NCBI GenBank assembly: GCA_029945665.1
Contig: JAQSCZ010000125.1
Coordinates: 67 to 64,066, forward strand
Source of the DNA: a bacterium
GTDB taxonomy: Bacteria; Bacteroidota; Bacteroidia; NS11-12g; UBA955
Direction: 5' to 3'
Length of the DNA stretch: 64,000 nt
Part shown: positions 1 to 64,000 of the stretch, piece by piece
Layout: each line of letters opens with the position of its first letter
Numbering within the stretch: position 1 is the first letter of the stretch
Notes under the pieces: model-generated
What the model saw: the letters and a program-made list of their open reading frames with translations, nothing else
The model's database searches: none
What the model was told of the DNA's origin: nothing
Made by a program: the position numbers and the translations under genes

Positions 1-651
1 AATTAGACTTATTAAAGTTGAAATTTGTTTTTTCATTATTCAATGATATTTGTTTAAACAAGATTACAACCAAATTTCAAGTTAAAGTGTAATAAAAGTT
101 ACATAAGAAAGAATTAGTTTTAAAGTTAAAATTTCACAATTTCCACTAAAATTAATCCATTTTATAATTATTGATTTAAAATAATTGTGTCAACAAATAC
201 CTGTCCGTTCGCTGATACTGCCATAAAACGACAACCCTCCTAGCAGTGATTGAAAAACATGCTTACCGCATAAGAAGCAATGGCTTGGCCAGGGCGGCCC
301 GTTCGAATTGTCTCATTGAATTGTGCATATAAAGCATTGTCATAAAACAATGGATACAAAATAAAAATCAACCCACCTTTGAATATAAAACTATTTTTAT
401 TTTTTTTATATTTTATCATATAATTTGGGACCTATTATTTTATGTGGTTGTTATTTATGATAGATTGCATTTGTAATTTTACAACCAGTATTTCTTTAAG
501 GACATTAAACAGAAAACGCCAGTATCTTTTTTTCAAATATAAGGATTTGATTAAACTACATAACACCCTATGATTTATTTCCTTCTCAAATTCAATTTCG
601 CAATTCAACGGATAGTCCTTAAAAATATAAAAAATCATAGAAATTGTTTGC

Positions 652-3108
652 TTAAAAAGGGCACACCATTTTCAAACAAAAGTTTCGCCCCATGTTATAC
701 ATCCCACTTCGATTATTGGCTGATTTATTAAAATATTCGAAATACTTGAGCCGATTGAGGTTAGATTGAAATGCCTTATCGAAGACATTATTAACTTGAA
801 ATTGCAGTTGAAGTATTTGCAATTTATTGTATTTTATTTCAGTTGAAATTCCAACATTAAGGAGGAAAAAACTTGCGGTGGATGTTTCAGTATTGTTCAA
901 CCCCAAAAACTTAGTTTGAGCGGCACTAAATTCCGTTTCCATTTTTGGAGTTACTGACTTGAAAATTTTTGAATGAATATTTACTTTTTGAGAGATGCTA
1001 CTCAATAATTTCAGGGGTGGAATTAAGGGCAAGTATTCGCCGTTTATGCCTTCACCACTGTATTGCGATTTTCGATTAAAACCATATACCATTGAAAAAC
1101 TATGATCGAATAAAAAACCTTTTAAAGCAACTGGATGAATAGATAACCATGCTTCCATTCCATATAATTGTGCTGATGCTTGTTGGTATTGATACGTTTT
1201 ATTTCCTTGCCCGTCGGTCATTGGTTTTTGATTTTCATCAACCATTAATTTTAAATAAATGTAATTATTGATATGGTTGTTAAACAAACTTAACTCGGCG
1301 GAAATATTTTTAAATTTTGCACTTGCACCAAGGTCTTGTTGAAATGAAAATTCAGGATTAAAATTTCGATTGCCCAAATAAATAATATGGGCACCTGGGT
1401 CAAGTCCGTTGGATGCTATTTCTGTAATATTTGGGGCTCTATAGCCTCTACCTAAATTACCTTTAACAGCAATCTGTTTGGTTATTTGATAGGTGGCTCC
1501 TAGGCTTGCCGAAAGCCCGCCAAAATTCTTTCTATACCGTGGGTATTGCAATTTTGCATTCCCAGTGTCATTTATATTTACTTGTCGATCGAAACCCGTC
1601 AGGACATTATTTTTAACATAAAAGTCTTCTATTTTAATTTGCCGAATATCATTGCGAATGCCCCCACTAATCGTCCATTTAGAATATTTCCATTTGCCAT
1701 AGAAATAAATACCGCCATCGAATAAACTGTAATTTGGAATTGGAAAATCAGTAGCATCATTGTTTTTATTGTTTTGTAACATCCCATTGCATCCGATGCT
1801 CGTTTCAATGTTGTGAAATTTTGGGGCGTTATAACGAAAACCATAATTCAGTGTATTGAGTCGCACCGACATACCTGCCTGATTTGGCATGGTGGGATGG
1901 TTATATTCTTTTCTAATATTTTGTTGAAAAGCAAACAGCATATCCAAGTCCCCTTTTCTTAAGTTATAAGAACTATGCATATAAGCCCGGTAATGCTTAA
2001 TTTGTTGGTGTAATGGCGACAGTTGGTAAGCATTTAATTCTTTGTCTGAAACCAACTGACGGTTTTTAATATCATCATTTGCACCTTCAAAGATTTGTTT
2101 TGTGAATCGCCTGGAAAGTGAGTCGCGGCTGCCATCTGGAATACCTTGCAGATTGTCATAAAGGGTTAAATTAAAATGAGAGAAACCTTTGCTTGTCTTG
2201 TAACCAAAAAGGAAAGATAAATTTTTTTCATCAAAGCCAGTATTGTATACGCGACCATCTATCGAATTGCGATAATTTTTCGCCACACGATAGGATCCTC
2301 GGGCGGCAAATAGAAAATGTTTATTGCTATACCCTAAACGCAAACCGTTTCCAAATAAATTATTGTTAGATTGATATTCTGATGTGAATTTTCCTGTTAA
2401 TTTCCCATCTTCTAAGCTGGGTATATAGGGAAACAAACTTACGACCCCTGCCAGAGCATCCGACCCGTACATTAAACTTGCTGGCCCTTTAATTACCTCT
2501 GCATTGTTAATATTATAGGCATCCACTTCAATACCATGTTCGTCGCCCCACTGCTGACCCTCCTGTCTTACGCCGTCATACAATGTCAGCACGCGGTTAT
2601 AGCCAAGTCCTCGGATAAAAGGCTTTGAAATATTTGGACCCGTTTTAACGGCATTTAACCCAGGCACATTTTTCACCAAGGCATCGATAATGTTACTTTC
2701 AGTTGCCTGCTCAATGGCCTTTAGAGGAACGCTCACAATTGAAACAGGATTTTCTTTTATAAGTGTCGCTTTAGAAACGCCAGTTACCACAAACTGACTA
2801 AATGCCAATTGCTTTGGTCTTAAAAAGATTATTATATCATGCACTCTCCTATTTAAAATTTGCGTGTCCGACTCATAACCAATATTTGAGATAATCAGTT
2901 TGGTGGTGTGAGAGAGGTTCGCAAAATCTATTTTAAACTTTCCATTTTTGTCAGTTTGTGTTCTATTTCTTGAATCATTTAAATAAATAATACAATTTTC
3001 CAAAGGAAGCAATGTACTCGAATCATTAACGACACCTGTAATGGTTTGACTTTGTGCATGTGTGACGATGCTCAAAATAAAACAAACTAAAATTAAAAGG
3101 AATTTCAT
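652..3108 (-). CDS. TonB-dependent outer-membrane receptor with CarboxypepD_reg-like N-terminal domain
   Basis: 818-aa ORF with ATG start and a signal peptide. It has an N-terminal 'ITGVVNDSSTLLPLENCIIYL' carboxypeptidase-regulatory-like fold, a plug region (FIRGLGYNRV), and a long beta-barrel ending in an aromatic F. Confidence 0.9.
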   Translation of the reverse strand: MKFLLILVCFILSIVTHAQSQTITGVVNDSSTLLPLENCIIYLNDSRNRTQTDKNGKFKIDFANLSHTTKLIISNIGYESDTQILNRRVHDIIIFLRPKQLAFSQFVVTGVSKATLIKENPVSIVSVPLKAIEQATESNIIDALVKNVPGLNAVKTGPNISKPFIRGLGYNRVLTLYDGVRQEGQQWGDEHGIEVDAYNINNAEVIKGPASLMYGSDALAGVVSLFPYIPSLEDGKLTGKFTSEYQSNNNLFGNGLRLGYSNKHFLFAARGSYRVAKNYRNSIDGRVYNTGFDEKNLSFLFGYKTSKGFSHFNLTLYDNLQGIPDGSRDSLSRRFTKQIFEGANDDIKNRQLVSDKELNAYQLSPLHQQIKHYRAYMHSSYNLRKGDLDMLFAFQQNIRKEYNHPTMPNQAGMSVRLNTLNYGFRYNAPKFHNIETSIGCNGMLQNNKNNDATDFPIPNYSLFDGGIYFYGKWKYSKWTISGGIRNDIRQIKIEDFYVKNNVLTGFDRQVNINDTGNAKLQYPRYRKNFGGLSASLGATYQITKQIAVKGNLGRGYRAPNITEIASNGLDPGAHIIYLGNRNFNPEFSFQQDLGASAKFKNISAELSLFNNHINNYIYLKLMVDENQKPMTDGQGNKTYQYQQASAQLYGMEAWLSIHPVALKGFLFDHSFSMVYGFNRKSQYSGEGINGEYLPLIPPLKLLSSISQKVNIHSKIFKSVTPKMETEFSAAQTKFLGLNNTETSTASFFLLNVGISTEIKYNKLQILQLQFQVNNVFDKAFQSNLNRLKYFEYFNKSANNRSGMYNMGRNFCLKMVCPF

Positions 3109-3141
3109 TTATTCGACAATGTTATACCGACAAAAATAATA

Positions 3142-3161
3142 TTGTTAGACCAATCTAACAA
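3142..3161. promoter_or_regulatory. Perfect palindrome TTGTTAGA-ccaa-TCTAACAA in a divergent promoter region; candidate DtxR/MntR operator
   Basis: 8+4+8 perfect inverted repeat in the 86-bp gap between the TonB receptor (-) and the DtxR-family gene (+). It is flanked by a 10-bp direct repeat, ATTCGACAAT, at 3111-3120 and 3167-3176. Confidence 0.4.
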
Positions 3162-3194
3162 AAATAATTCGACAATTCTATTTATATTTGCATA

Positions 3195-3842
3195 ATGCTC
3201 TCTCAAACAGAAGAAAATTATCTCAAAGCGTTGTTTCATCTCACTTCTGAAAAGTCTGAGGTTGGAACCAATGAATTGGCCGCAACACTGAATGTAAAAC
3301 CGGCCACTGTGAATGATATGCTTAAACGGTTGAAAGAAAAAAAACTCATTAACTATGAAAAATATGGCAAGATATCTTTGATAACACTTGGCAGAAAACA
3401 GGCCCTTGAGGTTATTCGCAAACACCGACTTTGGGAAACATTTTTATACGAAAAACTTGAGTTCACTTGGGACGAGGTTCACGAAGTCGCCGAGCAATTA
3501 GAACATATACATTCACCAAAACTAATTGAGAAACTTGACAAGTTTTTGAATTTTCCAGAGGTAGATCCACATGGCGATGCGATTCCAAATTCAAAAGGCG
3601 AATTAAAAGTTCAAGTGCGCAAAACCTTAGCACAAGTTGCTGTTGGCAAAACATGTAAAATTATCGCCGTAAAAGATAACAGCGCGTCCTTTTTACAATA
3701 TGTTGTGAAAGTAGGCTTGGGCTTAAGCAGTAAAATAAAAGTTATTAGTCGTCAAGAATTTGACGAGATAACAGAAATTGAAGTAAACGGCAAAAAATCA
3801 ATCGTCAGTAAAAAGTTTACCGAGAATATTTTTATTGCCTGA
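3195..3842 (+). CDS. DtxR/MntR-family metal-dependent transcriptional repressor with C-terminal FeoA/SH3-like domain
   Basis: 215 aa. Winged-helix N-terminus (EENYLKALF...ATVNDMLKRL), 'RKHRLWETFL' and 'DPHGD' metal-site region, and an SH3-like tail. Confidence 0.9.
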   Translation: MLSQTEENYLKALFHLTSEKSEVGTNELAATLNVKPATVNDMLKRLKEKKLINYEKYGKISLITLGRKQALEVIRKHRLWETFLYEKLEFTWDEVHEVAEQLEHIHSPKLIEKLDKFLNFPEVDPHGDAIPNSKGELKVQVRKTLAQVAVGKTCKIIAVKDNSASFLQYVVKVGLGLSSKIKVISRQEFDEITEIEVNGKKSIVSKKFTENIFIA

Positions 3843-3909
3843 TGGAGGTTATTAAAAAATAAACAATCGATTCGTCTATGAGACCTGAAATTTCATAAAA
3901 GGAAAAACA

Positions 3910-5436
3910 ATGAAGCAATATTTAAATCTATTTGACACATCTCTAAAAATAAACTACAAAACGGAAGTATTATCGGGTTTAACTGTTGCGCTTGCGTTGG
4001 TTCCCGAAGCAGTTGCTTTTGCATTAATTGCAGGACTTTCGCCTTTAACAGGTCTTTACGCAGCCTTCATGATGGGATTAATTACTTCCATTTTCGGTGG
4101 CCGTCCTGGCATGATTAGCGGAGCAACAGGTGCAGTAGCAGTTGTATTGGTAACGCTAGTAAAAAGCCATGGAATCGAATACATTTTTGGAACTGTAATT
4201 TTAGCCGGTATCATTCAAATGATCGCTGGATTTTTGCGTTTAGGAAAACTCATACGCCTTGTTCCACATCCTGTTATATTTGGGTTTGTCAATGGATTGG
4301 CTATAATCATTTTCATGTCGCAGCTGGAACAATTTAAGGATGCCTCGGGTCATTGGATGACGGGTCAATCACTCTATATATTACTTGGTTTGGTTCTACT
4401 CACTATGCTAATTATATGGGGATTGCCCAAAATAACGAAGATAATTCCCGCTTCATTGGCTTCAATTTTAGTTATTTTCGGACTGGTTTTTTTTCTCGGC
4501 ATTGATACAAAAACAGTTGGTGATATCGCTTCCATTAAAGGTGGTTTTCCACCATTTCATCTGCCAACTATCCCTTTTAATTTAGATGCTCTTTTAATCA
4601 TTTTTCCCTATGCCGCTATTGTTGCAGGCGTTGGATTAATAGAAAGTTTATTGACGTTGAATATAGTAGACGAAATAACAGAAACACATGGGCGAGGAAA
4701 TAAAGAAGCTATTGCGCAAGGCGCCGCTAATATACTTTCTGGTTTGTTCTCGGGAATGGGTGGTTGTGCCATGATAGGCCAAAGTTTAATCAATGTATCG
4801 AATGGTGCAAGAGCAAGGCTTTCTGGTATTGTTGCTTCTATTATGCTTTTAATATTTGTGATGTTTGGATCTGGTTTAATAGAAAAAGTACCCATGGCAG
4901 CGCTAACTGGCTTAATGATTATGGTTGCCATTGGCACCTTTGAATGGGCCAGTTTAAAAACTTTTACAAAATTCCCAAAGTCAGATATTTTTGTTATGGT
5001 ACTTGTTACTTTAATCACTGTATTTCTTCACAATTTGGCTTTGGCTGTTTTGATTGGTGTTATAATCGCGGCCTTGGTATTTGCATGGGATAACGCCAAA
5101 AGAATACGAGCGAGAAAAAGCATTGACGAAAATGGCATTAAGCACTATGAAATCTATGGCCCACTTTTCTTTGCTTCTGTAGCGGCTTTCAATGAAAAAT
5201 TTGATATCCTTAACGACCCAAATGAAGTAATTATAGATTTTGCAGAAAGCCGTGTGGTAGATATGTCGGCTATTGAAGCCTTGAATAAAATCACAGAACG
5301 GTATCATAAATTAAACAAAGTAGTTCACCTAAAACATTTAAGTCCAGATTGCAGACAATTAATTAAAAATGCAGAGCAAATAATTGATGTCAATATAATT
5401 GAAGACCCAACTTATAAAGTGGCTACAAATAGGTAA
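3910..5436 (+). CDS. SulP-family inorganic anion transporter with C-terminal STAS domain
   Basis: 508 aa, polytopic. SulP-like N-terminus (EVLSGLTVALALVPEAVAFALIAG) and a STAS-like C-terminus (HYEIYGPLFFASV...). Confidence 0.9.
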   Translation: MKQYLNLFDTSLKINYKTEVLSGLTVALALVPEAVAFALIAGLSPLTGLYAAFMMGLITSIFGGRPGMISGATGAVAVVLVTLVKSHGIEYIFGTVILAGIIQMIAGFLRLGKLIRLVPHPVIFGFVNGLAIIIFMSQLEQFKDASGHWMTGQSLYILLGLVLLTMLIIWGLPKITKIIPASLASILVIFGLVFFLGIDTKTVGDIASIKGGFPPFHLPTIPFNLDALLIIFPYAAIVAGVGLIESLLTLNIVDEITETHGRGNKEAIAQGAANILSGLFSGMGGCAMIGQSLINVSNGARARLSGIVASIMLLIFVMFGSGLIEKVPMAALTGLMIMVAIGTFEWASLKTFTKFPKSDIFVMVLVTLITVFLHNLALAVLIGVIIAALVFAWDNAKRIRARKSIDENGIKHYEIYGPLFFASVAAFNEKFDILNDPNEVIIDFAESRVVDMSAIEALNKITERYHKLNKVVHLKHLSPDCRQLIKNAEQIIDVNIIEDPTYKVATNR

Positions 5437-5736
5437 GGTTGGCAAAAAGAACTCATCATTTAATTTTTAAATAAATTATTTTTAAGCGCGCAAGCTTATC
5501 ATAACTCGAATAACAATTTCCACATCTTTCATAGACAAACAAAACCTTTCGTTCTGAAGAAATGCATCCGATTGAATGGGCTCATTTTTTCAACCAATAT
5601 TCGTGTTAGTCTTCAATTTATCTTGTATTTTTACAAAATTATATTGATAAATAATCTGCGCATAAATACTATTTTCAAACAATACATACGGCATTACTTT
5701 TAATTATTTTAACACTATACTACCAAAACAAAACCC

Positions 5737-6666
5737 ATGCAACTAATTACCAATTGCCCTGTTTGTAACGCTACAACGCTCAGTTCTTTTATTACAACAA
5801 CAGCACAAATGCATGCGAATAAAGCCTTGTTTAATTTTGACCAATGTGCAAATTGCAAACTCGTTTTCTTAAACCCCAGAGTGCCTATAGAAGAGCTAAA
5901 AAATTACTATACTTCATATTACTTGCCTTATAGAGGAGCAAAAGCTTGGGGTAAGTTTGAAAAATTGGTGGAGAACAGTCAAAGACAATTAGATTTAAAA
6001 AGAGTGAATCGTGTAAAAGCTGAATATGCCATGGTCTCAGATGCTCTAATTCTAGACGTGGGTTGTGGTAAACCCAGTTTTTTAAAAGCATGTAAGCAAA
6101 CGCTAAATTGCAGAACCCTGGGTATCGACTTCACTGACGAGGGTTGGCATAATCAATCAACCGATTTCGATGGGCTCGATTTAAAAGTAGCAGAGATAAA
6201 AGATTTGTCAAGTAACTTGCAACCAGATGTCATTACCATGTGGCATTATTTAGAACATGATTATACACCTTTTGAAAATCTTAGTTTTCTAAAAACCATT
6301 GCAAAACCTTCTACTAAACTTATTATCGAAATACCCAATTTCAACTCAGAAAGCAGACGGAAATATGGCAAGCATTGGGCAGGATGGCATACACCACGCC
6401 ATACGTCATTGTTCTCGCCCCATAATATTGAATTACTACTTAATAAAAGTGGCTGGAAAGTTACCAAATTACTCACCTATGGAACCATGGATCCCTATTT
6501 GCTTTATTGGATGAGCGAGATGGAAATAAAAGGCATTCAGTGGGATAAAAATATGGAAAGTGAATTTTGGAAATTTCTTCTAGGAAAGCTCCTATTCATA
6601 CCAAAGCAATTGATGGAGAAACAATCGTCTCTTGGCATTATGACAGTTATTGCAACACCGCAATAA
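5737..6666 (+). CDS. Class I SAM-dependent methyltransferase with N-terminal Cys4 zinc-ribbon
   Basis: 309 aa. CPVC...CANC ribbon, then SAM motif I 'ILDVGCGKPSF' and 'VITMWHYLEH'. Confidence 0.75.
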   Translation: MQLITNCPVCNATTLSSFITTTAQMHANKALFNFDQCANCKLVFLNPRVPIEELKNYYTSYYLPYRGAKAWGKFEKLVENSQRQLDLKRVNRVKAEYAMVSDALILDVGCGKPSFLKACKQTLNCRTLGIDFTDEGWHNQSTDFDGLDLKVAEIKDLSSNLQPDVITMWHYLEHDYTPFENLSFLKTIAKPSTKLIIEIPNFNSESRRKYGKHWAGWHTPRHTSLFSPHNIELLLNKSGWKVTKLLTYGTMDPYLLYWMSEMEIKGIQWDKNMESEFWKFLLGKLLFIPKQLMEKQSSLGIMTVIATPQ

Positions 6667-6672
6667 CACGCT

Positions 6673-7374
6673 TTAAAAATTCAAAAGATTTTTACCTTCC
6701 CAAGTCCCAGTTGATTTGTATGGTTGAAATCTTGCAAATAGCTCTTCTTTATACCAATTGTTTTTTCGAGTTCTTCTAATGGCTTCTTGATGTTGCTTGC
6801 TTTTATAAGCAAACTGCTTCACTGACTCAAAATCTTTCCATAAACTAAAAGTCGCCATTTGAACAATTGGAACTTCACCTACTCCTTTGGTATAAATCAA
6901 TCCTGCGTTCCCTTCCAAGGCTTCCTCTGATGTTGGCACATAATTCCAAAATCGCAAGAGCCAATTCCACTTAATAGTAGCTCTTGTAATAATGGCAATT
7001 GGGGCACTAGGATCCAAATCGGCTCCTTTCTCAAAAGGATTTTTACCAATCCATGCGCCACTTGCTGAAATGCTTTTCATATAAAGTGTAAATAACTCTT
7101 CAGTATGTAAAGCATATTGCTTTATCAAATCTGAACCGGTGAAAAATTCTTGTGCAGCGTTTTCAGATTCCCAAACCTGAAGAAGGCAATAAATAGACCA
7201 GTCAGGCAAAGGATTAAACCCTCTTCCTTTTCCACTACCCATCAATCGATAAAATGTCAGACCTTTTACATCTGCTAAATCTTTTTTGGCAAACTGCATC
7301 ATTTTAAATCCCCATACCTTATTGCTTAAAGTTGCAAACTTAAAAAAAGAAAGTGTTGTGATTTGTTGACTCAT
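6673..7374 (-). CDS. CrtA-like protein (spheroidene-monooxygenase / carotenoid 2-hydroxylase family), putative
   Basis: 233 aa. The N-terminal pattern 'LSFFKF..L..KVWGF..M......L.....GL.FY.LMGSG.G.GF.P.PDW..Y..L.VW' matches my memory of the CrtA family. It lies in the same strand array as the rhodopsin and crtY-blh. Confidence 0.5.
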   Translation of the reverse strand: MSQQITTLSFFKFATLSNKVWGFKMMQFAKKDLADVKGLTFYRLMGSGKGRGFNPLPDWSIYCLLQVWESENAAQEFFTGSDLIKQYALHTEELFTLYMKSISASGAWIGKNPFEKGADLDPSAPIAIITRATIKWNWLLRFWNYVPTSEEALEGNAGLIYTKGVGEVPIVQMATFSLWKDFESVKQFAYKSKQHQEAIRRTRKNNWYKEELFARFQPYKSTGTWEGKNLLNF

Positions 7375-7613
7375 ATTTTAAGGGATCTAATTTTATCTTT
7401 CAGAGAATACCTGCTGGCGGAAATCCTTTAGATTATCTAATAACACCAAATAGCTTCAGTTGTTTTTCGATATTTGTAAATGTAAGACATTATAAGCAGA
7501 ATGAATAAATACATAAAATAAAATCATTCCATACGACCACTACCCTATTGTTTATTCGAAAATTTAAGAACTCCATGATTGCTTATGGCATTTCAATAAA
7601 AAAATAGCATTGA

Positions 7614-9629
7614 TTACGATCGGTGAAACATTGCATAGAATTGATGCATTTTTAAAACATGGGGGATACTTAAACAAGATAAAACTATAAAAAAAAGACC
7701 CGCTGCCTGCTGACCTGCAAAAAACAAAGCGTACAAAATAATCATTGCACCTCCGATGCTAAATGGCAACGACTTTTTCCACAAAGTTGATGACCGTTCA
7801 TTTAACCCTGTTGAAAGGTGACGCCAACCATGCATACTGTGTTGGCCAACAAAATAAATACCGAACGAAATAAGCAAAGGCAACATGCTTGAAAGCAATA
7901 AATAGATTAATGTTAAAAGCATGTATTTTGATTTATTTAAAACGGATAACAAGATGCCCAATCCAAGTGTTAGAATTTGAATAAATAGTATTTGCCCCTC
8001 AGATATTTTTTTAAGAACAATGGCAATTTGCAAGTTTGGGATTTGTTTTAAAATATCTGATAATTCTACAAAATGAAAACTTAGTATCGTCATTAAAACC
8101 GTAAATCCCCAAAAAAACGATGACAAGCCTTGGATTAAATTCCATTCCTTAAAATCAGCCTGACCAAAATGCCACATGGAATAGGCCATAAAAATCAGCA
8201 AGGCAACGTCTGGGAATAAATACCAAATGAATCCCAAAAGCACGCCTTTCAATACATAATTTAACATAAAATAAAAAAGTTGCTTATGGTTTTTTACTTT
8301 CCGTGACGTTAAGTGATCCAACGCACCATGAGCAAGACCCACGGTCAAAAAACCCACAACCAAAATGCTTCCAGCGATGTATTCAAAATTTAAAACCGAG
8401 AGAAAAACCGCTAAAATTGTAAATAAAAAAGGGTAAAACAATAATGGCAAACGAATACATCTTTGAAGGACATCTTTTACCACAGCTTTAATGAAAATTC
8501 GCTTTGGTAATTTTGAAAAAATAACTATTTCTTTTGTAATGCTCGTTTTTTCGCGAAGAAAACTTAAAACCTTTATTAAGGCCACTTTCTTAAACAAGGT
8601 TTCGAAAATTATTTTCCCATATTCAGGTTTATCTGTTAAAATTTTAAGCAACAAACGGTCATAAAATCCAAATCTTTTTTTTCTGATAATTCTTTTCTGC
8701 AATTGATTATTTTTAATGGCCTCCATTTGTACAATCGCATCTTCGGCCATCGCATGAAAAGCATAACCTGTTGTGCATTTTAGCATATCTGCTTTGACAC
8801 CCATATTTACCCAATGTGAACCATAGTGATCTTTTTCCATGTTGGCACTTGACATTGGAATTACCCCTTGTTCAGTTTCAATAATTTCAAATGAAACGCC
8901 TAGTGCTTTCGAATACTCATCTAATATCAATTCTGCTTCTGATTTTAATAATTTTTGAGTACCAAATCTGGTTAGTTCTATCAATGCTGTATCTTCGGTA
9001 AAGGGCAGTGTATATACAAATTGGGTAAAATTATTTTGAGGGACATTAAAATCCATCATCACCATTGTAGAAGTGTCAAATGTTTTTTTGTCTGTTTTAA
9101 TTTTCCAACCAAAAAAGGACTGATTTAAATGAGTTTGATTGTTTTTTGGCTTTAAAAATACCGGTGGCCGACTATCGAAAACATACTTAGCGCGTAGTGT
9201 TTCATTTTCTAATTTTAATTCAAATTGCTCAGCCTTTACATCAGGAATTCCAGTAAAGAAGGTTGCAAAATTTGTCACCTGACAATTCAAAAGACAACTT
9301 TTAGCCGCGTGGTATAAATCGATTCCTTTCACATGGAAATAATGCAATGGATTAATTGGCTGTTTGGCAATGCCGCTTATTTCTATATTCGACCAGCTAT
9401 AACTTACAAGTGTATTTAATTTTAGTTTAAAAAGTTCTTGTTCTGTCGCCCAAAAACAAAAAGTCCTATCGTTGGTCGTTTTACCATCTGGCTCAATAAT
9501 AGCAATGGTCTTACCATTTAGTAAACCATTTTCGTGCAACATTAAAATCAACAAGCAATTCGCTGCACCTAATCCAATGAATAGGAAATCAAATTTCAAA
9601 GTTGAATTATATTTTTCGGTTGATTGCAT
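7614..9629 (-). CDS. crtY-blh: Fusion protein: lycopene beta-cyclase (CrtY-type, N-terminal) + Brp/Blh beta-carotene 15,15'-dioxygenase (C-terminal)
   Basis: One uninterrupted ORF. The track start at 9653 is TTG; the ATG at 9629 is preferred. The N-terminal half has the FAD fold 'FDFLFIGLGAANC', 'DRTFCFW' and 'FVYTLPF..LIE.TRF'. The C-terminal roughly 280 aa is polytopic, with Blh-type His motifs 'HGALDH', 'WHFGQAD' and 'QHSMHGWRH'. Confidence 0.85.
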   Translation of the reverse strand: MQSTEKYNSTLKFDFLFIGLGAANCLLILMLHENGLLNGKTIAIIEPDGKTTNDRTFCFWATEQELFKLKLNTLVSYSWSNIEISGIAKQPINPLHYFHVKGIDLYHAAKSCLLNCQVTNFATFFTGIPDVKAEQFELKLENETLRAKYVFDSRPPVFLKPKNNQTHLNQSFFGWKIKTDKKTFDTSTMVMMDFNVPQNNFTQFVYTLPFTEDTALIELTRFGTQKLLKSEAELILDEYSKALGVSFEIIETEQGVIPMSSANMEKDHYGSHWVNMGVKADMLKCTTGYAFHAMAEDAIVQMEAIKNNQLQKRIIRKKRFGFYDRLLLKILTDKPEYGKIIFETLFKKVALIKVLSFLREKTSITKEIVIFSKLPKRIFIKAVVKDVLQRCIRLPLLFYPFLFTILAVFLSVLNFEYIAGSILVVGFLTVGLAHGALDHLTSRKVKNHKQLFYFMLNYVLKGVLLGFIWYLFPDVALLIFMAYSMWHFGQADFKEWNLIQGLSSFFWGFTVLMTILSFHFVELSDILKQIPNLQIAIVLKKISEGQILFIQILTLGLGILLSVLNKSKYMLLTLIYLLLSSMLPLLISFGIYFVGQHSMHGWRHLSTGLNERSSTLWKKSLPFSIGGAMIILYALFFAGQQAAGLFFIVLSCLSIPHVLKMHQFYAMFHRS

Positions 9630-9709
9630 TTTTAAGGTTATAAATGAATACAATAAAAAAGGGATGGCACCTTTTAAAGTTTGCCACCCCTATCATATTT
9701 TTAAATAAA

Positions 9710-10429
9710 TTAATCTTGAGAATTTCTGCTCAAAGCATAAATTACTAAACCGAATCCGATTTTGTTTACAGCATCGGCAATGTTGTATACAATATCCATA
9801 GCATGACTTGCAGCTGCAGAATCACTTACCAATTGGATACCGAATAATCCACCTGGTGTTCCTAAAATATAACCCAATGGATAAATAGCCCATCCTACTA
9901 ATACGAACCAAGCAAGAATGCGCGTTGCCTTTGCAACTTGTGGTCCCGCTGTTTGTGCTAATTTAGCAACATCACCAAACCAAACAAGGTAAGCAATGTA
10001 GAAGTAAGCCGCTCCAGAAATCACACCCCATAACACACTGCTATCTCTGTCGATTGTTTCGCCAAAATAACCAGTTACTAACATCACCAAAGATGCAAAA
10101 ATCAATTTCCATAACAATCCAATTTTAGCACCTGCTTTTTTGGTTATTAAGTAAAATTCTACGCACATCAAAGGCACTGTTAAGATCCAATCAACGTAAC
10201 GGAAAAAAGTTGGAGAATCACCTGTTTCTAAATTGTAGCCCCTCATGTAATAATAGTGAACCGCTGCAATGAATGTAATTAATCCCGATACAAGAACTGA
10301 TGTTCTCCATTTAGCGGAGGTATTATTCAGTTCAAAAAAGAAAAATACCGAAGCAGCCATCATGGCCATGGTGCCGATGAAGAATGTAAAAGCAACGTAA
10401 TTGTCGCTTGCGATTTTTAAATGTTCCAT
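9710..10429 (-). CDS. Proteorhodopsin-family light-driven proton pump (DTE motif, Met at spectral-tuning site)
   Basis: 239 aa, 7 TM. Helix C 'RYVDWILTVPLMCVEFY' gives D80/T84/E91, equivalent to PR D97/T101/E108. H58 corresponds to PR H75. Helix G 'NIADAVNKIGFG' carries D219 and the Schiff-base K223. Confidence 0.95.
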   Translation of the reverse strand: MEHLKIASDNYVAFTFFIGTMAMMAASVFFFFELNNTSAKWRTSVLVSGLITFIAAVHYYYMRGYNLETGDSPTFFRYVDWILTVPLMCVEFYLITKKAGAKIGLLWKLIFASLVMLVTGYFGETIDRDSSVLWGVISGAAYFYIAYLVWFGDVAKLAQTAGPQVAKATRILAWFVLVGWAIYPLGYILGTPGGLFGIQLVSDSAAASHAMDIVYNIADAVNKIGFGLVIYALSRNSQD

Positions 10430-10677
10430 TTTTTTTTAAATTTGATTTAAGTTTGTAAATATTTTATTCAATTTAAGTTAAACAAAATATTATTTAAAAA
10501 TGTTTTCATTTGTTTAAGTATAAAACAAAGGCACTAGCTGATAAAATTCTATACTCCTAACTTGTCTTTTAAAATACAAAGCAGTGTATAGTAAATGTTT
10601 AAATAATTTACCACAAAGACAAATCCTCTGTCAACTAGAACAAATTAACCATGGATTTAGGTGATGAAAAAGAATTT

Positions 10678-11424
10678 TTACGCCTTGGTTATAAACTGTT
10701 TACGAATTTTATTGGGCATCTTCACCTGAACCTCAGATCCTTTTGCAAGAAAAACAGAAATGGGTTTAACATTTTGAATAAAGGGCGTAAAAGCCTCCCC
10801 ATATAATTTCTCGATATCGCAAATAAGCGCAGATTTTATAACCGGAAAAACTTGCCAACGCGGATGTGCAAGACTATATTCTATTGAAGTCGTTTCATTC
10901 AACTTGTTGTAACCATAATAATGCTCAAAAATAAATTCTTCTTCAGAACCAGGTTCAATATATTGGCCATTTGGATTAGCACTGACCGTCATTTTACACC
11001 AATCCGTATCTTTTGTTTTCCATTGATAGGACACATCTAAAATTTGACTATTATGAGTAATCGCATGACTCATTTTAGCCGTGCTATAATGCTCATTGTA
11101 TAATAAGTTTGCGATACTTGACACCAAGAAGCTTGGAACTATTTCAGAGATAAACCCTACACCTCGCTTCCATTCCCTTCCATCAAAATATTTGATATAG
11201 TATCGCAAGTTAACTTCTTCGAAATTTACAAAGCCTGGCCATTTTACCCCCATTACTTGTGTATTGTTAAATAGGAATCCTACAACGCTTACAATGGCCT
11301 TACCTTTCCATAAATCCAATTGGGTATAAGGAGGCAAGTGCGGCAACAAGATTAATGGATCAACTTCGAAATTAAACATTGCGAGGTATTCCCATTTGGC
11401 CCTTAAAAATATATGCTTACCCAA
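10678..11424 (-). CDS. DUF2071 (YqjF-like) family protein
   Basis: Conserved N-terminus 'AKWEYLAMFNFEVDP'. The track start at 11469 is TTG and an ATG lies at 11463; both overlap the upstream gene by 38-44 nt. A TTG at 11424 sits 1 nt after the upstream stop and keeps the conserved N-terminus, so I prefer it. The start is uncertain. Confidence 0.7.
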   Translation of the reverse strand: MGKHIFLRAKWEYLAMFNFEVDPLILLPHLPPYTQLDLWKGKAIVSVVGFLFNNTQVMGVKWPGFVNFEEVNLRYYIKYFDGREWKRGVGFISEIVPSFLVSSIANLLYNEHYSTAKMSHAITHNSQILDVSYQWKTKDTDWCKMTVSANPNGQYIEPGSEEEFIFEHYYGYNKLNETTSIEYSLAHPRWQVFPVIKSALICDIEKLYGEAFTPFIQNVKPISVFLAKGSEVQVKMPNKIRKQFITKA

Positions 11425-11425
11425 G

Positions 11426-12061
11426 TTACTTGATAATTTGTGTTGGCTTCCCAGGTTTGGCATATTCAAAGCGATCTATAAAATCGGTATTATAATAAGC
11501 ATCAATCCCATTGCTGCAGATCGAATTTGCTTTCTCTAAATGAATAAATCCATCATCCGAGACAATGTCTTGATGTATAATTATACCAGTAATCTTTCCA
11601 ATAACTAAAAAAGTTCTATTTAACTGAATTGGAATTATTTCTTCAAGCGACAATGCATATTTAATATCGCTCTCTCTAACAAATGGCGCAATACAATTCA
11701 ATTCAAACTCAGGTGTTAATCCAACTTCTTCAAACTCACTAATTTCTTTTGAATATTTTGCACTGGTTTGATGGGCTTGTTGAACAAACTGCGATTGAAT
11801 GTGATTGATCGTGTAAACACCAGTGGACTGAATATTCTCTAGGGTGTGTGCCGCTGATTCTATCGGCCTGTTGATGTAACCGATTAAAGGCGGATTTGAG
11901 CCAAGGTGAACAATGCTGCTAAAAATACCGAGGTTATTTTGACCATTGGCGTTGGTTGTTCCAATTAGACTTACAGACTTAAATCCTGTTAAACTATTTA
12001 TAAAATTTGCGCGGTAGAAACGCTCCCACCTATCCATGTCCTCGGTATTATAAAATGCCAT
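11426..12061 (-). CDS. Flavin reductase-like (FMN-binding split-barrel) protein
   Basis: 211 aa. 'FKSVSLIGTTNANGQNNLGIFSSIVHLGSNPPLIG' is typical of Flavin_Reduct domains. ATG start. Confidence 0.8.
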   Translation of the reverse strand: MAFYNTEDMDRWERFYRANFINSLTGFKSVSLIGTTNANGQNNLGIFSSIVHLGSNPPLIGYINRPIESAAHTLENIQSTGVYTINHIQSQFVQQAHQTSAKYSKEISEFEEVGLTPEFELNCIAPFVRESDIKYALSLEEIIPIQLNRTFLVIGKITGIIIHQDIVSDDGFIHLEKANSICSNGIDAYYNTDFIDRFEYAKPGKPTQIIK

Positions 12062-12114
12062 ACTGTTATATTAATAATTCAAACATTACTAAGCGCAAAT
12101 TGTTTAAGATTTCT

Positions 12115-13590
12115 ATGAATGAAGCTGTATTGATTTTTCCGCATCAGTTGTTTCAACAACATCCTGCTTTGCAAAAAAATAGGCCGGTGTTTTTGGTAGA
12201 AGAATGGCTTTTCTTTCGACAATACCATTTTCATACACATAAACTCATACTGCACAGAGCAAGTATGAAATTTTATGAAGCTTATTTAAACGAACAAAAT
12301 TATACTGTTAACTACATCGATTCTAATGATGAAAAAAATGATATTACCGTATTAATTTCATTTCTGAACGAAAATAAAATTACAAAAATTCATTTGGCAG
12401 ATGTTGTTGATGATTGGTTATCGCAGCGTATCCACAATGCGTGCTTAAAATATGGCATTGCTATCAGTATTAGTGGTTCGCCATCTTTTTTAAATACCAT
12501 GGAAGCAAACAATAGGTATTTTAATAACAAGCAGACCTACTTTCAAACCGATTTTTATATTTATCAGAGAAAGGAACTTCAATTGTTATTAGAAGCCAAT
12601 GGTAAACCAGTTGGCGGCAAATGGACCTTCGATTCAGAAAACAGAATGAAGTTTCCAAAAAAAGAAACAGCGCCCTCAGTTCATTTTCCACCAACCAATC
12701 CATATTTAACAGAAGCTGTTGAATATGTAGACCAATATTTTCCCTCTAATTATGGAGATGCACATGCTCCTCATTTTTTCGCAACTACCTTTATAGAAGC
12801 AGAAAACTGTTTGAATGATTTTCTAAAAAATAGATTTGAAAAATTTGGTATTTATGAGGATGCCATAGTTGCCAATGAAAACATTTTGCACCATTCTGTT
12901 CTTTCACCTATGTTGAACATAGGAATATTAACGCCATTACAAATACTAGAGGCCGTATTAATGCATGCTAGCATTAACAAGACACCACTCAATTCGCTAG
13001 AAGGCTTTATTCGACAAATTGTTGGTTGGCGAGAATTTATAAGAATCGTATACGAACGCGAAGGAAAAAAACAAAGAACCACTAATTACTTTAAATTCAA
13101 ACGAAAGATTCCGCGTAGTTTTTGGACAGGCACAACTGGCATAGCTCCTATAGATATTACAATTCAGAAAACACTTAAGACCGGATATTGCCATCACATT
13201 GAACGTCTCATGGTACTAGGTAATTTCATGTTACTATGTGAGTTCGACCCTGACGAAGTTCATCGCTGGTTTATGGAATTATTTATTGATGCCTATGACT
13301 GGGTGATGGTGCCTAATGTATATGGCATGACACAGTTTGCAGATGGCGGATTAATGACCACAAAACCCTATATAAGCGGCAGCAATTATTTAATGAAAAT
13401 GAGTAATTATGAAAAAGGTGAATGGCAGCCAATTTGGGATGGATTATTCTGGCGCTTTATGCATGAGCACCGCAGCTTTTTTTTAAAAAATCCAAGACTT
13501 GGTATGTTGGTTCACACATTCGACAAAATGAGTGACGAAAAAAGAAATTGCCATTTGATCAATGCAGAAAACTACCTAAACACTCTGTAA
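12115..13590 (+). CDS. Cryptochrome/photolyase-family protein, COG3046 / PhrB-CryB-related branch
   Basis: Start re-set to the ATG at 12115 (MNEAVLIFPHQLF), because the track start at 12007 overlaps the divergent flavin reductase. Shows 'GWREFIR', 'TGYCHHIERLMVLGNF', 'DAYDWVMVPNVYGMTQFADGG' and 'KPYISGSNY'. Confidence 0.85.
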   Translation: MNEAVLIFPHQLFQQHPALQKNRPVFLVEEWLFFRQYHFHTHKLILHRASMKFYEAYLNEQNYTVNYIDSNDEKNDITVLISFLNENKITKIHLADVVDDWLSQRIHNACLKYGIAISISGSPSFLNTMEANNRYFNNKQTYFQTDFYIYQRKELQLLLEANGKPVGGKWTFDSENRMKFPKKETAPSVHFPPTNPYLTEAVEYVDQYFPSNYGDAHAPHFFATTFIEAENCLNDFLKNRFEKFGIYEDAIVANENILHHSVLSPMLNIGILTPLQILEAVLMHASINKTPLNSLEGFIRQIVGWREFIRIVYEREGKKQRTTNYFKFKRKIPRSFWTGTTGIAPIDITIQKTLKTGYCHHIERLMVLGNFMLLCEFDPDEVHRWFMELFIDAYDWVMVPNVYGMTQFADGGLMTTKPYISGSNYLMKMSNYEKGEWQPIWDGLFWRFMHEHRSFFLKNPRLGMLVHTFDKMSDEKRNCHLINAENYLNTL

Positions 13591-13624
13591 AATACAATTC
13601 TAAATAATTGAATATTCACCTTAA

Positions 13625-13783
13625 ATGAAACCTATAAAAAAAGAAAACTTAGCTTCAAAAATTTGCATAGTATGCCAAAGACCGTTTACTTGGAGAAAGA
13701 AATGGGAAAAGGTATGGCATGAGGTGAAATATTGTAGTGACAAGTGCCGAATAAGCAAAAAAAAGATTGAGACTATTTCATGA
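13625..13783 (+). CDS. DUF2256-type small zinc-ribbon protein (52 aa), missed by the ORF track
   Basis: My translation is MKPIKKENLASKICIVCQRPFTWRKKWEKVWHEVKYCSDKCRISKKKIETIS. It has the CxxC...W..V.YCS..C signature. Its TGA overlaps the ATG of the next photolyase gene (ATGA at 13780-13783). Confidence 0.8.
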   Translation: MKPIKKENLASKICIVCQRPFTWRKKWEKVWHEVKYCSDKCRISKKKIETIS

Positions 13784-15282
13784 CGCAATCGGTTAATATC
13801 ATCTGGTTCAAACGCGACCTTCGACTTGCGGATCACAAGCCCCTTCAATTGGCCATTGCAGAGGGCTTGCCTACTGTTTTGTTGTATTGTTTCGAACCAT
13901 CGCTGCTAAATCATGGTGATAGTTCCGAAAGACATTGGCGATTTATTTATCAATCCCTTCAACAAATGCAAAAGGTTTTAAGAACTTACAATTTATCCAT
14001 TCAAATTGCATACTCAGAGGTCATCGACGCATTACAAACAATACAAAATCACTGCAACATAAAAACTATTTTTTCGCACCAAGAAATAGGCAATCAAATA
14101 AGTTTCAAACGAGACAAAGCTGTTAAATTATTTTGCAATAACAATAACATCCAATGGATTGAATCGACTACCAATGGCATAACAAGAGGATTAAAAGGCA
14201 GAAAAGACTTTAGTAAGCATTGGCATGCAGTAATGAACGAACCTCTATTTGAAATTGATTTAAACAAGTTGCAAATATTTAACATGGGTTCAATACTAAG
14301 CAATGTTAGTGAAAATGAAATTTTTTACAATAGCATCACTTCAAAACATTCTTATATACAGCCAGGCGGGGAACAATATGCCCATGAATATATGAAGAGT
14401 TTTTTAAGCCAAAGGGTCGCTAATTATAGCAAGCATATTAGCAAACCTATGGAAAGTAGAAAAAGTTGTAGCCGACTTTCGCCATACCTTGCTTGGGGCA
14501 ACTTAAGCATCAAACAAATTTATCAAACCTCTTTAAAATCATTTGTACAAAATAAAGATAAATTCAACATCAATTTTTTTATTAATAGGCTGCATTGGCA
14601 TTGTCATTTTATTCAGAAGTTCGAAAGCGACTGCTCCATTGAATATAAAAATCTGAACAATGGTTTTGATGAGATTAGAAATAGTAAAAATGAAGCTTAT
14701 ATTACAGCTTGGGAAAAAGGGGAAACAGGTTACCCTTTGGTTGATGCCTGTATGAAGTGCGTAATAGAAACGGGTTATTTAAATTTCAGAATGCGAAGTA
14801 TGCTTGTTACTTTTCTTACCCATCAACTTTGGCAACCCTGGCAGGCGGGAGCTCACCATTTAGCCAAACAATTTTTAGATTATGAGCCAGGCATTCATTA
14901 TCCGCAATTTCAAATGCAGGCAGGCACCATGGGCGTAAATACTATTCGCACTTACAATCCCATAAAACAATCAAAAGACCACGATCCACAAGGTGTATTT
15001 ATTAAAAAATGGATTCCTGCATTGCAACATATTCCAGAAAACATAATTCACGAACCGTGGGTTATGTCAGAAATGGAACAAAAGATGTATAAGTGCATCA
15101 TTGGTTCAGATTATGCCGCACCAATTATTGATTCTAAAACAGCCGCTGCTTTTGCCAGGGTCCACTTATGGGAAACAAAAAAATCAAAAAATGTATTAAA
15201 AAACAATGCAAAAATTTTAGCCATTCATACCAACCGAAAAAATAAAGAAGATGATAACACTTTACAGATTAATTTTAGTTAA
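13780..15282 (+). CDS. Cryptochrome/photolyase-family flavoprotein, canonical N-to-C topology, divergent subclass
   Basis: 500 aa. N-terminal 'IIWFKRDLRLADHKPL'; FAD domain 'SRLSPYLAWGNLS' and 'TGYPLVDACM..ETGYLNFRMRSM'. The usual D.D..SN..WQW block reads 'LDYEPGIHYPQFQMQAG'. Confidence 0.85.
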   Translation: MTQSVNIIWFKRDLRLADHKPLQLAIAEGLPTVLLYCFEPSLLNHGDSSERHWRFIYQSLQQMQKVLRTYNLSIQIAYSEVIDALQTIQNHCNIKTIFSHQEIGNQISFKRDKAVKLFCNNNNIQWIESTTNGITRGLKGRKDFSKHWHAVMNEPLFEIDLNKLQIFNMGSILSNVSENEIFYNSITSKHSYIQPGGEQYAHEYMKSFLSQRVANYSKHISKPMESRKSCSRLSPYLAWGNLSIKQIYQTSLKSFVQNKDKFNINFFINRLHWHCHFIQKFESDCSIEYKNLNNGFDEIRNSKNEAYITAWEKGETGYPLVDACMKCVIETGYLNFRMRSMLVTFLTHQLWQPWQAGAHHLAKQFLDYEPGIHYPQFQMQAGTMGVNTIRTYNPIKQSKDHDPQGVFIKKWIPALQHIPENIIHEPWVMSEMEQKMYKCIIGSDYAAPIIDSKTAAAFARVHLWETKKSKNVLKNNAKILAIHTNRKNKEDDNTLQINFS

Positions 15283-15379
15283 GACTTGCTTAACCTTTTA
15301 GATTAAAATGTATAAATAGTTAAGTAGTTTAAAGCGAAGCAATTTTTGACAACTAAAAAAGAATAAAAAAATAAAAACA

Positions 15380-15661
15380 ATGACCCCAGATAATTTAAGT
15401 GAAATAGATATTGACCGCATTATTGAAATGGCTTGGGAAGACAGAACGACTTTCGAGGCCATAGAAAAGCAATTTGGGTTGAAACAAGAAGATGTAATCA
15501 AACTGATGCGCAAAACGCTCAAGCGCTCTAGTTTTAAATTGTGGCGCGAGCGCACTAAAGGCCGCAACACCAAACACGAGGCGCTAAGAGACAATGCCAT
15601 TACACGTTTTAAATGCAAACTCCAGCGCACCATTACTAATAATAAAATAAGTAAGCGCTAA
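15380..15661 (+). CDS. TIGR03643/DUF2805-like small protein (photolyase-associated)
   Basis: 93 aa. The 'IDRIIEMAWEDRTTFEAIEKQFGL...VIKLMR..L....FK.WRER' pattern matches my memory of this family. Its stop lies 1 nt before the next photolyase gene. Confidence 0.7.
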   Translation: MTPDNLSEIDIDRIIEMAWEDRTTFEAIEKQFGLKQEDVIKLMRKTLKRSSFKLWRERTKGRNTKHEALRDNAITRFKCKLQRTITNNKISKR

Positions 15662-15662
15662 T

Positions 15663-16817
15663 ATGACTTTAGATTTAATTACCGAAAAAAATCCAAGTTC
15701 AAACTATTCCTTTCCAACCAATCAAAAGTTTATTGCGGAAAGGATTAATCAAATAGACCCCATTCTATATGGCAAGACCAGAAATTTTATCGACGGCTCG
15801 GTTACCTATTTATCACCCTATATTTCCAGAGGCGTTATTAGTGGAAAACAGATTCTGGAAAATATTTTGCAAAAAGGATATCGACCAAATGAGATAGAAA
15901 AATTCATACAAGAACTTGCATGGCGAGAATATTTTCAGCGTATTTGGCAAAATATACAGGATGGCATTTGGGATGATATAAAACAAGCACAACCCGATGT
16001 AAAGCATACTCAAATGGTTGAATCGGTAATAAATGCTAACACAGGCGTATCAGCCATTGACGATGCTATTGAACAATTATACGCAAATGGATACATGCAT
16101 AACCACTTGCGCATGTATACAGCATCGATGGTATGCAATATGGCCAAAGCGCATTGGTTACAGCCCTCTCAATGGATGTATTACCATTTGCTGGATGGCG
16201 ACATAGCGAGCAACAATTGCAGTTGGCAATGGGTAGCCGCAGCATTTGCATCCAAGAAATATTATTTCAACCAAGAAAATATCAATAAATATACGTTTAG
16301 CACCCAAAAAAATAGCTACTTGGACAGGCCTTACGAGGAAATTATGGCGATGGAAGTGCCAGAACCATTGCGTGCGAAAAGTAATTTGAGTTTACAAACT
16401 ACATTGCCATATACTGAATTACCTAGTATCAACCCATCAATTCCAACACTCATATACAACAGTTATAATTTGGATATTGAGTGGCACAAGGATGAGCAGG
16501 TGAATAGAATTTTGTTGTTAGAACCTTCGCACTTTAAAAAATATCCTGTGAGCAAAAAAGTTCTTGCGTTCATCATTGATCTTGCAAAAAATATAGAGGG
16601 GATAAAACTTTTCTGTGGTGAAATTAATGAAATTATTGATTCAAATGCCCAATCAAATATTGCCATTTCAAACATCATATCAAAAGAACACCCATCAAGT
16701 AATCATTATCCTGGAATAAAGGAAAGCAGAGACTGGATGTTCCCAGAAATCACAGGAAATTATCCTTCTTTTTTTGCGTATTGGAAAAAATGCGCTAAGC
16801 AACTTGGAATAAAATAG
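15663..16817 (+). CDS. Inverted-topology photolyase (NewPHL-like): FAD/catalytic domain first, small alpha/beta-like domain last
   Basis: 384 aa. It starts directly with helical-domain motifs 'SVTYLSPYISRGVIS', 'ELAWREYF', 'NGYMHNHLRMY' and 'LLDGDIASNNCSWQWVA'. There is no N-terminal WFRRDLR domain. The C-terminal roughly 125 aa ('RILLLEPSHFKKYPVSKKVLAFIIDL...YPSFFAYWKK') resembles the photolyase alpha/beta domain and linker. Confidence 0.75.
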   Translation: MTLDLITEKNPSSNYSFPTNQKFIAERINQIDPILYGKTRNFIDGSVTYLSPYISRGVISGKQILENILQKGYRPNEIEKFIQELAWREYFQRIWQNIQDGIWDDIKQAQPDVKHTQMVESVINANTGVSAIDDAIEQLYANGYMHNHLRMYTASMVCNMAKAHWLQPSQWMYYHLLDGDIASNNCSWQWVAAAFASKKYYFNQENINKYTFSTQKNSYLDRPYEEIMAMEVPEPLRAKSNLSLQTTLPYTELPSINPSIPTLIYNSYNLDIEWHKDEQVNRILLLEPSHFKKYPVSKKVLAFIIDLAKNIEGIKLFCGEINEIIDSNAQSNIAISNIISKEHPSSNHYPGIKESRDWMFPEITGNYPSFFAYWKKCAKQLGIK

Positions 16818-17035
16818 TACATTAAAAATTACTTGCATTTTTATTTACTGTATTAATAACTAAGAATTATCCGGTACTGAGCTATAATTTTTTGGGTTTA
16901 ATTGAGTCTAATATTAATTTAGAATATATATACCTCCTGCTATCACTGACAATACAATTAGTTTTTAAATTTAAAACAATTTCATAGTATAAATTCCCAA
17001 AATTTAGCCATCTAAAACATTTTTTGTTCTTGTGT

Positions 17036-17920
17036 TTAGTAGTCGGAAATGCTACTATTATTATATAAATTATGGATATGCAAAATTAAATAGCCAAAGA
17101 GAACAGCACCCAAAATCAAAGCATTGTTAACCACACCTTCCACAGAAAAAGACAACTTTATTAAAATTGTAGAGATGACAAAGCCAGAGTTCCGAATAAT
17201 CTTATGAAATTTATCAGAGTAAAAAAAAGAGAACAAAAGCAATATCACATCTATGACAATTAAAACCATGAAGAAATCTTCGAAAAAGATATTATTAATA
17301 TTTTTAAAAGAGGTTATATTGTTCCAATGGTCTTGCACGGCGGAGATTAACCAAATACCGAAAGAGTAAAAGGCAAGGACTACTAAAAAAGGGATCAACA
17401 CGGTGGCAATGCTTTTTTTAAGTTTTATAAACTTAGTTGTTTTAAATTTTTCCCCTAGCGATTTAGGAGTTTCTTCGACCCCTTGCTTCTTTATTTTCTT
17501 ATAAAACAATTGAATTAAAAAAAACAAAATTAAGGTTGTTAATACATCGTAGGTAAACTGGAGATCATTTTCTAACCTAAACCAATTGGTGGTCATTTCG
17601 ATATTGCCAATATCTTTAAAAATCCGCCTGATAACAATCAATGTTATAATTTCGTATTGCTTGCCTATGTATATTGAAATGGACCGAGGCAAAAAAAATA
17701 CAAGTAAGAACACTTCATAAACTAGAATAAAAGAAAATGGCGTATACACTGCCGAAATAGGGCTTTTTGTAAGTTTTGAAGAAATATGTAATACATCTTG
17801 ACTTACTAAAAAAATAACAAGTAAATGCACAATGAAACTCACAATAGCTATAGAAATAATGACATGTTCTATGCGTTCTCTGAATTCTTCAGACAAGAAT
17901 TTATCAAAAACATTTTTCAT
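17036..17920 (-). CDS. Polytopic membrane protein, function unknown
   Basis: 294-aa ORF with ATG start and about 7 hydrophobic segments. I recognise no family. Confidence 0.55.
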   Translation of the reverse strand: MKNVFDKFLSEEFRERIEHVIISIAIVSFIVHLLVIFLVSQDVLHISSKLTKSPISAVYTPFSFILVYEVFLLVFFLPRSISIYIGKQYEIITLIVIRRIFKDIGNIEMTTNWFRLENDLQFTYDVLTTLILFFLIQLFYKKIKKQGVEETPKSLGEKFKTTKFIKLKKSIATVLIPFLVVLAFYSFGIWLISAVQDHWNNITSFKNINNIFFEDFFMVLIVIDVILLLFSFFYSDKFHKIIRNSGFVISTILIKLSFSVEGVVNNALILGAVLFGYLILHIHNLYNNSSISDY

Positions 17921-18288
17921 TAGCTCCGCAATTATTTGAAGGCATTAGTAAAGTTAACCAAATTGAAAGTCTTATTGTTTTGAGAATTAGAAAAAAGGGA
18001 CACAAAATCCTAAGATATAGTAAATTGAATTTTGCATTAGAACACTATTAAAAAAAGCTTTGCAAATGTTTTGACTGTTCATTTTTTATGGAGTCGACTT
18101 TGAACTATCTTAATTTTAACACAAATAGATTCTATCTATTCTATTATAGCTTATGGCACACCCAAATTCTATTAGTTTTACAAGAAACCAGCTTTTAAAA
18201 GAAAATCACAAACGTTAAACAAACACAACCTTATTCCATCACTTCGTAAAAGCTTCAACTTATTTAGATATACTTTTTGTATTTCTTT

Positions 18289-18804
18289 TTAAAAACTAAG
18301 CATCATTTGATAGTTTGGATTTGAATGATTTTCAGTAATTTTAAAATCATAGTTTCCAATGATTTTGAAACCAATTTTTTTATAAAAATTAACGGCTCTG
18401 TGATTTTCTTTCCAAACAAATAACCACATAGCAAATTGGTTGCTTTGCTTGGCTATTTTAATATTAAAATTAATAAGTTCAAGGCCCAATTTCAAATCGA
18501 AAATCTCCTTGAGCAAATAAATCCGGTCGAGCTTGGTTACATTTTTATATTGAATATCGGAATGTTCAGCGTTCAATACAATTTTAGAAAATCCAGAAGG
18601 TTGCTTATTGCAATATAGAATATGATAAATGTTACTGGAATTTTTGAGTTCTTCTTGAATGCTTAAATTATTATAATTACGCTCAATAAATGCATTCATA
18701 TCTTCCACAGAACAACTTTCCTTATGAGCTTCTGCTACCGAAATTTTACCAATCTTTACAATTGCCTTATAGTCTATCTCAGTGGCTTTTACAATTGAAA
18801 TCAT
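18289..18804 (-). CDS. GNAT-family N-acetyltransferase
   Basis: Start re-set to the ATG at 18804 (MISIVKATEIDY); the track start at 18864 is TTG. Acetyl-CoA motif region 'NHRAVNFYKKIGFKIIG'. Confidence 0.8.
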   Translation of the reverse strand: MISIVKATEIDYKAIVKIGKISVAEAHKESCSVEDMNAFIERNYNNLSIQEELKNSSNIYHILYCNKQPSGFSKIVLNAEHSDIQYKNVTKLDRIYLLKEIFDLKLGLELINFNIKIAKQSNQFAMWLFVWKENHRAVNFYKKIGFKIIGNYDFKITENHSNPNYQMMLSF

Positions 18805-18918
18805 AGAATGAGTGATTGAAAATAGTTGTTTATTATAAACGCAAATATAACGACAATCCTGCAAGTACTATCGCAATCATTAAGGTTAGAAAAATCCAGC
18901 ATATTGATTGTTTTACTG

Positions 18919-18965
18919 TTTCAAACTTGCTTTCACAAAGCAAGGCATTAATTTGCAAATAAAAA
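18919..18965. repeat. Direct repeat copy A (pairs with 25954-26000)
   Basis: TTTCAAACTTGCTTTCACAAAGCAAGGCATTAAT... About 42 of 50 positions are identical to copy B, including a 23-nt perfect run. It contains the 8-bp inverted repeat CTTGCTTT-cac-AAAGCAAG. Confidence 0.8.
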
Positions 18966-19023
18966 CAGATGTCCAATGTATTGAAAATATCCGCAAGTTG
19001 AATTTAGTTTGTATTAATTACAA

Positions 19024-21321
19024 TTAGTAATTCAGGTTAATACCAACCCCAAAGCCCATATCACTGTCGTAATGTGTCCGAATGCCTATATTTTTTCTAA
19101 TAATATACCGTAAGTCAAACATGTATTCCTTATCTGTATTAATCATAAATCCCGCTCTAATTCTTTTAGAAATGGGAATATCTTCACGCATTAGTTGAAA
19201 ACGAAAGTCGCCATTTTGAAAAACCTCTGCTTGAAAAACGACTAGCATAGGCAAGGTAGCATCAAAACCTGCGGTAAAAAGGCTACGATTATCCTTTGAA
19301 TTAAGCATTCCAAATACATTATGCTCTTGAAAATTTATTTCACCAATTTGCTGTCTATACCGCCAGTCAAAACCAACAAAAGGCATAAACCATTGCATTT
19401 TACCAAGGTATCTTCCAAAATGCGTTTCAGTTTCATAGCCCATTGTATTCATGTAGCCGAAACGCCATTCAGTGCTCAGACTCCAACGGGTATTTTGTAA
19501 CATTGCCATGCCGTCATTTCCATTGGTTGCAAAATCATTTGATGCCATAAAATGAATCTGATTGCTTTCTCTCTGCAATTTTTTATACGCCCACTTTTTA
19601 TTAGGGAGATATGGATTAACTGCTTGATTCTCGTATGAAAAAACACGGTTCATTCCTGCCATCATGTGATACAATATGTGGCAATGAAAAAACCAATCAC
19701 CTTCTAAATTGGCATTAAATTCTATGGTATCTGTTTCCATTGGCATTATATCTAAAACGTTCTTTAAAGGCGCGAACGCGCCTTGACCATTTAAAATTCG
19801 AAAATCATGACCATGCAAATGCATAGGGTGCCGCATCATCGACCCGTTGTATAAAATGATCCTAATATTTTCTCCCTTTTTAATTAGAATTTTATCAACT
19901 TCAGAAAGCACTTTATTGTCCATACTCCAGGTATACCTGTTCATATTGCCAGACAATTCAAATCTCAATTCTTTAAGTTGTGAAGCCTCAGGAAGAGTTG
20001 TGGAAGTTGTTGCTTTTAACATTGCATAATTAAGCGTAACAATGTCGGAAAGTTCGTTACTTTTGTAATTATCCTCTGTCATTTTCATCGCCTTCATCGC
20101 TTTGTCTTTCTTTTTAATTGCACCTGTTATTTCTGGATACATAACGACATTCATATCCATTTTTTGTAAAGACATATTCATCCCCATATCATCCATTGAA
20201 CCATCCATATTCATCATACCATTCATCATTTTCATGCCTTCAAAATATTTTAGTTTGGGCAAGGGGCTTGTTAATTGTTTAACGCCACTGCCCAAATACA
20301 AGGAGCTCGATCGAATGCGGTCTTCCGAGGTTGCCAAAAATTCATAGGCTGTATTTTCTGCCGGAATACTAACAATAACATCGTAAGTTTCAGAAACACC
20401 AATAATGAGTCTATCAACTTCTATAGGTTCGACATCATTCCCATCGTTAGCCACTACAGTCATTTTCCCTCCAGCATACGAAAGCCAAAAATAAGTGGAA
20501 GCGCCACCATTCGAAATTCGCAATCGAATCTTTTCGCCTGATTTGAAAATTGGCGATGAAGGTGTAAGCGCTTTAATTTGACTTTCATTACGCCCATTAA
20601 TCAACAACTTTTCGTAGTAAACATCGCTCACATCCATGGCCAACATACGTTTCCATTCATTGGTAATTTTAGTTTTGAAATGCCCTGCTTTTATAGCTTC
20701 TGTGTAGCTTTGTGTTGTTCCTTTTTTTATGGCGAACCAGTCTGAAGCATTATGCAACATGCGGTGTACATTTTCCGGTTTTAAATTTGTCCATTCACTT
20801 AATATCACTGGAATCTGAGGAATATCGTCTATGCCATTTCTAAAGGCTGGATCTTCCCTCTTCTTTAGTAAAATCAATGACCCATACATCCCTAATTGCT
20901 CTTGCAACCCCGAATGTGAATGGTACCAATGGGTACCACTTTGTTTAATAGCAAATCTATAAATCATTGTTTTATTAGGCGCTATAGGCAATTGCGTCAA
21001 AAAGGGAACACCATCTTCTTTATTTGGAAGATACAAGCCATGCCAATGCAAAGATGTTCCTTCATTCAATAAATTATGAACAACTATTTCCGCTGTATCA
21101 CCTTCAGTAAATGTAAGTGTTGGCATAGGAATTTGTCCATTTACAGCAATGGCTCTCTTTTCTTTTCCACCAAAACTCACCAAAGAATCTTTGATATAGA
21201 GCTCGTAATGAACAATTCTACCAGGACTTATCTGAAAAGATTTTGAAGACAAGCATGATGAAGTTAACAGCGCTATACCAAACAGAATAATTTTTATTTT
21301 AATTATAATTTTTATACTCAT
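19024..21321 (-). CDS. Multicopper oxidase lipoprotein (CopA/PcoA-like) with Met-rich insert and about 200-aa CopB-like C-terminal extension
   Basis: 765 aa with a lipobox (LLTSSC). Cu motifs 'LHWHGLY', 'WYHSHSG', 'HPMHLHGH' and 'HCHILYHMMAGM'. Met-rich stretch MKMMNGMMNMDGSMDDMGMNM. The tail after the last Cu motif has an alternating beta-strand pattern and ends ...GINLNY. Confidence 0.9.
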   Translation of the reverse strand: MSIKIIIKIKIILFGIALLTSSCLSSKSFQISPGRIVHYELYIKDSLVSFGGKEKRAIAVNGQIPMPTLTFTEGDTAEIVVHNLLNEGTSLHWHGLYLPNKEDGVPFLTQLPIAPNKTMIYRFAIKQSGTHWYHSHSGLQEQLGMYGSLILLKKREDPAFRNGIDDIPQIPVILSEWTNLKPENVHRMLHNASDWFAIKKGTTQSYTEAIKAGHFKTKITNEWKRMLAMDVSDVYYEKLLINGRNESQIKALTPSSPIFKSGEKIRLRISNGGASTYFWLSYAGGKMTVVANDGNDVEPIEVDRLIIGVSETYDVIVSIPAENTAYEFLATSEDRIRSSSLYLGSGVKQLTSPLPKLKYFEGMKMMNGMMNMDGSMDDMGMNMSLQKMDMNVVMYPEITGAIKKKDKAMKAMKMTEDNYKSNELSDIVTLNYAMLKATTSTTLPEASQLKELRFELSGNMNRYTWSMDNKVLSEVDKILIKKGENIRIILYNGSMMRHPMHLHGHDFRILNGQGAFAPLKNVLDIMPMETDTIEFNANLEGDWFFHCHILYHMMAGMNRVFSYENQAVNPYLPNKKWAYKKLQRESNQIHFMASNDFATNGNDGMAMLQNTRWSLSTEWRFGYMNTMGYETETHFGRYLGKMQWFMPFVGFDWRYRQQIGEINFQEHNVFGMLNSKDNRSLFTAGFDATLPMLVVFQAEVFQNGDFRFQLMREDIPISKRIRAGFMINTDKEYMFDLRYIIRKNIGIRTHYDSDMGFGVGINLNY

Positions 21322-21324
21322 TAT

Positions 21325-23811
21325 TTATAGATTCATATTTTTCAATCGCAAAGAATTTACAATAACCGAAACCGAACTAAAACTCATTGCAGCAGCGGCA
21401 ATCATTGGCGAAAGCAATAATCCAAAATAAGGATATAAAACACCCGCAGCAATTGGGATTCCAATTACATTATAGCCAAAAGCAAAGAACAAATTTTGCT
21501 TAATATTTTGCATTACTTTATGACTCAATTTTTTGGCTTTAACAATGCCTTGCAAGTCACCTTTCAGTAACGTTATTTTTGCGCTTTCAATGGCAACATC
21601 GGTACCGGTTCCCATTGCTATTCCAATGTCTGCTTGTGCCAAAGCAGGTGCATCATTAATACCATCGCCAGCCATTGCCACTATTTTACCCTTTAGTTGA
21701 AGATTTTTTATAAACTCTAATTTATCTTGCGGCAAACATTCGGCTTTGAATTGCGCAAGATTCAATTCTGAGGCCACAGCTTTTGCGGTGTTATGGTTGT
21801 CGCCGGTTAACATAATTACTTCAACCCCATCATTCATTAATTGTTGGATGGCCACTTTACTACTAACTTTAATGGCATCAGAAATAACAAGGAAGCCTTC
21901 TAATTTTCCGTTAATTGCAAAATAGGAGACTGTTTTTCCCTTTTTCTGTTCATCTGTTATTTGCAGCTTCTGAGCTTCTGTAACTGTTATTTTTTTATCT
22001 TCTAAAAGTTTATCATTCCCAATCACAATTACCTTATCAGCAACCAAGCCTGTAACTCCTTTGCCAGACAAGGCTGCAAATTCCGAGATTGGCAATATAT
22101 TCAACTCAGCTACTTTTGCTTTGTATACAATGGCTTCTGCTAATGGATGCTCGCTCTGCGAATTGATAGAAGCAGCCAACAATAGCAGTTCATTTTCTTC
22201 ATAGCTATTAAAAGAATAAATCTTTTCTAAGGATGGTTTTCCTTCAGTAATGGTTCCTGTTTTATCTGTAATCAAAACATCTATCTTATCCATTTTTTCT
22301 AAGGCTTCTGCATTTTTAATTAATACACCGTTTTGTGCACCTTTACCTACGCCTACCATTACACTCATTGGCGTTGCTAAACCTAAGGCACACGGACAGG
22401 CTATAATTAGAACAGCCAAGGCATTTACAAAAGCAAAAACATACGTTGGTTCTGGACCAAAAAACTTCCAAATAAAAAATGTAATAACAGAGGAAAGTAT
22501 AACCGTTGGCACAAAATATTTAGAAATTTTATCTGCCAATTTTTGAATCGGTGCTTTACTTCTACTGGCATCATTTACCATTTTAATTATTTGGGCAAGC
22601 AGGGTTTCGTCGCCAACTTTTTCGGCTTTCATTACAAAAGATTTGTTGCCATTAATCGTACCTGAACTTATCTTATCATCCTTACTTTTTTCTACTGGTA
22701 TCGGCTCACCAGTAATCATCGACTCGTCGATATTGCTACTGCCTTCAACAATACTTCCATCAACTGGAATTTTGTCTCCCGGTTTTACACGCAGAAGATT
22801 CCCCACCTGAATATCGTGAATAGAAATTATTTTTTCTGTGCCATTTTCAACCAAAACAGCCTCTGTTGGAGCCAATTTCAAAAGTTCTTTTATCGCTCCA
22901 CTGGTTTGGCTATGGGCTCTTGCTTCTAGCAGCTGACCTAATAAAACCAAGGTGAGTATTACTGTCACTGCCTCGAAATACAAATAAACACTCCCATCTG
23001 CATTCCTAAATTGACTTGGAAAAATAGAAGGGAAAAACAAGGCAACAATGCTAAAAAGAAATGCGGCACCTGAGCCTATTCCTATTAAACTAAACATGTT
23101 TAAGTTCCATGTTTTAAAGGATATCCAAGCTCTTTCGAAAAACATCCAACAGGCATAAAAAACAACAGGCAATGAAAGTGCAAATTGAATCCAATTTTTG
23201 AGATCCACATTCAACATTTTATTGATTGGGTTATTCGGAATCATTTCGCCCATTACCAAAATTAAAATTGGCAAAGTACAAACCACCGCTATTCTGAATT
23301 TTTTTAGCAATGTATTGTATGTCTTGTTTTCATCTGTTTGCGGCATCATTGGCACTAAATCCATTCCACAAATAGGGCAGCTTCCTGCTTTATCTGCAAC
23401 AACCTCTGGATGCATTGGACAGGTATATTTTCCTTTTTGCAAAACAATTGCTTGCGGCACCAAATCCATTCCACAAATAGGGCAGCTTCCTGCTTTATCA
23501 TATATTTTATCGCCCTCACAGTGCATCGGACAATCATATTTTTGGCTGCTATTGGGCAATGGAACAATTGTGCTTTTAGGCTTTTGCTTGAGTGTTTCTT
23601 GCAACATCCCAATGCTATATTTTCCACCATCTTTTTCCATTGCAGATTTAAAAGTGTCCAAAGAAATATGTTCATCCATTTGGATGGTCGCTGTTTTTTC
23701 TTCCAAACTAACTTCTACTTTTGCCACGCCGTGAACTTCTTTTAGTATTTTTTGAACATGTTGAAGACAGCCATTACAGCTCATTCCTCCAATTTGATAG
23801 GTATGTGTCAT
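21325..23811 (-). CDS. copA: Cu(I)-translocating P1B-type ATPase
   Basis: 828 aa. HMA 'GMSCNGC', two tandem 'CPMH...AGSCPICGMDLVP' modules, TM6 'CPC', 'DKTGT', 'GDGINDAP', and 'YN' / 'MSFSS' Cu(I) signatures. Confidence 0.95.
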   Translation of the reverse strand: MTHTYQIGGMSCNGCLQHVQKILKEVHGVAKVEVSLEEKTATIQMDEHISLDTFKSAMEKDGGKYSIGMLQETLKQKPKSTIVPLPNSSQKYDCPMHCEGDKIYDKAGSCPICGMDLVPQAIVLQKGKYTCPMHPEVVADKAGSCPICGMDLVPMMPQTDENKTYNTLLKKFRIAVVCTLPILILVMGEMIPNNPINKMLNVDLKNWIQFALSLPVVFYACWMFFERAWISFKTWNLNMFSLIGIGSGAAFLFSIVALFFPSIFPSQFRNADGSVYLYFEAVTVILTLVLLGQLLEARAHSQTSGAIKELLKLAPTEAVLVENGTEKIISIHDIQVGNLLRVKPGDKIPVDGSIVEGSSNIDESMITGEPIPVEKSKDDKISSGTINGNKSFVMKAEKVGDETLLAQIIKMVNDASRSKAPIQKLADKISKYFVPTVILSSVITFFIWKFFGPEPTYVFAFVNALAVLIIACPCALGLATPMSVMVGVGKGAQNGVLIKNAEALEKMDKIDVLITDKTGTITEGKPSLEKIYSFNSYEENELLLLAASINSQSEHPLAEAIVYKAKVAELNILPISEFAALSGKGVTGLVADKVIVIGNDKLLEDKKITVTEAQKLQITDEQKKGKTVSYFAINGKLEGFLVISDAIKVSSKVAIQQLMNDGVEVIMLTGDNHNTAKAVASELNLAQFKAECLPQDKLEFIKNLQLKGKIVAMAGDGINDAPALAQADIGIAMGTGTDVAIESAKITLLKGDLQGIVKAKKLSHKVMQNIKQNLFFAFGYNVIGIPIAAGVLYPYFGLLLSPMIAAAAMSFSSVSVIVNSLRLKNMNL
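23351..23499. repeat. Intragenic tandem duplication inside copA (44 nt, 1 mismatch, period 105 nt)
   Basis: GGCAC[T/C]AAATCCATTCCACAAATAGGGCAGCTTCCTGCTTTATC at 23351-23394 and 23456-23499. It encodes the repeated DKAGSCPICGMDLVP. Confidence 0.9.
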
Positions 23812-23835
23812 TTTAATTTTATATTTTTAAATTAT

Positions 23836-23861
23836 AAGGATAGCCTTTTACAGCTATCCTT
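23836..23861. terminator. Stem-loop AAGGATAGC-8nt-GCTATCCTT with flanking T/A runs, between the DUF3347 gene and copA
   Basis: 9-bp perfect stem located 7 nt downstream of the 23868 stop and 25 nt upstream of the copA start. Confidence 0.5.
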
Positions 23862-23867
23862 TTTTAA

Positions 23868-24731
23868 TTATTTAATGGTCTCTACTGTTTTACCACAAGT
23901 AAGCATTTGAGCACCGAAATACGGATTTTTAATTGCGTTTTCTTTACTCAACCAATTGGCGCCTTTGCCATCATTTGCCATTGGACAATGCTGATAATAC
24001 ACGGATTGTTCATATTTTGCAACCTTCATCAGGGTGTAAATATTGTCAGATAACCGTATAAAATGTTCTCTTTGATGTGATGCATCCTTCGTATTGGCCA
24101 TGTGCTCGGCATCTTCTTGCAAATCAGTCAATACTTTCATCCAAACTAGGTGTACATCCATAGAAAGCTTATCCATCTTTACGGCCTTGATAGCCGACAA
24201 AAGAGCTGTCGATTTTGCGGATGCCAATGCACCATCTGTTTTCACCAGCGCATCTTTAACTTCAAAATACTTATCAAATATGTTATTTAACTGATTTGAT
24301 TCCTCAATTTCCAAAGATGATTTTTGAATTGCTTGATTGGCTGTATCCATTTTCATTTTGGGCGCTTCTGTTTTAGCAATTGTCTTTTTTGTTCTATCGT
24401 ATTGACAGCAATTTGGAAGATTTGAGTAGGCTAAATCTGGCGACAAAAAGCTATCGCTGTCATAGCCTGCCAAAGCTATACGCTTTAAAATTTCGGCAGA
24501 ATTGGTTTGTTTAGTATCGAAAGTAAGGGTAGCCATTTTGGTATCTATATTCCATTCCACAAGTGACACTTTTTTTACGTTACCCGCCTTTTCTATGGCC
24601 TTTTTGCACATTCCGCAATTTCCATAGATTTTAATTGTATCTGTTTTGGCATTTTTAATTTGTGCATTGCACGCTGTGATTGATAGCATAATTGTTAATG
24701 CTATCAAAATTTTTGATGTTATTTTTTTCAT
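23868..24731 (-). CDS. Lipoprotein with HMA-like CxxC domain and DUF3347-like C-terminal domain (metal-handling accessory)
   Basis: 287 aa with a lipobox (SITAC). 'YGNCGMCKKAIEKA' is HMA-like. The C-terminal 'FDKYFEVKDALV...HCPMANDGKGANWLS' matches my memory of DUF3347. Confidence 0.7.
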   Translation of the reverse strand: MKKITSKILIALTIMLSITACNAQIKNAKTDTIKIYGNCGMCKKAIEKAGNVKKVSLVEWNIDTKMATLTFDTKQTNSAEILKRIALAGYDSDSFLSPDLAYSNLPNCCQYDRTKKTIAKTEAPKMKMDTANQAIQKSSLEIEESNQLNNIFDKYFEVKDALVKTDGALASAKSTALLSAIKAVKMDKLSMDVHLVWMKVLTDLQEDAEHMANTKDASHQREHFIRLSDNIYTLMKVAKYEQSVYYQHCPMANDGKGANWLSKENAIKNPYFGAQMLTCGKTVETIK

Positions 24732-24846
24732 TGTATAAATTTTTTTTAAGTGAATTTATGAACTCCACTTCATTATTAAAAACTGTTAAATTATTCAAGC
24801 AAATATTGCTTTTGTAGGGACAGACCTATGGCCTTAAAGTTAGAAA

Positions 24847-25215
24847 TTAACCTATATTTGGTGGCAACCAAATGGCGTAAAACCCTGAAGAAAGGTAGGT
24901 TTCTGAGTGAAAACTTTGCTTGTTCTGAATAGGGAAATCAAATCCCAAAATTATGTTTTCTTGAAAAACCAAAGTCATGCCACTAAAATGAAACGCAGTG
25001 CAATGGCAAGATTTGTCGCCACATTGTCCGTTGCAATCTTTTTTTTCATTGGAAAGATGGTTGTGATTTTTGCAACAATTTTTTCCTTCTACCGCTTTTG
25101 AATCTTCTTTTTGACAGCAAGACTTTACAATTGCTGAATTTGATGCAAAAGTTGTATTTGGCATCAAAAAGAAAGCAATCATAAAAAGTGTCAATATATT
25201 AAGAAACCTTCGCAT
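24847..25215 (-). CDS. Small secreted Cys/His-rich protein, putative metal-binding
   Basis: 122 aa. Signal peptide, then SCCQKED...NCCKNHNH...DCNGQCGDKSCHC. Lies at the edge of the copper module. Confidence 0.5.
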   Translation of the reverse strand: MRRFLNILTLFMIAFFLMPNTTFASNSAIVKSCCQKEDSKAVEGKNCCKNHNHLSNEKKDCNGQCGDKSCHCTAFHFSGMTLVFQENIILGFDFPIQNKQSFHSETYLSSGFYAIWLPPNIG

Positions 25216-25382
25216 TTAATTAATAATACAAATATACCATTTTAAATTTATCAGATAATCAGAAATCGTTAAAACTACAATTTGGAATGCTTTATAGTTT
25301 AAAAATGCTATCCTTTTTATAAATCACAGCGTTACTCTGTAAAAACTTGAACAATCAATTGAGTCTCACCACGGGTTCGGTA

Positions 25383-25862
25383 TCAATTCTTAATCAGTAT
25401 ATACGCATTCAACGAGGTGGCAATTAGCAACCAAAGCACATAGGGCAGAATATAAATGGATTTAATACCGAGGTTTTGCCAATACATAAATAGCAAGGCA
25501 ATAACAATTAAAGTTAGGGCAACAATGAGAACTAAACCAAACATTACATTTTGGAAATAAAAGAAGCATGGATTCCAGCCTACATTTAGTATCCATTGTA
25601 CAACAAAAAGCAGTATTAAACGATTTCTATTTGCTGCCAATGGCCATAAATAGGCCAAGTAAATACTAAAACATACCATGATAGTGGTCCATGCAAAACC
25701 GAACACCCATCCTGGCGGTGTCCAAGGCGCTTTGGCAAGGCCTGCATACCAAGCAGAAGTGACACCTTTGCCTGTAAAAAAGCCCCCAATGGCCAAGGCT
25801 GCAAAATTAATCAATATGAATAATAGTAGACGGTATATCATTTTTGTTTTAAATTTAGACAT
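25383..25862 (-). CDS. tspO: TspO/MBR-family tryptophan-rich sensory protein
   Basis: 159 aa, 5 TM. 'WYAGLAKAPWTPPGWVFGFAWTTIM' and 'LFVVQWILNVGWNPCFF'. Confidence 0.9.
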   Translation of the reverse strand: MSKFKTKMIYRLLLFILINFAALAIGGFFTGKGVTSAWYAGLAKAPWTPPGWVFGFAWTTIMVCFSIYLAYLWPLAANRNRLILLFVVQWILNVGWNPCFFYFQNVMFGLVLIVALTLIVIALLFMYWQNLGIKSIYILPYVLWLLIATSLNAYILIKN

Positions 25863-25953
25863 GTGATTTATATTTGTATGGCTTATTATTTGAAAGATAT
25901 AATTATCATTTATTTGGTTACAAAAATATTAATGATTATAATTTGTAACCTAT

Positions 25954-26000
25954 TTTCAAATTTACTTTCACAAAGCAAGGCATTAATAAGCGAATAAAAA
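25954..26000. repeat. Direct repeat copy B (pairs with 18919-18965)
   Basis: TTTCAAATTTACTTTCACAAAGCAAGGCATTAAT... A second shared block (ATTTGTATTAAT core) lies next to the stop codons at 19001-19020 and 26146-26165. Confidence 0.8.
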
Positions 26001-26167
26001 AGTGTATCGGTTTATTGTACAAACAAGTATTGTAATTGCACAATCTAACCTGGTCTTTATTCTTAAAAAAAAATCAAGCAACTAAATACCAAGGATATTT
26101 AAAATACACTGATAATATTTTATTAGAACATTCGTTACTAATCCAAATTCAATTTGTATTAATATAC

Positions 26168-26920
26168 CTATTTACAATAAAGTTTTAAATAAGTGAGCGC
26201 CGCAGTATCTCCCAAATTATTCGCTGTTTGGAAATCAACACAGGCCCCTTTTTTATTTCCAAGGGTATATTGATACAAGCCCCTATAAACATAGGTTTGA
26301 GCTCGCTCAGGATTTAACTCTATGGCTTTTGTAAAATCGACAATTGCGCTATCATATAATTTCTTTGAACCATAACACAAACCACGGTAATAGTAACTAT
26401 TTTCGAATCGTCTGTTACATTCTACACTTTGGGTTAAACTCTCTATTGATGCGTCTACATCGTTTTGATTAATTCGGAATGTCGCTTTAGAAAATGCAGC
26501 CATTAAAAAGTCTGGTTTCCTTAACAAAGCTGCATCCATATCTGCAATGCCTCCTTTCTGATTTCCCTGAAATGATTTTAAGGTACCACGACCATAAAGT
26601 GCTAATACAAATTCAGGATTAATAGCAATGGCTTTGTTGTAATTTACCATCGCTTCGTCAAAATTACCTTGAATGAAATTTATTTGTGCTAAACCATAAA
26701 AAGCTTTCGCATTTTCAGGTTCCTCTTCTATTGCGGCATTGTATTCAACAATACCATTTTCGAAATCGCTTTCAAGTATATATTCATTTGCCATTACCAA
26801 ATGTTGATTGATAGTTTTACTATCGCCAGCTGATAACTTCGATTTTGCTTTGTTTTTTGGCGTTGAATTACAAGCACTCACAAGCAAAAGCAAGATGAGT
26901 AATAGGTTTAGATTTTTCAT
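26168..26920 (-). CDS. TPR-repeat lipoprotein
   Basis: 250 aa with a lipobox (LLVSAC). Repeated A..Y..A......A.....A... TPR pattern. Confidence 0.8.
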   Translation of the reverse strand: MKNLNLLLILLLLVSACNSTPKNKAKSKLSAGDSKTINQHLVMANEYILESDFENGIVEYNAAIEEEPENAKAFYGLAQINFIQGNFDEAMVNYNKAIAINPEFVLALYGRGTLKSFQGNQKGGIADMDAALLRKPDFLMAAFSKATFRINQNDVDASIESLTQSVECNRRFENSYYYRGLCYGSKKLYDSAIVDFTKAIELNPERAQTYVYRGLYQYTLGNKKGACVDFQTANNLGDTAALTYLKLYCK

Positions 26921-27045
26921 TCAGAGATGATTAAAGGGTCAAATGTATTGAATAATGGGAAGCTTACAAAATTCGGGAAATAGGAGACTGTATCCTTTGC
27001 TAATTTATAATACTTACTCTATGCTTTTTGTTTTCAGTATTTGAG

Positions 27046-27069
27046 AAAACATACCGATTGGTATGTTTT
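27046..27069. terminator. Perfect hairpin AAAACATACC-gatt-GGTATGTTTT (copy 1 of a repeated 24-nt palindromic element)
   Basis: 10-bp stem with built-in A and T tracts. It abuts and overlaps the stop codon of the 27068 gene. It is the exact reverse complement of 31134-31157. Confidence 0.6.
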
Positions 27070-27691
27070 ATTTCTTTCGACCAACAAATCTGATAACAGA
27101 ACCTACACCATTGTGGTAGAGACCCTCATTCAATTCTATAATGGTTTCTTCTAGCGCTAATATTTCATAATTATCGAAGTCTTCTTTTATCTCTTGAATA
27201 GAAAAAAGCATCTCCAATTCTTTCGGTCCACCTACTTTCTCATCCTTGGAATTATAGGCCAAATGACTTTTACTGAAGGCTTCGAAGATGATTAAACCGT
27301 CTTTTTTTACATAGCGATCGAGGGTTTGATGATAGGCCGATTTAATAGCTGCCGGAAAGTGAGCATAGATTAAAGCTAATGCATCAAATTGATTGGCTTT
27401 AAAATCTAATGTTTCCAAAAATCCAATCTGATAATCAATGTTAACATTATTCATTTCGGCCAACTGCATGGCCTTGTCTTTACCTGCTGAACTGATATCA
27501 AAAGCAAACACCTCCCAACCTTGTTTGGCTGCATATACTGCATTCCTTCCTTCACCTTCTGCAGGAAAAAGTATGCTTCCAGGAGTTAACTTTTCAAGTT
27601 GTTCCTTTAAATAATTATTAGGTTCTTCGCCATACGCATATTCTGATTGGCGGTAGCGTTCATTCCATCTTTCGGTCCAAGTATCTGTCAT
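27068..27691 (-). CDS. Class I SAM-dependent methyltransferase (TehB/TPMT-like size)
   Basis: Start re-set to the ATG at 27691 ([13 protein letters not shown]). '[16 protein letters not shown]' is a motif I variant, followed by 'VFAFDIS'. Confidence 0.75.
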
Positions 27692-27813
27692 GTGTTCGGT
27701 TATTGAGTGATTGAATTCTAAATATATCTTGTAGCGCAAAACTTTATGCAACTATATAATTTCGATGCCACTAAGGTAAGCTTGATTTTCAAATTTAAAC
27801 GCATTTAAAAAAT

Positions 27814-28068
27814 CTAATTACGCCTTCTGATTTGAATGATCAAATAAATCAAAACAACAAGCAACAACCAACCAATTAAATACCAATACAAATGAGAAAT
27901 AAAATTCGTTTCGCAAGGCGCACATGGTTGATTGGGGATACAGGGTGCGCAACGAACTGACATTTTATGAACGCCATACATTAGTATCAGGAATAAATTA
28001 CCCATGATCCACGCAAATAAATATTTTGAATAGCCTAATTTCCTCATATTTGAGTTTACTTTCTTCAT
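27814..28068 (-). CDS. Small two-TM membrane protein with duplicated CAPC motif
   Basis: 84 aa, ATG start. The loop between the two hydrophobic helices reads RCAPCIPNQPCAPCE. Confidence 0.45.
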   Translation of the reverse strand: MKKVNSNMRKLGYSKYLFAWIMGNLFLILMYGVHKMSVRCAPCIPNQPCAPCETNFISHLYWYLIGWLLLVVLIYLIIQIRRRN

Positions 28069-28106
28069 AATTCATTTTAAATGGGACTATACTTTACAAG
28101 TATAAA

Positions 28107-28715
28107 TTACAATACCATTGTTCTAAAAGTTAAATTTATTCTAGGCGTGTTAATGCGTTTTGTTGGAGGTAAACTATGCAACCAATTACTTTGCGTATTG
28201 CCCTTCATTAATAACAAACTACCATGTTCGAGTAACAATGAAATGGTTTGCTTATCTTGTTTGTGTTTAAACGCAAATTTACGCTCAGCACCAAAGCTGA
28301 TGGAGGCAATTGCTCCATCTTTTTTTAACTCCTTTTCTGCATCGCTATGCCAAGCCATGCCCTCTTCCCCAGTGTGATATAAATTAAGCAAGCAGGCATT
28401 AAATTGTTCACCAGTCTGTTTTTCTACCATGGTTTTTATTTCGAATAATTCATCGGACCAAATCAATGCTTGTTTCGTTATTTTAGAATAGGTATAATTA
28501 AAATTTGTATCGCCATACAAGGCAACTTTTCTTTTGGTTACTATGTGTTTTCCGAAAATTATAGCCTCGTCATTTCTCCATTCAATCGCATGCATTAAAC
28601 ATTGTAGATAATAACTCGCCACTTCATCGGTAAATAATTTTCCAAAATAATTAACCACTCCATCTTTCGGCAATAGGTTCACAGTTGAATTGTTTTCGTT
28701 ACTAAATAAGTTCAT
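28107..28715 (-). CDS. alkB: Fe(II)/2-oxoglutarate-dependent DNA/RNA dealkylase AlkB
   Basis: 202 aa. 'LLNLYHTGEEGMAWHSDAE', 'ISFGAERKFAFKH' and 'HSLPPTK...RINLTFR'. Confidence 0.9.
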   Translation of the reverse strand: MNLFSNENNSTVNLLPKDGVVNYFGKLFTDEVASYYLQCLMHAIEWRNDEAIIFGKHIVTKRKVALYGDTNFNYTYSKITKQALIWSDELFEIKTMVEKQTGEQFNACLLNLYHTGEEGMAWHSDAEKELKKDGAIASISFGAERKFAFKHKQDKQTISLLLEHGSLLLMKGNTQSNWLHSLPPTKRINTPRINLTFRTMVL

Positions 28716-28743
28716 TGTTTGATACCAATTTTATGTTTATTTG

Positions 28744-29604
28744 TTAAAAATCAATGTTTAGATGATCATTAATTTTGGCAGCCTCCCATCCTATTAAGGC
28801 CGACTTGCGATTTATACCCCACCTATAGCCTCCCAATTTCCCAGTCGCTTGAATGACCCGATGGCAAGGAATTAGAAATGCAATAGGATTGCTTCCAATA
28901 GCACTACCAATGGCTCGAGCAGCTTTCGGCTGATCAACAAGTTTGGCAATGCTCCCATAAGTTGTTAGGCAACCCATAGGAATCTTTAGCAAACTTTCCC
29001 ATACCTTTAACTGAAAACCGGAACCGTTTAAATGCAACTTAATTGGTTTAAGTTGTTCCCAATCAAGCCTAAAAATATGCAATGCATTTTGTTGGTTCAC
29101 ATCGAAATTTTGCTTAAAAAACGCGTTGGGAAACTGATTATAAAGTTCACTCAACGCTAGTTCTTTATCTTCAATAAAAACTAAATAGCAAATCCCTTTT
29201 GCTGTTGATGCAATTAAAATATCGCCAAATGGGGTGAGAGAAAAACTATAATTGATAGCTAAATTCTGACCACCATTTTTAAATTCAGCCGGTGTCATCC
29301 CTTCTATCTTAATAAATAAATCGTGTAGCCTACTGGTGCCAGACAAACCCGTTTCACTGGCAGTTTCAAACAAAGTCATTTGTTTTTCTTTTAACATTTT
29401 TTTTGCGTATTCGATACTAATAAATTGTAGAAATTTTTTAGGGCTGGTGCCAACCCACTCCTTAAATAAGCGCTGAAAATGAAAAGGACTTAAATGAACA
29501 TTTTCTGCCAGTTCTTCTAAACTTGGCTGACTTTTAAAATGGGTTTGTATATAATCAATTGCTTCTGTAATTCTTTGATAATTGATAGTATCTTGGGCGT
29601 TCAT
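28744..29604 (-). CDS. AraC-type HTH fused to O6-methylguanine-DNA methyltransferase (Ada-like, no N-terminal Zn domain)
   Basis: The track start at 29625 is TTG; the ATG at 29604 (MNAQDTINY) is preferred. AraC HTH 'LSPFHFQRLFKEWVGTSPKKF'; MGMT active site 'IPCHRVI'. Confidence 0.9.
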   Translation of the reverse strand: MNAQDTINYQRITEAIDYIQTHFKSQPSLEELAENVHLSPFHFQRLFKEWVGTSPKKFLQFISIEYAKKMLKEKQMTLFETASETGLSGTSRLHDLFIKIEGMTPAEFKNGGQNLAINYSFSLTPFGDILIASTAKGICYLVFIEDKELALSELYNQFPNAFFKQNFDVNQQNALHIFRLDWEQLKPIKLHLNGSGFQLKVWESLLKIPMGCLTTYGSIAKLVDQPKAARAIGSAIGSNPIAFLIPCHRVIQATGKLGGYRWGINRKSALIGWEAAKINDHLNIDF

Positions 29605-29918
29605 CTTATCTATTTGATGAAGCAAATATCGCTTATTTTTATTTGTCAGAAAATCCGAAACTTGCTATTTTTATCAAAACAAAAATAGCTTACAAATTTA
29701 AAAACAGGTTGACAAAGAAAACAACTTTAATAAAAGAATAACAAATTCTCGTAAGAACAATTATAAATCGACAGACAAGATGTTTGATCACAACCTAGAA
29801 TTTATGGCTCGGATAACCGTCCTTTTTTCAAAATTTGACATTGACAATCAATAGCATAGGATAAACAGACGCCAAATTATAAAATATTGTGTAGTTTGCA
29901 AAATGTAAATAGTCCGTT

Positions 29919-31121
29919 ATGCTAATACCTGAATTTCACACACAAGAAGTTGACAGACTGCAAGCTTTGGCGGCTTATGGGCAAATAGATACGCCCCCCG
30001 ATGCAGACCTCAATGATTTAACAAATCTTGCTTCTGATATTTGCAATACCCCTATGGCACTTATAACACTTGTGAATGGTTATCGCCAGTGGTTCAAAGC
30101 AAAAAAAGGCATTGATATAGTTGAGACACCCCGTGAAATTGCATTATGCGCACACAGTATACTTAGTAACGAAGATATTCTAGAAATACCCGACGCACGC
30201 CTAGACGAAAGGTTCAAGGAAAATCCATTTGTTAAGGGCGAACCTCATGTGGTATTCTATGCTGGCGCCATATTGAGAACGGAAACAGGATTGCCTCTAG
30301 GAACACTTTGCGTTTTAGATACACAACCACGCAAATTGAACATGGAGCAATTAAATGCACTTAAAACAATTGCAGACCAGGTAATGTACCGTTTTGAGTT
30401 ACAAAAAAACCAAAATCAATTGCTCGCATTGAGTAACGAATTGCAAAACAAAAACGACGAACTTGCTCGGTTTGCTTATGTCGCTGCACATGATTTAAAA
30501 ACGCCCTTGAACACCATCGGAGCCCTTGTAGATTTATTCAAAAAGAATCACTCAACCCCTGTCGATGCAGAGGGTCATAAGATATTATCTTTTATAAAAG
30601 ATTCTTCCGACCGACTCTACAAATTAGTTGAAAATTTACTTAATTTTTCACGTTTAGACAATTTAGACACGTATTCTAAAACCAATATTTCGCTCAAAAG
30701 CCTTGTGCATTATCTTACTAAAATTTCTGGATCAACGGTTCCGGTAAAATTTTCTCTAAACTCAACACTTGAAGAGGTTGTTTTAAATGATACACTGCTC
30801 GATCAAATATTGATGAATCTTGTGAACAATGCCATTAAACACAATGACAAGGATACTGTCGAAATTGAGTTAGCTGTAGCTGAAACGGATACACATTATA
30901 TGTTCACTTTGAAAGACAATGGACCGGGGATTGCCACAGACAACTTGCCTAAAATATTTACCTTGTTTGAAACTATTTCTAATAAAGACCGATTTGGAAT
31001 TAAAGGGAATGGCATTGGGTTAGCAACTGTAAAAACATTGGTTGAAAAAAACCAAGGCCGCGTTTCTGTTGAATCAAAATTTGGTGAAGGCTGCTCCTTT
31101 CAATTTTCATTAATCAAATAG
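29919..31121 (+). CDS. GAF-domain sensor histidine kinase (cytoplasmic, no partner response regulator nearby)
   Basis: 400 aa. N-terminal GAF-like domain, H-box 'FAYVAAHDLKTPL', N-box 'LMNLVNNAIKH' and G-boxes 'DNGPGI' / 'GNGIGL'. Confidence 0.85.
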   Translation: MLIPEFHTQEVDRLQALAAYGQIDTPPDADLNDLTNLASDICNTPMALITLVNGYRQWFKAKKGIDIVETPREIALCAHSILSNEDILEIPDARLDERFKENPFVKGEPHVVFYAGAILRTETGLPLGTLCVLDTQPRKLNMEQLNALKTIADQVMYRFELQKNQNQLLALSNELQNKNDELARFAYVAAHDLKTPLNTIGALVDLFKKNHSTPVDAEGHKILSFIKDSSDRLYKLVENLLNFSRLDNLDTYSKTNISLKSLVHYLTKISGSTVPVKFSLNSTLEEVVLNDTLLDQILMNLVNNAIKHNDKDTVEIELAVAETDTHYMFTLKDNGPGIATDNLPKIFTLFETISNKDRFGIKGNGIGLATVKTLVEKNQGRVSVESKFGEGCSFQFSLIK

Positions 31122-31133
31122 AAATTTCCTCTT

Positions 31134-31157
31134 AAAACATACCAATCGGTATGTTTT
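31134..31157. terminator. Perfect hairpin AAAACATACC-aatc-GGTATGTTTT (copy 2 of the 24-nt palindromic element)
   Basis: Lies 13 nt after the histidine-kinase stop. It is the exact reverse complement of 27046-27069. Confidence 0.65.
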
Positions 31158-31165
31158 AAAATACC

Positions 31166-31615
31166 ATGTTTATTCATGAAACAAATACAAAAAATGCCAG
31201 AATAAATTGGTTTAAAAAATTGACAATTGATTTTCTTTTTTACAGTTTGCTAATCTTATCAATCGCTCTTTTTAAAAATCTAAGTTTAAGCTATTTTGAA
31301 ATCCCAATAACTGTTTACTTTTTACTGAAATTAGGCAACAGCTTAACCCAACAACATATTTGCAAAATTGAAATCAATGCCGCAAATAATCAGTTGAAAA
31401 TTTATCTAACAAGCAAAATGTCTGGTGATGATATAAGAACTTATGAATTATCGAATGTAAGTTCAAAAACAAACCCTAACTCACACTTGTCGCAATGGAT
31501 AAAAGGTCCTTTAACTTTATTTATAGCCTTACCAGATAAAGCAGTATTTCAAATCAATGGCTATTATGGCTTTGCTCCGGCAGCCTTAAGAAGTATAGAT
31601 GAGCAATTAAAATAA
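31166..31615 (+). CDS. Hypothetical two-TM membrane protein
   Basis: 149-aa ORF with ATG start and two N-terminal hydrophobic helices. I recognise no family. Confidence 0.45.
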   Translation: MFIHETNTKNARINWFKKLTIDFLFYSLLILSIALFKNLSLSYFEIPITVYFLLKLGNSLTQQHICKIEINAANNQLKIYLTSKMSGDDIRTYELSNVSSKTNPNSHLSQWIKGPLTLFIALPDKAVFQINGYYGFAPAALRSIDEQLK

Positions 31616-31641
31616 AAACATAGAATGTGCGTTAAGACTCA

Positions 31642-32187
31642 ATGACTCTAAAAATAAATCTGATTCTATACTACCTAATCCTACTTTCCTTTTTTAGCAT
31701 TGGATGTCAGACTTTCAATCGCAAATCTGAAAAAAAAAGACTTGAATACAGTCCCAAAACAATCCCACTGATAACCTATATTACTTATGATTCAACAAGA
31801 AATAATCGAAAATACAACAAAGGCTATCCTGCCCAAATAACCATTACGGATTCGATTCAAATTGAAAGTTTATTGATGACATGTCTTGCAAAGTACAATA
31901 TTTTTGAAGAAAGGTATTACGACGAATTAAAAACGAAACAACCTCTTTTAGACATTTATAAGGAGAATTTCATTATTACACTTAGTCGATACAAAAGACA
32001 ATACATGGCTATTATTAATCCGCAAGGCGAAAAGGAAGTATGGATCAATTGTTTTTGTACACATTGGAACGAGATAGACATTCATTATCCCGTTGAAGTT
32101 TCTGATGGAGGAAATTGCTTTTTTAATTTAAAAATCAATTTAAGCAAAGGCATTTATTATCACATGATGGTTAACGGTGATGCTTAA
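31642..32187 (+). CDS. Hypothetical lipoprotein
   Basis: 181 aa. Signal peptide plus lipobox (FSIGC). Confidence 0.5.
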   Translation: MTLKINLILYYLILLSFFSIGCQTFNRKSEKKRLEYSPKTIPLITYITYDSTRNNRKYNKGYPAQITITDSIQIESLLMTCLAKYNIFEERYYDELKTKQPLLDIYKENFIITLSRYKRQYMAIINPQGEKEVWINCFCTHWNEIDIHYPVEVSDGGNCFFNLKINLSKGIYYHMMVNGDA

Positions 32188-32225
32188 ATAAAAAATGAAT
32201 TACATTTGAATTAATAAATACATCC

Positions 32226-32741
32226 ATGCTTAAACCAGAACCATCCGAATACAATCCATACTTTAAAGCCTATATAGATTTAGTCCCCGAAGGCCAATTT
32301 CAAGTACTATTAAGTCAAAATAGTGAGCGCATGATAGCCTATTGCAATGCGATTTCCGAAACTGATTCTAATTATCAATATGGTGCCGATAAGTGGTCGA
32401 TTAAGGAAGTGCTAATGCACATCATAGATGTCGAGCGCACCATGGTGAATAGGGCATTTGTTGCATCTCGCGGTGATAATGAATCGACCCTATTTAAGAT
32501 GGACGATGCCCTCTATCAAAAAAATGCCAAAGCAGCTACTCGTTCATTTAAAAACTTGGTTGAAGAATTTAATTTAGTTCGCGCAAATACATTTTTTTTC
32601 TTTAACACATTGAATGATTCCCAATCCGAATTAAAAGCCAATACTGTTCCTCAAGCAATATCAGTCCGCGCGCTTGCTTATATTATCATAGGCCATAGTT
32701 ACCACCATTTAAATATCCTAAAGGAGCGTTATAAATTTTAA
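32226..32741 (+). CDS. DinB-family (four-helix bundle) protein
   Basis: 171 aa. 'YNPYFKAYIDLVPEG', 'WSIKEVLMHIIDVER' and 'GHSYHH'. Confidence 0.8.
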   Translation: MLKPEPSEYNPYFKAYIDLVPEGQFQVLLSQNSERMIAYCNAISETDSNYQYGADKWSIKEVLMHIIDVERTMVNRAFVASRGDNESTLFKMDDALYQKNAKAATRSFKNLVEEFNLVRANTFFFFNTLNDSQSELKANTVPQAISVRALAYIIIGHSYHHLNILKERYKF

Positions 32742-32743
32742 CA

Positions 32744-33097
32744 ATGGCATATAACGAAACCCTTGCCAATCGCATTCGCGAATATTTTGTCGACCATTTG
32801 CAATTCAATTTCGAGGAAAAAAGAATGATGGGTGGTTTAACTTTTATGTTAAATGGCAAAATGTGCGTTGGTGTTTTTAAACAAGATTTAATGTGTAGAA
32901 TTGATCCCGAGCAACACGAACAAGCCATTGAACAAAATGGCTGCAAAACAATGGAGTTCAATAACCGTGGGATGCATGGCTATGTTTTAGTGGATGAAAT
33001 GGTGCTCAATAAAAAAGAGACCTTCGACTATTGGATGCAATTAAGTATTGAATTTAATCCAAAAGCAAAGGCCTCTAAAAAGAAAAATAAAAAATAA
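32744..33097 (+). CDS. TfoX/Sxy N-terminal-domain protein
   Basis: 117 aa. 'LANRIREYF...EKRMMGGLTFMLNGKMCVGV' matches my memory of the TfoX_N pattern. Confidence 0.7.
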   Translation: MAYNETLANRIREYFVDHLQFNFEEKRMMGGLTFMLNGKMCVGVFKQDLMCRIDPEQHEQAIEQNGCKTMEFNNRGMHGYVLVDEMVLNKKETFDYWMQLSIEFNPKAKASKKKNKK

Positions 33098-33116
33098 AAA
33101 TCGCTACTTCACCGCA

Positions 33117-34586
33117 TTATAATTTGATTCCAAAATAAGTGGCCAAATCTTTTGAATTTTTAATGGTATCATTGGCTTTTGTAACTAAAAAGGTATAAAC
33201 GCCATCGTTTTCAACTTTCATCTTTGCAAAATCTTCTTGTTTCAGTAAATACAAGTCGCCAGTTCTAGTAAACATTGCCAATGCATTATTTCCTTTTGGA
33301 TTGCAACTAAAACTTTTGGCACTAAAACTAAATGCACCATTAAAATCCAAATCAATTAAAGAAACTAAATAAGGATTTGAAATTAATTTTCCATCCTGAT
33401 CCTTATACCTAGCAAGCACATTTACCACCTTTGGTAATTGATAAATTTGATCGCAATTATAAACTCCAAATGATGGCACATTTAATCCACGTATAATATC
33501 GGGATAGGTATGTCCTACATCGGCTCCACTAGCTAATAGAGTTGCTGTGCGACCATTATTTGCAAATAACCCTTTTTTATTATCATTAGGTTCATCACCA
33601 TGGAACTTAACTGTATCAATTGAAGCTTGTACAATTTCATTGTTTGCATTAGCTCCTCCTACCCATCTGAGTAAAGGGCAATGTCGTTTTTTTCCACTAC
33701 CTCCTCCTGCATTTTCATTGATTGGAGCTTTTTTAACCTTTTCTCTAATTTGCATTGGTCGATTGGGCAACATTTCTTGTTCCATTTTCCATTCATTGCT
33801 TGTTTTATTTAAACTAAAAAAAGCCATGTCTTTTACTTGCCTGGCGATGGCATAATCCACTGTTAATTGCTTCCCTTTGCAAAGTTCAACTGGCTTACCT
33901 CCATATGTCCCTTGAATTTCGAACATACCCGCACTGTTAAAATGGTATTCGAAATTATTCGCTTTATAAGTCATTTTTATACCAGAAAAAGCCATCTCAG
34001 CCGAATTGGTATACTCGCGAAACATTAAATCTAGAGTTTGATTCGAATTAGAATTCACACCACAATTAAAGGCATTCTTTGGTACATGAATTTTTGTTCC
34101 CTTAGCATTTACAACGATGGTTGTATCTTTGTTCATGTTTATTTCAAAATGTGTAAAAGGCATTTCGAAGCCTGTGGGCAAATGAAATTCATTTTTAATG
34201 TAACATATCTCTACCCGGCGATTTTGTTGCTTCCCCAATTCACTTGTGTTTTTTTCTTTGGGCTGCAATTCTCCTTTGTAAGTAATTTCTATTGGCTTAA
34301 AATCCGATACATTACTCTGCAAATAATTGAGCACCGTACTGGCTCTTTCCTTCGACAGCGCAATGTTATAGGCATCACTTCCTTGGCAGTCGGTATGACC
34401 AACGATAGAAACTACACTAATTTCTTTCAGTTTAATTTGCTTGATAAATTGATTCAATTGTTCCTTGCTTTTAATGGTAAGTTGTGATTTAGAAGATTCA
34501 AAAAAGAGTGTTTCAACCAGGATTTCTTGTGCCATTATATGAAGGCTCAAGCAACCTAAACAAATAGTTAAGATTAATTTTTTCAT
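33117..34586 (-). CDS. OmpA-family protein: peptidoglycan-binding OmpA-like domain at the N-terminus, then about 350 aa of unknown fold
   Basis: Start re-set to the ATG at 34586 (MKKLILTICLG). 'FFESSKSQL...IVGHTDCQGSDAYNIALSKERASTV..YL...NRRVEI'. Confidence 0.8.
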   Translation of the reverse strand: MKKLILTICLGCLSLHIMAQEILVETLFFESSKSQLTIKSKEQLNQFIKQIKLKEISVVSIVGHTDCQGSDAYNIALSKERASTVLNYLQSNVSDFKPIEITYKGELQPKEKNTSELGKQQNRRVEICYIKNEFHLPTGFEMPFTHFEINMNKDTTIVVNAKGTKIHVPKNAFNCGVNSNSNQTLDLMFREYTNSAEMAFSGIKMTYKANNFEYHFNSAGMFEIQGTYGGKPVELCKGKQLTVDYAIARQVKDMAFFSLNKTSNEWKMEQEMLPNRPMQIREKVKKAPINENAGGGSGKKRHCPLLRWVGGANANNEIVQASIDTVKFHGDEPNDNKKGLFANNGRTATLLASGADVGHTYPDIIRGLNVPSFGVYNCDQIYQLPKVVNVLARYKDQDGKLISNPYLVSLIDLDFNGAFSFSAKSFSCNPKGNNALAMFTRTGDLYLLKQEDFAKMKVENDGVYTFLVTKANDTIKNSKDLATYFGIKL

Positions 34587-34984
34587 GTTATTTAATGTTG
34601 ATTTTAAAAAAAGGTAAACCAAAAAGAAAATGGAAATAAGAAAATGGAGATTGGAATTCTAATCATACTTTAAACGAAAGTCCACCTATAAAATTGCTTT
34701 TTAACACCCTACAATTTATTGTGTATGAAGTAAAATTTTTTCCAAAATGGCTTCTAAAGCTGTTAATTAAGCTTTAATTGCTTCTAAAATCAACTATTTA
34801 CAAAACATTAAATAACAAGCATTTAAATTATTCAAATAAATATTTGTCGTAACAAATAAGAAAGAATTATTTTATTTTTGAGTATAAAATACTATTTTTG
34901 ATAAACACTATTGTTTTTTTTTAAGTTCCAAAAATTAAAAAAACAAAACATTATTGAACATCCTTTTAAAACCTAAAAAAAAGT

Positions 34985-35290
34985 ATGAAAAGTATGAACA
35001 ACAAACCCTTTCTCGCTAAATTTAGCAAACAAACAACAAGTGCTGCTCACCCTTCTCACTTGTTTCAAGAATTTGAACACAACTCACTTCTGCATGATCA
35101 TGGTGTGGAACAACAAGATGAAGAAAAAATAATACCTTCGAGTGAGAAAAAATCAAGTTCATTTGGTCGAAGATTTATTGGCTTGCCTATTAAATCGCGT
35201 TACAAAAAAGTAGCCACTGCCATGAATTTCCTAGAAATTTTTGACGAGGAAAAAGAATTAAAAGCGCGTTTTAAAGCACGCCATATTTAA
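34985..35290 (+). CDS. Hypothetical protein
   Basis: 101-aa ORF following a 360-bp AT-rich gap. No recognisable motifs. Confidence 0.3.
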   Translation: MKSMNNKPFLAKFSKQTTSAAHPSHLFQEFEHNSLLHDHGVEQQDEEKIIPSSEKKSSSFGRRFIGLPIKSRYKKVATAMNFLEIFDEEKELKARFKARHI

Positions 35291-35310
35291 TCTTAAAAAT
35301 CTGTTTGATA

Positions 35311-35790
35311 TTATTTAACCTTGGCTATCAACCAATGGTTCTTTAATGGCTTTACGAAATTTTCGTAATCGCTTAGTGTTTGGATATTGGTATCAAAAAA
35401 CAGAGTATCATCATCAATTTTACCTTTTTTGTACAAATTTTTCAAATCGTTATAATGACTAATCTGAAATTCATAATCTAGCATATAGGCGATGTGCATT
35501 TTATCAAAAAAATCTATTTCAAATTTTCCTCCAATGTCTTTTAACAGGTGCACACTTTTATCAATACTGCAACCACTTGCTGTATTATGGGACTCGTCTA
35601 CTACTAATGTTATAAAGCGATCGTAAACCAAATCAAAATCAGCTTTAAGTTGATTGTTGTGGGCCGTCCAGTCCTTACAAAAATGACTGAGCATTCCCCT
35701 TAATACAGTATGCTCTTCGACTGTAAATTCTCTAGATGCTTGGTAAATCCAAAGCTTCGAATCGGGTGAAAATGTTTCAAATGATTTCAT
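35311..35790 (-). CDS. Conserved hypothetical protein, last gene of the pheT operon
   Basis: 159 aa. ATG start overlapping the upstream gene by 4 nt. Confidence 0.55.
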   Translation of the reverse strand: MKSFETFSPDSKLWIYQASREFTVEEHTVLRGMLSHFCKDWTAHNNQLKADFDLVYDRFITLVVDESHNTASGCSIDKSVHLLKDIGGKFEIDFFDKMHIAYMLDYEFQISHYNDLKNLYKKGKIDDDTLFFDTNIQTLSDYENFVKPLKNHWLIAKVK

Positions 35791-36089
35791 TCGTGTATAA
35801 GTGCTATTACTTTGTCTACTTCTTTTATTATTTCGTTGATTTTATATTTCAACTCTCTGTTTTCATTTGGTGAGAGCGACTCACCTGCTCCAACTTGATC
35901 GGCTATTCGTTTTATTTTTAATTGTTGTTCCAGCTTTTGAATCGAATTATTTTGGATTTCAATTAATTTTTGAAGCCGTGTAATGGTTTGCTCTGTTTTT
36001 TTTTGCTCAAGCAATAACCTTTCATTCTGCGATTTTAGCGCTTTTACTTTGTCTTTTATTTTCGCTAATCTACTGAGCAATTGATCCAT
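35787..36089 (-). CDS. Small coiled-coil protein immediately downstream of pheT
   Basis: 100 aa with a heptad-rich sequence (KIKDKVKALKSQNERLLLEQKK...). Its start abuts the pheT stop. Confidence 0.55.
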   Translation of the reverse strand: MDQLLSRLAKIKDKVKALKSQNERLLLEQKKTEQTITRLQKLIEIQNNSIQKLEQQLKIKRIADQVGAGESLSPNENRELKYKINEIIKEVDKVIALIHE

Positions 36090-38420
36090 TTATTTTCTAA
36101 TTACAGCATTTAAATTTTGTTCAAATTGCTTAATCAATTTTTGCATTATTGCATCAATTTCTTTTTCATTCATGGTCTTTTCCTCGTCGTACAATTCAAA
36201 ACCAATAGAGATCGATTTTTTATCTTCATCTAATGGCTTACCCTCGTATACATCGAAAACATTCACTGCCATTATGTTTTTAATATTGGCCTTTTGCACC
36301 ATGCTTTGAATGGCTTTAAATTCAGTTGCCTTATCAATCACCAAACTCAAATCTCTGCGAACAATTGGAAACTGAGGCAATGCTTTTAATGCGAATTTTT
36401 TATCAGCAGATTTGGTCAATAACATGGTCCAATTAATGGTTGCAAAATATACCTCATCTTTGATATCGAATAAGGCTAAATCTTTCGCATCTACTGCTTT
36501 TATCTCAGCGCATTTTAAGTCGCCGCCCAATGCCACACAAAGTCTATTCACAATCGATTTTAGAAAATAATAATCAACTGGCTTTTGTTTTTGTTCCCAA
36601 CTTTCTCCAGTCGTATTGCCCGATACAAACAAGGCTAATTCCTCTTTCTCAAAATATTGAGAATTGGCCATTAAATAGGTTTTACCAAATTCGAAAAAGT
36701 GTGTATTAGTTTGCTTTCTGTTTTTATTATATGCAATTGCTTCTAAGCCTGAATACAGCATGGACTGGCGCATCACATTCATTTCGGCACTCAATGGATT
36801 GGCCATGTAAACCAATTTATCTTTGACTTCGTAAACCTTATCACTCACCAAAGAATTGGTCATTATTTCAGAAAATCCCATACCTTGCAACAAACTACTG
36901 GCTTTATTTAACATTAATCGCTCATTGGATTCCGCTTTGTAATTCAGCGATAATCGCATGTGCTTATTGAGTGGAATATGTTCAAAACCATAAATACGAA
37001 TAACTTCTTCAACGACATCAATTTCTCGCGTAACATCACTTTTAAATAAAGGCACAGAAAGCGACCATCCATTGTCTTCTGAACTATTGATTACAATCCC
37101 TAAGCCAGTCAGAATCTGCTCAATTTTTTGATCAGGAATTTCTAAGCCTCCAATTTTTTGTATGGTTTGTTTTCTTAAATAAACTGCAAATGGCTCCAAT
37201 TTGGTTGGGTAAACATCTACAAATTCTGACTCAATTTTTGCCCCTGCAATATCCGTTAAAATAGCTGCAACCCGCTCCAAGGCAATTATTGTCATTTCGG
37301 GGTCAGTACCTCTTTCAAATCTAAATCCAGAATCGGTATTGATACCATGTGTCTTAGCACTTTTTCTAACCACATCAGCACTAAAATAAGCGCTTTCTAA
37401 AAATATTTTTGTAGTAGCCGCATTTACCCCACTTAATTTTCCACCATAGACACCTGCAATACACATGTTTTCTTGCGCATTTGCTATCATTAGTTCATGT
37501 CCTTTTAGTGTATATGCTTTATCATCTAAGGCAATAAACACTTCGCCAGCAGTTGCTCTTTTTACTTTTATATATTCGCCAGCAATAGCATTGTAATCGA
37601 AAGCATGTAAAGGCTGACCCAATTCATGCATCACAAAATTGGTAGCATCAACCACATTGTTAGTTGAGTTTAAACCAATTGCTTTTAACTGCAATTTCAA
37701 CCAATCAGGACTCTCCTTAACAGTAATACTTCCTAACACTAAACCCGAATATCTAGCACAAGCAGCATTGTCTTCAACTTCAATCTTAAGTGTTGATAAT
37801 TGCTCAACAGGTTTGGCAGTTTGGGTAGGTTTTTTCAATTCGATATTGAGCACAGTAGCCAATTCTCTAGCGACTCCTAAATGACTGGTGGCATCGCCTC
37901 TATTCGCTGTTAATCCAATCTCAAATACAACATCACTTGTAACATTAAAATAATTTGCAAGTGGTGTACCAATGGCCAAAGTTTCAGGTAAAATCAATAA
38001 ACCATCATGACTTGCACCCATTCCAATTTCATCTTCAGCGCATAACATCCCCTCGCTTACCTCACCTCTTATTTTTGCTTTTTGAATAGTAAACGGCTCA
38101 CCTTTTAAAGGATAAATAATAGTTCCCACTGGCGCTACTATCACTTTCAAACCAGCCGCAACATTAGGAGCACCACAAACAATGGAGAGTAATTCACCAT
38201 TTCCAATATCTACTTTTGTTAAACTTAATTTATCGGCATTCGGATGCTTTTCGCATTGCTCAACCTTACCAACCACAAGACCTTTTAAACCACCTTTGAT
38301 AGATTCAATGGTTTCATAATGCTCTACTTCAAGGCCAGTACTGGTTAAAATTTGCTCAATTTGTTCCGGTGACTGATCGATATCAATAAATTTTTTTAGC
38401 CAATTAAGTGAAATTTTCAT
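36090..38420 (-). CDS. pheT: Phenylalanine--tRNA ligase beta subunit
   Basis: 776 aa. 'MKISLNWLKKFIDI', tRNA-binding OB domain, and B3/4, B5 and FDX-ACB-like regions. Confidence 0.95.
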   Translation of the reverse strand: MKISLNWLKKFIDIDQSPEQIEQILTSTGLEVEHYETIESIKGGLKGLVVGKVEQCEKHPNADKLSLTKVDIGNGELLSIVCGAPNVAAGLKVIVAPVGTIIYPLKGEPFTIQKAKIRGEVSEGMLCAEDEIGMGASHDGLLILPETLAIGTPLANYFNVTSDVVFEIGLTANRGDATSHLGVARELATVLNIELKKPTQTAKPVEQLSTLKIEVEDNAACARYSGLVLGSITVKESPDWLKLQLKAIGLNSTNNVVDATNFVMHELGQPLHAFDYNAIAGEYIKVKRATAGEVFIALDDKAYTLKGHELMIANAQENMCIAGVYGGKLSGVNAATTKIFLESAYFSADVVRKSAKTHGINTDSGFRFERGTDPEMTIIALERVAAILTDIAGAKIESEFVDVYPTKLEPFAVYLRKQTIQKIGGLEIPDQKIEQILTGLGIVINSSEDNGWSLSVPLFKSDVTREIDVVEEVIRIYGFEHIPLNKHMRLSLNYKAESNERLMLNKASSLLQGMGFSEIMTNSLVSDKVYEVKDKLVYMANPLSAEMNVMRQSMLYSGLEAIAYNKNRKQTNTHFFEFGKTYLMANSQYFEKEELALFVSGNTTGESWEQKQKPVDYYFLKSIVNRLCVALGGDLKCAEIKAVDAKDLALFDIKDEVYFATINWTMLLTKSADKKFALKALPQFPIVRRDLSLVIDKATEFKAIQSMVQKANIKNIMAVNVFDVYEGKPLDEDKKSISIGFELYDEEKTMNEKEIDAIMQKLIKQFEQNLNAVIRK

Positions 38421-38621
38421 GTACCCTGCGAAGATAATCCCAAAATCTTAAACCAAAGTAGTCTATCGAACAAATTTTTATCTTATAAAATATGAAAACC
38501 ATGTGCATAATTTCGGCTATATGGAATAGATCTAACCTTTTATCGTTATTGCTTTGATTTGGTCGAAGTAATAAGACTCCTTAATGGGTATACAATTATT
38601 TTCGGCCTTTGATTTCATTAT

Positions 38622-40043
38622 ATGAATAGACAATTATTTTCATTGATAGGCCTTTTAGCATGCATTTACACAACCAAAGTAAGTGCTCAAAAATTTACGC
38701 TCAAGCAATGCATCGATTACGCTTGGTCGAACAATTTAGACATTAAACAAAGTGAGCTTAACAATGCCTCGGCAAATATTGATGTTAAAGCAAGTAAAGC
38801 CATTTTATTGCCTAACCTATCGGCAAGTGCGGGTCAAAATTACCAATTTGGTCGGACGGTAGATAGATTTACCAATACATTTATTAATCAAACCATCCGA
38901 TCTAATAACTTCGGATTGAGTGCTGGGGTATTATTATTCAGTGGTTTTCAAAATCAGAATAACATCAAACAAAAAAGATTCACCCAAGAGGCAAGCGAAG
39001 AAACAATACAATATACTAAAAATTTAATTGCTCTAAATATTTCAAGTTCATTTTTGCAGGCCATTCAAGGCATTGAAAGTATTAACAACGCCCAGTTGCA
39101 AATCGCTTCAACTCAGCAACGAATTGAGAAGGCGCAAAAACAGGTGGATGCTGGGGTAGCCGACCTTAGTAATTTATTGACACTTAAAGCACAAGTCGCT
39201 AATGAACAATTGAACTTAGTGAATGCTATAAACAATAAAAATGTAGCTATGCTAAGTCTTAGAAATCTAATGCAACTTCCCATTGATGAAGCGCTTGATA
39301 TTATTATACCAAGTGTTGAAAGTATTACAAGTACAAAAAACCCTGTTGTATTAGAAATATACGAAACTGCGTTAAACAATTTACCACAAATTAAATCTGC
39401 AATTAAGCAGAGTGAAGCCGCTAATGCACAAACAAATTACACAAAAGGGGCTTTATCACCGTCTATTTCATTATACGGTAGCTTAAGTACTGTTTATTCG
39501 CAAAGCGCGCAAAAATATGCGTATAGCGCAAATCCCATAGGCTATCAAACCATCGGTATTACGCAAAACTCTAATGAATTAGTGGTTCAGCCTATTTATG
39601 CCATTACCAAAGAAACTATCAAATTTGGCGATCAATTCAAGAATAACATTGGACAAGGTGCAGGGTTAAGTTTTAGTTGGAATTTATTCAATGGTTTTCA
39701 AGTCCAAAACAGTATTCAAAAAGCTAAAATCAATCAACTTATTTCTGATATGAATTTACAAAAACAAAAGAATACTTTGATGAACGATATCAATACTGCA
39801 GTAAATAGCTACAATGCGGCAAAAGCCCGATACGATGCAAGTTTAAACAATGTGGATGCTCAAAAAACAAGTTTAGATTATATACAAAAAAGATTTGATG
39901 CCGGTGTCACAACAACATTCGATTTTATAAATGCCAAAAACGGATATTTACAAGCACAATCTAACGAATTACAAGCCAAGTATGAATTGATATTCAGAGC
40001 GCTTATAATTGAATATTACAGAGGCAACACCATTACATTTTAA
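38622..40043 (+). CDS. TolC-family outer-membrane efflux protein
   Basis: 473 aa with a signal peptide. Two-fold repeated coiled-coil/beta pattern ('LKQCIDYAWSNNLDIK', 'LLPNLSASAG'). Confidence 0.9.
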   Translation: MNRQLFSLIGLLACIYTTKVSAQKFTLKQCIDYAWSNNLDIKQSELNNASANIDVKASKAILLPNLSASAGQNYQFGRTVDRFTNTFINQTIRSNNFGLSAGVLLFSGFQNQNNIKQKRFTQEASEETIQYTKNLIALNISSSFLQAIQGIESINNAQLQIASTQQRIEKAQKQVDAGVADLSNLLTLKAQVANEQLNLVNAINNKNVAMLSLRNLMQLPIDEALDIIIPSVESITSTKNPVVLEIYETALNNLPQIKSAIKQSEAANAQTNYTKGALSPSISLYGSLSTVYSQSAQKYAYSANPIGYQTIGITQNSNELVVQPIYAITKETIKFGDQFKNNIGQGAGLSFSWNLFNGFQVQNSIQKAKINQLISDMNLQKQKNTLMNDINTAVNSYNAAKARYDASLNNVDAQKTSLDYIQKRFDAGVTTTFDFINAKNGYLQAQSNELQAKYELIFRALIIEYYRGNTITF

Positions 40044-40046
40044 ATT

Positions 40047-41339
40047 ATGTCAAAAAAGAAAAAAATAATCATTACCATTTCGGTTATCCTATTAATCATT
40101 ATCATTTTTTTTATGCTCTCTGGTAAAAAAAATATGGGAATTAAAGTAGCAACTGAAAAAGTAGCTACTCAAAATATTATTGAAGAAGTCTCCGCAAGCG
40201 GAACCATATATCCGGAAAGTGAAGTTAAAATTAGCCCAGATGTATCTGGCGAAATCATTGACCTATATGTTCATGAAGGTGATACTGTAAAGAAAGGACA
40301 GTTACTCGTTAGAATCAATCCAGATTTGTACCAATCGCAACTCGATCAGGCAAAAGCAGGATTGAATAACGCCAAAGCGAATTCATCAAATGTACAGGCT
40401 CAATTAACTCGAACTAAAGCGAATGTTGAGATGCAAAGAAAGAATTTCGATCGTCAGAAAAAACTTTTTAGCGACAAAGTAATTAGTCAACAGGAATACG
40501 ACAATTCAGAAGCGCAATACAATATGGCACTGGCGGAATTAGAAGCTTCAGAAAAACAAACATTGGCATCTTTTTACAATACCCAATCAGTTGAAGCAGG
40601 TGTGCAACAAGCTGGCAAAAACTACAATAGAACAACTGTGCTTGCACCTGCAGATGGCATAATAACTGGATTAAATTCAAAAAAGGGTGAACGTGTTGTG
40701 GGGACTGCGCAAATGGCAGGTACCGAAATGATGCGTATTTCTGATTTAAGCAGAATGGAAGTAAGAGTAGATGTCAATGAAAATGACATTGTTCGTATTA
40801 AAAATGGAGATACTGCAGGAATCGAAGTGGATGCTTATCAAGGACAGATATTTAAAGGAATTGTAACGCAGGTAGCAAATAGCGCAAAAAATAGTGCTAC
40901 ATCTGCAATATCGACTGACCAAGTAACAAAATACGAAGTAAAAATATTAATTCTTAAATCATCCTATCAAGCTATCATGGATGAGAACCAAGGAAGAATG
41001 CCATTTAGACCAGGCATGAGTGCAAGTGTACACGTATACACCAAAACAGAAAGAAACGTATTAGCTGTACCTGTATCATCCGTAACACTGAAGGAGAAAA
41101 AAGACAATTTAACTGAAAAAGAAGAAGTGGTGTTTGTGGTTGAAAAAGGCAAGGTTATAAAACGCGCTGTTAAAACCGGCATTCAAGATACGCGTTACAT
41201 TAAAATAATAGAGGGCATTAAACCCGGAGAAGAAGTGGTTTCAGCGCCATTTGAGGCTATCAACAACAAACTAATAGATGGTGGTAGCGTGCAGGTGGTT
41301 GAAAAGGAAAAACTATACGAAATAACAGATAAGAAATAG
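40047..41339 (+). CDS. Efflux periplasmic adaptor (HlyD/MacA-type membrane fusion protein)
   Basis: 430 aa. N-terminal TM, lipoyl-like 'VSGEIIDLYVHEGDTVKKGQLL', a long coiled coil, and 'VLAPADGIITG'. Confidence 0.9.
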   Translation: MSKKKKIIITISVILLIIIIFFMLSGKKNMGIKVATEKVATQNIIEEVSASGTIYPESEVKISPDVSGEIIDLYVHEGDTVKKGQLLVRINPDLYQSQLDQAKAGLNNAKANSSNVQAQLTRTKANVEMQRKNFDRQKKLFSDKVISQQEYDNSEAQYNMALAELEASEKQTLASFYNTQSVEAGVQQAGKNYNRTTVLAPADGIITGLNSKKGERVVGTAQMAGTEMMRISDLSRMEVRVDVNENDIVRIKNGDTAGIEVDAYQGQIFKGIVTQVANSAKNSATSAISTDQVTKYEVKILILKSSYQAIMDENQGRMPFRPGMSASVHVYTKTERNVLAVPVSSVTLKEKKDNLTEKEEVVFVVEKGKVIKRAVKTGIQDTRYIKIIEGIKPGEEVVSAPFEAINNKLIDGGSVQVVEKEKLYEITDKK

Positions 41340-41352
41340 TGTTTTACACGAT

Positions 41353-41389
41353 CAAAAAAAAAGCAGCTTAATGAGCTGCTTTTTTTTTG
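41353..41389. terminator. Bidirectional rho-independent terminator between the adaptor gene and dnaJ
   Basis: A-run, AGCAGCT-taatg-AGCTGCT, then T-run. Confidence 0.75.
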
Positions 41390-41406
41390 ATTATTTTTTT
41401 TTAGAT

Positions 41407-42534
41407 TTAAAACCAGTCTTTCATTTTATCAAAAAAACCTTTGTCTTTTTTTGCGTTTTTAGGCGAAAAATGATCTGATTCATTTAGCTTTTTAAGCATT
41501 TCTGTTTCTTCATCTGATACCTTTTTAGGAATCCAGATATGTATCTGTATCAATTGATCGCCTGTACTATATCCATTAACTTCAGGAAAACCCTTTCCTC
41601 TTAATCTCAGAATTTTGCCGCTTTGTGTACCAGGTTCAACTGTTATTTTTGCTTTTCCATCAATGGTCGGCACTTCTACCGAGTTACCTAAAATTGCATC
41701 GGAGACACTAATTACTAAATTATAAATGACATGTTGGTCTTGTCTCGTTAATTCAGCATGCTGTTCCTCTTCAATGAGAATTAACAAATCACCATCGATG
41801 CCACCACCAGTGGCCGCATTTCCTTTGCCATTAATAGACAATTGCATTCCCTCTTGCACACCCGCAGGTATTTTAATAGTTGTTTCAATTTCTTCGTAAA
41901 CTAAACCTTGATCATTAGCCCCTGCTGGTCGGTGGTTCATCATTTTTCCACTTCCACCACAGGTAGGGCAAGCCGAAACCGTTTGCATCTGACCCAAAAA
42001 TGTATTGGTAACTCGGGCTACTTGTCCAGTCCCTCGGCAAGTAGAACAATCTTTGAATGTTACCCCTTTGGCAAGTACTTGTTTCTTGTATTTTATTTTT
42101 TTCTCAACTCCATTTTTAATGTCTGAAAAATTTAATTTTAACTTTATGCGGATATTGCTTCCAACATTCGCTCTGGTTCTTCCTCCCCTGCCGCCTTGAC
42201 TGCCACCAAAAAAATCGCCAAAACCACCGCCTCCACCAAAAATATCTCCAAACTGACTGAAGATGTCATCCATGTTCATTCCACCGCCATAACCTCCTCC
42301 CGAGGCTCCACCAACGCCTGCATGACCATATTGATCATAACGTTGCTTCTTTTGCGCATCGCTTAATACCTCATAAGCTTCGGCAGCCTCCTTAAATTTT
42401 TCTTCCGCTTCTTTATTGTTTGGATTTTTATCAGGATGGTGCTTAATGGCCATCTTGCGATAAGCCTTTTTTATTTCTTCTACTGTTGCAATTTTAGTAA
42501 TCTCTAAAATTTCGTAATAATCTCTTTTAGCCAA
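41407..42534 (-). CDS. dnaJ: Molecular chaperone DnaJ
   Basis: 375 aa. J-domain 'KRDYYEIL...HPDKN', G/F region and four CxxCxGxG zinc motifs. The start codon is TTG (checked on the sequence). Confidence 0.97.
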
Positions 42535-42565
42535 TGTCTTAAATATTAAAGTTGATACTTATTAA

Positions 42566-43117
42566 TTACTCTCCAACAATTACTTTCGCAAAACGAATTA
42601 CATGACCATTTAATTCATATCCTTTTTCAGTTTCATCAACTACTTTGCCTATTAAGTCTTCGCTAGGCGCAGGGATATTGGTGATTGCTTCATGTCTATC
42701 AACATTAAACGAATGACCAATAGATTCGATTGGCTTTAGACCTTTGGCGGCCAAAATCGAACTAAATTTGTGGTGAATTAAATCAATTCCTTCTTTGTAC
42801 AAAAATATGTCTTGAACGTCTGCCTTTTTGGCTCTTTCAAAATCATCAACTACTGGCAAAAACGACAAAATAACTTCTTTTCCAGCTACCTGTAAAAGCT
42901 CAGATCTTTCTTTCATTGTTCTGCGTTTATAATTATCAAACTCCGCATACAATCTTAAAAACTTATCATTGCTTTCTTTCAACTGGGCTTGCAAGCTTTC
43001 TATTTCAGAAACTTCGGTTGCAGGTTCAGTGTTGTTTTCTAAAGTTGATTCTAAGTTCTCCTCATTTTGGTCAATAGGCTGATCATTATTCATATGATGC
43101 CAATCAGTCAAAAACAT
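42566..43117 (-). CDS. grpE: Nucleotide exchange factor GrpE
   Basis: 'RLYAEFDNYKRR' and 'GYELNGHVIRFAKV'. The track start at 43123 is TTG. ATG options are 43117 and 43093. Confidence 0.92.
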   Translation of the reverse strand: MFLTDWHHMNNDQPIDQNEENLESTLENNTEPATEVSEIESLQAQLKESNDKFLRLYAEFDNYKRRTMKERSELLQVAGKEVILSFLPVVDDFERAKKADVQDIFLYKEGIDLIHHKFSSILAAKGLKPIESIGHSFNVDRHEAITNIPAPSEDLIGKVVDETEKGYELNGHVIRFAKVIVGE

Positions 43118-43165
43118 TGCCAAGCCGCCATATCTGACAACATGACCTAAAACAATAAGACTAAT

Positions 43166-43687
43166 TTATTTTAACAAACCATCAATGGCTGTCTCAATAT
43201 CGATAACCTTAGGAGTCGTTTGAACGACTGTATTTGATTTATCTATTAAATAAAAAACAGGTATGGTATTAATTTTATAAGCCTTTGCAATGGGAGAATC
43301 GTATTTTTTAAAATCGCAAAAATGGGCTTTCCATAAACATTCATCCTCTTCTATGGCGCTTTTCCAGCTTAATTCATCTGTATCCAAAGATACACTTACA
43401 AAAGCCACTTTGTTATTGTTTTTATACTTCTGATAAATCCTCACTAAGTTCTTATTTTCAGCTCTGCTAGCTTTGCTCCAAGAAGCCCAAAAATTGAGGA
43501 CAACAACTTTACCTTTGTATTTTGAAATATCAAAAGAATCTCCGTATAAATTAGTTGACAAAATGGTTGGTGCGATTGTTGGGATTTTCAATTGTGTATT
43601 AGCCTGTCCAGGGTAAAAACTATAGACAATAAAAAATATTGGCAATGCTAATAATAAACCAATGATTGTGAATTTGTGCTTTTTCAT
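43166..43687 (-). CDS. TlpA/thioredoxin-fold protein lacking the CxxC active site
   Basis: 173 aa with an N-terminal anchor. 'KGKVVVLNFWASWSKASRAE' sits where redoxins have FWA.WC..C. Confidence 0.75.
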   Translation of the reverse strand: MKKHKFTIIGLLLALPIFFIVYSFYPGQANTQLKIPTIAPTILSTNLYGDSFDISKYKGKVVVLNFWASWSKASRAENKNLVRIYQKYKNNNKVAFVSVSLDTDELSWKSAIEEDECLWKAHFCDFKKYDSPIAKAYKINTIPVFYLIDKSNTVVQTTPKVIDIETAIDGLLK

Positions 43688-43696
43688 AAGAACTAT

Positions 43697-45010
43697 TTAG
43701 TCTAATCGTACAATATCTGCGCCAATATTATTTAACCGTTTGTCAATGTGCTGATAACCACGGTCTATCTGTTCAATATTTTTAATCGTACTGACTCCTT
43801 TTGCGCTCATCGCAGCAATGAGCATTGCAACCCCTGCGCGAATATCAGGAGAGCTCATAGTAATGCCCTTTAATGGAACTTTCTTATCAAGTCCCATAAC
43901 ATTGGCGCGGTGTGGATCGCAAAGAATAATCTTAGCACCCATATCTATCAAATTGTCTACAAAAAACAAACGACTTTCAAACATCTTTTGATGAATCAAA
44001 ACATTCCCTCTTGCTTGTGTCGCTGTAACCAAAATAATACTTATTAAATCTGGTGTAAAACCTGGCCATGGTGCATCAGAAATAGTCAAAATACTGCCAT
44101 CAATGAATGTGTCAATTTCATAATGTTCTTGACTTGGAATATAAATATCATCCCCTCTAAACTCCAATTGAATTCCCAATCTTTTAAAGATATCAGGAAT
44201 AACGCCTAACTCAGGTATGTGACAATTCTTTATTGTAATTTCACTGGCAGTCATTGCGGCCAAACCAATAAAACTGCCTATTTCAATCATATCAGGCAAC
44301 ATTGTATGCGCTGTGCCAGAAAGACTATCGACACCCTCAATCGTTAATAAATTACTACCAATGCCCGAAATTTTGGCGCCCATTCGGTTTAACATTTTGC
44401 ACAACTGTTGCAAATAGGGCTCGCAAGCGGCATTGTAAATTGTTGTAATACCATTTGCCAATGCTGCGGCCATTACAATATTAGCGGTACCCGTCACAGA
44501 TGCTTCATCTAAAAGCATATAAGCTCCTTTCAATTTACCCTCGGGTGTAGAAACCTTATAAAATTGTTCTTCAGGTAAGTATTCGAACTTAGCGCCTAAT
44601 TTCATAAAGCCTATAAAATGGGTATCTAGTCTTCTTCTGCCAATCTTATCTCCACCCGGACTTGGAATATAACCTTTTCCAAAACGCGCAAGAAGTGGCC
44701 CTATGATCATTATTGAACCTCTTAAACCCGCACCTTTTAATTTAAAATCTGCTGAATTCAGGTAATCAAGATTGATGTTATCTGCTTTAAATGAATATGA
44801 TTCTTCTCCAATTTTACTAACCTTTACGCCAAGGTCCATTAATAATTCAATAAGCTTTAAAACATCGCGAATTGCAGGAATATTGTTAATTACAATTTCT
44901 TCAGGCGTTAAGAGTACTGCCGAGATTATTTGTAAAGCTTCATTCTTCGCACCTTGAGGGATAATTTCACCCTTTAATTTTTGACCACCCGTTACTTTAA
45001 AAGTTGACAT
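43697..45010 (-). CDS. murA: UDP-N-acetylglucosamine 1-carboxyvinyltransferase
   Basis: 437 aa. 'GAKNEALQI' and 'PGGDKIGRRRLDTH' (Asp at the E. coli Cys115 position). Confidence 0.95.
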   Translation of the reverse strand: MSTFKVTGGQKLKGEIIPQGAKNEALQIISAVLLTPEEIVINNIPAIRDVLKLIELLMDLGVKVSKIGEESYSFKADNINLDYLNSADFKLKGAGLRGSIMIIGPLLARFGKGYIPSPGGDKIGRRRLDTHFIGFMKLGAKFEYLPEEQFYKVSTPEGKLKGAYMLLDEASVTGTANIVMAAALANGITTIYNAACEPYLQQLCKMLNRMGAKISGIGSNLLTIEGVDSLSGTAHTMLPDMIEIGSFIGLAAMTASEITIKNCHIPELGVIPDIFKRLGIQLEFRGDDIYIPSQEHYEIDTFIDGSILTISDAPWPGFTPDLISIILVTATQARGNVLIHQKMFESRLFFVDNLIDMGAKIILCDPHRANVMGLDKKVPLKGITMSSPDIRAGVAMLIAAMSAKGVSTIKNIEQIDRGYQHIDKRLNNIGADIVRLD

Positions 45011-45019
45011 TATAGAAAA

Positions 45020-45682
45020 TTACTTTTTGAAATTATTGTGCTTTTTATTTTTGTTATAAAACTTATTGTTGCTGTTACTGTTGCTATTGCTTCCAGTATT
45101 ATTGGGTTTGAAGAATTTCTTCCTGCGTTGTTCTAAAGTAATCTCCAGTGCCTCAGGATCAATTTCCAATTTACTACTAGACATCATTTTTAAATGCTCT
45201 GCCAATTGTTGGTTAGTTAAGTTTTCATTGTTCCAATTTCTAGAAGAGTTGCTCATAAAAGAAGCTAACAAATTCAAAAATTCGTTCTTCATTTCAGGAC
45301 TATCAATATTGGTCGCTTTATTGACCATGTTTTGTAGATTCCTGCCGTAAAAACGAAATTTTATTGGTTGTGAAGAATAAGGGATCGGTTCAGGTTTCTT
45401 CACAATGGCGTCTTTTTCAGGTGCAGGGTAAGGACAATCAACATCCAATTGAAAGCCGGCAATAATATGTAAATGGTCCCAAAATTTTTGCTTATAGTCT
45501 GCTTGTTCTTTGGCCAATGGATTCAAAATTTCCATTACGCCAATCAGTGCTTCAGCCATTTTAGTGCGTTTAATTCGATCATCAATGGCTAAGACATGGT
45601 CAACCATTTTTTGAAAAGCCCGTCCATATTCGGAAATAATTAATTTATTGGATTGGGTATTGTACTCGAAAAGTTCAGTCAT
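45020..45682 (-). CDS. DUF4290-family protein with Asn/Ser/Lys-rich tail
   Basis: 220 aa, lying directly upstream of murA, which I recall as the typical Bacteroidota position for DUF4290. 'EYGRAFQKMVDH'. Confidence 0.65.
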   Translation of the reverse strand: MTELFEYNTQSNKLIISEYGRAFQKMVDHVLAIDDRIKRTKMAEALIGVMEILNPLAKEQADYKQKFWDHLHIIAGFQLDVDCPYPAPEKDAIVKKPEPIPYSSQPIKFRFYGRNLQNMVNKATNIDSPEMKNEFLNLLASFMSNSSRNWNNENLTNQQLAEHLKMMSSSKLEIDPEALEITLEQRRKKFFKPNNTGSNSNSNSNNKFYNKNKKHNNFKK

Positions 45683-45773
45683 ATATAATTGATTTCAAAT
45701 TTAGGTGAAAAATTAGGATAAAAAAAAGTCCCGCAATTAATTCATTGCAGGACTTTCATATTAATGTTGTTAA

Positions 45774-46361
45774 TTATTTTAATAAACCAGCTTCTTTATT
45801 TCTTGGTTCAAATGTCACAGTATGTTTTGCTTGATCTGAAGGATTTACAAACTCGATTTTCAAGTTTTTTGCCTTCAACATAATAATTTTGCAATCCAAT
45901 GGTCTTGATTCGCCTTCTGCGTGTGATAAATCAGGCGCTCCAAAAACGATGTTGCTATGTTTACTACCAAATGACCAAGCGCCATGAGAGGTTAACAATT
46001 TAAACAAACTATTCTTAGTATACTCATAGTACAAATTAACTAAACCAGTTTGATTGGCTACAAAGTATTTATTCCATGCAGTTGAATTTTGATAAGCTTC
46101 TGTATATTGAAGATTGTACTCATATTTTCCAGTTTTATTGATAGAAAGTACTAATTGCAATGAGTCACCATGTACGAAAGATGATTTGATTGCGTTATCA
46201 GTATTACCATTCACTTGATAATCAGTAACAATCCATTCATTACTAATTCTTACGCGTTTAGTTCTCAAAGAGATCCCTGGACCTTCATCATATTTACAAG
46301 CTGATAAAATAAGAGAAGAAATCGCAACGATTATTAATAAATTTTTAATTTTAATTTTCAT
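45774..46361 (-). CDS. Hypothetical lipoprotein
   Basis: Start re-set to the ATG at 46361 (MKIKIKNLLIIVAISSLILSAC, with a lipobox). Confidence 0.5.
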   Translation of the reverse strand: MKIKIKNLLIIVAISSLILSACKYDEGPGISLRTKRVRISNEWIVTDYQVNGNTDNAIKSSFVHGDSLQLVLSINKTGKYEYNLQYTEAYQNSTAWNKYFVANQTGLVNLYYEYTKNSLFKLLTSHGAWSFGSKHSNIVFGAPDLSHAEGESRPLDCKIIMLKAKNLKIEFVNPSDQAKHTVTFEPRNKEAGLLK

Positions 46362-46426
46362 AATATTTGGCAAATATAAGTATAAAGTATTCAATTTAAC
46401 AAATAAAGGCAATAAAGTTTGAAATT

Positions 46427-47272
46427 TTAGAAATAAAATAACAACTTAACAATGCCAAAATAATTATCGGTGTCCATTGAAAAGCCAGTAGATTTAGAAC
46501 TGGTTGAAATCTTTCTAGCAGTTAGCGTTGAAGTTGTTTTATCATAGGATTCTGACGTAATTTCATTAGCACTTCTAACATTAATGGAAGGACCATAGCC
46601 CAATTCTCCTCCCAAAGATACCCGAGGAGCAATAAAATACTCGACCCCAACAAAGCCTCTGACACCAAAGGTTAAACTAGAAGATGCATTAATAATTGTA
46701 TTTCTTATAACCCCTGTATCTTCATTTTCAATAGAATTACCATACTTAAATTTGGTGTCAAAACCACTGTTATAATTAAAGTAAACTTCTCCGCCATAAT
46801 AACCTTGAACCCTTGTTGTACCGCGTCTTTTTTCGATACCAAAACCAATTCCAATGATGTTATTCTTCGTTTTTTGAACATCTTTAACAAGGCTGCCACT
46901 CGCCGCGCCGGGCGTTTTATCGGCTACATTAAAATTCAAAGTGTTTGAATTAACACCTATCCTAAAATAACCACGATAAGCTAACTGATTTGTTTTCATG
47001 TATTTAAAAAACAAACTTTGATTAGGTGTAGCAAACGTTGGACTAGGGGAAATATTGTTGTTATTTCCATTGAAAAAATTGCCGAAATAATTCAGAAAAG
47101 GATTGGCTCCAAAGCCAATCGCAAAATCTCCTTGTTGTGGCAAAATAGCAATGCCTCTTTTATTTTTTAAAACAGGCTGTAATTGAGAAAACAGGCTACT
47201 AGTATGCATTAGACATAGCAGTATGAGCGCTTGTTTGGCTATGTTATTTAATTTCCGGTTTATAAAATTCAT
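46427..47272 (-). CDS. Putative outer-membrane beta-barrel protein
   Basis: 281 aa. Signal peptide, alternating beta pattern, Gly/aromatic-rich, and a C-terminal ...LLFYF. Confidence 0.55.
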   Translation of the reverse strand: MNFINRKLNNIAKQALILLCLMHTSSLFSQLQPVLKNKRGIAILPQQGDFAIGFGANPFLNYFGNFFNGNNNNISPSPTFATPNQSLFFKYMKTNQLAYRGYFRIGVNSNTLNFNVADKTPGAASGSLVKDVQKTKNNIIGIGFGIEKRRGTTRVQGYYGGEVYFNYNSGFDTKFKYGNSIENEDTGVIRNTIINASSSLTFGVRGFVGVEYFIAPRVSLGGELGYGPSINVRSANEITSESYDKTTSTLTARKISTSSKSTGFSMDTDNYFGIVKLLFYF

Positions 47273-47317
47273 GTAAATATGATGTTCGATTTAAATGCAA
47301 AAATATACAAAAAGTAG

Positions 47318-49597
47318 CTATTCCAATATCATAAGCTTAGCAAACTTTAAAACCAAGGTCTTTTCACCAGCCTCTACAAATCGAATAACTGCTTTTCTGT
47401 TATCTCCACTATCTTGAATATTCAACACCTGACCTTTCCCAAATCGCTGATGTTCAATTGTTTGCCCCTCCATTAAATTGGATGTGTCGCTTTCTTTGAA
47501 ATTGGAGGAAATCTGAATTTGCCCAGATGGCCTTGAAAAAACAGGTTTTCCTACATTCATACCATACCCCTTTCCAAAGTTGGGTGATTCCTTTTTCTTT
47601 AGAACAGGTGATTCCATTTTTAAGGTATTTTGGTATGAGAATTCTAAATATTGACTTTCAATTTCCCCTAAAAACCGACTTGGTTCGCACGGAATTAAAT
47701 TACCATATTTAAAACGACTGGTTGCAAAAGATAAGGTTAGTTTTTGTTCTGCCCGGGTAACTGCTACGTAAAACAATCGTCGCTCCTCTTCTAATTCCTG
47801 ACGACTTGTTAAACTCATCTGACTTGGAAACAAATTCTCTTCAAGACCAACTACAAAAACATTTTTAAACTCAAGACCCTTACTGCTATGAATGGTCATA
47901 AGTGTCACGGTATCCTTATTATCTTTATCCTTATCAGCATCTGTTAACAAGGCGATATCTTGCAAAAATTGTGAAATTGTTTTTTCGTTTTCGTTGGTAT
48001 CGTCTTCCGTAAATTCCTTAATACCATTCAATAACTCCATGATATTCTCATGGCGCGAAACGCCTTCGACTGTCTTATCCTCATAAAGCGTTTTCAAAAG
48101 GGTCGATTGCTTCGCTACATATTCAGCAATTTCGTAGGCATTCTTATTGGCCACCATCCCTTGAAAACTGGTTATCATGGTATGAAAATCGCGAAGATTG
48201 GAAATACTGCTGCCCAACTCCGCTGCAAACTGCTGAGTATGGCTAATTATTTCCCATAATGAACACTCATTTTCATTGGCTAATACCGTAATTTTATCAA
48301 CTGTTGTATTTCCTATTTTTCTCGCTGGATAATTGATAATTCTCTTAAGCGCTTCATCGTCTTTTGGATTCACAACTAAACGCAGATAGGCCACCATGTC
48401 CTTTATTTCCTTGCGCTGATAAAAACTTGTACCTCCATATACTCTGTATGCAATGCTATTTTTCCTTAATGCCTCTTCAAATGATCGGCTCTGAGCATTG
48501 GTTCTGTATAAAATGGCAAAATCCGAAAAAGACAAATGCTGGGTATTCATATCTTCAAAAATACTTTGAGACACCATGCGACCTTCCTCATTATCACTTA
48601 TCGCACGCATAACCTTTATCTTTTCTCCTGCTTCGTTGTCAGTATAAATTTTTTTGTCTAGTTTTTCTTTGTTATTGGCAATAATGCTACTACTTGCATT
48701 CACAATAGTGGAAGTACTTCTATAATTATTTTCTAATTTAAAAATATTTAATTCAGGGTAATCCTTTTCAAAATTCAATATGTTCTGAATATTGGCTCCT
48801 CTAAAACTATATATACTTTGTGAATCATCGCCAACAACGCAAATATTTCTATGCATTGCAGCCAATTTTTTAATGATCATATACTGACACAAATTGGTAT
48901 CCTGATACTCATCAACCATGATGTATTTAAATTTATGCTGATATTTATACAATACATCTGCATGTTCTTTAAATAACTTAAATGTATTTACTAATAAATC
49001 ATCAAAATCCATGGCGCCAGCTTTAAAGCACTTCATTTGATACAGAGCGAAAATTCTAGAAATCAATGGCCGTCCAGCCGAGGTATCTGCCTCCATTAAT
49101 TCTGGAATAGTCATGTATTCCTTGGCGGTGATTAAACTATTCTTCGCGTTACTAATCCGGTTGTATATCAAACCAACTTTGTATAGTTTATCGTCTAAAT
49201 TTAGCTCCTTCACAATGCCTTTAATAACACTTTTGGCATCGTCTGTATCATAAATTGTAAAATCCCTAGGGTATCCAATTTTATCCGCCTCAACACGTAA
49301 AATCTTAGCAAAAACACTGTGAAAGGTACCCATCCATAAATTTCGAGCTTCTGTGCCAACAACCGTTTCGATTCGATTTTTCATTTCTTTAGCCGCTTTA
49401 TTTGTAAAGGTTAAAGAAAGTATATTGAAAGCATCTACTCCTTGTTTAATGATATGGGCAATTCTATAGGTAAGGACACGGGTTTTTCCACTACCAGCGC
49501 CCGCAATAATCATCACTGGACCATCTGTACAAAGCGCAGCTTCGCGTTGAACTTCATTTAATTTATCTAAGTATGGAGGATAATTATTAATTGACAT
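47318..49597 (-). CDS. UvrD/PcrA/Rep-family ATP-dependent DNA helicase
   Basis: 759 aa. Walker A 'AGAGSGKTRVL', 'DEYQDTN', 'TIHSSKGLEF', 'YVAVTRA'. Confidence 0.93.
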   Translation of the reverse strand: MSINNYPPYLDKLNEVQREAALCTDGPVMIIAGAGSGKTRVLTYRIAHIIKQGVDAFNILSLTFTNKAAKEMKNRIETVVGTEARNLWMGTFHSVFAKILRVEADKIGYPRDFTIYDTDDAKSVIKGIVKELNLDDKLYKVGLIYNRISNAKNSLITAKEYMTIPELMEADTSAGRPLISRIFALYQMKCFKAGAMDFDDLLVNTFKLFKEHADVLYKYQHKFKYIMVDEYQDTNLCQYMIIKKLAAMHRNICVVGDDSQSIYSFRGANIQNILNFEKDYPELNIFKLENNYRSTSTIVNASSSIIANNKEKLDKKIYTDNEAGEKIKVMRAISDNEEGRMVSQSIFEDMNTQHLSFSDFAILYRTNAQSRSFEEALRKNSIAYRVYGGTSFYQRKEIKDMVAYLRLVVNPKDDEALKRIINYPARKIGNTTVDKITVLANENECSLWEIISHTQQFAAELGSSISNLRDFHTMITSFQGMVANKNAYEIAEYVAKQSTLLKTLYEDKTVEGVSRHENIMELLNGIKEFTEDDTNENEKTISQFLQDIALLTDADKDKDNKDTVTLMTIHSSKGLEFKNVFVVGLEENLFPSQMSLTSRQELEEERRLFYVAVTRAEQKLTLSFATSRFKYGNLIPCEPSRFLGEIESQYLEFSYQNTLKMESPVLKKKESPNFGKGYGMNVGKPVFSRPSGQIQISSNFKESDTSNLMEGQTIEHQRFGKGQVLNIQDSGDNRKAVIRFVEAGEKTLVLKFAKLMILE

Positions 49598-50139
49598 AAT
49601 AGCAGACTACAAATCTAATTGTTTGCGTAAAAAAATTTCAAAAAGGATATACACAAAAGCGACTTAAAATTATTGCTAGCTAATCTTTAATAAATATGCA
49701 TCCAATTGGAGCAAAACACCCTCCTATTTTAACCTAGTGAAAAATTAAAAAAGTATTTTTACTCAGTGCCCAAAAATCAACTTGAATTCGTCCAAAAAGC
49801 GCGAAAACAGGACCAAAGTACAAAACGCAACATAATTTATAGTGCTGAATTACTGCAATTTACACGCAAATTTCAGATTAAAACTAGACTTAATTTGCAA
49901 ATTAGAGATTGCGATATATGTTTGTGTATGAGGTGTTCGAAAAGGTAAGTATTTTTACTCATTAAGCATTTATACTCAGCAATTTAGCACTCATTCAAAA
50001 ACAGAAAAAACCAAAATAAAATACATAAACGAAACAGAATTAAAAAACTAAAAACAAATCCTAAAACTAAAAAAAACTAAAACTATTGAAAACACATTTT
50101 TACTTGAAAATTAATAACTAGACAAATAAATTAAATTGC

Positions 50140-50210
50140 TTTTGACAAGAACTAAAACTACGAAAACACACAACGGATTTTGACAAGAACTAAAACTACG
50201 AAAAACACAC
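50140..50210. repeat. Tandem direct repeat (2 copies, period 38 nt) TTTTGACAAGAACTAAAACTACGAAAA(A)CACAC
   Basis: Copies at 50140-50172 and 50178-50210 differ by one extra A. Additional ACTAAAAC motifs lie at about 50046-50085. Confidence 0.85.
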
Positions 50211-50574
50211 CACATTAATTTAGAGTAACAAACATTAAAACACATTTACATTCATGAAAAATTCAATTATCGAAATCGGTTTAACCAGATCAATGAAGTA
50301 CACACTTTATTCTTACATCATCTGGTTTTTATGCTTAGGCATTGTATTGGTATCCTTTTTATAATCATTATAATAAAAAGGCAAATACCAACAGGCATTT
50401 GTATCTAATTCATACACATGCTTTTTTTAAGTTCTTTACACACATTACACTATTTAACTCATTTAGCTAATTTAACCTTGGCTTCTACCTATAGCCTTTG
50501 TTAATTGCTGAATAGTATTTTTCCACATGACTCTCCTAAGCCGTTAAAAGTTTTACAACACACTACTTAAACGC

Positions 50575-50610
50575 AAAAAAACCCCGAGAATTTCAGTTTC
50601 GGGGTTTTTT
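50575..50610. terminator. Rho-independent terminator downstream of ruvA (bidirectional shape)
   Basis: AAAAAACCCCGA-11nt-TCGGGGTTTTTT, lying 16 nt from the ruvA stop. Confidence 0.8.
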
Positions 50611-50625
50611 GTTTATATAAAAAAG

Positions 50626-51216
50626 TTAAAGGGCTTTCAAACTTTGTTTGATCATATCTTCAACTCCTATTTGAAGCTTGTTATTATTGGTAACTTTCAA
50701 TAAAACTTTTTCAGCAATAGCTCTTTGAAAGCCTAATGCCTGTAAAGCCAAAAGCGCTTCATCAAAGGCTTTGTTTTTATGATCTGGCATTGCACCCATC
50801 TCACCAGGAGTTGACATCTTCGCCATTTTATCCTGCAACTCTAAAATGATTCGCTGAGCTGTTTTAGGCCCAACTCCCTTAACTGCTTTTAAGGTTGCTA
50901 TGTTCCCAGTTGTTATTGCGCTTATTATTTCATTTGGAGACTGACCACTTAATATCATTCTAGCGGTATTGGTGCCAACACCATTAACAGAGATTAGCTG
51001 CTTAAACAATTGTCTTTCTATTTCATCAAAGAAACCATAAATAAAATGCCCGTCTTCTTTTATGGCCAAATAAGTTAACACCCGCGCATCCTTCATGTTT
51101 TTAAATTGCTCGTATGTGTTAATACTAATTTGTATATGATAACCAATACCATTGGCATTAATTACAATGAAAGCGGGATTGGCATGTTCAACTTTCCCTT
51201 CAATAAATTCGTACAT
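50626..51216 (-). CDS. ruvA: Holliday junction DNA helicase subunit RuvA
   Basis: 196 aa. 'MYEFIEGK', HhH motifs 'LISVNGVGTNTA' and 'LKAVKGVGPKTAQRI'. Confidence 0.95.
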   Translation of the reverse strand: MYEFIEGKVEHANPAFIVINANGIGYHIQISINTYEQFKNMKDARVLTYLAIKEDGHFIYGFFDEIERQLFKQLISVNGVGTNTARMILSGQSPNEIISAITTGNIATLKAVKGVGPKTAQRIILELQDKMAKMSTPGEMGAMPDHKNKAFDEALLALQALGFQRAIAEKVLLKVTNNNKLQIGVEDMIKQSLKAL

Positions 51217-51257
51217 CTTCTATTTATAATTTAAATTTCAAAAAACTTTTAATTGAA

Positions 51258-52316
51258 CTAATTTAAAGCAATCATCCAATTGAATCTATCAGGAATATCG
51301 CCCATTCTAATGGCATTAAACTCTGCTTTAATACGTGCGCTTAATAAATCAATATTCATATCCAATTGATAGGATTTTCCCTTATAGCTAAATAATTCAA
51401 TATTGGTTAATGTGGCAGCTGTTCCAGAAACGAACATCTCTAACAAAGCGCCAGTCTCATGCCATTCAATTAATTCATTAATACTAATATGCTTTTCTAC
51501 CACTGTTTTGCCCCAGTCCTTGGCTAATTCTATTACAGATTTTCTGGTAATTCCAGCCAATAATGTATCACTTAATTCTGGTGTATAAATGGCATCTTTT
51601 GTAATTACAAAGACATTACTTGTGCCAGTTTCTTCTAAAAAAGTATGGGTTGCACCATCTGTCCACAAAACTTGATCAAAGCCTTCCTTTTGAGCCAACA
51701 TGGTTGGGTACATGGCTGCTGCATAATTTCCTGCACATTTCGCCGAACCTGCTCCACCTTTGGCCCCGCGGGTATAATACTCTTCAACTTTAACTTTCAA
51801 ATAATGGTTGTAATAAGCATTAACAGGACAGGCATAAACCATAAATTTATAGGTTTCGCTTTGCTTTACACCTAGAAAATCATCAGTTGCAAACATGAAA
51901 GGCCGGATATATAATGCACTGCCTAATTTTTGCGGAATCCAAGCTTCATCCAATTTTACTAATTTCTGTAAAGCCTCCATGAAAATTTCTGCCGGCAATT
52001 GAGGCATACACATGCGTTCTGCAGAGGTATTCAATCGCTTTAAATTTTCCATAGGACGGAAAAAAGCAACTTCACCTTTGCTATTTTTAAAAGCTTTCAT
52101 GCCCTCAAAAATGGCTTGTCCGTAGTGTAATGCCGACAATGTGGGACTCAAGGCAATCTTGCCAAACGGCTCTATTCTTGAATTCTGCCACACTCCTCCT
52201 ATATAATCGACTGAAAACATATGGTCTGTAAAAACTTTACCAAATTCTACATTCTCTATATCATAAGAAGAAATCTTTGTTTGTTCTACATGATTTATTG
52301 TAATTTTGACGCTCAT
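51258..52316 (-). CDS. ilvE: Branched-chain amino-acid aminotransferase
   Basis: 352 aa. 'LHYGQAIFEGMKAF', 'YIRP' and 'GGAGSAKCAGNYAA' (the active-site Lys region). Confidence 0.9.
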   Translation of the reverse strand: MSVKITINHVEQTKISSYDIENVEFGKVFTDHMFSVDYIGGVWQNSRIEPFGKIALSPTLSALHYGQAIFEGMKAFKNSKGEVAFFRPMENLKRLNTSAERMCMPQLPAEIFMEALQKLVKLDEAWIPQKLGSALYIRPFMFATDDFLGVKQSETYKFMVYACPVNAYYNHYLKVKVEEYYTRGAKGGAGSAKCAGNYAAAMYPTMLAQKEGFDQVLWTDGATHTFLEETGTSNVFVITKDAIYTPELSDTLLAGITRKSVIELAKDWGKTVVEKHISINELIEWHETGALLEMFVSGTAATLTNIELFSYKGKSYQLDMNIDLLSARIKAEFNAIRMGDIPDRFNWMIALN

Positions 52317-52342
52317 TTATAAGTGCAAATAAACATATTTTA

Positions 52343-52843
52343 ATGGATGATAAGTTAATAATACCTGAAAATTTTCCTGAACTCGTCAATCTTTTCGTTG
52401 GCGAAGAGTTTTATATTGTCAAAGAAAGGATAAATTATGATTCTATTGACCATGAAGGAGGCAATAAATATAGATTTCTTCACATTATGAATCATGGTGA
52501 AGATAAAATAATTCCTGAAGGACAAAGAGACTTTTTTTTCAAGATGATTAATGCCATTCGGACCGATAAAGTATTTATGGATGCCGATGGTTTTGCGGTG
52601 ATCAACGTCAAAAATTACGAAGGCTTAACTTGGAAAAATGTTGAAAAACTTTTTAGTCCGAAAGCCTGTATTTTTTGGGGTGTCGACCCATCGACCATGG
52701 ATTTGGTATGCAGAAAATACAACGGTCTGGTTCACAACGATTGTAAAATAACCTATATCGATGACATTAAAAGCATTAGTGAAAATGACGAATTAAAAAA
52801 GAAATTATGGGGATTGGTAAAACGTTTATTCGGGATGCCATAA
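52343..52843 (+). CDS. Hypothetical cytoplasmic protein
   Basis: 166-aa ORF with ATG start, in an apparent operon with rdgB and queA. I recognise no family. Confidence 0.5.
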   Translation: MDDKLIIPENFPELVNLFVGEEFYIVKERINYDSIDHEGGNKYRFLHIMNHGEDKIIPEGQRDFFFKMINAIRTDKVFMDADGFAVINVKNYEGLTWKNVEKLFSPKACIFWGVDPSTMDLVCRKYNGLVHNDCKITYIDDIKSISENDELKKKLWGLVKRLFGMP

Positions 52844-52856
52844 AACAGCAATTAAA

Positions 52857-53435
52857 ATGAAATTAATTTTTGCAAGTAACAATCAAAATAAACTGAGGGA
52901 AATTAAAGCACTTATCCCTCCATCAATAGAAATATTGAGTTTAGAAGACATTCAATACAACCAAGAAATTGAAGAAACTGGACATACCTTAGAAGACAAT
53001 GCAGCCATTAAAGCACGCACAATTTTCGATGTAACGGGCGAAGCTTGTTTTGCAGACGACAGCGGATTATTAGTGGATTTTTTGGATGGACAACCTGGTG
53101 TTAAAAGTGCAAGATATGCAGGCGAGCCAAGTGATAATTCAGCAAACATGGATTTGTTACTGCTCAATCTTGGCAAGACAGAAAATAGAAATGCAAAATT
53201 CCAAACAGTAATTTGTTACAAAGACGCAACTCAAGAATTATATTTCAAAGGCGAAATTAAAGGAAACATTACGCATTCAAAAAATGGCACCCAAGGATTT
53301 GGATATGATCCTATATTTACCCCGCTTGGTTATTCTCAAACCTTTGCTGAAATGACCGCAGAAGAAAAAAATAAAATCAGTCACAGAAAAAATGCCATTA
53401 CACAATTGATTTTGTTTTTAAACGGTTTAAAATAA
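52857..53435 (+). CDS. rdgB: Non-canonical purine NTP pyrophosphatase (RdgB/HAM1)
   Basis: 192 aa. 'LIFASNNQNKLREI', 'ETGHTLEDNA', 'ADDSGL' and 'GFGYDPIF'. Confidence 0.9.
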   Translation: MKLIFASNNQNKLREIKALIPPSIEILSLEDIQYNQEIEETGHTLEDNAAIKARTIFDVTGEACFADDSGLLVDFLDGQPGVKSARYAGEPSDNSANMDLLLLNLGKTENRNAKFQTVICYKDATQELYFKGEIKGNITHSKNGTQGFGYDPIFTPLGYSQTFAEMTAEEKNKISHRKNAITQLILFLNGLK

Positions 53436-54640
53436 TGGCGATTCAAGACCTATTTATCAAAGACTATGATTACGATTTGCCCATTGATAAAATCGCGCAA
53501 ACGGCCATTGAACCGCGCGATGCGTCTAAACTTTTATTTTACAATAATGGCAACATAACAGACTCTAATTTCAAAAATTTAGCGGAATTTATACCCAAAA
53601 ATGCAGGATTATTTTACAATGATGCCAGGGTCATACCTGCCCGCATTTTTACACAAAATGAATTTGGCGCACACCTAGAAATATTCCTATTAAAACCATT
53701 TAAAACCGAATATTTTCAGGCACTCAATAGTCAATCTTATTGCCTTTGGGAATGTTTAATTGGGAACAAAAAAAAATGGAAAAATGATACCACTTTAACC
53801 TTAATTTTAAACATCGAACAATACAACCTTTCGATGCAGTTCGATTGGCATGATAGAGATAACAACATCGTTAAAATTAGCTGGAATAATACACAATTTC
53901 GATTTATTGAATTGCTCTTTAAAATAGGTGAAATGCCATTGCCTCCCTACATTAAAAGACCAAGCAACTCAAACGACAAAGACCGTTATCAAACCATTTA
54001 TTCGAACACAGATGGCTCCGTTGCTGCACCTACTGCTGGCCTGCATTTCACAGATGCTGTCATAGAAAGCCTTCGCAAAAATAATTTCTCAATGAATCCT
54101 TTAACCTTGCATGTCAGTGCTGGAACCTTTTTACCCGTTACAGTGGAAAAGGCAACAGAACATCCAATGCATGAAGAATATTTTACTATTTCTATCGATA
54201 CATTGCAACAGTTATTAAACACCGAATATCCAATAGCAGTTGGCACCACTAGTGTTCGGGTTATCGAGAGCCTTTATTGGTGTGCAGTTAGATTAACCTT
54301 AAACATGGAACAACCGTTCATCGTTAACAAACTCGATCCTTATGAATTATCCCATTTAAATTTGGATAAAACAAGCGCATTAAAGACACTCATTTCGTAT
54401 TTAAAAATGCGTCAATTAACAGCGATCAATGGGGTAACTTCAATTATGATTATGCCGAGTTATAGATTCATGTTTGTTTGTGGCTTAATCACCAATTTCC
54501 ATCAACCAAAATCTACATTATTGCTTTTAATTGCTGCTTTCACAAATAACAATTGGTTGAATATTTACAAGCATGCCTTAAACAATAATTATCGTTTCCT
54601 AAGTTATGGGGATAGTTCCCTATTGCTAAGACAGACCTAA
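53435..54640 (+). CDS. queA: S-adenosylmethionine:tRNA ribosyltransferase-isomerase
   Basis: 401 aa. 'YDYDLPIDKIAQ...PRDASKLL', 'MPLPPYIKR', 'YQTIYS...GSVAAPTAGLHFT' and 'VGTTSVR'. Confidence 0.9.
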   Translation: MAIQDLFIKDYDYDLPIDKIAQTAIEPRDASKLLFYNNGNITDSNFKNLAEFIPKNAGLFYNDARVIPARIFTQNEFGAHLEIFLLKPFKTEYFQALNSQSYCLWECLIGNKKKWKNDTTLTLILNIEQYNLSMQFDWHDRDNNIVKISWNNTQFRFIELLFKIGEMPLPPYIKRPSNSNDKDRYQTIYSNTDGSVAAPTAGLHFTDAVIESLRKNNFSMNPLTLHVSAGTFLPVTVEKATEHPMHEEYFTISIDTLQQLLNTEYPIAVGTTSVRVIESLYWCAVRLTLNMEQPFIVNKLDPYELSHLNLDKTSALKTLISYLKMRQLTAINGVTSIMIMPSYRFMFVCGLITNFHQPKSTLLLLIAAFTNNNWLNIYKHALNNNYRFLSYGDSSLLLRQT

Positions 54641-54667
54641 AAAAACAGCTAAAGCGCTTTAACTTAT

Positions 54668-55216
54668 TTAATCATCTGTACGCACGTACTTTTCGCTATC
54701 CTTGTCGTATAAGAAAGATAAATCTTTATATTTATCCAAGAAAGAACGCAGTTCAGCAGATGTTTTAAACTCCTCTGTGACATTGCTTGAAACAGGGTGC
54801 AGCGTTGCCTTTATATAAGCACTTCCATGCGTAAATTTGTACAAATAATACTCTTTGTCTGCTACTGATTTACCTTGATCGTCTGTAGATGTTTTATCTT
54901 TCCAGTCATTTTCTACTTCATAAATTTGAAGAAATTCTGTCTTATCTATTTTTGAGATAAAGCCTTTGTAATAATATTTTGTAACATCTCCAGAACTACT
55001 TGTACTTTTCTTTAAAATACGCATAATATATTCACTGTCTTTTGTGATAACAAATTGATCCGCATTTTTGTCTGAACTTTCCTTTTCCCAAGTATTAATC
55101 ATTTCGGAAGGCACTTTTACTGAAGGCTCTTCAATTGCCACTTTGGTTTGATAAGGACAGCCCATAAACAATATGGCCATAAATAGTAGAGCAAAGGAGT
55201 AAATGGTTTTTTTCAT
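54668..55216 (-). CDS. Hypothetical lipoprotein
   Basis: 182 aa. Signal peptide plus lipobox (FMGC). Confidence 0.5.
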   Translation of the reverse strand: MKKTIYSFALLFMAILFMGCPYQTKVAIEEPSVKVPSEMINTWEKESSDKNADQFVITKDSEYIMRILKKSTSSSGDVTKYYYKGFISKIDKTEFLQIYEVENDWKDKTSTDDQGKSVADKEYYLYKFTHGSAYIKATLHPVSSNVTEEFKTSAELRSFLDKYKDLSFLYDKDSEKYVRTDD

Positions 55217-55302
55217 ACAGATATTTATTTAAGCACAAATATTAAATAAAAAACCCATATTCAACTAATACAAATGCATTAATTAAAATATTAAGCAATC
55301 AA

Positions 55303-55866
55303 TTAGATTGGATCGGCAACTATTTTTATTCTGCCAATAATAATATACGGCATGATGTTGTGCATTTGCCTTCTCTTTTTGTATTTAAAAACCATTTTAA
55401 TAGATTCTTGTTGGAAATAATTTTTCAATTCAATGTCTGCTATATCGAGATTTAAAATTTTAGTTCTGGTATCAGGAATAAACGATTTGAAAGCTATTAA
55501 ATCCTGACCAATTCCATCGTACTTGATATCCATGTACATTTCATTTAAATCTTTAAAATTACAATATTTTACAGAATCGGGGTAGGCATAATCTAACACT
55601 TGCAATTTAAGAAAAAGCAGTCTTGCCGATTTAATAGACTTTTTACTAGCCCCTTGCTTAGCAAGTTCTGATTCAAAATCCATTGGAAAAGCGAAAGACT
55701 CTCTGATTATATATTCACTTAAATTGACTGTATCGAGGGCCACTTCGAATTGATCGGCCATATATATGGGATATTCTATGACAACTTCTGTTGGAGATTT
55801 ATCCTTTTTACAGGCTGATACAAAGAAAATTAATATTGCAAAAACAGATAGTTTCATGAGTTTCAT
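55303..55866 (-). CDS. Hypothetical lipoprotein
   Basis: 187 aa. Signal peptide plus lipobox (FVSAC). Confidence 0.5.
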   Translation of the reverse strand: MKLMKLSVFAILIFFVSACKKDKSPTEVVIEYPIYMADQFEVALDTVNLSEYIIRESFAFPMDFESELAKQGASKKSIKSARLLFLKLQVLDYAYPDSVKYCNFKDLNEMYMDIKYDGIGQDLIAFKSFIPDTRTKILNLDIADIELKNYFQQESIKMVFKYKKRRQMHNIMPYIIIGRIKIVADPI

Positions 55867-55895
55867 TACTCAAATGTACAAATTTGTTTGTCATT

Positions 55896-56987
55896 TTAAA
55901 GTAATTTTTTAAAATCGCCATTTAAACTACCACTAACACTATCACTTTTAGCCCCGGTGAAAGTTTTTCGAATATTGACATTGTTTTCAATTCTTAATAC
56001 TCCCATTAAAGCAAAAATCAACGCCTCTTTGTATTTTACCAAACGTGAATCAGGGATTACAAACTCAGCTTCGCTATGTGTTCTAATATAATCCATTAAT
56101 GTAAGGTTAAATGCGCCTCCACCAGTAACAAGTACTTTTTTACCGACAGCTTGATTACGACTAATATAATCGATACTTTTTCCAATCTGAGTTGCAATAT
56201 GATCTACAAATGTTTTCATTTTATCCTCAGGAGACAGACGCTCTCCTTCCTTTACCAAATGCCACAATTCTTCATTGATCCAATCGCGATTCAACGATTT
56301 CGGGAACGGCATTTTATAAAAATCGATGTCGTTTAATTCTGCAAGTAAGGAATAATTTATTGCGCCTTTGGCTGCTATTTCGCCATTGTGATCGTATTGT
56401 AAATTCAAATCGCGCGACACTCTGTTTAAAAGGATATTTGCAGGACTAATATCAAAGGCAACTCGATATTCCCCAACTAAGCCCGAAATATTAGCAAAAC
56501 CGCCAATATTTAGACAATAGTCATATTCAGAAAACAGCAATTCATCGCCTATTGCAACCAATGGAGCCCCTTCTCCTCCTTTTGCCACATCCATGCTTCT
56601 AAAATCGCTAACAACTGGAAAACCGCAGATTGCAGACAGTGAAGCCCCATCGCCAACTTGACGGGTTATCATTTCATTCGGATAATGAAAAACTGTATGA
56701 CCGTGAGAGGCGATCAAATCGGGTTGAATCTGATACTCGGCAACAAAATCATTGACTAATTGACCAAGAAAATGTCCATAAAAAACATCCGTTTTGGCAT
56801 AAGAAAGCGCATCGGCCTTTCGCAGTTGCGACAACCTTACTCGCCACTTGTCATCATACGAATAGGTATGAGCAGCCTCAATGTTATAACTATACTTGCC
56901 ATCTTGAACACCAATGTTGCACAATGCCAAATCAATGCCATCCATTGATGAACCAGACATGATACCAATTACTTTATAATTTTTCAT
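55896..56987 (-). CDS. anmK: Anhydro-N-acetylmuramic acid kinase
   Basis: 363 aa. 'IGIMSGSSMDGIDLA' and 'NIGGFANI'. Confidence 0.92.
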   Translation of the reverse strand: MKNYKVIGIMSGSSMDGIDLALCNIGVQDGKYSYNIEAAHTYSYDDKWRVRLSQLRKADALSYAKTDVFYGHFLGQLVNDFVAEYQIQPDLIASHGHTVFHYPNEMITRQVGDGASLSAICGFPVVSDFRSMDVAKGGEGAPLVAIGDELLFSEYDYCLNIGGFANISGLVGEYRVAFDISPANILLNRVSRDLNLQYDHNGEIAAKGAINYSLLAELNDIDFYKMPFPKSLNRDWINEELWHLVKEGERLSPEDKMKTFVDHIATQIGKSIDYISRNQAVGKKVLVTGGGAFNLTLMDYIRTHSEAEFVIPDSRLVKYKEALIFALMGVLRIENNVNIRKTFTGAKSDSVSGSLNGDFKKLL

Positions 56988-57121
56988 TCTATTAGATTTT
57001 TGGGAATAGGATGAGGCAAAAATACTTTTTTTTGTCGATAATTAACTTTTAGTTAACGAACCACCATATCAACCAACGATAAGAGCAATAAAATGCGCCG
57101 ATTTTTGCTTAAATTTGTCTA

Positions 57122-58948
57122 ATGCTTCGTCTGACTATTATATTTTTTTTTATTACTTTTTCATTGTCTGCCCAAAACAATGAAGAAAAATTAGCAGCAC
57201 AATACATGATAGAAAAAGCCTATACCAAGGCTGCAGATATCTATGAATCGCTTGCTAAAAAACAGCCAGAATCAATTTATTATTACGAGAATCTTTTGCA
57301 GTGTTATATTCTAATGAAGGATTTCAAATCGGCAGAAAAACTAATTGATAAACGCATTAAAAAATTTGAATCAAATTATGGATACCAAGTAGACAAAGGC
57401 TATTTATTCAATATTCAAGCATTCGACCAAGAGCGGGATAAGCTATTTAAAAAACTACTAGATACTAAATTTTATGACCAAGCAGGTATTGAAAATTTAG
57501 CCAATGCGTTTTTGAAAAGACAATATTACGAACAGGCGCTTCAAACGTATGCTAAGGGACGAAAAGAACTTCGCGATGATTATATTTTCACCTTCGAAAT
57601 GGCCGATTTGTATATTATCAAAGGTGACCTTAGTAATGCTACCAACGAACTTGTTTTATATGCTGGGCATTATGATTTTGCTATTCAAGAAGTGAAAGAT
57701 AAATTAATGATGGCTTATCGCAACAGAAAGGATTATGATATGCTTACTAAGAACACCTTACAAAAGCTTCAAAAAAATCCTGAAAACTTAGTTTACAACG
57801 AACTGTTAATTTGGAGTTTCATCCAACAAAAAGACTGGCAGGGCGCCTTGAGCCAGTCGAAAGCAGTTGACAAACGGTTGAACGAAGAAGGACGGAAAAT
57901 AATTGAATTGGGATGGCTCTGTCAAAGTAACGAAGCCTATGATATTGCAATTCAATGTTTCGAATATGTGAAACAATTAGGTGATAACAGGCGCTATTTT
58001 TACCAAGCGCAACAAGGTCTGTTACAAAATGGTCTATTACAAATAAAGGCCAGCAATGGTAGTGACATAGCGAATATAAGATTACTAGAAAAGGAATATA
58101 TTTCTTTTCTAAATTCGAATGGCAATAATTGGCAAACAACTGAGCAAATGGAACAATTAGCTGAACTCTATATTTACTATTTGCATGAACCCAATAAAGG
58201 GATTACCGAACTAAACAAAGCACTTAGAATGAAAGAAATTCCACCTATTATCATGGCTAAATGCAAACTTAGTTTAGGCGATGCTTTACTAATCAATGGC
58301 GACCCATGGGAAGCAGATTTATTGTACAAACAGGTTGAAAAAACTTTTAACACCGATGAATTAGGGCAGGAAGCTAAATTCAGATATGCAAGATTGTGTT
58401 ATTTCAGAGGTGAGTTTAGTTGGTGTCAAACGCAATTAGATGTCTTAAAAAATGCAACTTCACAACTCATTAGCAACAATGCCTTGCGACTATGGCTGCT
58501 TATTCAAGACAATATTGGGTTGGACAGTACTGAGGAAGCAATGGGTTTATACGCCAATGCTGAATTGTTAATTTTCCAGAACAAATTATTAGAAGCTTCA
58601 GTGGTTCTTGATGAAATCCCAAATAAATTTCCACAACACACTTTGGCAGATGAAATCTATTTTTCAAAAGCTATAATTGCAGAAAAACAAGGCAATTACA
58701 ACGACGCAATTGTATTCTACACAAAAGTGTACAAGGATTACGGATTTGATATTTTAGCTGATAATGCTTTAATCAATTTAGCTAAACTTTATGAATTCAA
58801 ACTAAATGATTTAGAAAAAGCAAAACAACTTTACGAGAAAATAATTTTAAATTATACAGGTAGTTTATTCGCCAACGAGGCCCGAAAACGTTATAGGTTA
58901 CTAAGAGGTGACGACAATGAAAAGCCTGCTGATTATTACGGCGACTAA
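57122..58948 (+). CDS. Secreted TPR-repeat protein
   Basis: 608 aa. Signal peptide and multiple TPR-like A..Y..A... repeats. Confidence 0.75.
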   Translation: MLRLTIIFFFITFSLSAQNNEEKLAAQYMIEKAYTKAADIYESLAKKQPESIYYYENLLQCYILMKDFKSAEKLIDKRIKKFESNYGYQVDKGYLFNIQAFDQERDKLFKKLLDTKFYDQAGIENLANAFLKRQYYEQALQTYAKGRKELRDDYIFTFEMADLYIIKGDLSNATNELVLYAGHYDFAIQEVKDKLMMAYRNRKDYDMLTKNTLQKLQKNPENLVYNELLIWSFIQQKDWQGALSQSKAVDKRLNEEGRKIIELGWLCQSNEAYDIAIQCFEYVKQLGDNRRYFYQAQQGLLQNGLLQIKASNGSDIANIRLLEKEYISFLNSNGNNWQTTEQMEQLAELYIYYLHEPNKGITELNKALRMKEIPPIIMAKCKLSLGDALLINGDPWEADLLYKQVEKTFNTDELGQEAKFRYARLCYFRGEFSWCQTQLDVLKNATSQLISNNALRLWLLIQDNIGLDSTEEAMGLYANAELLIFQNKLLEASVVLDEIPNKFPQHTLADEIYFSKAIIAEKQGNYNDAIVFYTKVYKDYGFDILADNALINLAKLYEFKLNDLEKAKQLYEKIILNYTGSLFANEARKRYRLLRGDDNEKPADYYGD

Positions 58949-59541
58949 AAAGTTTTTTCCCACATTTCAAGCAATCCGTTCATACTTTCTGCCCTCAAAG
59001 TATAATTCAATGGCACATCCTTCACACTGCTCCAATAGGTTACCAAGCGTGTGCCATTTGGCATATTTTCCAATTGCTCTTTAACATACCGTGTGTAAAT
59101 ATTGAAATTCTGAGTTTTTAATTCAACAGTATCATCAATTATATTTGTCTTTTCTATATTTTCATAGAAAGGATTAAAGTAATAAAAAGCATTGTAATTT
59201 TTAAAATCTATGTCGGTAATGTTTGAATTGATAAATTTGGCATTAGGCAAACCATAACATTTAGCAATTCGTTTTGAAACCTTATAGAGTTCTGTCCTCA
59301 ATTCAACACCTGTAAAGTTGGCCTTGGACAAAGCTGCCCCAATCAAACAAAACTTACCTGCACCCGAGCCAATATCTAAAATTTTCGGGCCATTCATATC
59401 GGTTAAAAATTCTGCTGCTTCGCGCGCAACCTCAACGGGAGTCCAATGCACTGGCCCAATTTTTTTTAGATTTTCTGGATAAATTGTATCAAATTCTGCA
59501 TCGGTAACATTTTTATTGAGTTTTAGAAATTCGAATACCAT
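58945..59541 (-). CDS. Class I SAM-dependent methyltransferase
   Basis: 198 aa. Motif I 'ILDIGSGAGKFCL'. Convergent 4-nt overlap with the TPR gene. Confidence 0.7.
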   Translation of the reverse strand: MVFEFLKLNKNVTDAEFDTIYPENLKKIGPVHWTPVEVAREAAEFLTDMNGPKILDIGSGAGKFCLIGAALSKANFTGVELRTELYKVSKRIAKCYGLPNAKFINSNITDIDFKNYNAFYYFNPFYENIEKTNIIDDTVELKTQNFNIYTRYVKEQLENMPNGTRLVTYWSSVKDVPLNYTLRAESMNGLLEMWEKTF

Positions 59542-59648
59542 TTGATTATTTATCTGTATACCTTTAATTTATTGAGGCAAGCTCAAATAAGGCCTGCAAA
59601 GATATTGTTTTTTCAAACAATTAGGAAGTATCTTTTGACTATCACCAG

Positions 59649-60188
59649 CTAATTTACCCTTCCAATTATAACTTTTACAAGACTTTTTTCGTCCGCCTCA
59701 AATTCAAAATACAAGTAAATGCCTTCTTTCTGAGCCCTGTATAAATGGGCGGTATAACTTGGACCTGGATTCCAATTAAGGAGTGTTTCAAACATTAATT
59801 CCTTGGTCAAATTATTTTCTACCATTAGCTTATCTATTTTCAAGTCGCCGCGAAATACACTGTAAGGAGAGACCTTGGTTGAGTTTTGTATATTATAATA
59901 AATCTGAATTTCATTTATTGTAGAATCCACGCCTTCGAACAGCACCAAACCCAAATCAGTGTATGTATAAGTAGTATTAACGCCTTTTATTGTTTTCTGT
60001 GGGTTTCCCAGTTTGGACTTTAGCGGGGTAATTTTCCAATCGGCACTAACCATTAATTTATCAACTTTAAATTCTCCATTCTTAATTCGCAGGTTAAGTG
60101 GCCTAATATCTTCACAAAGAAACGAACTCGCTAAAACAAATACGATAGAAAAAATTGAGCAATATATGAAAAAAGAATATCGAGTCAT
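59649..60188 (-). CDS. Hypothetical membrane-anchored protein
   Basis: The track start at 60206 is TTG; the ATG at 60188 (MTRYSFFIYCSIFSIVFVLA) is preferred. Single N-terminal TM. Confidence 0.45.
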   Translation of the reverse strand: MTRYSFFIYCSIFSIVFVLASSFLCEDIRPLNLRIKNGEFKVDKLMVSADWKITPLKSKLGNPQKTIKGVNTTYTYTDLGLVLFEGVDSTINEIQIYYNIQNSTKVSPYSVFRGDLKIDKLMVENNLTKELMFETLLNWNPGPSYTAHLYRAQKEGIYLYFEFEADEKSLVKVIIGRVN

Positions 60189-60242
60189 ACCAAAAACAAT
60201 TGTCAAATATAGACAAGGTATTAGAATTTAAAAAGCCAAATA

Positions 60243-60629
60243 CTAATTGCTAAGCCAAGGAACCATTAGCTCAAAACGGGGAATATCGACTTTAATTAAA
60301 GACTCTGTAGATTGCCTTTCGAAGGTATAATAACCCCACATTTCACCAATTTCGCTTTGGAGGATACAACCTGAGCGATAGGTGTGTGAATCTCCTGGAT
60401 CTAATATAGGTTGAAGACCAACAACACCATCTCCTTTTACTTCTCGAATCTCATGCACCGAATCGACAATGAACCAATTCCTTCGCAATAACTGAACAGT
60501 GTCAAGGCTGTTATTTTGAATTTTAATGCGGTAAGCAAAAAAATATTCTCCTTTTTCAGGATGACTTTGCAAGCTGATATATTCAGTTTCCACTGATATA
60601 AGAATATCGTATGTTTCAGCAACCTTCAT
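60243..60629 (-). CDS. apaG: ApaG (DUF525) protein
   Basis: 'YFFAYRIKIQNNS...VQLLRRNWFIVD...EVKGDGVVGLQPIL.PG..H.Y.S'. The track start at 60641 is TTG; the ATG at 60629 is preferred. Confidence 0.85.
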   Translation of the reverse strand: MKVAETYDILISVETEYISLQSHPEKGEYFFAYRIKIQNNSLDTVQLLRRNWFIVDSVHEIREVKGDGVVGLQPILDPGDSHTYRSGCILQSEIGEMWGYYTFERQSTESLIKVDIPRFELMVPWLSN

Positions 60630-60788
60630 TAAGTCCCGCAAAAATATTGGTTTTAATTATGCTCAATTGTCATAAGATTGTCAAAAAAAAATAATTTTTT
60701 GTAAGATTTAAATATACACGACGTTAAGCCGATTAATAAAATGACTTTTAAAATTAAATAATTTGCGGTTAATATTGCGTTGGTATAA

Positions 60789-61520
60789 ATGTTTGAAAAA
60801 ATTAAATATCTATTTAGGAAATATGCACTCTTAGGGGGCAATGTATATTGTAATATATGCGAACGCAAGTATTTAACTTTTTTACCTTCAGGTGATGAAC
60901 TGAAAGCTCACAGCAAATGTCCGGGCTGTAGCTCTATAGATCGCCACAGACAACTTTATTCATTAACCACTGCTTTTATTAAGGAAAAAAGATCCAAAAT
61001 AAATCTGCTTCATATTGCACCACAACATGCATTAGCCACCCGGTATATCAAAATGCCTTTGGTGAATTATACCGCTATTGATAAATTTGAAAAAGGATAT
61101 AAATATCCCCATTACGTCAAACAAATGGACATCGGGAATTTGCAATTCGATGAAAATAGTTTTGATTTATTAATATGCAGTCACGTGCTTGAGCATGTCA
61201 TAGATGATACTTTGGCCTTGCAAAATTTTATGAGGGTCTTAAAACCTGGTGGTGTTGGATTCTTGGTTGTCCCCTATTTTAGCAACCTTACTAAAACCTA
61301 TGAAGACCTCAATGCGAACAGTGCTGAAACACGCTTACTCCTATATGGCCAACACGACCATGTGCGAAAGTATGGTTGCGACTTTATTAATAAATTAAGT
61401 GCGATCGGATGGGTTGCCGAAATGATTGATTTTTCGAAATTTTATTCTGAAACAGAGTGCATAAAACTTGGTTATCTAAATGCTGAGCCTATTTTTAAGG
61501 TAACAAAACCAAACAATTAA
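60789..61520 (+). CDS. Class I SAM-dependent methyltransferase with N-terminal Cys4 ribbon
   Basis: 243 aa. 'CNICERKY...CPGCSS', then 'DLLICSHVLEHV' and 'LKPGG'. Confidence 0.75.
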   Translation: MFEKIKYLFRKYALLGGNVYCNICERKYLTFLPSGDELKAHSKCPGCSSIDRHRQLYSLTTAFIKEKRSKINLLHIAPQHALATRYIKMPLVNYTAIDKFEKGYKYPHYVKQMDIGNLQFDENSFDLLICSHVLEHVIDDTLALQNFMRVLKPGGVGFLVVPYFSNLTKTYEDLNANSAETRLLLYGQHDHVRKYGCDFINKLSAIGWVAEMIDFSKFYSETECIKLGYLNAEPIFKVTKPNN

Positions 61521-62455
61521 CGATTTTCTAACGCATTTAGAAAAGCATTGATTGCGTTGATATCTGCTATAGGATTATCTTGCATAGTTAAATGACCTGC
61601 CCCTGGGATAATTACCATTTGCGAATTAGCCACTAAGCTTTTATAATAGTTCACGGTGCTTGGTCTTGCTTCATCAAATTCACCAGTTATAAAAAGCACA
61701 GGTACTTTAATTTCTGAAAGTCGATTGGTTCTATCATATAAACGAAGGGGGCCAGGCATGGTAAATTCACTTGGACCGCCCATGAACTCGTATACATTGT
61801 GTCCGGTTTGGGCCATCGCACTATCCAGGTCGGCCGACCAAGGCAGCTTTCGGGCCAAAAAATGTTTGTAATAAAAGTCAACAGCAGCCACATAACTGGG
61901 ATTCGTATAGGTTTTGTTCCGCTCATTTTCGCGAATTGCTAGCTGAATAGAATCGGGTAATGTTGCGATCAGCGTATCTGCATCGCTTAACCATCTTTTA
62001 ATACTAAGGGCCGGACTACTGAATATAATTCCTTTAATTCCTTTGGGATGGGTCAAATAAAAATCGGTTGCCAACATGGTTCCCCAAGATTGACCATAGA
62101 TGTAAAACGCTGATAAACCCAAAGCAGTTTTAATTTGTTCCAATTGAAGTACAAAATTTTCAACGGTCATAAGGGATGTATCCGTTATTCTATCTGATTT
62201 GCCGCATCCTAATTGGTCGATAAAAATTACCGGACGATTCTTCCCAAGTTCAGCTAAAGGCTTAAGATAATATGAAGGTACTCCTGGGCCACCATGTAAC
62301 ATAACCAATGGAATTTCAGAACCAGTACCTACAATTTTATACCATACCTTGCCCCCTTTTACAGAAATAAAGCCTTCTTGAGGATTTAATTTAGGCGCCT
62401 TATTGCATGCAGTCAAGCATATCAAAACAACAAAAAGTAGTGAAAATATTTTCAT
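61517..62455 (-). CDS. Alpha/beta hydrolase lipoprotein, proline-iminopeptidase family
   Basis: 312 aa with a lipobox (LTAC). 'LHGGPG', nucleophile elbow 'GQSWGT' and a C-terminal 'GHL'. Confidence 0.8.
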   Translation of the reverse strand: MKIFSLLFVVLICLTACNKAPKLNPQEGFISVKGGKVWYKIVGTGSEIPLVMLHGGPGVPSYYLKPLAELGKNRPVIFIDQLGCGKSDRITDTSLMTVENFVLQLEQIKTALGLSAFYIYGQSWGTMLATDFYLTHPKGIKGIIFSSPALSIKRWLSDADTLIATLPDSIQLAIRENERNKTYTNPSYVAAVDFYYKHFLARKLPWSADLDSAMAQTGHNVYEFMGGPSEFTMPGPLRLYDRTNRLSEIKVPVLFITGEFDEARPSTVNYYKSLVANSQMVIIPGAGHLTMQDNPIADINAINAFLNALENR

Positions 62456-62467
62456 TTTAAAAGCGTA

Positions 62468-63355
62468 TTAATGTTTCACTCTTTGTTTAATGATACCACC
62501 CTTTGTTTCTTTTATTTTGTTCGTATACATAAAAGCAGTAGGATCTATTTTTGCAATTTTATCATTTATATTTAGGAGTTCAAGTCGAGTAACAATGGTG
62601 GTCACAATATCACAATCTGCTTTGATATGGAAATTACCCGGCAAGTATCCTCTTTCACCTTTATACACCGTAATTCCTTTTCCAAAATGATTGACTAGCA
62701 GCGATTTTATGGTATCAGGTTCTTTGGAAATAATAGTCAGTGCGATATACTCCTCTATTCCATCTACCACATAATCGGCCGTTTTCAGGGCGGCAAAATA
62801 AGTTATAATTGAATACATGGCTGTTTCGATTCCAAATTTAAATGCTGCTGTAAAAAATATGAGGCTATTAAAAAACAAAATAACTTCGCTGATTGAAAAG
62901 CCAATCTTACGGGTGGTAAATACTGCTAACACTTCAAAACCATCTATGGCACCACCAGAGCGAATAACTAAACCCATACCTAAACCAATTAACACACCGC
63001 CGAATATGGCAATTAATAATTTATCGGTAGTTACTGGTTCAATATTTAGTAATTCAACCCCAACACTCAAAAATGTAATGGCTATAAAAGAACGAATGGC
63101 AAATAATTTTCCGACATACCGGTATGCTGGAATGATGAATAGCAAATTAACCACCATCACGAGCAGACTGAAACTGACATGATTCAATTCATGTATTAGC
63201 AGCGAAATCCCTGTAACACCACCATCTAAAAATCCATTGGGTATCATAAATCCTTTCAATGCAAAAACGGCAAAGAAAACACCTGTTAACATTAACAAAA
63301 ACGATTTAGGGCTATAAAGATGTTTAATTTTGAAAGGCAAATGTGCGCTGTGCAT
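62468..63355 (-). CDS. YitT-family membrane protein (with DUF2179 C-terminal domain)
   Basis: 295 aa. 5-6 TM segments followed by a soluble tail 'ITVYKGERGY...IVTTIVTRLEL'. Confidence 0.85.
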   Translation of the reverse strand: MHSAHLPFKIKHLYSPKSFLLMLTGVFFAVFALKGFMIPNGFLDGGVTGISLLIHELNHVSFSLLVMVVNLLFIIPAYRYVGKLFAIRSFIAITFLSVGVELLNIEPVTTDKLLIAIFGGVLIGLGMGLVIRSGGAIDGFEVLAVFTTRKIGFSISEVILFFNSLIFFTAAFKFGIETAMYSIITYFAALKTADYVVDGIEEYIALTIISKEPDTIKSLLVNHFGKGITVYKGERGYLPGNFHIKADCDIVTTIVTRLELLNINDKIAKIDPTAFMYTNKIKETKGGIIKQRVKH

Positions 63356-63459
63356 AATAAAATTTCAATTAAGTTAGAAGCGCAATTTAGGACAATGTGT
63401 CTTATTAAAAAACAAGAAGGATTTAAAAGAAAAACTAATTTTAGCTATCCTTTGAAATT

Positions 63460-64000
63460 TCAGGCATGCATCAATTCAACAATTCTTTCAGCCTCTAGCC
63501 AATCATCAATGCTATCAATATTCAATTGGTTAGGATTCGTATTTACACGAAATGCAATCTCTTCTCCAAACAAAGTTCTTTTTTTGAGAATAACCTCTGT
63601 TTTGGTAATATATACTGAACCATCGCGAGCGTATGCTTTGGGCAATATTTGCCGTCTAGCAATTATTGCATTATCTCCAATTGCCTTTTGCAATAAGGAT
63701 TCTGAATTTTCTTCAAACACCCAATGGGGGTTATATTGAGGTGGTACTTCTTTAACGGTGATCAATGAATCTGAGTTTTTAGTTTCGAAAATTTTGATAC
63801 ATTCGTCAATTTCGGTGGCTTCTCTAAATGGATTTGTTGGCTCTAAAATCATCACCGCATCAAAATGCAAATCTTGCGCTTGGTAGGTTTCCAAAACATT
63901 CATCACAACATCAAGTGAAGGGCTAAAATCTTGTGCTAAGCTTTTAGGGCGCATAAAAGGCACCTTCAGTCCCAATTGATCAGCGATGCTAGCAATTTCT
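63460..64000 (-). CDS. Acylneuraminate/CMP-sugar cytidylyltransferase-family protein, N-terminus beyond the window edge
   Basis: 'PFMRPKSLAQD', 'ILEPTNPFR' and 'RRQILPKAYARDGSVYI'. The reading frame stays open to position 64000, so the gene is partial. Confidence 0.7.
   Translation of the reverse strand, partial: EIASIADQLGLKVPFMRPKSLAQDFSPSLDVVMNVLETYQAQDLHFDAVMILEPTNPFREATEIDECIKIFETKNSDSLITVKEVPPQYNPHWVFEENSESLLQKAIGDNAIIARRQILPKAYARDGSVYITKTEVILKKRTLFGEEIAFRVNTNPNQLNIDSIDDWLEAERIVELMHA

Follow-up and report, generated by a model that had tools for sequence, protein, structure and literature searches.

A composite set of light-related genes in a freshwater Bacteroidota genome: a rhodopsin/CrtY-Blh cassette within a photolyase cluster and a palindrome upstream of both

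Eleven adjacent genes at positions 5737-16817 of the window (the 64,000-nucleotide stretch of contig JAQSCZ010000125.1 that was analyzed) represent a composite, chromosomally encoded light-related gene set and not a single inherited unit. Their clustering exceeds chance. Three parts can be distinguished: a photolyase cluster (module A), a rhodopsin/CrtY-Blh cassette (module B), and a CrtA-like/methyltransferase pair (module C). A rare palindromic motif precedes the rhodopsin gene as well as the photolyase genes, which suggests that they are switched on jointly. We favor, with moderate confidence, a model in which both palindromes are read by one putative regulator that would co-control three units.

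Gene content of the span

A preliminary description had listed eleven ORFs, and all were recovered with identical coordinates and strands (Table 1). Its family assignments proved correct upon comparison to Pfam and NCBIfam, as did its account of the orientation, with five minus-strand genes starting at 12061, five plus-strand genes starting at 12115 and 53 bp (12062-12114) between them. In an independent Logan assembly (L161), 10 of the 11 genes are found with identical order and gene calls; the 52-aa gene for DUF2256 is uncalled there. The host is a freshwater Bacteroidota with a G+C content of 35%.

Table 1. Features of the span and its 3' neighbor (window coordinates).
Feature	Position	Strand	Basis and remarks
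SAM-dependent methyltransferase (Methyltransf_23)	5737..6666	+	Pfam E = 4e-19; Cys-rich N-terminal segment
CrtA-related carotenoid oxygenase	6673..7374	-	NF045923, residues 4-228, 226 model positions, 231.5 bits
CrtY-Blh fusion	7614..9653	-	Lycopene_cycl residues 22-384, Blh/BCD 434-668, single ORF
Terminator-like hairpin (9660-9691) and U-tract (9654-9659)	9654..9691	-	Between rhodopsin stop and CrtY-Blh start
Proteorhodopsin	9710..10429	-	Bac_rhodopsin E = 3.8e-42
Palindrome TAAACA-N16-TGTTT(T)	10479..10506	.	51 nt upstream of rhodopsin ATG
DUF2071	10678..11469	-	Pfam E = 1.1e-48; start ATG 11463 or TTG 11469
Flavin reductase-like split-barrel (Flavin_Reduct)	11426..12061	-	PF01613 E = 1.1e-13
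Palindrome (C)AAACATT-N9-AAATTGTTTA	12080..12106	.	Center of 53-bp divergent gap
COG3046/DPRP protein	12115..13590	+	PF04244 E = 1.6e-54
DUF2256	13625..13783	+	PF10013 E = 1.3e-21; 52 aa, basic, pI 9.9
NewCRY-type cryptochrome/photolyase, two domains	13780..15282	+	PF00875 (DNA_photolyase) and PF03441 (FAD_binding_7)
TIGR03643/DUF2805	15380..15661	+	TIGR03643 123.3 vs cut-off 66.55; 93 aa, basic, pI 10.1
NewPHL/SPL-type short photolyase	15663..16817	+	FAD_binding_7 at residues 81-207, N-terminus only
Candidate twelfth member, conserved multi-pass membrane protein	17036..17920	-	Convergent with NewPHL

As had been described, crtE/B/I/Z-type domains are missing from the window; 52 ORFs were scanned, including every ORF of at least 150 aa, while eight of 84-149 aa were left out. 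The candidate twelfth member has more than 7000 homologs, and 120 listed matches are 68-100% identical, none with a protein name. It matched no Pfam family, and its AF2 model (pLDDT 46) is unusable. A homolog adjoins rhodopsin or photolyase genes in several loci (L036, L039, L041, L059, L083, L108, L122, L132 and L138).

Modularity and the cassette indel

Module A consists of the genes for DUF2071, the flavin reductase, the COG3046 protein, DUF2256, the NewCRY-like protein, DUF2805 and NewPHL. It recurs in Bacteroidota, Ignavibacteria and Acidobacteriota, and the photolyase-side genes co-occur in dozens of species-level genomes. Among the 36 COG3046-anchored loci flanked by 5 kb or more in both directions, 27 contain DUF2805, 22 the flavin reductase, 22 DUF2256, 19 NewPHL, 8 DUF2071 and 7 the NewCRY-like gene. 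A rhodopsin is encoded at a distance below 10 kb in eight of them, in several arrangements; the chance expectation is about 0.6% (for a single position in a few-Mb genome). When 33 loci were anchored on rhodopsin, CrtY-Blh was found in 26, and every photolyase-side gene in at most three. Rhodopsin and photolyase genes are thus repeatedly linked, in differing arrangements, but they are not adjacent in most genomes.

The closest relative (L081) has the other nine genes in unchanged order but lacks the rhodopsin/CrtY-Blh cassette. Window positions 5727-7381 align with L081 positions 6704-8358, and 10673-16813 with 8560-14634. The unmatched 3.3 kb of the window, as opposed to a gap of 201 bp in L081 (about 3.1 kb net), contains precisely two genes, those of rhodopsin and CrtY-Blh. 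The cassette is therefore an indel relative to L081. Because L081 keeps nine genes without it, the span is counted as more than one unit, so that the earlier notion of one "light island" does not hold for its inheritance, even though the palindrome provides evidence for common regulation.

It could be argued that all 11 kb were transferred horizontally as one mobile genomic island. The homology to L081 extends from 10 bp 5' of the methyltransferase gene to the NewPHL stop codon, and beyond these limits the two genomes have different genes. However, neither an integrase, a transposase, a real tRNA nor flanking direct repeats (att sites) were found, the G+C content equals that of the surroundings, and the gene order of the cluster varies widely between relatives. 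It is the cassette alone that behaves as a mobile part. We thus regard transfer of the block as very improbable, and the "fitness island" proposed previously is not upheld.

The sequence 5' of rhodopsin in the window, palindrome included, can be aligned with the one that precedes the CrtA-like gene in L081; the orthologous palindrome of L081 is located 15 nt upstream of that gene. Module B lies between the CrtA-like gene and its former upstream region, so that rhodopsin is now behind that palindromic site.

A palindrome shared by rhodopsin and photolyase genes

Motif analysis of the intergenic regions, as had been recommended, revealed the palindrome in 12062-12114 and upstream of rhodopsin (10430-10677). 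In the divergent gap, it leaves 18 nt to the ATG of the flavin reductase gene and 8 nt to that of the COG3046 gene. The general form is TAAACA-N15/16-TGTTTA; the strict form has two matches in 64 kb (0.16 expected), both within the span; there is none upstream of DUF2805/NewPHL in the window. In the divergent gap of the window and 10 relatives, the half-sites are invariant while the spacer is variable.

For loci picked by homology, which are phylogenetically related, the motif precedes 17 of 90 rhodopsin genes, 13 of 79 COG3046 genes and 7 of 40 flavin reductase genes, where shuffling gave means of 0.9, 0.24 and 0.13, respectively. It precedes 13 of 1581 other ORFs (0.8%), compared to 16-19% of the rhodopsin and COG3046 genes, an enrichment of about 20-fold. 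It also occurs 5' of rhodopsins with a sequence identity of just 57% (Cytophagales L108, L132 and L138). An unbiased genome scan detected it again in L176 and L279, between the flavin reductase gene and DUF2256-DUF2805, and in L179, where a COG3046 gene follows. The strict motif covers only about one fifth of the rhodopsin or COG3046 genes, and photolyase clusters of the co-directional form lack it. With one mismatch permitted, either window site taken singly occurs at chance frequency; the significance of the motif rests on its conservation and position. Rhodopsin cassettes may take upstream regions along on transfer.

According to our model, a single regulator, either a dimeric DNA-binding protein or a dedicated sigma factor acting on a symmetric promoter, would recognize both palindromes. 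The first controlled unit would comprise rhodopsin, CrtY-Blh and the CrtA-like gene, the second the flavin reductase with DUF2071, and the third COG3046-DUF2256-NewCRY-like, possibly continuing into DUF2805 and NewPHL. From the gene content, we infer that the signal may be light or UV.

An unlikely alternative is neutral adjacency without shared regulation, the cassette having landed in a permissive intergenic site and the palindrome being an A+T-rich promoter feature of Bacteroidota. This would be consistent with a genome of 35% G+C, with the separate location of rhodopsin and photolyase cluster in most genomes, with L081 functioning without the cassette, and with the frequency of the single sites at one mismatch. 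It does not account for the rarity of the motif 5' of other ORFs, for half-sites that are kept while spacers are free to vary, or for the repeated proximity of rhodopsin to COG3046 genes.

The motif might also be a symmetric bidirectional promoter of the ECF sigma type, with AAACA as a -35-like and TGTTT as a -10-like element, and not the operator of a dimeric repressor or activator. With only 8-18 nt between it and the two divergent start codons, an overlap with the core promoters is inevitable. The sigma-70 promoter consensus is not used in Bacteroidota, and the AAC-N16-TGT spacing presumably resembles that of ECF promoters. Nevertheless, the dyad symmetry is retained 5' of rhodopsin, where transcription is one-way, and there is no sigma or anti-sigma gene near the span within the window. 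We consider this reading improbable.

With respect to the regulator, the span had been described as devoid of a transcription factor. This is correct for recognized Pfam domains in the eleven genes, but two small basic proteins stay candidates: DUF2805, with a faint similarity to sigma region 4, and the zinc-ribbon protein DUF2256.

Rhodopsin, retinal synthesis and carotenoid tailoring

The rhodopsin translation contains the motif RYVDWILTVPLMCVE, which is of the DTE proton-pump type with Met at the color-tuning site. The protein is thus predicted to be a green-type DTE proton pump. Its closest solved structure is NM-R1 (9JOV/9JOU, E = 8.6e-89). It has 87-96% identity to rhodopsins from 80 freshwater Bacteroidota genomes, while the remaining genes of the span reach at most 88% to any relative.

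CrtY-Blh (TIGR03753 score 122.7, cut-off 95.25) likely starts at ATG 9630, resulting in 671 aa, the length also called in L161. It is predicted to combine lycopene beta-cyclase and beta-carotene 15,15'-dioxygenase and would convert lycopene via beta-carotene to retinal. The fused form, detected as a single tblastn match over both domains, is the neighbor of rhodopsin at about 50 of the 80 rhodopsin loci; a description of this fusion was not found in the literature searched. The hairpin between the two genes has a 10-bp G+C-rich stem and a minimum free energy of -19.8 kcal/mol (z = -3.2; none of 200 shuffles was as stable). It is probably an attenuating terminator.

The CrtA-like protein matches NF045923 over its full length but remains below the 300-bit cut-off, so that its assignment as a spheroidene monooxygenase equivalog was rejected. 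It is 86% identical in L081. Its pairing with the methyltransferase is kept in L081 (77%) and L059 (42%). Both are presumed to tailor carotenoids, a role which for the methyltransferase we infer.

The photolyase-family proteins

Three photolyase classes had been attributed to the span. There are indeed three family members, but they are properly classified as an FeS-BCP relative devoid of the iron-sulfur cluster, a NewCRY-like protein without canonical repair residues, and a NewPHL/SPL-type protein. Judged by sequence, none of the three is a canonical double-strand CPD photolyase. Repair activity was shown only for relatives of NewPHL and FeS-BCP, and only in other organisms.

The COG3046 protein is related to PhrB and CryB, which are bacterial (6-4) photolyases, but has none of the four [4Fe-4S] cysteine ligands. 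When aligned to 4DJA (E = 1.6e-75), the His-His pair is kept, a 10-residue deletion is found at C438/C441, and Pro is found at C350 and C454. The [4Fe-4S] cysteines are missing from all 82 COG3046 homologs. The Trp and Tyr residues of the PhrB active site and electron path are conserved in the COG3046 protein, too.

The NewCRY-like protein scores below every NCBIfam cut-off. Replacements affect the catalytic Glu, the Asn and the WxW motif (E to R and N to F against 1np7). RLHWHCHF, NFRMR and QxQMQxG are kept in 18 NewCRY-like homologs.

NewPHL has its FAD/catalytic domain at the N-terminus, where residues 22-213 correspond to photolyase positions ~217-416, and is extended at the C-terminus by about 170 aa. 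ELAWRE, MHNHLRM and WQW are retained with respect to 1TEZ. The NewPHL/SPL class has been described (PMC7736829, PMC8476157).

Small and accessory genes

The preliminary description had stated that DUF2071, DUF2256, the TIGR03643-like protein and the flavin reductase have no defined role in any light pathway. Of these, DUF2805, DUF2256 and the flavin reductase clearly track photolyases and not rhodopsin, and are members of the photolyase cluster and not of retinal phototrophy; the same applies more weakly to DUF2071.

DUF2071 begins within the 3' end of the flavin reductase gene, which makes the two an operon. The flavin reductase is related to PDB 3fge (E = 1.3e-57); DUF2071 has no relative among solved structures.

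DUF2256 is a four-Cys zinc ribbon (CxxC-N17-CxxxC). Its stop codon overlaps the NewCRY-like start (ATGA), and in at least 36 of 74 loci it is encoded no more than 250 nt from COG3046. One base separates the DUF2805 stop from the start of the translationally coupled NewPHL gene, and DUF2805 is immediately 5' of NewPHL in 22 of 39 cases. Its AF2 model shows four helices (pLDDT 69.5), without a significant structural match; the resemblance to sigma region 4/HTH is not significant (Sigma70_r4 E = 0.066).

Comparison with known systems

In marine Flavobacteriia (Dokdonia, Polaribacter, Nonlabens), rhodopsin and photolyase/cryptochrome genes coexist, as stated in a passage of PMC3595038 citing Gonzalez et al. 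2008. The proteorhodopsin-blh systems of these organisms share with the span a green-type DTE rhodopsin, Met at the tuning site, an adjoining blh and several cryptochrome/photolyase genes per genome; NM-R1 itself is from Nonlabens. In contrast to marine Flavobacteriia, a single ORF comprises blh and crtY here, a fusion common in freshwater Bacteroidota, and the cassette is located within the photolyase cluster, with a palindrome common to rhodopsin and photolyase promoters.

In Great Lakes Nitrospira, an FeS-BCP adjoins a "FAD-domain-only" photolyase (PMC9239080), similar to the COG3046 and NewPHL-type proteins found here in one cluster. As in the NewPHL/SPL class (PMC7736829, PMC8476157), NewPHL occurs together with a (6-4)-type photolyase, and DASH cryptochrome is absent from the span. 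For this class, an SPL subgroup of Bacteroidetes ("Ba") that lacks cysteines has already been described. Unlike in the Nitrospira pair, the COG3046 protein has none of the four Fe-S ligands; unlike both, the cluster adds DUF2256, DUF2805, flavin reductase, DUF2071 and the NewCRY-like protein. PMC7736829 nowhere mentions operon, gene neighborhood, genomic context, TIGR03643, DUF2805 or Bacteroidetes, and PMC8476157 nowhere mentions "gene cluster" or "neighbor".

Agrobacterium PhrB and Rhodobacter CryB (FeS-BCP, CryPro; 4DJA, 3ZXS) resemble the COG3046 protein by full-length homology and the His-His pair. They differ in the four cysteines, two of which are replaced here while the loop with the others is deleted, so that a [4Fe-4S] cluster is impossible at that site.

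In Halobacterium, the bop regulon also controls retinal-synthesis genes. Transcription of the opsin gene is controlled by Bat, the small zinc-finger protein Brz and the small basic protein Brb (PMC3184054). There is no homology to the span but, by analogy only, it is tempting to speculate that the very small proteins DUF2256 and DUF2805 may be regulators.

Layout of the span and its surroundings

The eleven genes of the light-related span are found by ORF listing and by Pfam and NCBIfam scans exactly where the preliminary description had placed them, and the divergent gap indeed comprises 53 bp (Table). All of their protein families are already known. In an independent assembly (Logan, L161), 10 of the 11 genes were called identically and in the same order; only the gene for the 52-aa DUF2256 protein was not called. 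The window has a G+C content of about 35%, and the span shows no compositional break. Its flanks are not light-related, with a TonB receptor, MntR and SulP on the upstream side and an unnamed membrane protein, a GNAT acetyltransferase and copper-resistance genes on the downstream side. As had been stated, domains of the CrtE, CrtB, CrtI and CrtZ type were not found in the 52 scanned ORFs of the window (among them every ORF of at least 150 aa, with eight ORFs of 84-149 aa outside this set).

Features of the window; the eleven span genes (first eleven lines) are from the ORF listing and Pfam/NCBIfam scans
Feature	Position	Strand	Remark
Methyltransferase	5737-6666	+	
CrtA-related protein	6673-7374	-	
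CrtY-Blh	7614-9630/9653	-	lycopene cyclase and Blh dioxygenase domains in a single ORF
Rhodopsin	9710-10429	-	
DUF2071 protein	10678-11469	-	
Flavin reductase-like protein	11426-12061	-	
COG3046/DPRP protein	12115-13590	+	
DUF2256 protein	13625-13783	+	
NewCRY-like protein	13780-15282	+	two-domain photolyase-family protein
TIGR03643/DUF2805 protein	15380-15661	+	
NewPHL protein	15663-16817	+	384 aa, photolyase FAD domain N-terminal
Cassette segment	7382-10672		CrtY-Blh and rhodopsin
Palindrome site	10480-10505		51 nt upstream of the rhodopsin ATG
Divergent gap	12062-12114		
Palindrome site	12081-12105		in the divergent gap
Unnamed membrane protein	17036-17920	-	294 aa, multi-pass, adjoins NewPHL
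Copper-resistance block	19024-24731	-	multicopper oxidase, copper P-type ATPase with HMA/HMBD domains, DUF3347
TspO/MBR protein	25383-25862	-	tetrapyrrole-binding membrane protein
AlkB-type 2OG-Fe(II) oxygenase and adjoining Ada-like AraC/methyltransferase regulator	28107-29625	-	alkylation repair
GAF histidine kinase	29919-31121		

The TspO/MBR gene lies 8.5 kb past the span, beyond the copper-resistance genes. The GAF histidine kinase and a DinB_2 protein are encoded near the AlkB/Ada pair. A tRNA-Pyl reported by ARAGORN (2714-2807, minus strand) is located inside a TonB-dependent receptor ORF and is almost certainly a false positive.

A photolyase cluster with a probably acquired rhodopsin cassette

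The span had been described as one island. It is rather modular and combines a cluster of photolyases and other flavoproteins, a mobile cassette for rhodopsin and retinal synthesis, and a pair of genes presumed to tailor carotenoids. In the closest relative (L081, about 72-88% amino-acid identity), nine genes have the same order and orientation as in the window (methyltransferase, CrtA-like, DUF2071, flavin reductase, COG3046, DUF2256, NewCRY-like, DUF2805 and NewPHL); rhodopsin and CrtY-Blh are absent there. Homology extends from 10 bp before the methyltransferase gene to the NewPHL stop codon, and the outer flanks differ. The cassette segment occupies 3.3 kb in the window versus only 201 bp in L081. 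This clean indel is reported here for the first time. The rhodopsin is 96% identical to that of many freshwater Bacteroidota, whereas the next-closest relatives (by COG3046) have rhodopsins that are only 74% identical and positioned elsewhere, which speaks for a gain of the cassette within this lineage.

Rhodopsin and the CrtY-Blh fusion behave as a compact cassette of two genes, which one genome has and its close relative lacks, and a recipient would require only a supply of lycopene for retinal phototrophy. No integrase, tRNA or att repeats were found alongside the cassette, and direct or inverted repeats at its junctions are restricted to short A+T-rich chance matches. That the span as a whole is a mobile genomic island was considered and rejected, as it has no integrase or transposase, att repeats, tRNA or compositional shift. 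Bacteroidota-type proteorhodopsins (88-94% identical) are also encoded on contigs labelled as Methylotenera, Synechococcus, Bifidobacterium and Polynucleobacter MAGs (L004, L012, L020, L066); these labels probably reflect mis-binning or mislabelling, not transfer.

For a broader view, all window proteins were mapped onto 80 loci of rhodopsin relatives and 80 loci of COG3046 relatives from species-representative genomes. The organisms are nearly all MAGs from freshwater, soil and wastewater and mostly belong to the Bacteroidota (Chitinophagaceae, Cyclobacteriaceae, Saprospiraceae and others), with COG3046 clusters found also in Ignavibacteria and Pyrinomonadaceae (Acidobacteriota). Among 36 loci anchored on COG3046 and flanked on both sides by at least 5 kb, DUF2805 occurs in 27, flavin reductase and DUF2256 in 22 each, NewPHL in 19, DUF2071 and rhodopsin in 8 each and the NewCRY-like protein in 7. 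In 22 of 39 cases, the DUF2805 gene immediately precedes that of NewPHL, and for DUF2256 the distance to COG3046 is no more than 250 nt in at least 36 of 74. Among the 33 rhodopsin-anchored loci with the same minimum flanks, 26 contain CrtY-Blh, and no photolyase-side gene occurs in more than 3.

DUF2256, DUF2805 and this flavin reductase subfamily, which had been regarded together with DUF2071 as members without a defined role in any light pathway, therefore belong with the photolyase clusters and not with rhodopsin; DUF2071 is weakly tied to them. This assignment is new and connects three orphan families to photolyase biology. Photolyase clusters of the relatives often contain an additional SDR (36 loci), which takes the divergent position opposite COG3046 in cases where the flavin reductase does not. 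Further recurrent members are a second flavin reductase (160 aa), an NAD-binding/DUF2867 protein, DoxX_2 and fasciclin genes (examples of such extra members: L099 12838-13554, L143 4850-5332, L149 5513-6958).

Rhodopsin, retinal and carotenoid genes

The rhodopsin has a seven-helix Bac_rhodopsin domain (PF01036, E = 3.8e-42). Its translation contains RYVDWILTVPLMCVE and AVNKIG, with the Schiff-base lysine and D-T-E at the positions of BR85/89/96, which is the proton-pump motif; the colour-tuning position is Met. The closest solved structure is that of Nonlabens marinus NM-R1 (9JOV/9JOU, E = 8.6e-89), a proteorhodopsin that was solved with bound myxol or zeaxanthin (bioRxiv 10.1101/2024.11.08.622755). 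For almost all proteorhodopsins of Bacteroidota, the same study reports a fenestration that binds carotenoid (Gly at position 156 of xanthorhodopsin).

In the fusion protein, the Blh domain (residues 430-667) scores 122.7 bits to TIGR03753 (cut-off 95.25). The CrtY domain is well over the cut-off for Pfam Lycopene_cycl (146 bits) and far under those of the NCBIfam CrtY and CrtL equivalogs. Such fusions are frequent: about 50 of the 80 rhodopsin loci give a single alignment that runs through the two domains; targeted literature searches gave no paper describing one, and their prevalence is reported here as new. Behind the rhodopsin stop codon lies a hairpin that has a G+C-rich stem of 10 bp and a U-tract, which suggests high expression of the opsin and lower, read-through expression of CrtY-Blh. 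A terminator scan of the window was at chance level (7 found versus 8.6 expected) and missed this hairpin on account of its loop length. The CrtA-like protein is not an equivalog of spheroidene monooxygenase, since it aligns over its full length to NF045923 with 231.5 bits only (cut-off 300). As judged from its sequence, it is a CrtA relative.

Photolyase-family and accessory proteins

The preliminary description had counted three photolyase classes. This is right in spirit, but there is no canonical double-strand CPD photolyase among the three proteins, and one of them is probably no repair enzyme at all.

The COG3046 protein (PF04244, E = 1.6e-54) shows full-length homology to PhrB and CryB (4DJA, 3ZXS; E = 1e-73 to 1e-75). 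It shares the DPRP fold with the FeS-BCP/CryPro (6-4) photolyases but differs in lacking their four [4Fe-4S] cysteines: C350 and C454 are replaced by Pro, and a 10-residue deletion removes C438 and C441. The protein thus cannot hold the cluster. The catalytic His-His pair is retained. All 82 collected homologues likewise lack the four ligands. This is a coherent iron-sulfur-less FeS-BCP/COG3046 clade (the window protein and 81 homologues in L025-L160) that keeps the His-His pair, covers Bacteroidota, Ignavibacteria and Acidobacteriota, and is newly described here.

The 500-aa two-domain protein stays under every NCBIfam cut-off. It has RLHWHCHF, NFRMR and QFQMQAG in place of ELxWREF, HNRxRM and GWQW (E to R and N to F in the alignment to 1np7), and motifs of this type are kept in 18 homologues with identities as low as 35%. 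Emmerich et al. described NewCRY (VcCry2-type) as a group without equivalents of E274 and N341 (PMC7736829). The protein fits this description, the assignment being made by residues, domains and the published account.

The 384-aa protein aligns from residue 22 to 213 with photolyase positions of about 217-416, continues for about 170 residues and has no alpha/beta antenna domain. In the alignment to 1TEZ, it keeps the CPD-repair residues (ELAWRE, MHNHLRM, SWQW); its C-terminus has PSFF where the NewPHL/SPL Z-domain has GFF. On its inverted domain order (FAD/catalytic domain first, then a C-terminal extension), we class it as a predicted NewPHL/SPL-type protein. NewPHL is the same class as SPL, in which a Bacteroidetes subgroup without cysteines exists (PMC8476157).

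Among the accessory proteins, the flavin reductase has a close structural counterpart in PDB 3fge (E = 1.3e-57); no solved structural relative was found for DUF2071. DUF2256 is a basic zinc-ribbon protein with four Cys. DUF2805, also basic, is well above the curated cut-off of TIGR03643 (123.3 versus 66.55). Its AlphaFold model has four helices (pLDDT 69.5) and no significant Foldseek match in the PDB (best E = 2.8). Sigma region 4, resolvase and TrpR are among the weak matches, and the similarity to Sigma70_r4 is not significant (E = 0.066), so that DUF2805 is no more than a candidate helix-turn-helix protein. No paper was found that links DUF2256 to photolyase, nor any on TIGR03643.

The 294-aa membrane protein next to NewPHL is highly conserved but belongs to no Pfam family. 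Its homologues number more than 7000; among the 120 matches listed, identities are 68-100% and all are unnamed. In nine related loci, its gene neighbours those for rhodopsin or photolyases. Its AlphaFold model (pLDDT 46) is too poor for fold comparison.

A palindrome shared by rhodopsin and photolyase promoters

The search for intergenic motifs, which had been proposed along with a common regulon, yielded a conserved palindrome in the divergent gap and upstream of rhodopsin. This motif is reported here as new. When the flavin reductase/COG3046 gaps of the window and of ten relatives are aligned, the half-sites AAACATT and AAATTGTTT are invariant, while a spacer of 9-10 nt is free; written as hexamers, the motif is TAAACA-N15-TGTTTA. 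AAACATT-N11-14-TTGTTT has two matches in the 64-kb window versus 0.16 expected. With one mismatch allowed, each site, taken alone, occurs at chance frequency.

The site upstream of rhodopsin is orthologous to one in L081 that is located 15 nt 5' of the CrtA-like gene (22 of 26 positions identical, spacer included). The motif was therefore there before the cassette, which now separates it from the CrtA-like gene. In other genomes, the same dyad is found 30-95 nt upstream of rhodopsin genes, including Cytophagales rhodopsins that are only 57% identical. Across all loci, AAACA-N14-16-TGTTT was counted in the 160 nt upstream of each gene. It is present in 17 of 90 regions for rhodopsin (shuffle mean 0.9), 13 of 79 for COG3046 (0.24) and 7 of 40 for flavin reductase (0.13), and in 13 of 1581 for all other ORFs. 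Among the 120 listed matches of an exact-motif scan of species genomes, most are chance occurrences in unrelated phyla; three adjoin cluster genes, which is supportive but weak.

The proposal of a single regulon gains specific support from the palindrome at the rhodopsin and the flavin reductase/COG3046 promoters; before DUF2805/NewPHL, none was found in the window. More distant relatives, in which DUF2071 to COG3046 form co-directional operons, do not have the motif ahead of these operons, and the TspO/MBR gene does not carry it. An SOS/LexA operator was considered and rejected, because TAAACA-N15/16-TGTTTA differs from the non-canonical operators published for Bacteroidetes (GGA-N5-TCC or CTAA-N5-TTAG; PMC8565304). 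A sigma-70 promoter scan (57 matches versus 55 expected) is uninformative for this phylum.

Bacteroidota are a major group of aquatic photoheterotrophs, and we know of no regulator identified so far that switches on proteorhodopsin in this phylum. We infer that the span genes are controlled by light. It is tempting to speculate, although we consider it rather unlikely, that an undescribed light/UV regulon of Bacteroidota exists in which a dimeric regulator, bound to TAAACA-N15/16-TGTTTA, couples rhodopsin phototrophy to photorepair. The phototrophy side would comprise opsin, retinal synthesis and carotenoid tailoring. In the boldest version, the regulator would be encoded in the cluster itself and would be DUF2805 (sigma-region-4-like) and/or DUF2256 (zinc ribbon), with the NewCRY-like or the iron-sulfur-less COG3046 protein as photosensor. 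Being common to rhodopsin and photolyase promoters, the palindrome is a concrete handle, both as bait for pull-down or DAP-seq and as a target for mutation.

A Crp/Fnr-family protein (cNMP_binding), which is absent from the window span, recurs in seven loci, of which five belong to the rhodopsin set (including L018 525-1121 and L072 28-609). In L018 and L072, the two that were checked, the gene is directly 5' of rhodopsin, and its product is a possible alternative regulator of rhodopsin in such loci.

The window rhodopsin leader does not have the signature of the "DUF805 RNA" (RF03081), a known cis-regulatory motif of Rfam, which was detected in proteorhodopsin 5' leaders of relatives (L049 9919-9986, L030 9912-9981). 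The signature occurs in 47 of 88 rhodopsin upstream regions and, where both are present, is always located downstream of the palindrome.

What the first reader, a model, noticed from the sequence alone, without database searches (positions are those of the whole stretch)
7614..9629. Single ORF fusing lycopene beta-cyclase (CrtY) to the retinal-forming Blh dioxygenase
Seen in the sequence: one uninterrupted 671-679-aa frame. Residues up to about 395 carry CrtY hallmarks: the FAD fold FDFLFIGLGAANC, DRTFCFW, and FVYTLPF...LIELTRF. From about residue 400 the protein is a multi-TM domain with His motifs HGALDH, WHFGQAD and QHSMHGWRH, spaced about 53, 110 and 3-4 residues apart as in Blh/Brp enzymes. 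The junction is near nt 8456-8470 with no stop or frameshift. From established knowledge: CrtY and Blh catalyse consecutive steps (lycopene to beta-carotene to two retinal) and are normally separate genes in proteorhodopsin operons. Inference: the fusion would channel lycopene to retinal right next to the opsin gene, which ends 80 nt upstream. It would also compete with any carotenoid-antenna or pigment pathway for beta-carotene. I do not know how widespread or characterised this fusion is.
Basis: partly seen in the sequence, partly recalled or inferred. Interest (0 to 1): 0.65.

Follow-up and report, generated by a model that had tools for sequence, protein, structure and literature searches.

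The report
Natural lycopene cyclase–retinal dioxygenase fusion gene
The gene just downstream of a proteorhodopsin really does encode one protein joining the enzyme that makes beta-carotene to the enzyme that cuts it into retinal, but this fusion is the usual arrangement in hundreds of Bacteroidota species, so it is real and useful but not rare.

Summary
Window 7614-9629 (minus strand) is one 671-aa ORF, or 679 aa from an upstream TTG. Residues 22-384 (679-aa frame) match Pfam Lycopene_cycl over its full length, and residues 434-668 match Pfam BCD/Blh. An independent assembly of the same sequence and contigs of a related strain cover the junction without indels. The fusion is not unusual: 178 of 188 non-redundant public loci with contiguous CrtY and Blh parts are a single ORF, in freshwater and marine Bacteroidota. 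Two code-25 Gracilibacteria MAGs carry it too. The fused cyclase domains form one clade apart from 46 stand-alone CrtY sequences (50/50 NJ bootstraps). An opsin lies within the 4-8 kb flanks in 106 of 145 testable loci. Predicted catalytic residues are conserved, including H434, H487, H597 and H657. A terminator-like hairpin sits between the opsin and the fusion gene. Best reading: a bifunctional lycopene-to-retinal enzyme that supplies the adjacent green-tuned proton-pumping proteorhodopsin, probably expressed at a low level by read-through. Substrate channelling is plausible but untested. I found no paper describing the bacterial fusion, and database names for it are inconsistent. Interest is modest.

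The parts
7614..9629 (-). crtY-blh fusion ORF, 671 aa from ATG 9629; stop codon at 7614-7616. An in-frame TTG at 9653 would add 8 residues but is probably not the start.
   Evidence: Homologues start at the ATG-equivalent position.
8460..9629 (-). CrtY-type FAD-dependent lycopene beta-cyclase domain (residues 1-390). It carries the dinucleotide-binding G19-x-G21-x-A-N24 motif, FCFW, the FVYTLPF motif, and the ELTRF motif with E218.
   Evidence: Pfam PF05834 at 146 bits over the full profile. Invariant or >=90% conserved residues. AlphaFold2 model with mean pLDDT 88.6. Foldseek top hits are geranylgeranyl reductase / PHBH-type flavoproteins, E 1e-10.
8448..8459 (-). Junction (residues 391-394). 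There is no linker to speak of: the basic stretch KLPKRIFIKAVVKDVLQRCIR runs straight into the first membrane helix of the Blh part.
   Evidence: Extents of the nearest CrtY-only proteins (query 12-390) and Blh-only proteins (query 395-666); hydropathy; contigs of two runs cover it without indels.
7617..8447 (-). [quoted passage not shown] About nine membrane helices, with invariant H434 (nt 8328-8330), H487 (8169-8171), H597 (7839-7841) and H657 (7659-7661).
   Evidence: PF15461 at 103 bits and TIGR03753 at 122.7 bits, above cutoff. Helices. The invariant His residues, by order and spacing, correspond to the His-21/78/188/256 iron plane proposed for Blh 66A03 in bioRxiv 10.64898/2026.08.06.743266.
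9655..9690 (-). Intrinsic-terminator-like element between opsin and fusion gene. The stem is GGGGTGGCA / TGCCATCCC (9682-9690 and 9661-9669) and is followed by TTTTTT (9655-9660). It lies 25 nt before the ATG.
   Evidence: Sequence. The fold gives -21.9 kcal/mol, z -2.6. An equivalent hairpin is present in all 58 opsin-then-fusion spacers, usually followed by a T-run, with different stem sequences. With strict criteria it is found in 63 of 98 distinct spacers.
9710..10429 (-). Proteorhodopsin gene (239 aa), the consumer of the retinal. It has D80/T84/E91 (the DTE proton-pump motif), Met at the GPR-105 tuning position (green), H58, D219 and the Schiff-base K223.
   Evidence: Pfam Bac_rhodopsin at 144.7 bits. 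The best solved relatives are proteorhodopsins 9jov/9jou (300 bits) and GPR (176 bits).
6673..7374 (-). CrtA-like gene (233 aa) 240 nt downstream on the same strand. It may be a carotenoid-modifying oxygenase. It is a neighbour, not a conserved part of the module.
   Evidence: NCBIfam NF045923 at 231.5 bits, below the cutoff of 300. Found beside the module only in L012 and L036.

Best explanation
The ORF encodes a bifunctional membrane enzyme. Its N-terminal flavoprotein domain cyclises lycopene to beta-carotene. Its C-terminal nine-helix iron dioxygenase cleaves beta-carotene at the 15,15' bond into two all-trans-retinal molecules, which bind Lys223 of the proteorhodopsin encoded 80 nt upstream. 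Opsin plus fusion form a two-gene module that needs only lycopene from the host. The domain order matches the crtY-then-blh gene order of classical operons. The fused cyclase lineage is monophyletic, so the fusion is probably old and arose once, by loss of the stop between adjacent genes. A hairpin terminator after the opsin gene leaves only 25 nt before the fusion ATG, so the enzyme is probably made by read-through at a much lower level than the opsin. The likely advantage is that the cyclase is tethered to the dioxygenase in the membrane, so beta-carotene is captured before other enzymes modify it. Shown here: ORF integrity, domain identity, residue conservation, fold, spread of the family, opsin linkage and the hairpin. 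Inferred: both activities, read-through expression and substrate capture.
For: Both domains match their profiles over full length, and the Blh part passes the NCBIfam cutoff. Across 99 fusions of 49-66% identity, the FAD motif, the ELTRF glutamate and the four His residues are invariant or nearly so. The His residues stay invariant in fusions whose pairwise identity falls to 24-49%, which argues for selection on both halves. By order and spacing, the invariant His set corresponds to the His-21/78/188/256 site proposed for Blh 66A03. The AlphaFold2 model is confident (pLDDT 88.6, pTM 0.75), and the N-terminal domain has a flavoprotein fold. In 178 of 188 loci the two parts are one ORF. An opsin lies within the 4-8 kb flanks in 106 of 145 testable loci, 79 of them in the same opsin-then-fusion order. 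No other gene family is shared by more than 20 loci. The fused CrtY domains form one clade at 50/50 bootstraps. The terminator-like hairpin recurs. The operon order crtEIBY, blh and the retinal-forming activity of Blh are published (PMC1175822). Published work reports that Blh needs a beta-ring and cleaves zeaxanthin poorly.
Against: No activity was measured for any member of this fusion family that I could find. The cyclase half scores far below the NCBIfam equivalog cutoffs for CrtY (61.8 against 215), so it is a divergent subfamily whose product (bicyclic or monocyclic) is unproven. No other crt genes lie in the 64-kb window, so a lycopene supply is assumed, not shown. In 39 of 145 loci no opsin lies within 4-8 kb. 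Bacteroidota promoters are not covered by the scan tool, so an internal promoter for the fusion gene cannot be excluded. I had no model coordinates or PAE, so the interdomain geometry is unknown.
Confidence: 0.85

Rival explanations
1. The fusion is real and both halves act, but it gives no channelling or substrate capture. It persists only because it guarantees 1:1 co-expression, membrane anchoring of the cyclase, and joint inheritance of two genes that are useless apart.
For: The domains abut without a linker, as expected from simple loss of a stop codon between adjacent crtY and blh genes. The module sits in many unrelated genomic contexts, which fits selection for compact co-inheritance. 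Ten of 188 loci have the two parts adjacent but not in one ORF, although two of these are explained by genetic code 25.
Against: The fusion has been kept over deep divergence, down to ~28-31% identity, in 178 of 188 loci. pTM 0.75 hints at a defined interdomain arrangement. Neither point proves channelling.
Confidence: 0.35
2. The N-terminal domain is not a bicyclase. It could be a lycopene monocyclase, giving gamma-carotene and so one retinal per substrate. Or it could have another role, such as acting on a different carotenoid or supplying reduced flavin to keep the Blh iron reduced.
For: It falls well below the CrtY and CrtL equivalog cutoffs. It belongs to a clade separate from all sampled stand-alone CrtY. 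Published work reports that Blh cleaves gamma-carotene to retinal plus an acyclic analogue. From my own knowledge, CrtY-type monocyclases exist in Bacteroidota (Flavobacterium P99-3, cited within PMC2889829). A CrtA-like gene next door hints at a modified-carotenoid pathway in this organism.
Against: The match to Lycopene_cycl is full-length, and the cyclase signature residues are conserved across the family. The tight linkage to an opsin argues for a role in retinal supply.
Confidence: 0.12
3. The single frame is a sequencing or assembly error that hides two separate genes.
For: The junction region (about 8332-8632) is the most variable part of the gene between close strains, at 88-93% identity. 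The contigs of run X2 break at 8514-8539.
Against: An independent contig of run X1 matches 7500-9800 exactly. The X2 contig that covers the junction has substitutions only. A 97% identical protein from another assembly has the same frame. 178 loci from unrelated assemblies have the same single ORF.
Confidence: 0.01

Closest known systems
Separate crtY and blh genes of proteorhodopsin photosystem operons (crtEIBY, blh; e.g. BAC MED66A03; Sabehi et al. 2005, PMC1175822)
   Same: The same two consecutive reactions, the same order (cyclase then dioxygenase), the same linkage to a proteorhodopsin gene, and Blh of the same Pfam and TIGRFAM family.
   Different: There they are two polypeptides inside a full crt operon. 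Here they are one polypeptide with no linker, no other crt gene lies nearby, and the cyclase belongs to a separate clade that scores below the CrtY equivalog cutoff.
Thecamonas trahens CrtI-CrtB-CrtYc/d-Blh four-domain protein (Rius et al. 2023, PMC10016063)
   Same: A natural fusion that places a lycopene cyclase directly N-terminal to a Blh domain, interpreted as serving retinal production.
   Different: It is eukaryotic, it has four domains, and the cyclase is the heterodimer-type CrtYc/d membrane cyclase, which is unrelated to the FAD-dependent CrtY fold found here.
Other carotenoid-pathway fusions: fungal CrtYB/CarRA/AL-2, thraustochytrid CrtIBY, verrucomicrobial CrtIB in PR operons (PMC2889829 Table S2; PMC10016063; PMC10284914)
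   Same: Neighbouring steps of one membrane-associated pathway fused into one protein.
   Different: Different enzyme pairs. None joins a CrtY-type flavoprotein cyclase to the cleavage enzyme.
Flavobacteriaceae PR-blh gene pairs (e.g. Dokdonia; from my own knowledge and PMC3587595)
   Same: An opsin directly followed by the retinal-forming gene, with the remaining crt genes elsewhere in the genome.
   Different: In those genomes blh is stand-alone and crtY sits in the distant crt cluster.

Membership tests
CrtY/CrtL-type lycopene cyclase (Pfam PF05834) | Full-length match above the Pfam gathering score | tested here: met
   146.3 bits against 23.4; profile positions 1-372 of 380.
CrtY/CrtL-type lycopene cyclase (Pfam PF05834) | Score above the NCBIfam equivalog/subfamily cutoffs (TIGR01789 CrtY, TIGR01790, NF045687 CrtL) | tested here: not met
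   61.8 against 215.2; 86.7 against 209.5; 33.5 against 500. It is therefore a divergent subfamily, not an equivalog of proteobacterial CrtY.
CrtY/CrtL-type lycopene cyclase (Pfam PF05834) | N-terminal dinucleotide (FAD) binding motif and the conserved acidic cyclase motif (FLEET-like ...ELT..F) | tested here: met
   G19 and N24 are invariant and G21 is >=90% conserved. E218, T220, R221 and F222 are >=90% conserved in 99 sequences. The role of these motifs comes from my own knowledge of the CrtY/CCS literature.
CrtY/CrtL-type lycopene cyclase (Pfam PF05834) | PHBH / geranylgeranyl-reductase-like flavoprotein fold | tested here: met
   Foldseek top hits are 3oz2, 4opg and 3atq, at E about 1e-10 and probability 1.0, on a model of pLDDT 88.6.
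CrtY/CrtL-type lycopene cyclase (Pfam PF05834) | Converts lycopene to beta-carotene | not testable with these tools
   Needs heterologous expression and HPLC.
[quoted passage not shown] | Match above the curated cutoffs | tested here: met
   PF15461 at 103 bits against 28; TIGR03753 at 122.7 against 95.25.
[quoted passage not shown] | Four conserved His residues proposed to hold the iron (His-21/78/188/256 of Blh 66A03) | tested here: met
   H434, H487, H597 and H657 are invariant in alignments A1, A2 and A3. The correspondence to 66A03 rests on order and spacing, not on a direct alignment.
[quoted passage not shown] | Polytopic membrane protein of about nine helices | tested here: met
   Hydropathy peaks and model helices from residue 398 to 670. 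Nine helices are reported for 66A03.
[quoted passage not shown] | Cleaves beta-carotene to retinal | not testable with these tools
   Needs an expression assay.
Bacteroidota CrtY-Blh fusion family (database family, no published name found) | Single ORF of about 640-700 aa, N-terminal CrtY then C-terminal Blh | tested here: met
   671 aa. The window protein is 49-97% identical to 120 listed clusters that all carry both Pfam domains. 178 of 188 loci are one ORF.
Bacteroidota CrtY-Blh fusion family (database family, no published name found) | Cyclase domain inside the fused clade, apart from stand-alone CrtY | tested here: met
   One bipartition separates 70 fused (window included) from 46 stand-alone sequences, at 50/50 NJ bootstraps.
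Bacteroidota CrtY-Blh fusion family (database family, no published name found) | Adjacent to a microbial rhodopsin gene | tested here: met
   The opsin ends 80 nt upstream. The same order is found in 79 of 145 testable loci.
Proteorhodopsin-clade proton pump (neighbour gene) | DTE motif, Schiff-base Lys, closest to solved proteorhodopsins | tested here: met
   D80/T84/E91 and K223; 9jov/9jou at 300 bits and GPR at 176 bits, against xanthorhodopsin 3ddl at 88 bits.

The most novel reading that the evidence does not exclude
The fused lineage is an old, single-origin, retinal-dedicated enzyme that truly channels substrate. Beta-carotene made by the tethered cyclase would pass directly into the Blh cavity and so escape the host's hydroxylases and ketolases. 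Opsin plus fusion would then be a self-sufficient two-gene cassette that makes any lycopene producer phototrophic. Its presence in genetic-code-25 Gracilibacteria would mean that even reduced, host-dependent bacteria use it, perhaps on carotenoids scavenged from a host.
Probability: 0.25. Interest if true: 0.55.

Novelty: new member of a known kind. Interest (0 to 1): 0.33.

Why it matters
Most rhodopsin surveys score retinal capacity by looking for a separate blh gene and a separate crtY gene. In a large part of the Bacteroidota, including abundant freshwater and marine groups (Crocinitomicaceae, Schleiferiaceae, Cryomorphaceae, Chitinophagaceae, Saprospiraceae), both functions sit in one gene. 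Databases label that gene variously as 'lycopene beta-cyclase', 'Brp/Blh dioxygenase' or 'hypothetical protein', so automated pathway calls can miss one of the two steps. The family is also a ready-made natural test of whether fusing consecutive membrane steps gives substrate capture, and it is a compact part for engineering retinal production from lycopene. For this window itself the result is ordinary: a normal member of a common family.

Tried and rejected
- **Artefact hypothesis:** rejected.
- **Second crtY, blh, crtI or crtB in the window:** tblastn with both halves and Pfam scans of ten size-appropriate ORFs found none.
- **PDB by sequence:** no homologue of either half. Foldseek explains only the flavoprotein half.
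- **Literature:** seven full-text searches and Klassen 2010 Table S2 gave no description of a bacterial CrtY-Blh fusion. My recollection that the Salinibacter ruber genome paper discusses crtY/blh beside xanthorhodopsin could not be checked, because that paper is not held.
- **Is the fused cyclase the only cyclase of its genome?** A scan for stand-alone CrtY returned 46 stand-alone loci. A by-eye comparison of accession prefixes found no assembly shared with the fusion carriers. Only the best 80 of more than 570 hits are shown, so this is inconclusive.
- **Recent horizontal transfer as the cause of the very similar opsins:** rejected, because four-fold degenerate sites are near saturation.
- **MAG labels outside Bacteroidota (Synechococcus, Streptomyces, Bordetella, Methylotenera and others):** treated as mis-binning or default names. 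Only the Gracilibacteria label has independent support, from the genetic code.
- **Neighbours in a locus without an opsin (L077):** nothing related to carotenoids.
Full report
**What is there.** Window 7614..9653 on the minus strand is a single ORF of 679 aa from a TTG. The ATG at 9629 gives 671 aa, which is the length and start of almost all relatives, so I use ATG numbering except where stated. In the 679-aa frame, Pfam places Lycopene_cycl on residues 22-384, covering profile positions 1-372 of 380 at 146 bits. It places BCD (Blh) on residues 434-668, covering positions 2-262 of 267 at 103 bits. NCBIfam's Brp/Blh model passes its cutoff (122.7 against 95.25). The CrtY and CrtL equivalog models are matched but far below their cutoffs. 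The cyclase half is therefore a divergent member of the family.

**Is it an artefact?** No. An independent Logan contig from a freshwater-sediment run (X1, 23.4 kb, depth 12) covers 7500-9800 with no difference. A related strain from another study (X2, about 96-99% identical) has contigs covering 7500-8514 and 8539-9800 with substitutions only inside the ORF. A 97% identical protein lies in the same gene order in GCA_038205575.1. Homology gives much stronger evidence. All 120 listed protein clusters from the first search are about 610-750 aa and carry both Pfam domains. In the library clustered at 50% identity, roughly a hundred of the best 150 representatives are full-length fusions, down to 31% identity.

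**How widespread.** Three scans of one-genome-per-species contigs returned full-length relatives in large numbers: 110 relatives, 433 relatives from one Blh peptide pattern and more. After removing duplicates, 188 loci have contiguous CrtY and Blh parts, and 178 of these are one uninterrupted ORF. The carriers are almost all Bacteroidota MAGs from lakes, rivers, sediments and the sea. They include Crocinitomicaceae, Vicingaceae, Schleiferiaceae, Cryomorphaceae, Saprospiraceae, Chitinophagaceae and Sphingobacteriales. Labels from other phyla are mostly mis-binning or default names. Two 'Candidatus Gracilibacteria' MAGs are an exception. Their only in-frame stops are four TGA codons, and ORFs across the whole locus lengthen when TGA is read as sense. 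The fusion is therefore intact under their genetic code.

**Anatomy.** The closest non-fused proteins in the 50% library mark the junction. CrtY-only proteins of about 395 aa align to residues 12-390, and Blh-only proteins of about 285 aa align to residues 395-666. Some of the CrtY-only entries may be split or truncated fusion genes, because in the genome scans every CrtY above 34% identity sits next to a Blh part. The two parts abut without a linker. The hydrophobic helix at 394-416, which Pfam's model does not cover, belongs to the Blh part.

The AlphaFold2 model built on 99 sequences is confident, with mean pLDDT 88.6 and pTM 0.75. Residues 10-393 form a mixed alpha/beta domain whose best structural matches are geranylgeranyl reductases and PHBH-type flavoproteins. 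Residues 398-670 are helices, which I group into about nine membrane helices with the hydropathy profile. Across 99 fusions the following are invariant or at least 90% conserved: G19, G21, N24, FCFW, Y206/L208/P209, E218-T220-R221-F222, H434, D438, H487, H519, H597, H604 and H657. H434, H487, H597 and H657 remain invariant in an alignment of distant fusions.

A 2026 preprint on Blh 66A03 proposes an iron site of His-21/78/188/256 inside a nine-helix bundle, with His-192 outside the plane (bioRxiv 10.64898/2026.08.06.743266). By order and spacing, my four invariant histidines correspond to that set.

**Context.** The gene 80 nt upstream is a 239-aa rhodopsin with the DTE proton-pump motif (D80/T84/E91), Met at the GPR-105 tuning position and Schiff-base K223. 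Its closest solved relatives are proteorhodopsins, not xanthorhodopsin. Of 161 non-redundant fusion loci available at that stage, 145 had enough flank to test:

| Arrangement | Loci |
|---|---|
| Opsin immediately upstream, same strand | 79 |
| Opsin upstream, divergent | 17 |
| Opsin immediately downstream, same strand | 5 |
| Opsin downstream, convergent | 2 |
| Opsin elsewhere in the flank | 3 |
| No opsin within 4-8 kb | 39 |

No other gene family is shared by more than 20 loci, and the recurrent ones are unrelated to carotenoids. The conserved unit is therefore two genes, the opsin and the fusion. No other crt gene lies in the 64-kb window.

**Expression signal.** The 80-nt spacer holds a 9-bp G+C-rich stem (9682-9690 / 9661-9669) followed by TTTTTT (9655-9660), 25 nt before the ATG. 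The consensus scan missed it because the loop exceeds its limit. All 58 opsin-then-fusion spacers first examined fold into a comparable hairpin, usually followed by a T-run, with unrelated stem sequences. A strict scripted definition finds it in 63 of 98 distinct spacers. I infer that the opsin is transcribed strongly and the enzyme gene is reached by partial read-through. That would suit a structural protein paired with a catalyst. This is inference, and Bacteroidota promoters were not scanned.

**Origin.** The classical operon order is crtEIBY, blh (PMC1175822), the same order as the two domains. In a neighbour-joining analysis of 70 fused and 46 stand-alone cyclase sequences, one split separates the two groups in 50 of 50 bootstraps. 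Every sampled stand-alone CrtY is at most 34% identical to the window domain. This fits one old fusion event. The stand-alone sample was limited to the best-scoring hits of one scan.

**Mechanism and its rivals.** The best-supported reading is a bifunctional lycopene-to-retinal enzyme serving the neighbouring proteorhodopsin. Published work reports that Blh needs at least one beta-ring, does not cleave lycopene, and cleaves zeaxanthin poorly. Tethering the cyclase to Blh would therefore let the cell capture beta-carotene before hydroxylases or ketolases modify it. Three alternatives remain. The fusion may bring only co-expression, anchoring and co-inheritance. The cyclase half may be a monocyclase or have another role. 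The artefact reading is excluded. Enzyme assays are needed to separate the first two from the main reading.

**Novelty.** The two enzyme families and their roles are known, and the fused architecture is abundant in public data. One NCBI record even names both halves. Seven full-text searches found no paper that describes or tests a bacterial CrtY-Blh fusion. The nearest published case is the eukaryotic CrtI-CrtB-CrtYc/d-Blh protein of Thecamonas trahens, which uses an unrelated cyclase family (PMC10016063). The window's gene is thus a new member of a known, common but uncharacterised family.

Noticed in passing
window 9710-10429 versus loci L001-L093: The opsin is 86-96% identical in protein across many loci whose adjacent fusion gene is only 35-64% identical. 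Four-fold degenerate sites of the opsin are near saturation (0.31-0.51 identity), so this reflects very strong purifying selection, not recent transfer.
   Followed up: partly
window 9732-10131 and 10532-10731, compared with L012: Against a close relative (97.5% nt identity over 19 kb), the 3' two-thirds of the opsin gene is only 72-84% identical and the region upstream of the opsin 65-70%. The flanks are 97-100% identical. This looks like a recombination mosaic confined to the opsin and its promoter region.
   Followed up: partly
L061 394-2355 and L070 6001-7962 ('Candidatus Gracilibacteria' MAGs JANNCQ01, JAYUDN01): The CrtY-Blh frame contains four in-frame TGA codons and no other stops, and ORFs across the whole locus lengthen when TGA is read as sense. 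These appear to be recoded (code 25-type) bacteria carrying an intact fusion. L070 also has a distant opsin (30% identity) at 10821-11468.
   Followed up: partly
window 6673-7374 (-): A CrtA-like gene (spheroidene-monooxygenase family, 231 bits, below cutoff) lies 240 nt downstream of the fusion gene. It may be a carotenoid hydroxylase or ketolase. It is found beside the module only in L012 and L036.
   Followed up: partly
window 10678-16817: A cluster of genes with light-related functions flanks the opsin module: DUF2071, a flavin-reductase-like gene, a DPRP/cryptochrome-like gene, a photolyase and a third FAD_binding_7 protein. DPRP and photolyase genes also lie near the module in L058, L059 and L064.
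   Followed up: no
window 8332-8632: The stretch around the domain junction is the most variable part of the fusion gene between close strains (88-93% against 97-100% elsewhere). The contigs of run X2 break at 8514-8539.
   Followed up: no
L077, L082, L084, L086, L091, L094-L100 and others (39 loci): Fusion genes with no opsin within 4-8 kb. In L077 the two upstream genes (204 and 310 aa) have no Pfam match. Where the opsin is in these genomes, if there is one, is unknown.
   Followed up: partly
protein clusters P0029, P0034, P0043, P0054, P0254, P0311 and others: Public records call the same architecture 'lycopene beta-cyclase', 'beta-carotene 15,15'-dioxygenase, Brp/Blh family', 'hypothetical protein' or, once, a name listing both halves. 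Automated pathway calls will therefore often miss one of the two steps.
   Followed up: yes

Follow-up and report, generated by a model that had tools for sequence, protein, structure and literature searches.

A proteorhodopsin gene with a fenestration glycine and a long F–G loop beside a CrtY-Blh fusion gene in freshwater Bacteroidota

We analyzed a rhodopsin gene and its surroundings within a 64-kb stretch of bacterial DNA, referred to below as the window (the whole stretch, at its full length). An original prediction, made from the nucleotide letters, had described the gene as encoding a proteorhodopsin-clade pump with a xanthorhodopsin-type glycine and a possible carotenoid antenna. It had named no strand; the gene is read from the minus strand (Table 1). 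The ORF matched Pfam PF01036 (Bac_rhodopsin) with an E-value of 3.8e-42, and the residues singled out earlier (H58, D80, T84, M88, E91, G135, D219, and K223) were all present in the translation. The ORF opens at the first start codon past an in-frame stop, with helix A beginning at approximately residue 11. Because the first possible start codon is already used and helix A lies this close to it, a signal peptide would not fit, in agreement with the original prediction. GPR, the green proteorhodopsin of SAR86, has a signal peptide. An AlphaFold2 model of the protein (pLDDT 85.6, pTM 0.82) contained seven transmembrane helices plus short additional helical segments, with helix E spanning residues 128–150.

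Table 1. Positions of the rhodopsin gene, its functional sites, and the carotenoid-related neighboring genes in the window
Feature	Position	Strand	Remarks
Proteorhodopsin gene	9710..10429	minus	239 aa, seven transmembrane helices, without signal peptide
Helix C motif D80...T84...M88...E91	10157..10192	minus	Acceptor, Thr, spectral-tuning Met (GPR site 105), donor
G135 codon (GGT), helix E fenestration glycine	10025..10027	minus	Equivalent to XR G156 and BR W138
Helix F end Y187-I188-L189-G190-T191-P192, ring-pocket floor	9854..9871	minus	By alignment; Kin4B8 204/205/208/209 = Y, I, T, P
F–G loop, residues 193–210, GGLFGIQLVSDSAAASHA	9800..9853	minus	7 residues longer than in NM-R1, clade-specific
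K223 codon, retinal Schiff-base lysine	9761..9763	minus	Equivalent to BR K216
CrtY-Blh fusion (lycopene beta-cyclase N-terminal, beta-carotene 15,15'-dioxygenase C-terminal)	7614..9653	minus	Single ORF, 679 aa, 56 bases downstream of the rhodopsin gene
CrtA-like gene	6673..7374	minus	233 aa, probable carotenoid 2-hydroxylase of the CrtA-OH type; after a 239-base gap from the fusion

Both parts of the fusion ORF next to the rhodopsin gene were recognized by domain models, namely Pfam Lycopene_cycl (1.7e-42) and BCD (2.8e-29), together with TIGR03753 blh (1.9e-35, above its cut-off). An independent gene call gave a product of 671 aa, again with both domains. Of 80 related loci, 57 have the cyclase part behind the rhodopsin gene; the CrtY and Blh parts were seen together in 54 related loci and formed one open frame in 51 of them. 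The fusion is 30–64% identical across loci whose rhodopsins are 87–96% identical. Judged by its domains, the CrtY-Blh module can make retinal from lycopene. Phrase searches of the literature found no paper describing a natural CrtY-Blh fusion.

The CrtA-like gene that the original prediction had reported two genes away from the rhodopsin proved to be real. It matched the NCBIfam model NF045923 (spheroidene monooxygenase CrtA) with an E-value of 7.9e-69 over positions 2–226 of 226, with a score of 231.5 bits, which is below the 300-bit equivalog cut-off. By sequence, its product is a CrtA homologue that may be a ketolase or a hydroxylase. According to the literature, CrtA makes a 2-keto group in purple bacteria, and the Bacteroidota members of the family, CrtA-OH, hydroxylate carotenoids at C-2 in the myxol pathway and are not ketolases. 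Myxol is the carotenoid found on NM-R1. A CrtA-like gene was present near the rhodopsin in only one of the 80 related loci. The adjacency is therefore not a conserved functional link, and a role for the CrtA-like gene as a conserved rhodopsin partner was ruled out. No crtZ, crtB, or crtI, and no crtW or crtO ketolase gene, was found within the 64-kb window.

Upstream of the rhodopsin lie genes for a DUF2071 protein, a flavin reductase, and three members of the photolyase/cryptochrome family, and the remaining genes of the window are ordinary chromosomal ones. A simple scan for sigma-70 promoters and terminators, a model that does not cover Bacteroidota promoters, found nothing above the shuffled expectation, and no RNA family of the window was recognized by Rfam. 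A single tRNA-Pyl was called; it falls within the ORF of a TonB-dependent receptor and is probably spurious. Positions 6380–23386 of the window were 100% identical to an independent assembly (Logan SRR23006903_707, from run SRR23006903), so the locus is not an assembly artefact; positions 48626–53216 were 99.94% identical to GCA_038205575.1. An exact-sequence look-up returned matches for RuvA and for a DUF2805 protein near the rhodopsin, and none for the rhodopsin and four neighboring genes.

The assignment to the proteorhodopsin clade was upheld by both sequence and fold. In a PDB sequence search, NM-R1 ranked first (9JOV/9JOU, E 8.6e-89, 300 bits), and GPR scored 6e-51 (176 bits), with green and blue proteorhodopsins at about 1e-50. 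These values compare with 8e-27 (98 bits) for Gloeobacter rhodopsin (GR), 6e-24 (88 bits) for xanthorhodopsin (XR), and about 5e-12 (49 bits) for bacteriorhodopsin (BR). The top Foldseek match of the AlphaFold2 model was 9JOU, the zeaxanthin-bound form of NM-R1 (TM 0.88/0.91, rmsd 1.9 Å), and XR, GR, and Kin4B8 ranked far below it at 28–29% identity. The model was compared with PDB entries as a whole fold. Because both the sequence and the fold match NM-R1 far better than XR, GR, or Kin4B8, the ORF encodes a pump of the proteorhodopsin clade and not of the xanthorhodopsin family. Membership of the XR/GR clade was rejected on scores of 88–98 bits, 28–31% identity, the absence of the B–C insertion, and the Thr-Pro pocket floor.

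We then considered the residues expected for light-driven pumping. The proposed DTE triad was recovered in the alignment, with D80, T84, and E91 at BR positions 85, 89, and 96, and H58 corresponded to GPR His75. D219, the Asp counter-ion four residues before the Lys, aligned with BR D212. M88 shared a MAFFT column with GPR L105 (chain index L89), which bears out the Met that had been placed at tuning site 105. Met at this site is reported to make Bacteroidota proteorhodopsins absorb green light (Fujiwara et al. 2024, bioRxiv 10.1101/2024.11.08.622755). The predicted function of the protein is that of an ordinary proteorhodopsin-clade proton pump of freshwater Bacteroidota.

The fenestration glycine lies in the helix-E string SVLWGVISGAAYFYIAYLVWFG, which begins at residue 131. 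For its placement by MAFFT, the XR and BR sequences used were 100% matches to PDB 3DDL and 1O0A, and those of Kin4B8, GR, thermophilic rhodopsin, psXR, NM-R1, and GPR were taken from PDB alignments. G135 fell into one column with XR G156, Kin4B8 G153, GR G178, NM-R1 G142, and BR W138. A profile–profile comparison by hhalign, with 45 clade members on one side and an alignment of the XR family on the other, likewise paired G135 with G156, at 99.9% probability. The two methods thus concur with the by-eye placement of Gly135 opposite BR Trp138 and XR Gly156, and the residue found at the XR-G156 position is Gly and not a bulky one. The gapless helix-E alignment to BR given earlier needs a correction, since its two strings have 22 and 21 letters and the leading S must be removed; once this is done, the listed identities are right.

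The corresponding residue of GPR was ambiguous in the small MAFFT alignment, which gave Pro with a two-residue insert. A larger alignment placed Phe there, as the original prediction had done and in agreement with Chazan et al. The G135 column was tallied over 57 full-length sequences, made up of the query, six references, and one representative from each of 50 clusters (50% identity): 30 had Phe, 20 Gly, three Trp, two Leu, and two Tyr. Gly at this site is a frequent lineage trait; because of this, asking whether it occurs more often than by chance is the wrong question for G135. In Kin4B8, the substitution G153F abolished carotenoid binding (Chazan et al.). Gly at XR-156 is necessary for carotenoid binding and is not known to be sufficient.

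The rhodopsin is widespread and strongly conserved. At least 7,999 relatives with an E-value below 1e-10 were found in a protein database, and the best 120 of them were all 89–95% identical to the query. A search of species-representative genomes yielded 590 matched stretches that proved to be relatives, and the best 80 of these were nearly all from freshwater metagenome-assembled genomes labelled Bacteroidota, with labels such as Chitinophagaceae, Ferruginibacter, Flavobacteriales, Crocinitomicaceae, and Saprospiraceae. G135, M88, E91, Y187, D219, and K223 were retained in all 139 close relatives, and D80, T84, and T191 in 138 each. In a comparison with 49 related genes, identity was 90% at the first codon position, 96.5% at the second, and 51% at the third. 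That the protein residues are kept while third positions are only 51% identical indicates strong purifying selection. Recent horizontal transfer as the source of the 87–96% protein identity across Bacteroidota families was ruled out by the same comparison (51% at third vs 96.5% at second positions).

At the carotenoid pocket, the end of helix F can be compared with characterized proteins. In our alignment, Y187 is the conserved helix F Tyr (XR Y207, Kin4B8 Y204), and T191 is a polar residue at the Kin4B8 Ser208 position, as in KR1, EinA29G6, and NM-R1. Across the clade, Y187 and the residues of the T191 region show little or no variation. The Kin4B8 positions of interest are Y204, A205, S208, and Y209; the equivalent of Y204 is conserved across all known carotenoid-binding rhodopsins, and S208A reduced zeaxanthin binding to 2% (PMC12308411). 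The signature at positions 204/205/208/209 is Y-A-S-Y in Kin4B8, Y-M-M-A in XR, Y-L-M-L in GR, Y-M-T-D in KR1, and Y-I-T-E in EinA29G6 (PMC12308411). By alignment, it is Y-I-T-P in the query and Y-M-T-P in NM-R1. Because Thr-Pro occupies these positions, the pocket floor is polar and of the type that binds 3-hydroxy-xanthophylls, not of the hydrophobic type of XR and GR. A relative with 89.5% identity to the query, P0138, carries the Y-I-T-E signature of EinA29G6, which suggests that EinA29G6 may belong to the same clade; EinA29G6 (GenBank UJI09384) was not among the cluster members of ten close relatives.

The F–G loop sets the protein apart from the solved relative. BLASTP against NM-R1 gave 62% identity with a single gap of seven residues, located in this loop, and none around helix E. 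The insertion comes after G193-G194, at the place where the ring of the carotenoid is clamped in NM-R1. The Y187–D219 segment comprises 32 residues, compared with 20–25 in most relatives and 29 in XR; it is longer than that of any reference and is equalled but not exceeded among the intact rhodopsin representatives. Members of the clade share the loop core GGLFG.QLV, and the loop has a pLDDT of about 68–77, the lowest in the model apart from the termini. The NM-R1 clamp residues W139, L143, M195, W201, and Y202 are not matched here, their places being taken by V132, V136, I188, G194, and L195. The NM-R1-type clamp is itself specific to the Nonlabens protein and does not define the family. The clade-specific long F–G loop is the one feature of the protein that is mildly distinctive.

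Several proteorhodopsins of this group have been characterized. EinA29G6, which comes from an uncultured freshwater flavobacterium, and the Dokdonia protein KR1 bind zeaxanthin and lutein with 35–40% energy transfer to retinal, and TsPR from Tenacibaculum binds the zeaxanthin of its host and transfers energy; GPR with its Phe served as the contrast case, Gly-to-Phe replacement abolished Kin4B8 binding, about 43% of environmental proteorhodopsins were estimated to carry Gly, and zeaxanthin is a dominant carotenoid in Bacteroidota (Chazan et al., bioRxiv 10.1101/2022.08.24.505090). Canthaxanthin was not bound by KR1 (PMC12308411). In the cryo-EM structures of NM-R1 from Nonlabens marinus S1-08, myxol or zeaxanthin occupies the fenestration and touches Y194, the ring being immobilized by the aromatic residues W139, W201, and Y202 (Fujiwara et al. 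2024, bioRxiv 10.1101/2024.11.08.622755). The same study reported Met105 and Gly at XR-156 in almost all Bacteroidota proteorhodopsins. The G135-type antenna glycine is thus the published norm for this group and is not novel here; because Gly together with Met105 is a published rule, the novelty implied by the original prediction is absent.

NM-R1 (9JOU, zeaxanthin-bound, and 9JOV) is the nearest solved structure, with a constant numbering offset of +7 up to the F–G loop. It shares with the query the triad (D87/T91/E98), Met at site 105, H65, G142, Y194 (query Y187), T198-P199, and the absence of a signal peptide. The two differ in habitat, NM-R1 being marine and the query freshwater, in the loop that is seven residues longer in the query, and in the five replaced clamp residues. 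EinA29G6, KR1 (Dokdonia eikasta), and TsPR are likewise Bacteroidota proteorhodopsins with the XR-156 Gly, the conserved Tyr, and Thr at Kin4B8 208; at the pocket residues, to which this comparison is confined, EinA29G6 and KR1 have Glu or Asp at position 209, whereas the query has Pro. XR (3DDL), GR (6NWD), and Kin4B8 (8I2Z/7YTB) share the LWG/WG context of the Gly, the conserved Tyr, the DTE triad, and the His, and the F–G loop of XR is similar in length to that of the query. However, these three belong to another clade (28–31% identity, 83–98 bits vs 300) and have a long B–C insertion that is absent in the query, and XR and GR combine a hydrophobic pocket floor with 4-keto carotenoids. Kin4B8 also lacks an equivalent of NM-R1 Trp139 (L150), yet it binds carotenoid. 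GPR (7B03, 2L6X) belongs to the same clade as the query, with DTE, His75, a green-type site 105, 42–43% identity, and a similar fold (TM 0.82/0.90), but it has Phe at the fenestration, no carotenoid binding, and Leu instead of Met at site 105.

On the basis of the residues, alignments, fold, clade, and gene neighborhood described above, we consider the protein likely to be a green-absorbing outward proton pump that receives retinal from the CrtY-Blh fusion and has a xanthophyll antenna at the G135 fenestration; the pumping, the binding, the identity of the carotenoid, and the energy transfer are all predictions. In such a pump, retinal would be attached to K223, with D80 accepting the Schiff-base proton and E91 donating a proton back, and M88 would set the green absorption. 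The fusion would cyclize lycopene to beta-carotene and then cleave this to retinal. G135 would leave a lateral opening onto the beta-ionone ring of retinal, and homology with NM-R1, KR1, EinA29G6, and Kin4B8 suggests that a xanthophyll would most likely dock there with its hydroxylated beta-ring. Spanning helices E and F, the carotenoid would rest on Y187 with a hydrogen bond near T191 and would pass blue-violet excitation to retinal, giving a wider action spectrum. Candidate antennae are zeaxanthin, a myxol-type carotenoid (with the CrtA-OH-like enzyme), and lutein from the environment. The proposal that the protein may be antenna-capable is well backed by homology, both through the fenestration ligand of NM-R1 and through the match of Y187 and T191 to the Kin4B8 determinants.

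The protein might instead work in vivo as a retinal-only pump, with the Gly being ancestral or serving helix packing, and with a pocket that has no clamp or a host without a suitable xanthophyll. This would fit the replacement of the NM-R1 clamp residues W139, W201, and Y202, the seven-residue insertion at that site, and the lack of hydroxylase or backbone carotenoid genes within the window; moreover, earlier efforts to load native rhodopsins with pre-defined carotenoids did not succeed (Chazan et al., bioRxiv 10.1101/2022.08.24.505090). However, all tested Gly-bearing Bacteroidota proteorhodopsins (KR1, EinA29G6, TsPR, and NM-R1) bind xanthophylls, and binding by Kin4B8 with L150 argues against the need for a Trp139 equivalent. 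The strong constraint on G135, Y187, and T191, the place of zeaxanthin as a dominant carotenoid in Bacteroidota, and the close likeness of the query signature (Y-I-T-P) to that of freshwater EinA29G6 and P0138 (Y-I-T-E) also count against a pump without antenna, which we regard as fairly unlikely. A further variant keeps the antenna and changes its site. Since the long loop replaces the Trp-Tyr clamp and Val replaces Trp139, a different carotenoid or pose is possible, and the freshwater clade may have remodelled its antenna site so as to hold another carotenoid, or the same in another pose or with another transfer efficiency, than the solved marine proteorhodopsins. One candidate ligand would be a myxol-type or 2-hydroxylated xanthophyll, supplied via the neighboring CrtA-OH-like enzyme. 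We hold such remodelling to be unlikely.

A 4-keto carotenoid antenna of the XR type (echinenone, canthaxanthin, or a salinixanthin-like pigment) would draw on the Gly and conserved Tyr common to XR, GR, and the query, as well as on the 2-keto group made by purple-bacterial CrtA; the terms 'xanthorhodopsin-type' and 'oxygenase' in the original prediction could be taken to suggest it. Against this, the Thr-Pro floor resembles that of the hydroxy-xanthophyll binder NM-R1 and not the Met-Ala of XR or the Met-Leu of GR, and the polar Thr at the pocket bottom makes a keto-carotenoid less likely. KR1 did not bind canthaxanthin (PMC12308411), the CrtA homologue of Bacteroidota hydroxylates myxol precursors at C-2 of their open end and is not a ring ketolase, and crtW and crtO are absent from the window. 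We therefore judge a keto-carotenoid antenna to be very unlikely. Several relatives at about 90% identity bear the JGI label 'sensory rhodopsin', which could point to a sensory protein or a pump for another ion. These labels are automatic, however, and the complete DTE triad with His58 is the motif of proton-pumping proteorhodopsins. The nearest characterized relatives are proton pumps, and the gene is flanked by the retinal-synthesis fusion and the DUF2071 gene, with no transducer, so that a sensory role or the transport of another ion is scarcely credible.

The xanthophyll-antenna proton pump thus remains the likely function of the protein. Details of its pocket, as found across the clade, set it apart from the solved marine structure, and a compact CrtY-Blh fusion would provide its retinal. 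The spectrum-widening role of such antennae was already established between 2022 and 2025 for exactly this group, and the locus is one more, very typical freshwater example, whose value lies in representing a huge and highly conserved freshwater clade. Antenna proteorhodopsins widen the range of light harvested by abundant aquatic heterotrophs, which matters when rhodopsin phototrophy in lakes and oceans is estimated.

The 239-aa rhodopsin at 9710-10429 of the window was far more conserved than its neighbour. Its protein identity to the counterparts in the 80 best related rhodopsin loci from species-representative genomes (L001-L080) was 87-96%, in MAGs labelled as different Bacteroidota families, whereas the adjoining CrtY-Blh gene showed only 30-64% identity across the same loci. 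Third codon positions of the rhodopsin genes (compared against 49 related genes) were ~51% identical, so the high protein identity is due to extreme purifying selection rather than recent transfer.

Four of these loci (L004, L012, L020, and L066) carried a Bacteroidota-type rhodopsin with a CrtY-Blh or Blh module on contigs of MAGs assigned to Methylotenera, Synechococcus, Bifidobacterium or Polynucleobacter. These assignments are likely to stem from errors in binning or labelling rather than from real hosts.

The conserved F-G loop distinguished this rhodopsin clade from NM-R1, the carotenoid-bound proteorhodopsin of Nonlabens marinus and the nearest solved structure (62% identity). The NM-R1 loop is 7 residues shorter, and the protein holds the carotenoid ring with W201 and Y202 at the site of the clade's long loop. 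With this loop, the clade's F-G segment exceeds that of every reference and equals the longest one in the set of intact representative rhodopsins.

Features of the window and their coordinates
Feature	Position	Strand	Remarks
tRNA-Pyl call (anticodon CTA)	2714-2807	-	ARAGORN; inside TonB-dependent receptor ORF 652-3108
SAM-dependent methyltransferase (Methyltransf_23)	5737-6666	+	Adjoins CrtA-like gene
CrtA-like gene	6673-7374	-	Ends convergent with Methyltransf_23 gene
CrtY-Blh (lycopene cyclase and retinal-forming dioxygenase)	7614-9653	-	One ORF, 679 aa; directly downstream of rhodopsin
Rhodopsin F-G loop, conserved in clade	9800-9853	-	Residues 193-210 (GGLFG.QLV...)
Light-related gene cluster	10678-16817		Adjoins rhodopsin
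Copper-handling cluster	19024-24731	-
TspO/MBR family protein	25383-25862	-	~15 kb from rhodopsin

CrtY and Blh formed a single ORF in 51 of the 54 related freshwater Bacteroidota loci where both parts were seen, and phrase searches of a library of papers turned up no account of such a fusion occurring naturally. The light-related cluster comprises genes for DUF2071, a flavin reductase, a photolyase-related DPRP protein, a class I-type photolyase, a small DUF2805 protein, and a further FAD_binding_7 (cryptochrome-like) protein. In ~14 of the 80 related loci, some of these genes were again close to the rhodopsin.

Further away, the copper-handling cluster encodes a multicopper oxidase (765 aa), a heavy-metal P-type ATPase with HMA and HMBD domains (828 aa), and a DUF3347 protein. 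The TspO/MBR family is called CrtK in the carotenoid clusters of purple bacteria; the gene found here had no evident link to the rhodopsin. Because Rfam found no tRNA at the site of the tRNA-Pyl call, this call is probably a false positive.

Of the 80 related loci, only L059 had a CrtA-like gene close to the rhodopsin, and there, too, it was paired with a Methyltransf_23 gene (both genes at 2963-4626 of L059). The two genes may constitute a carotenoid-modifying unit.
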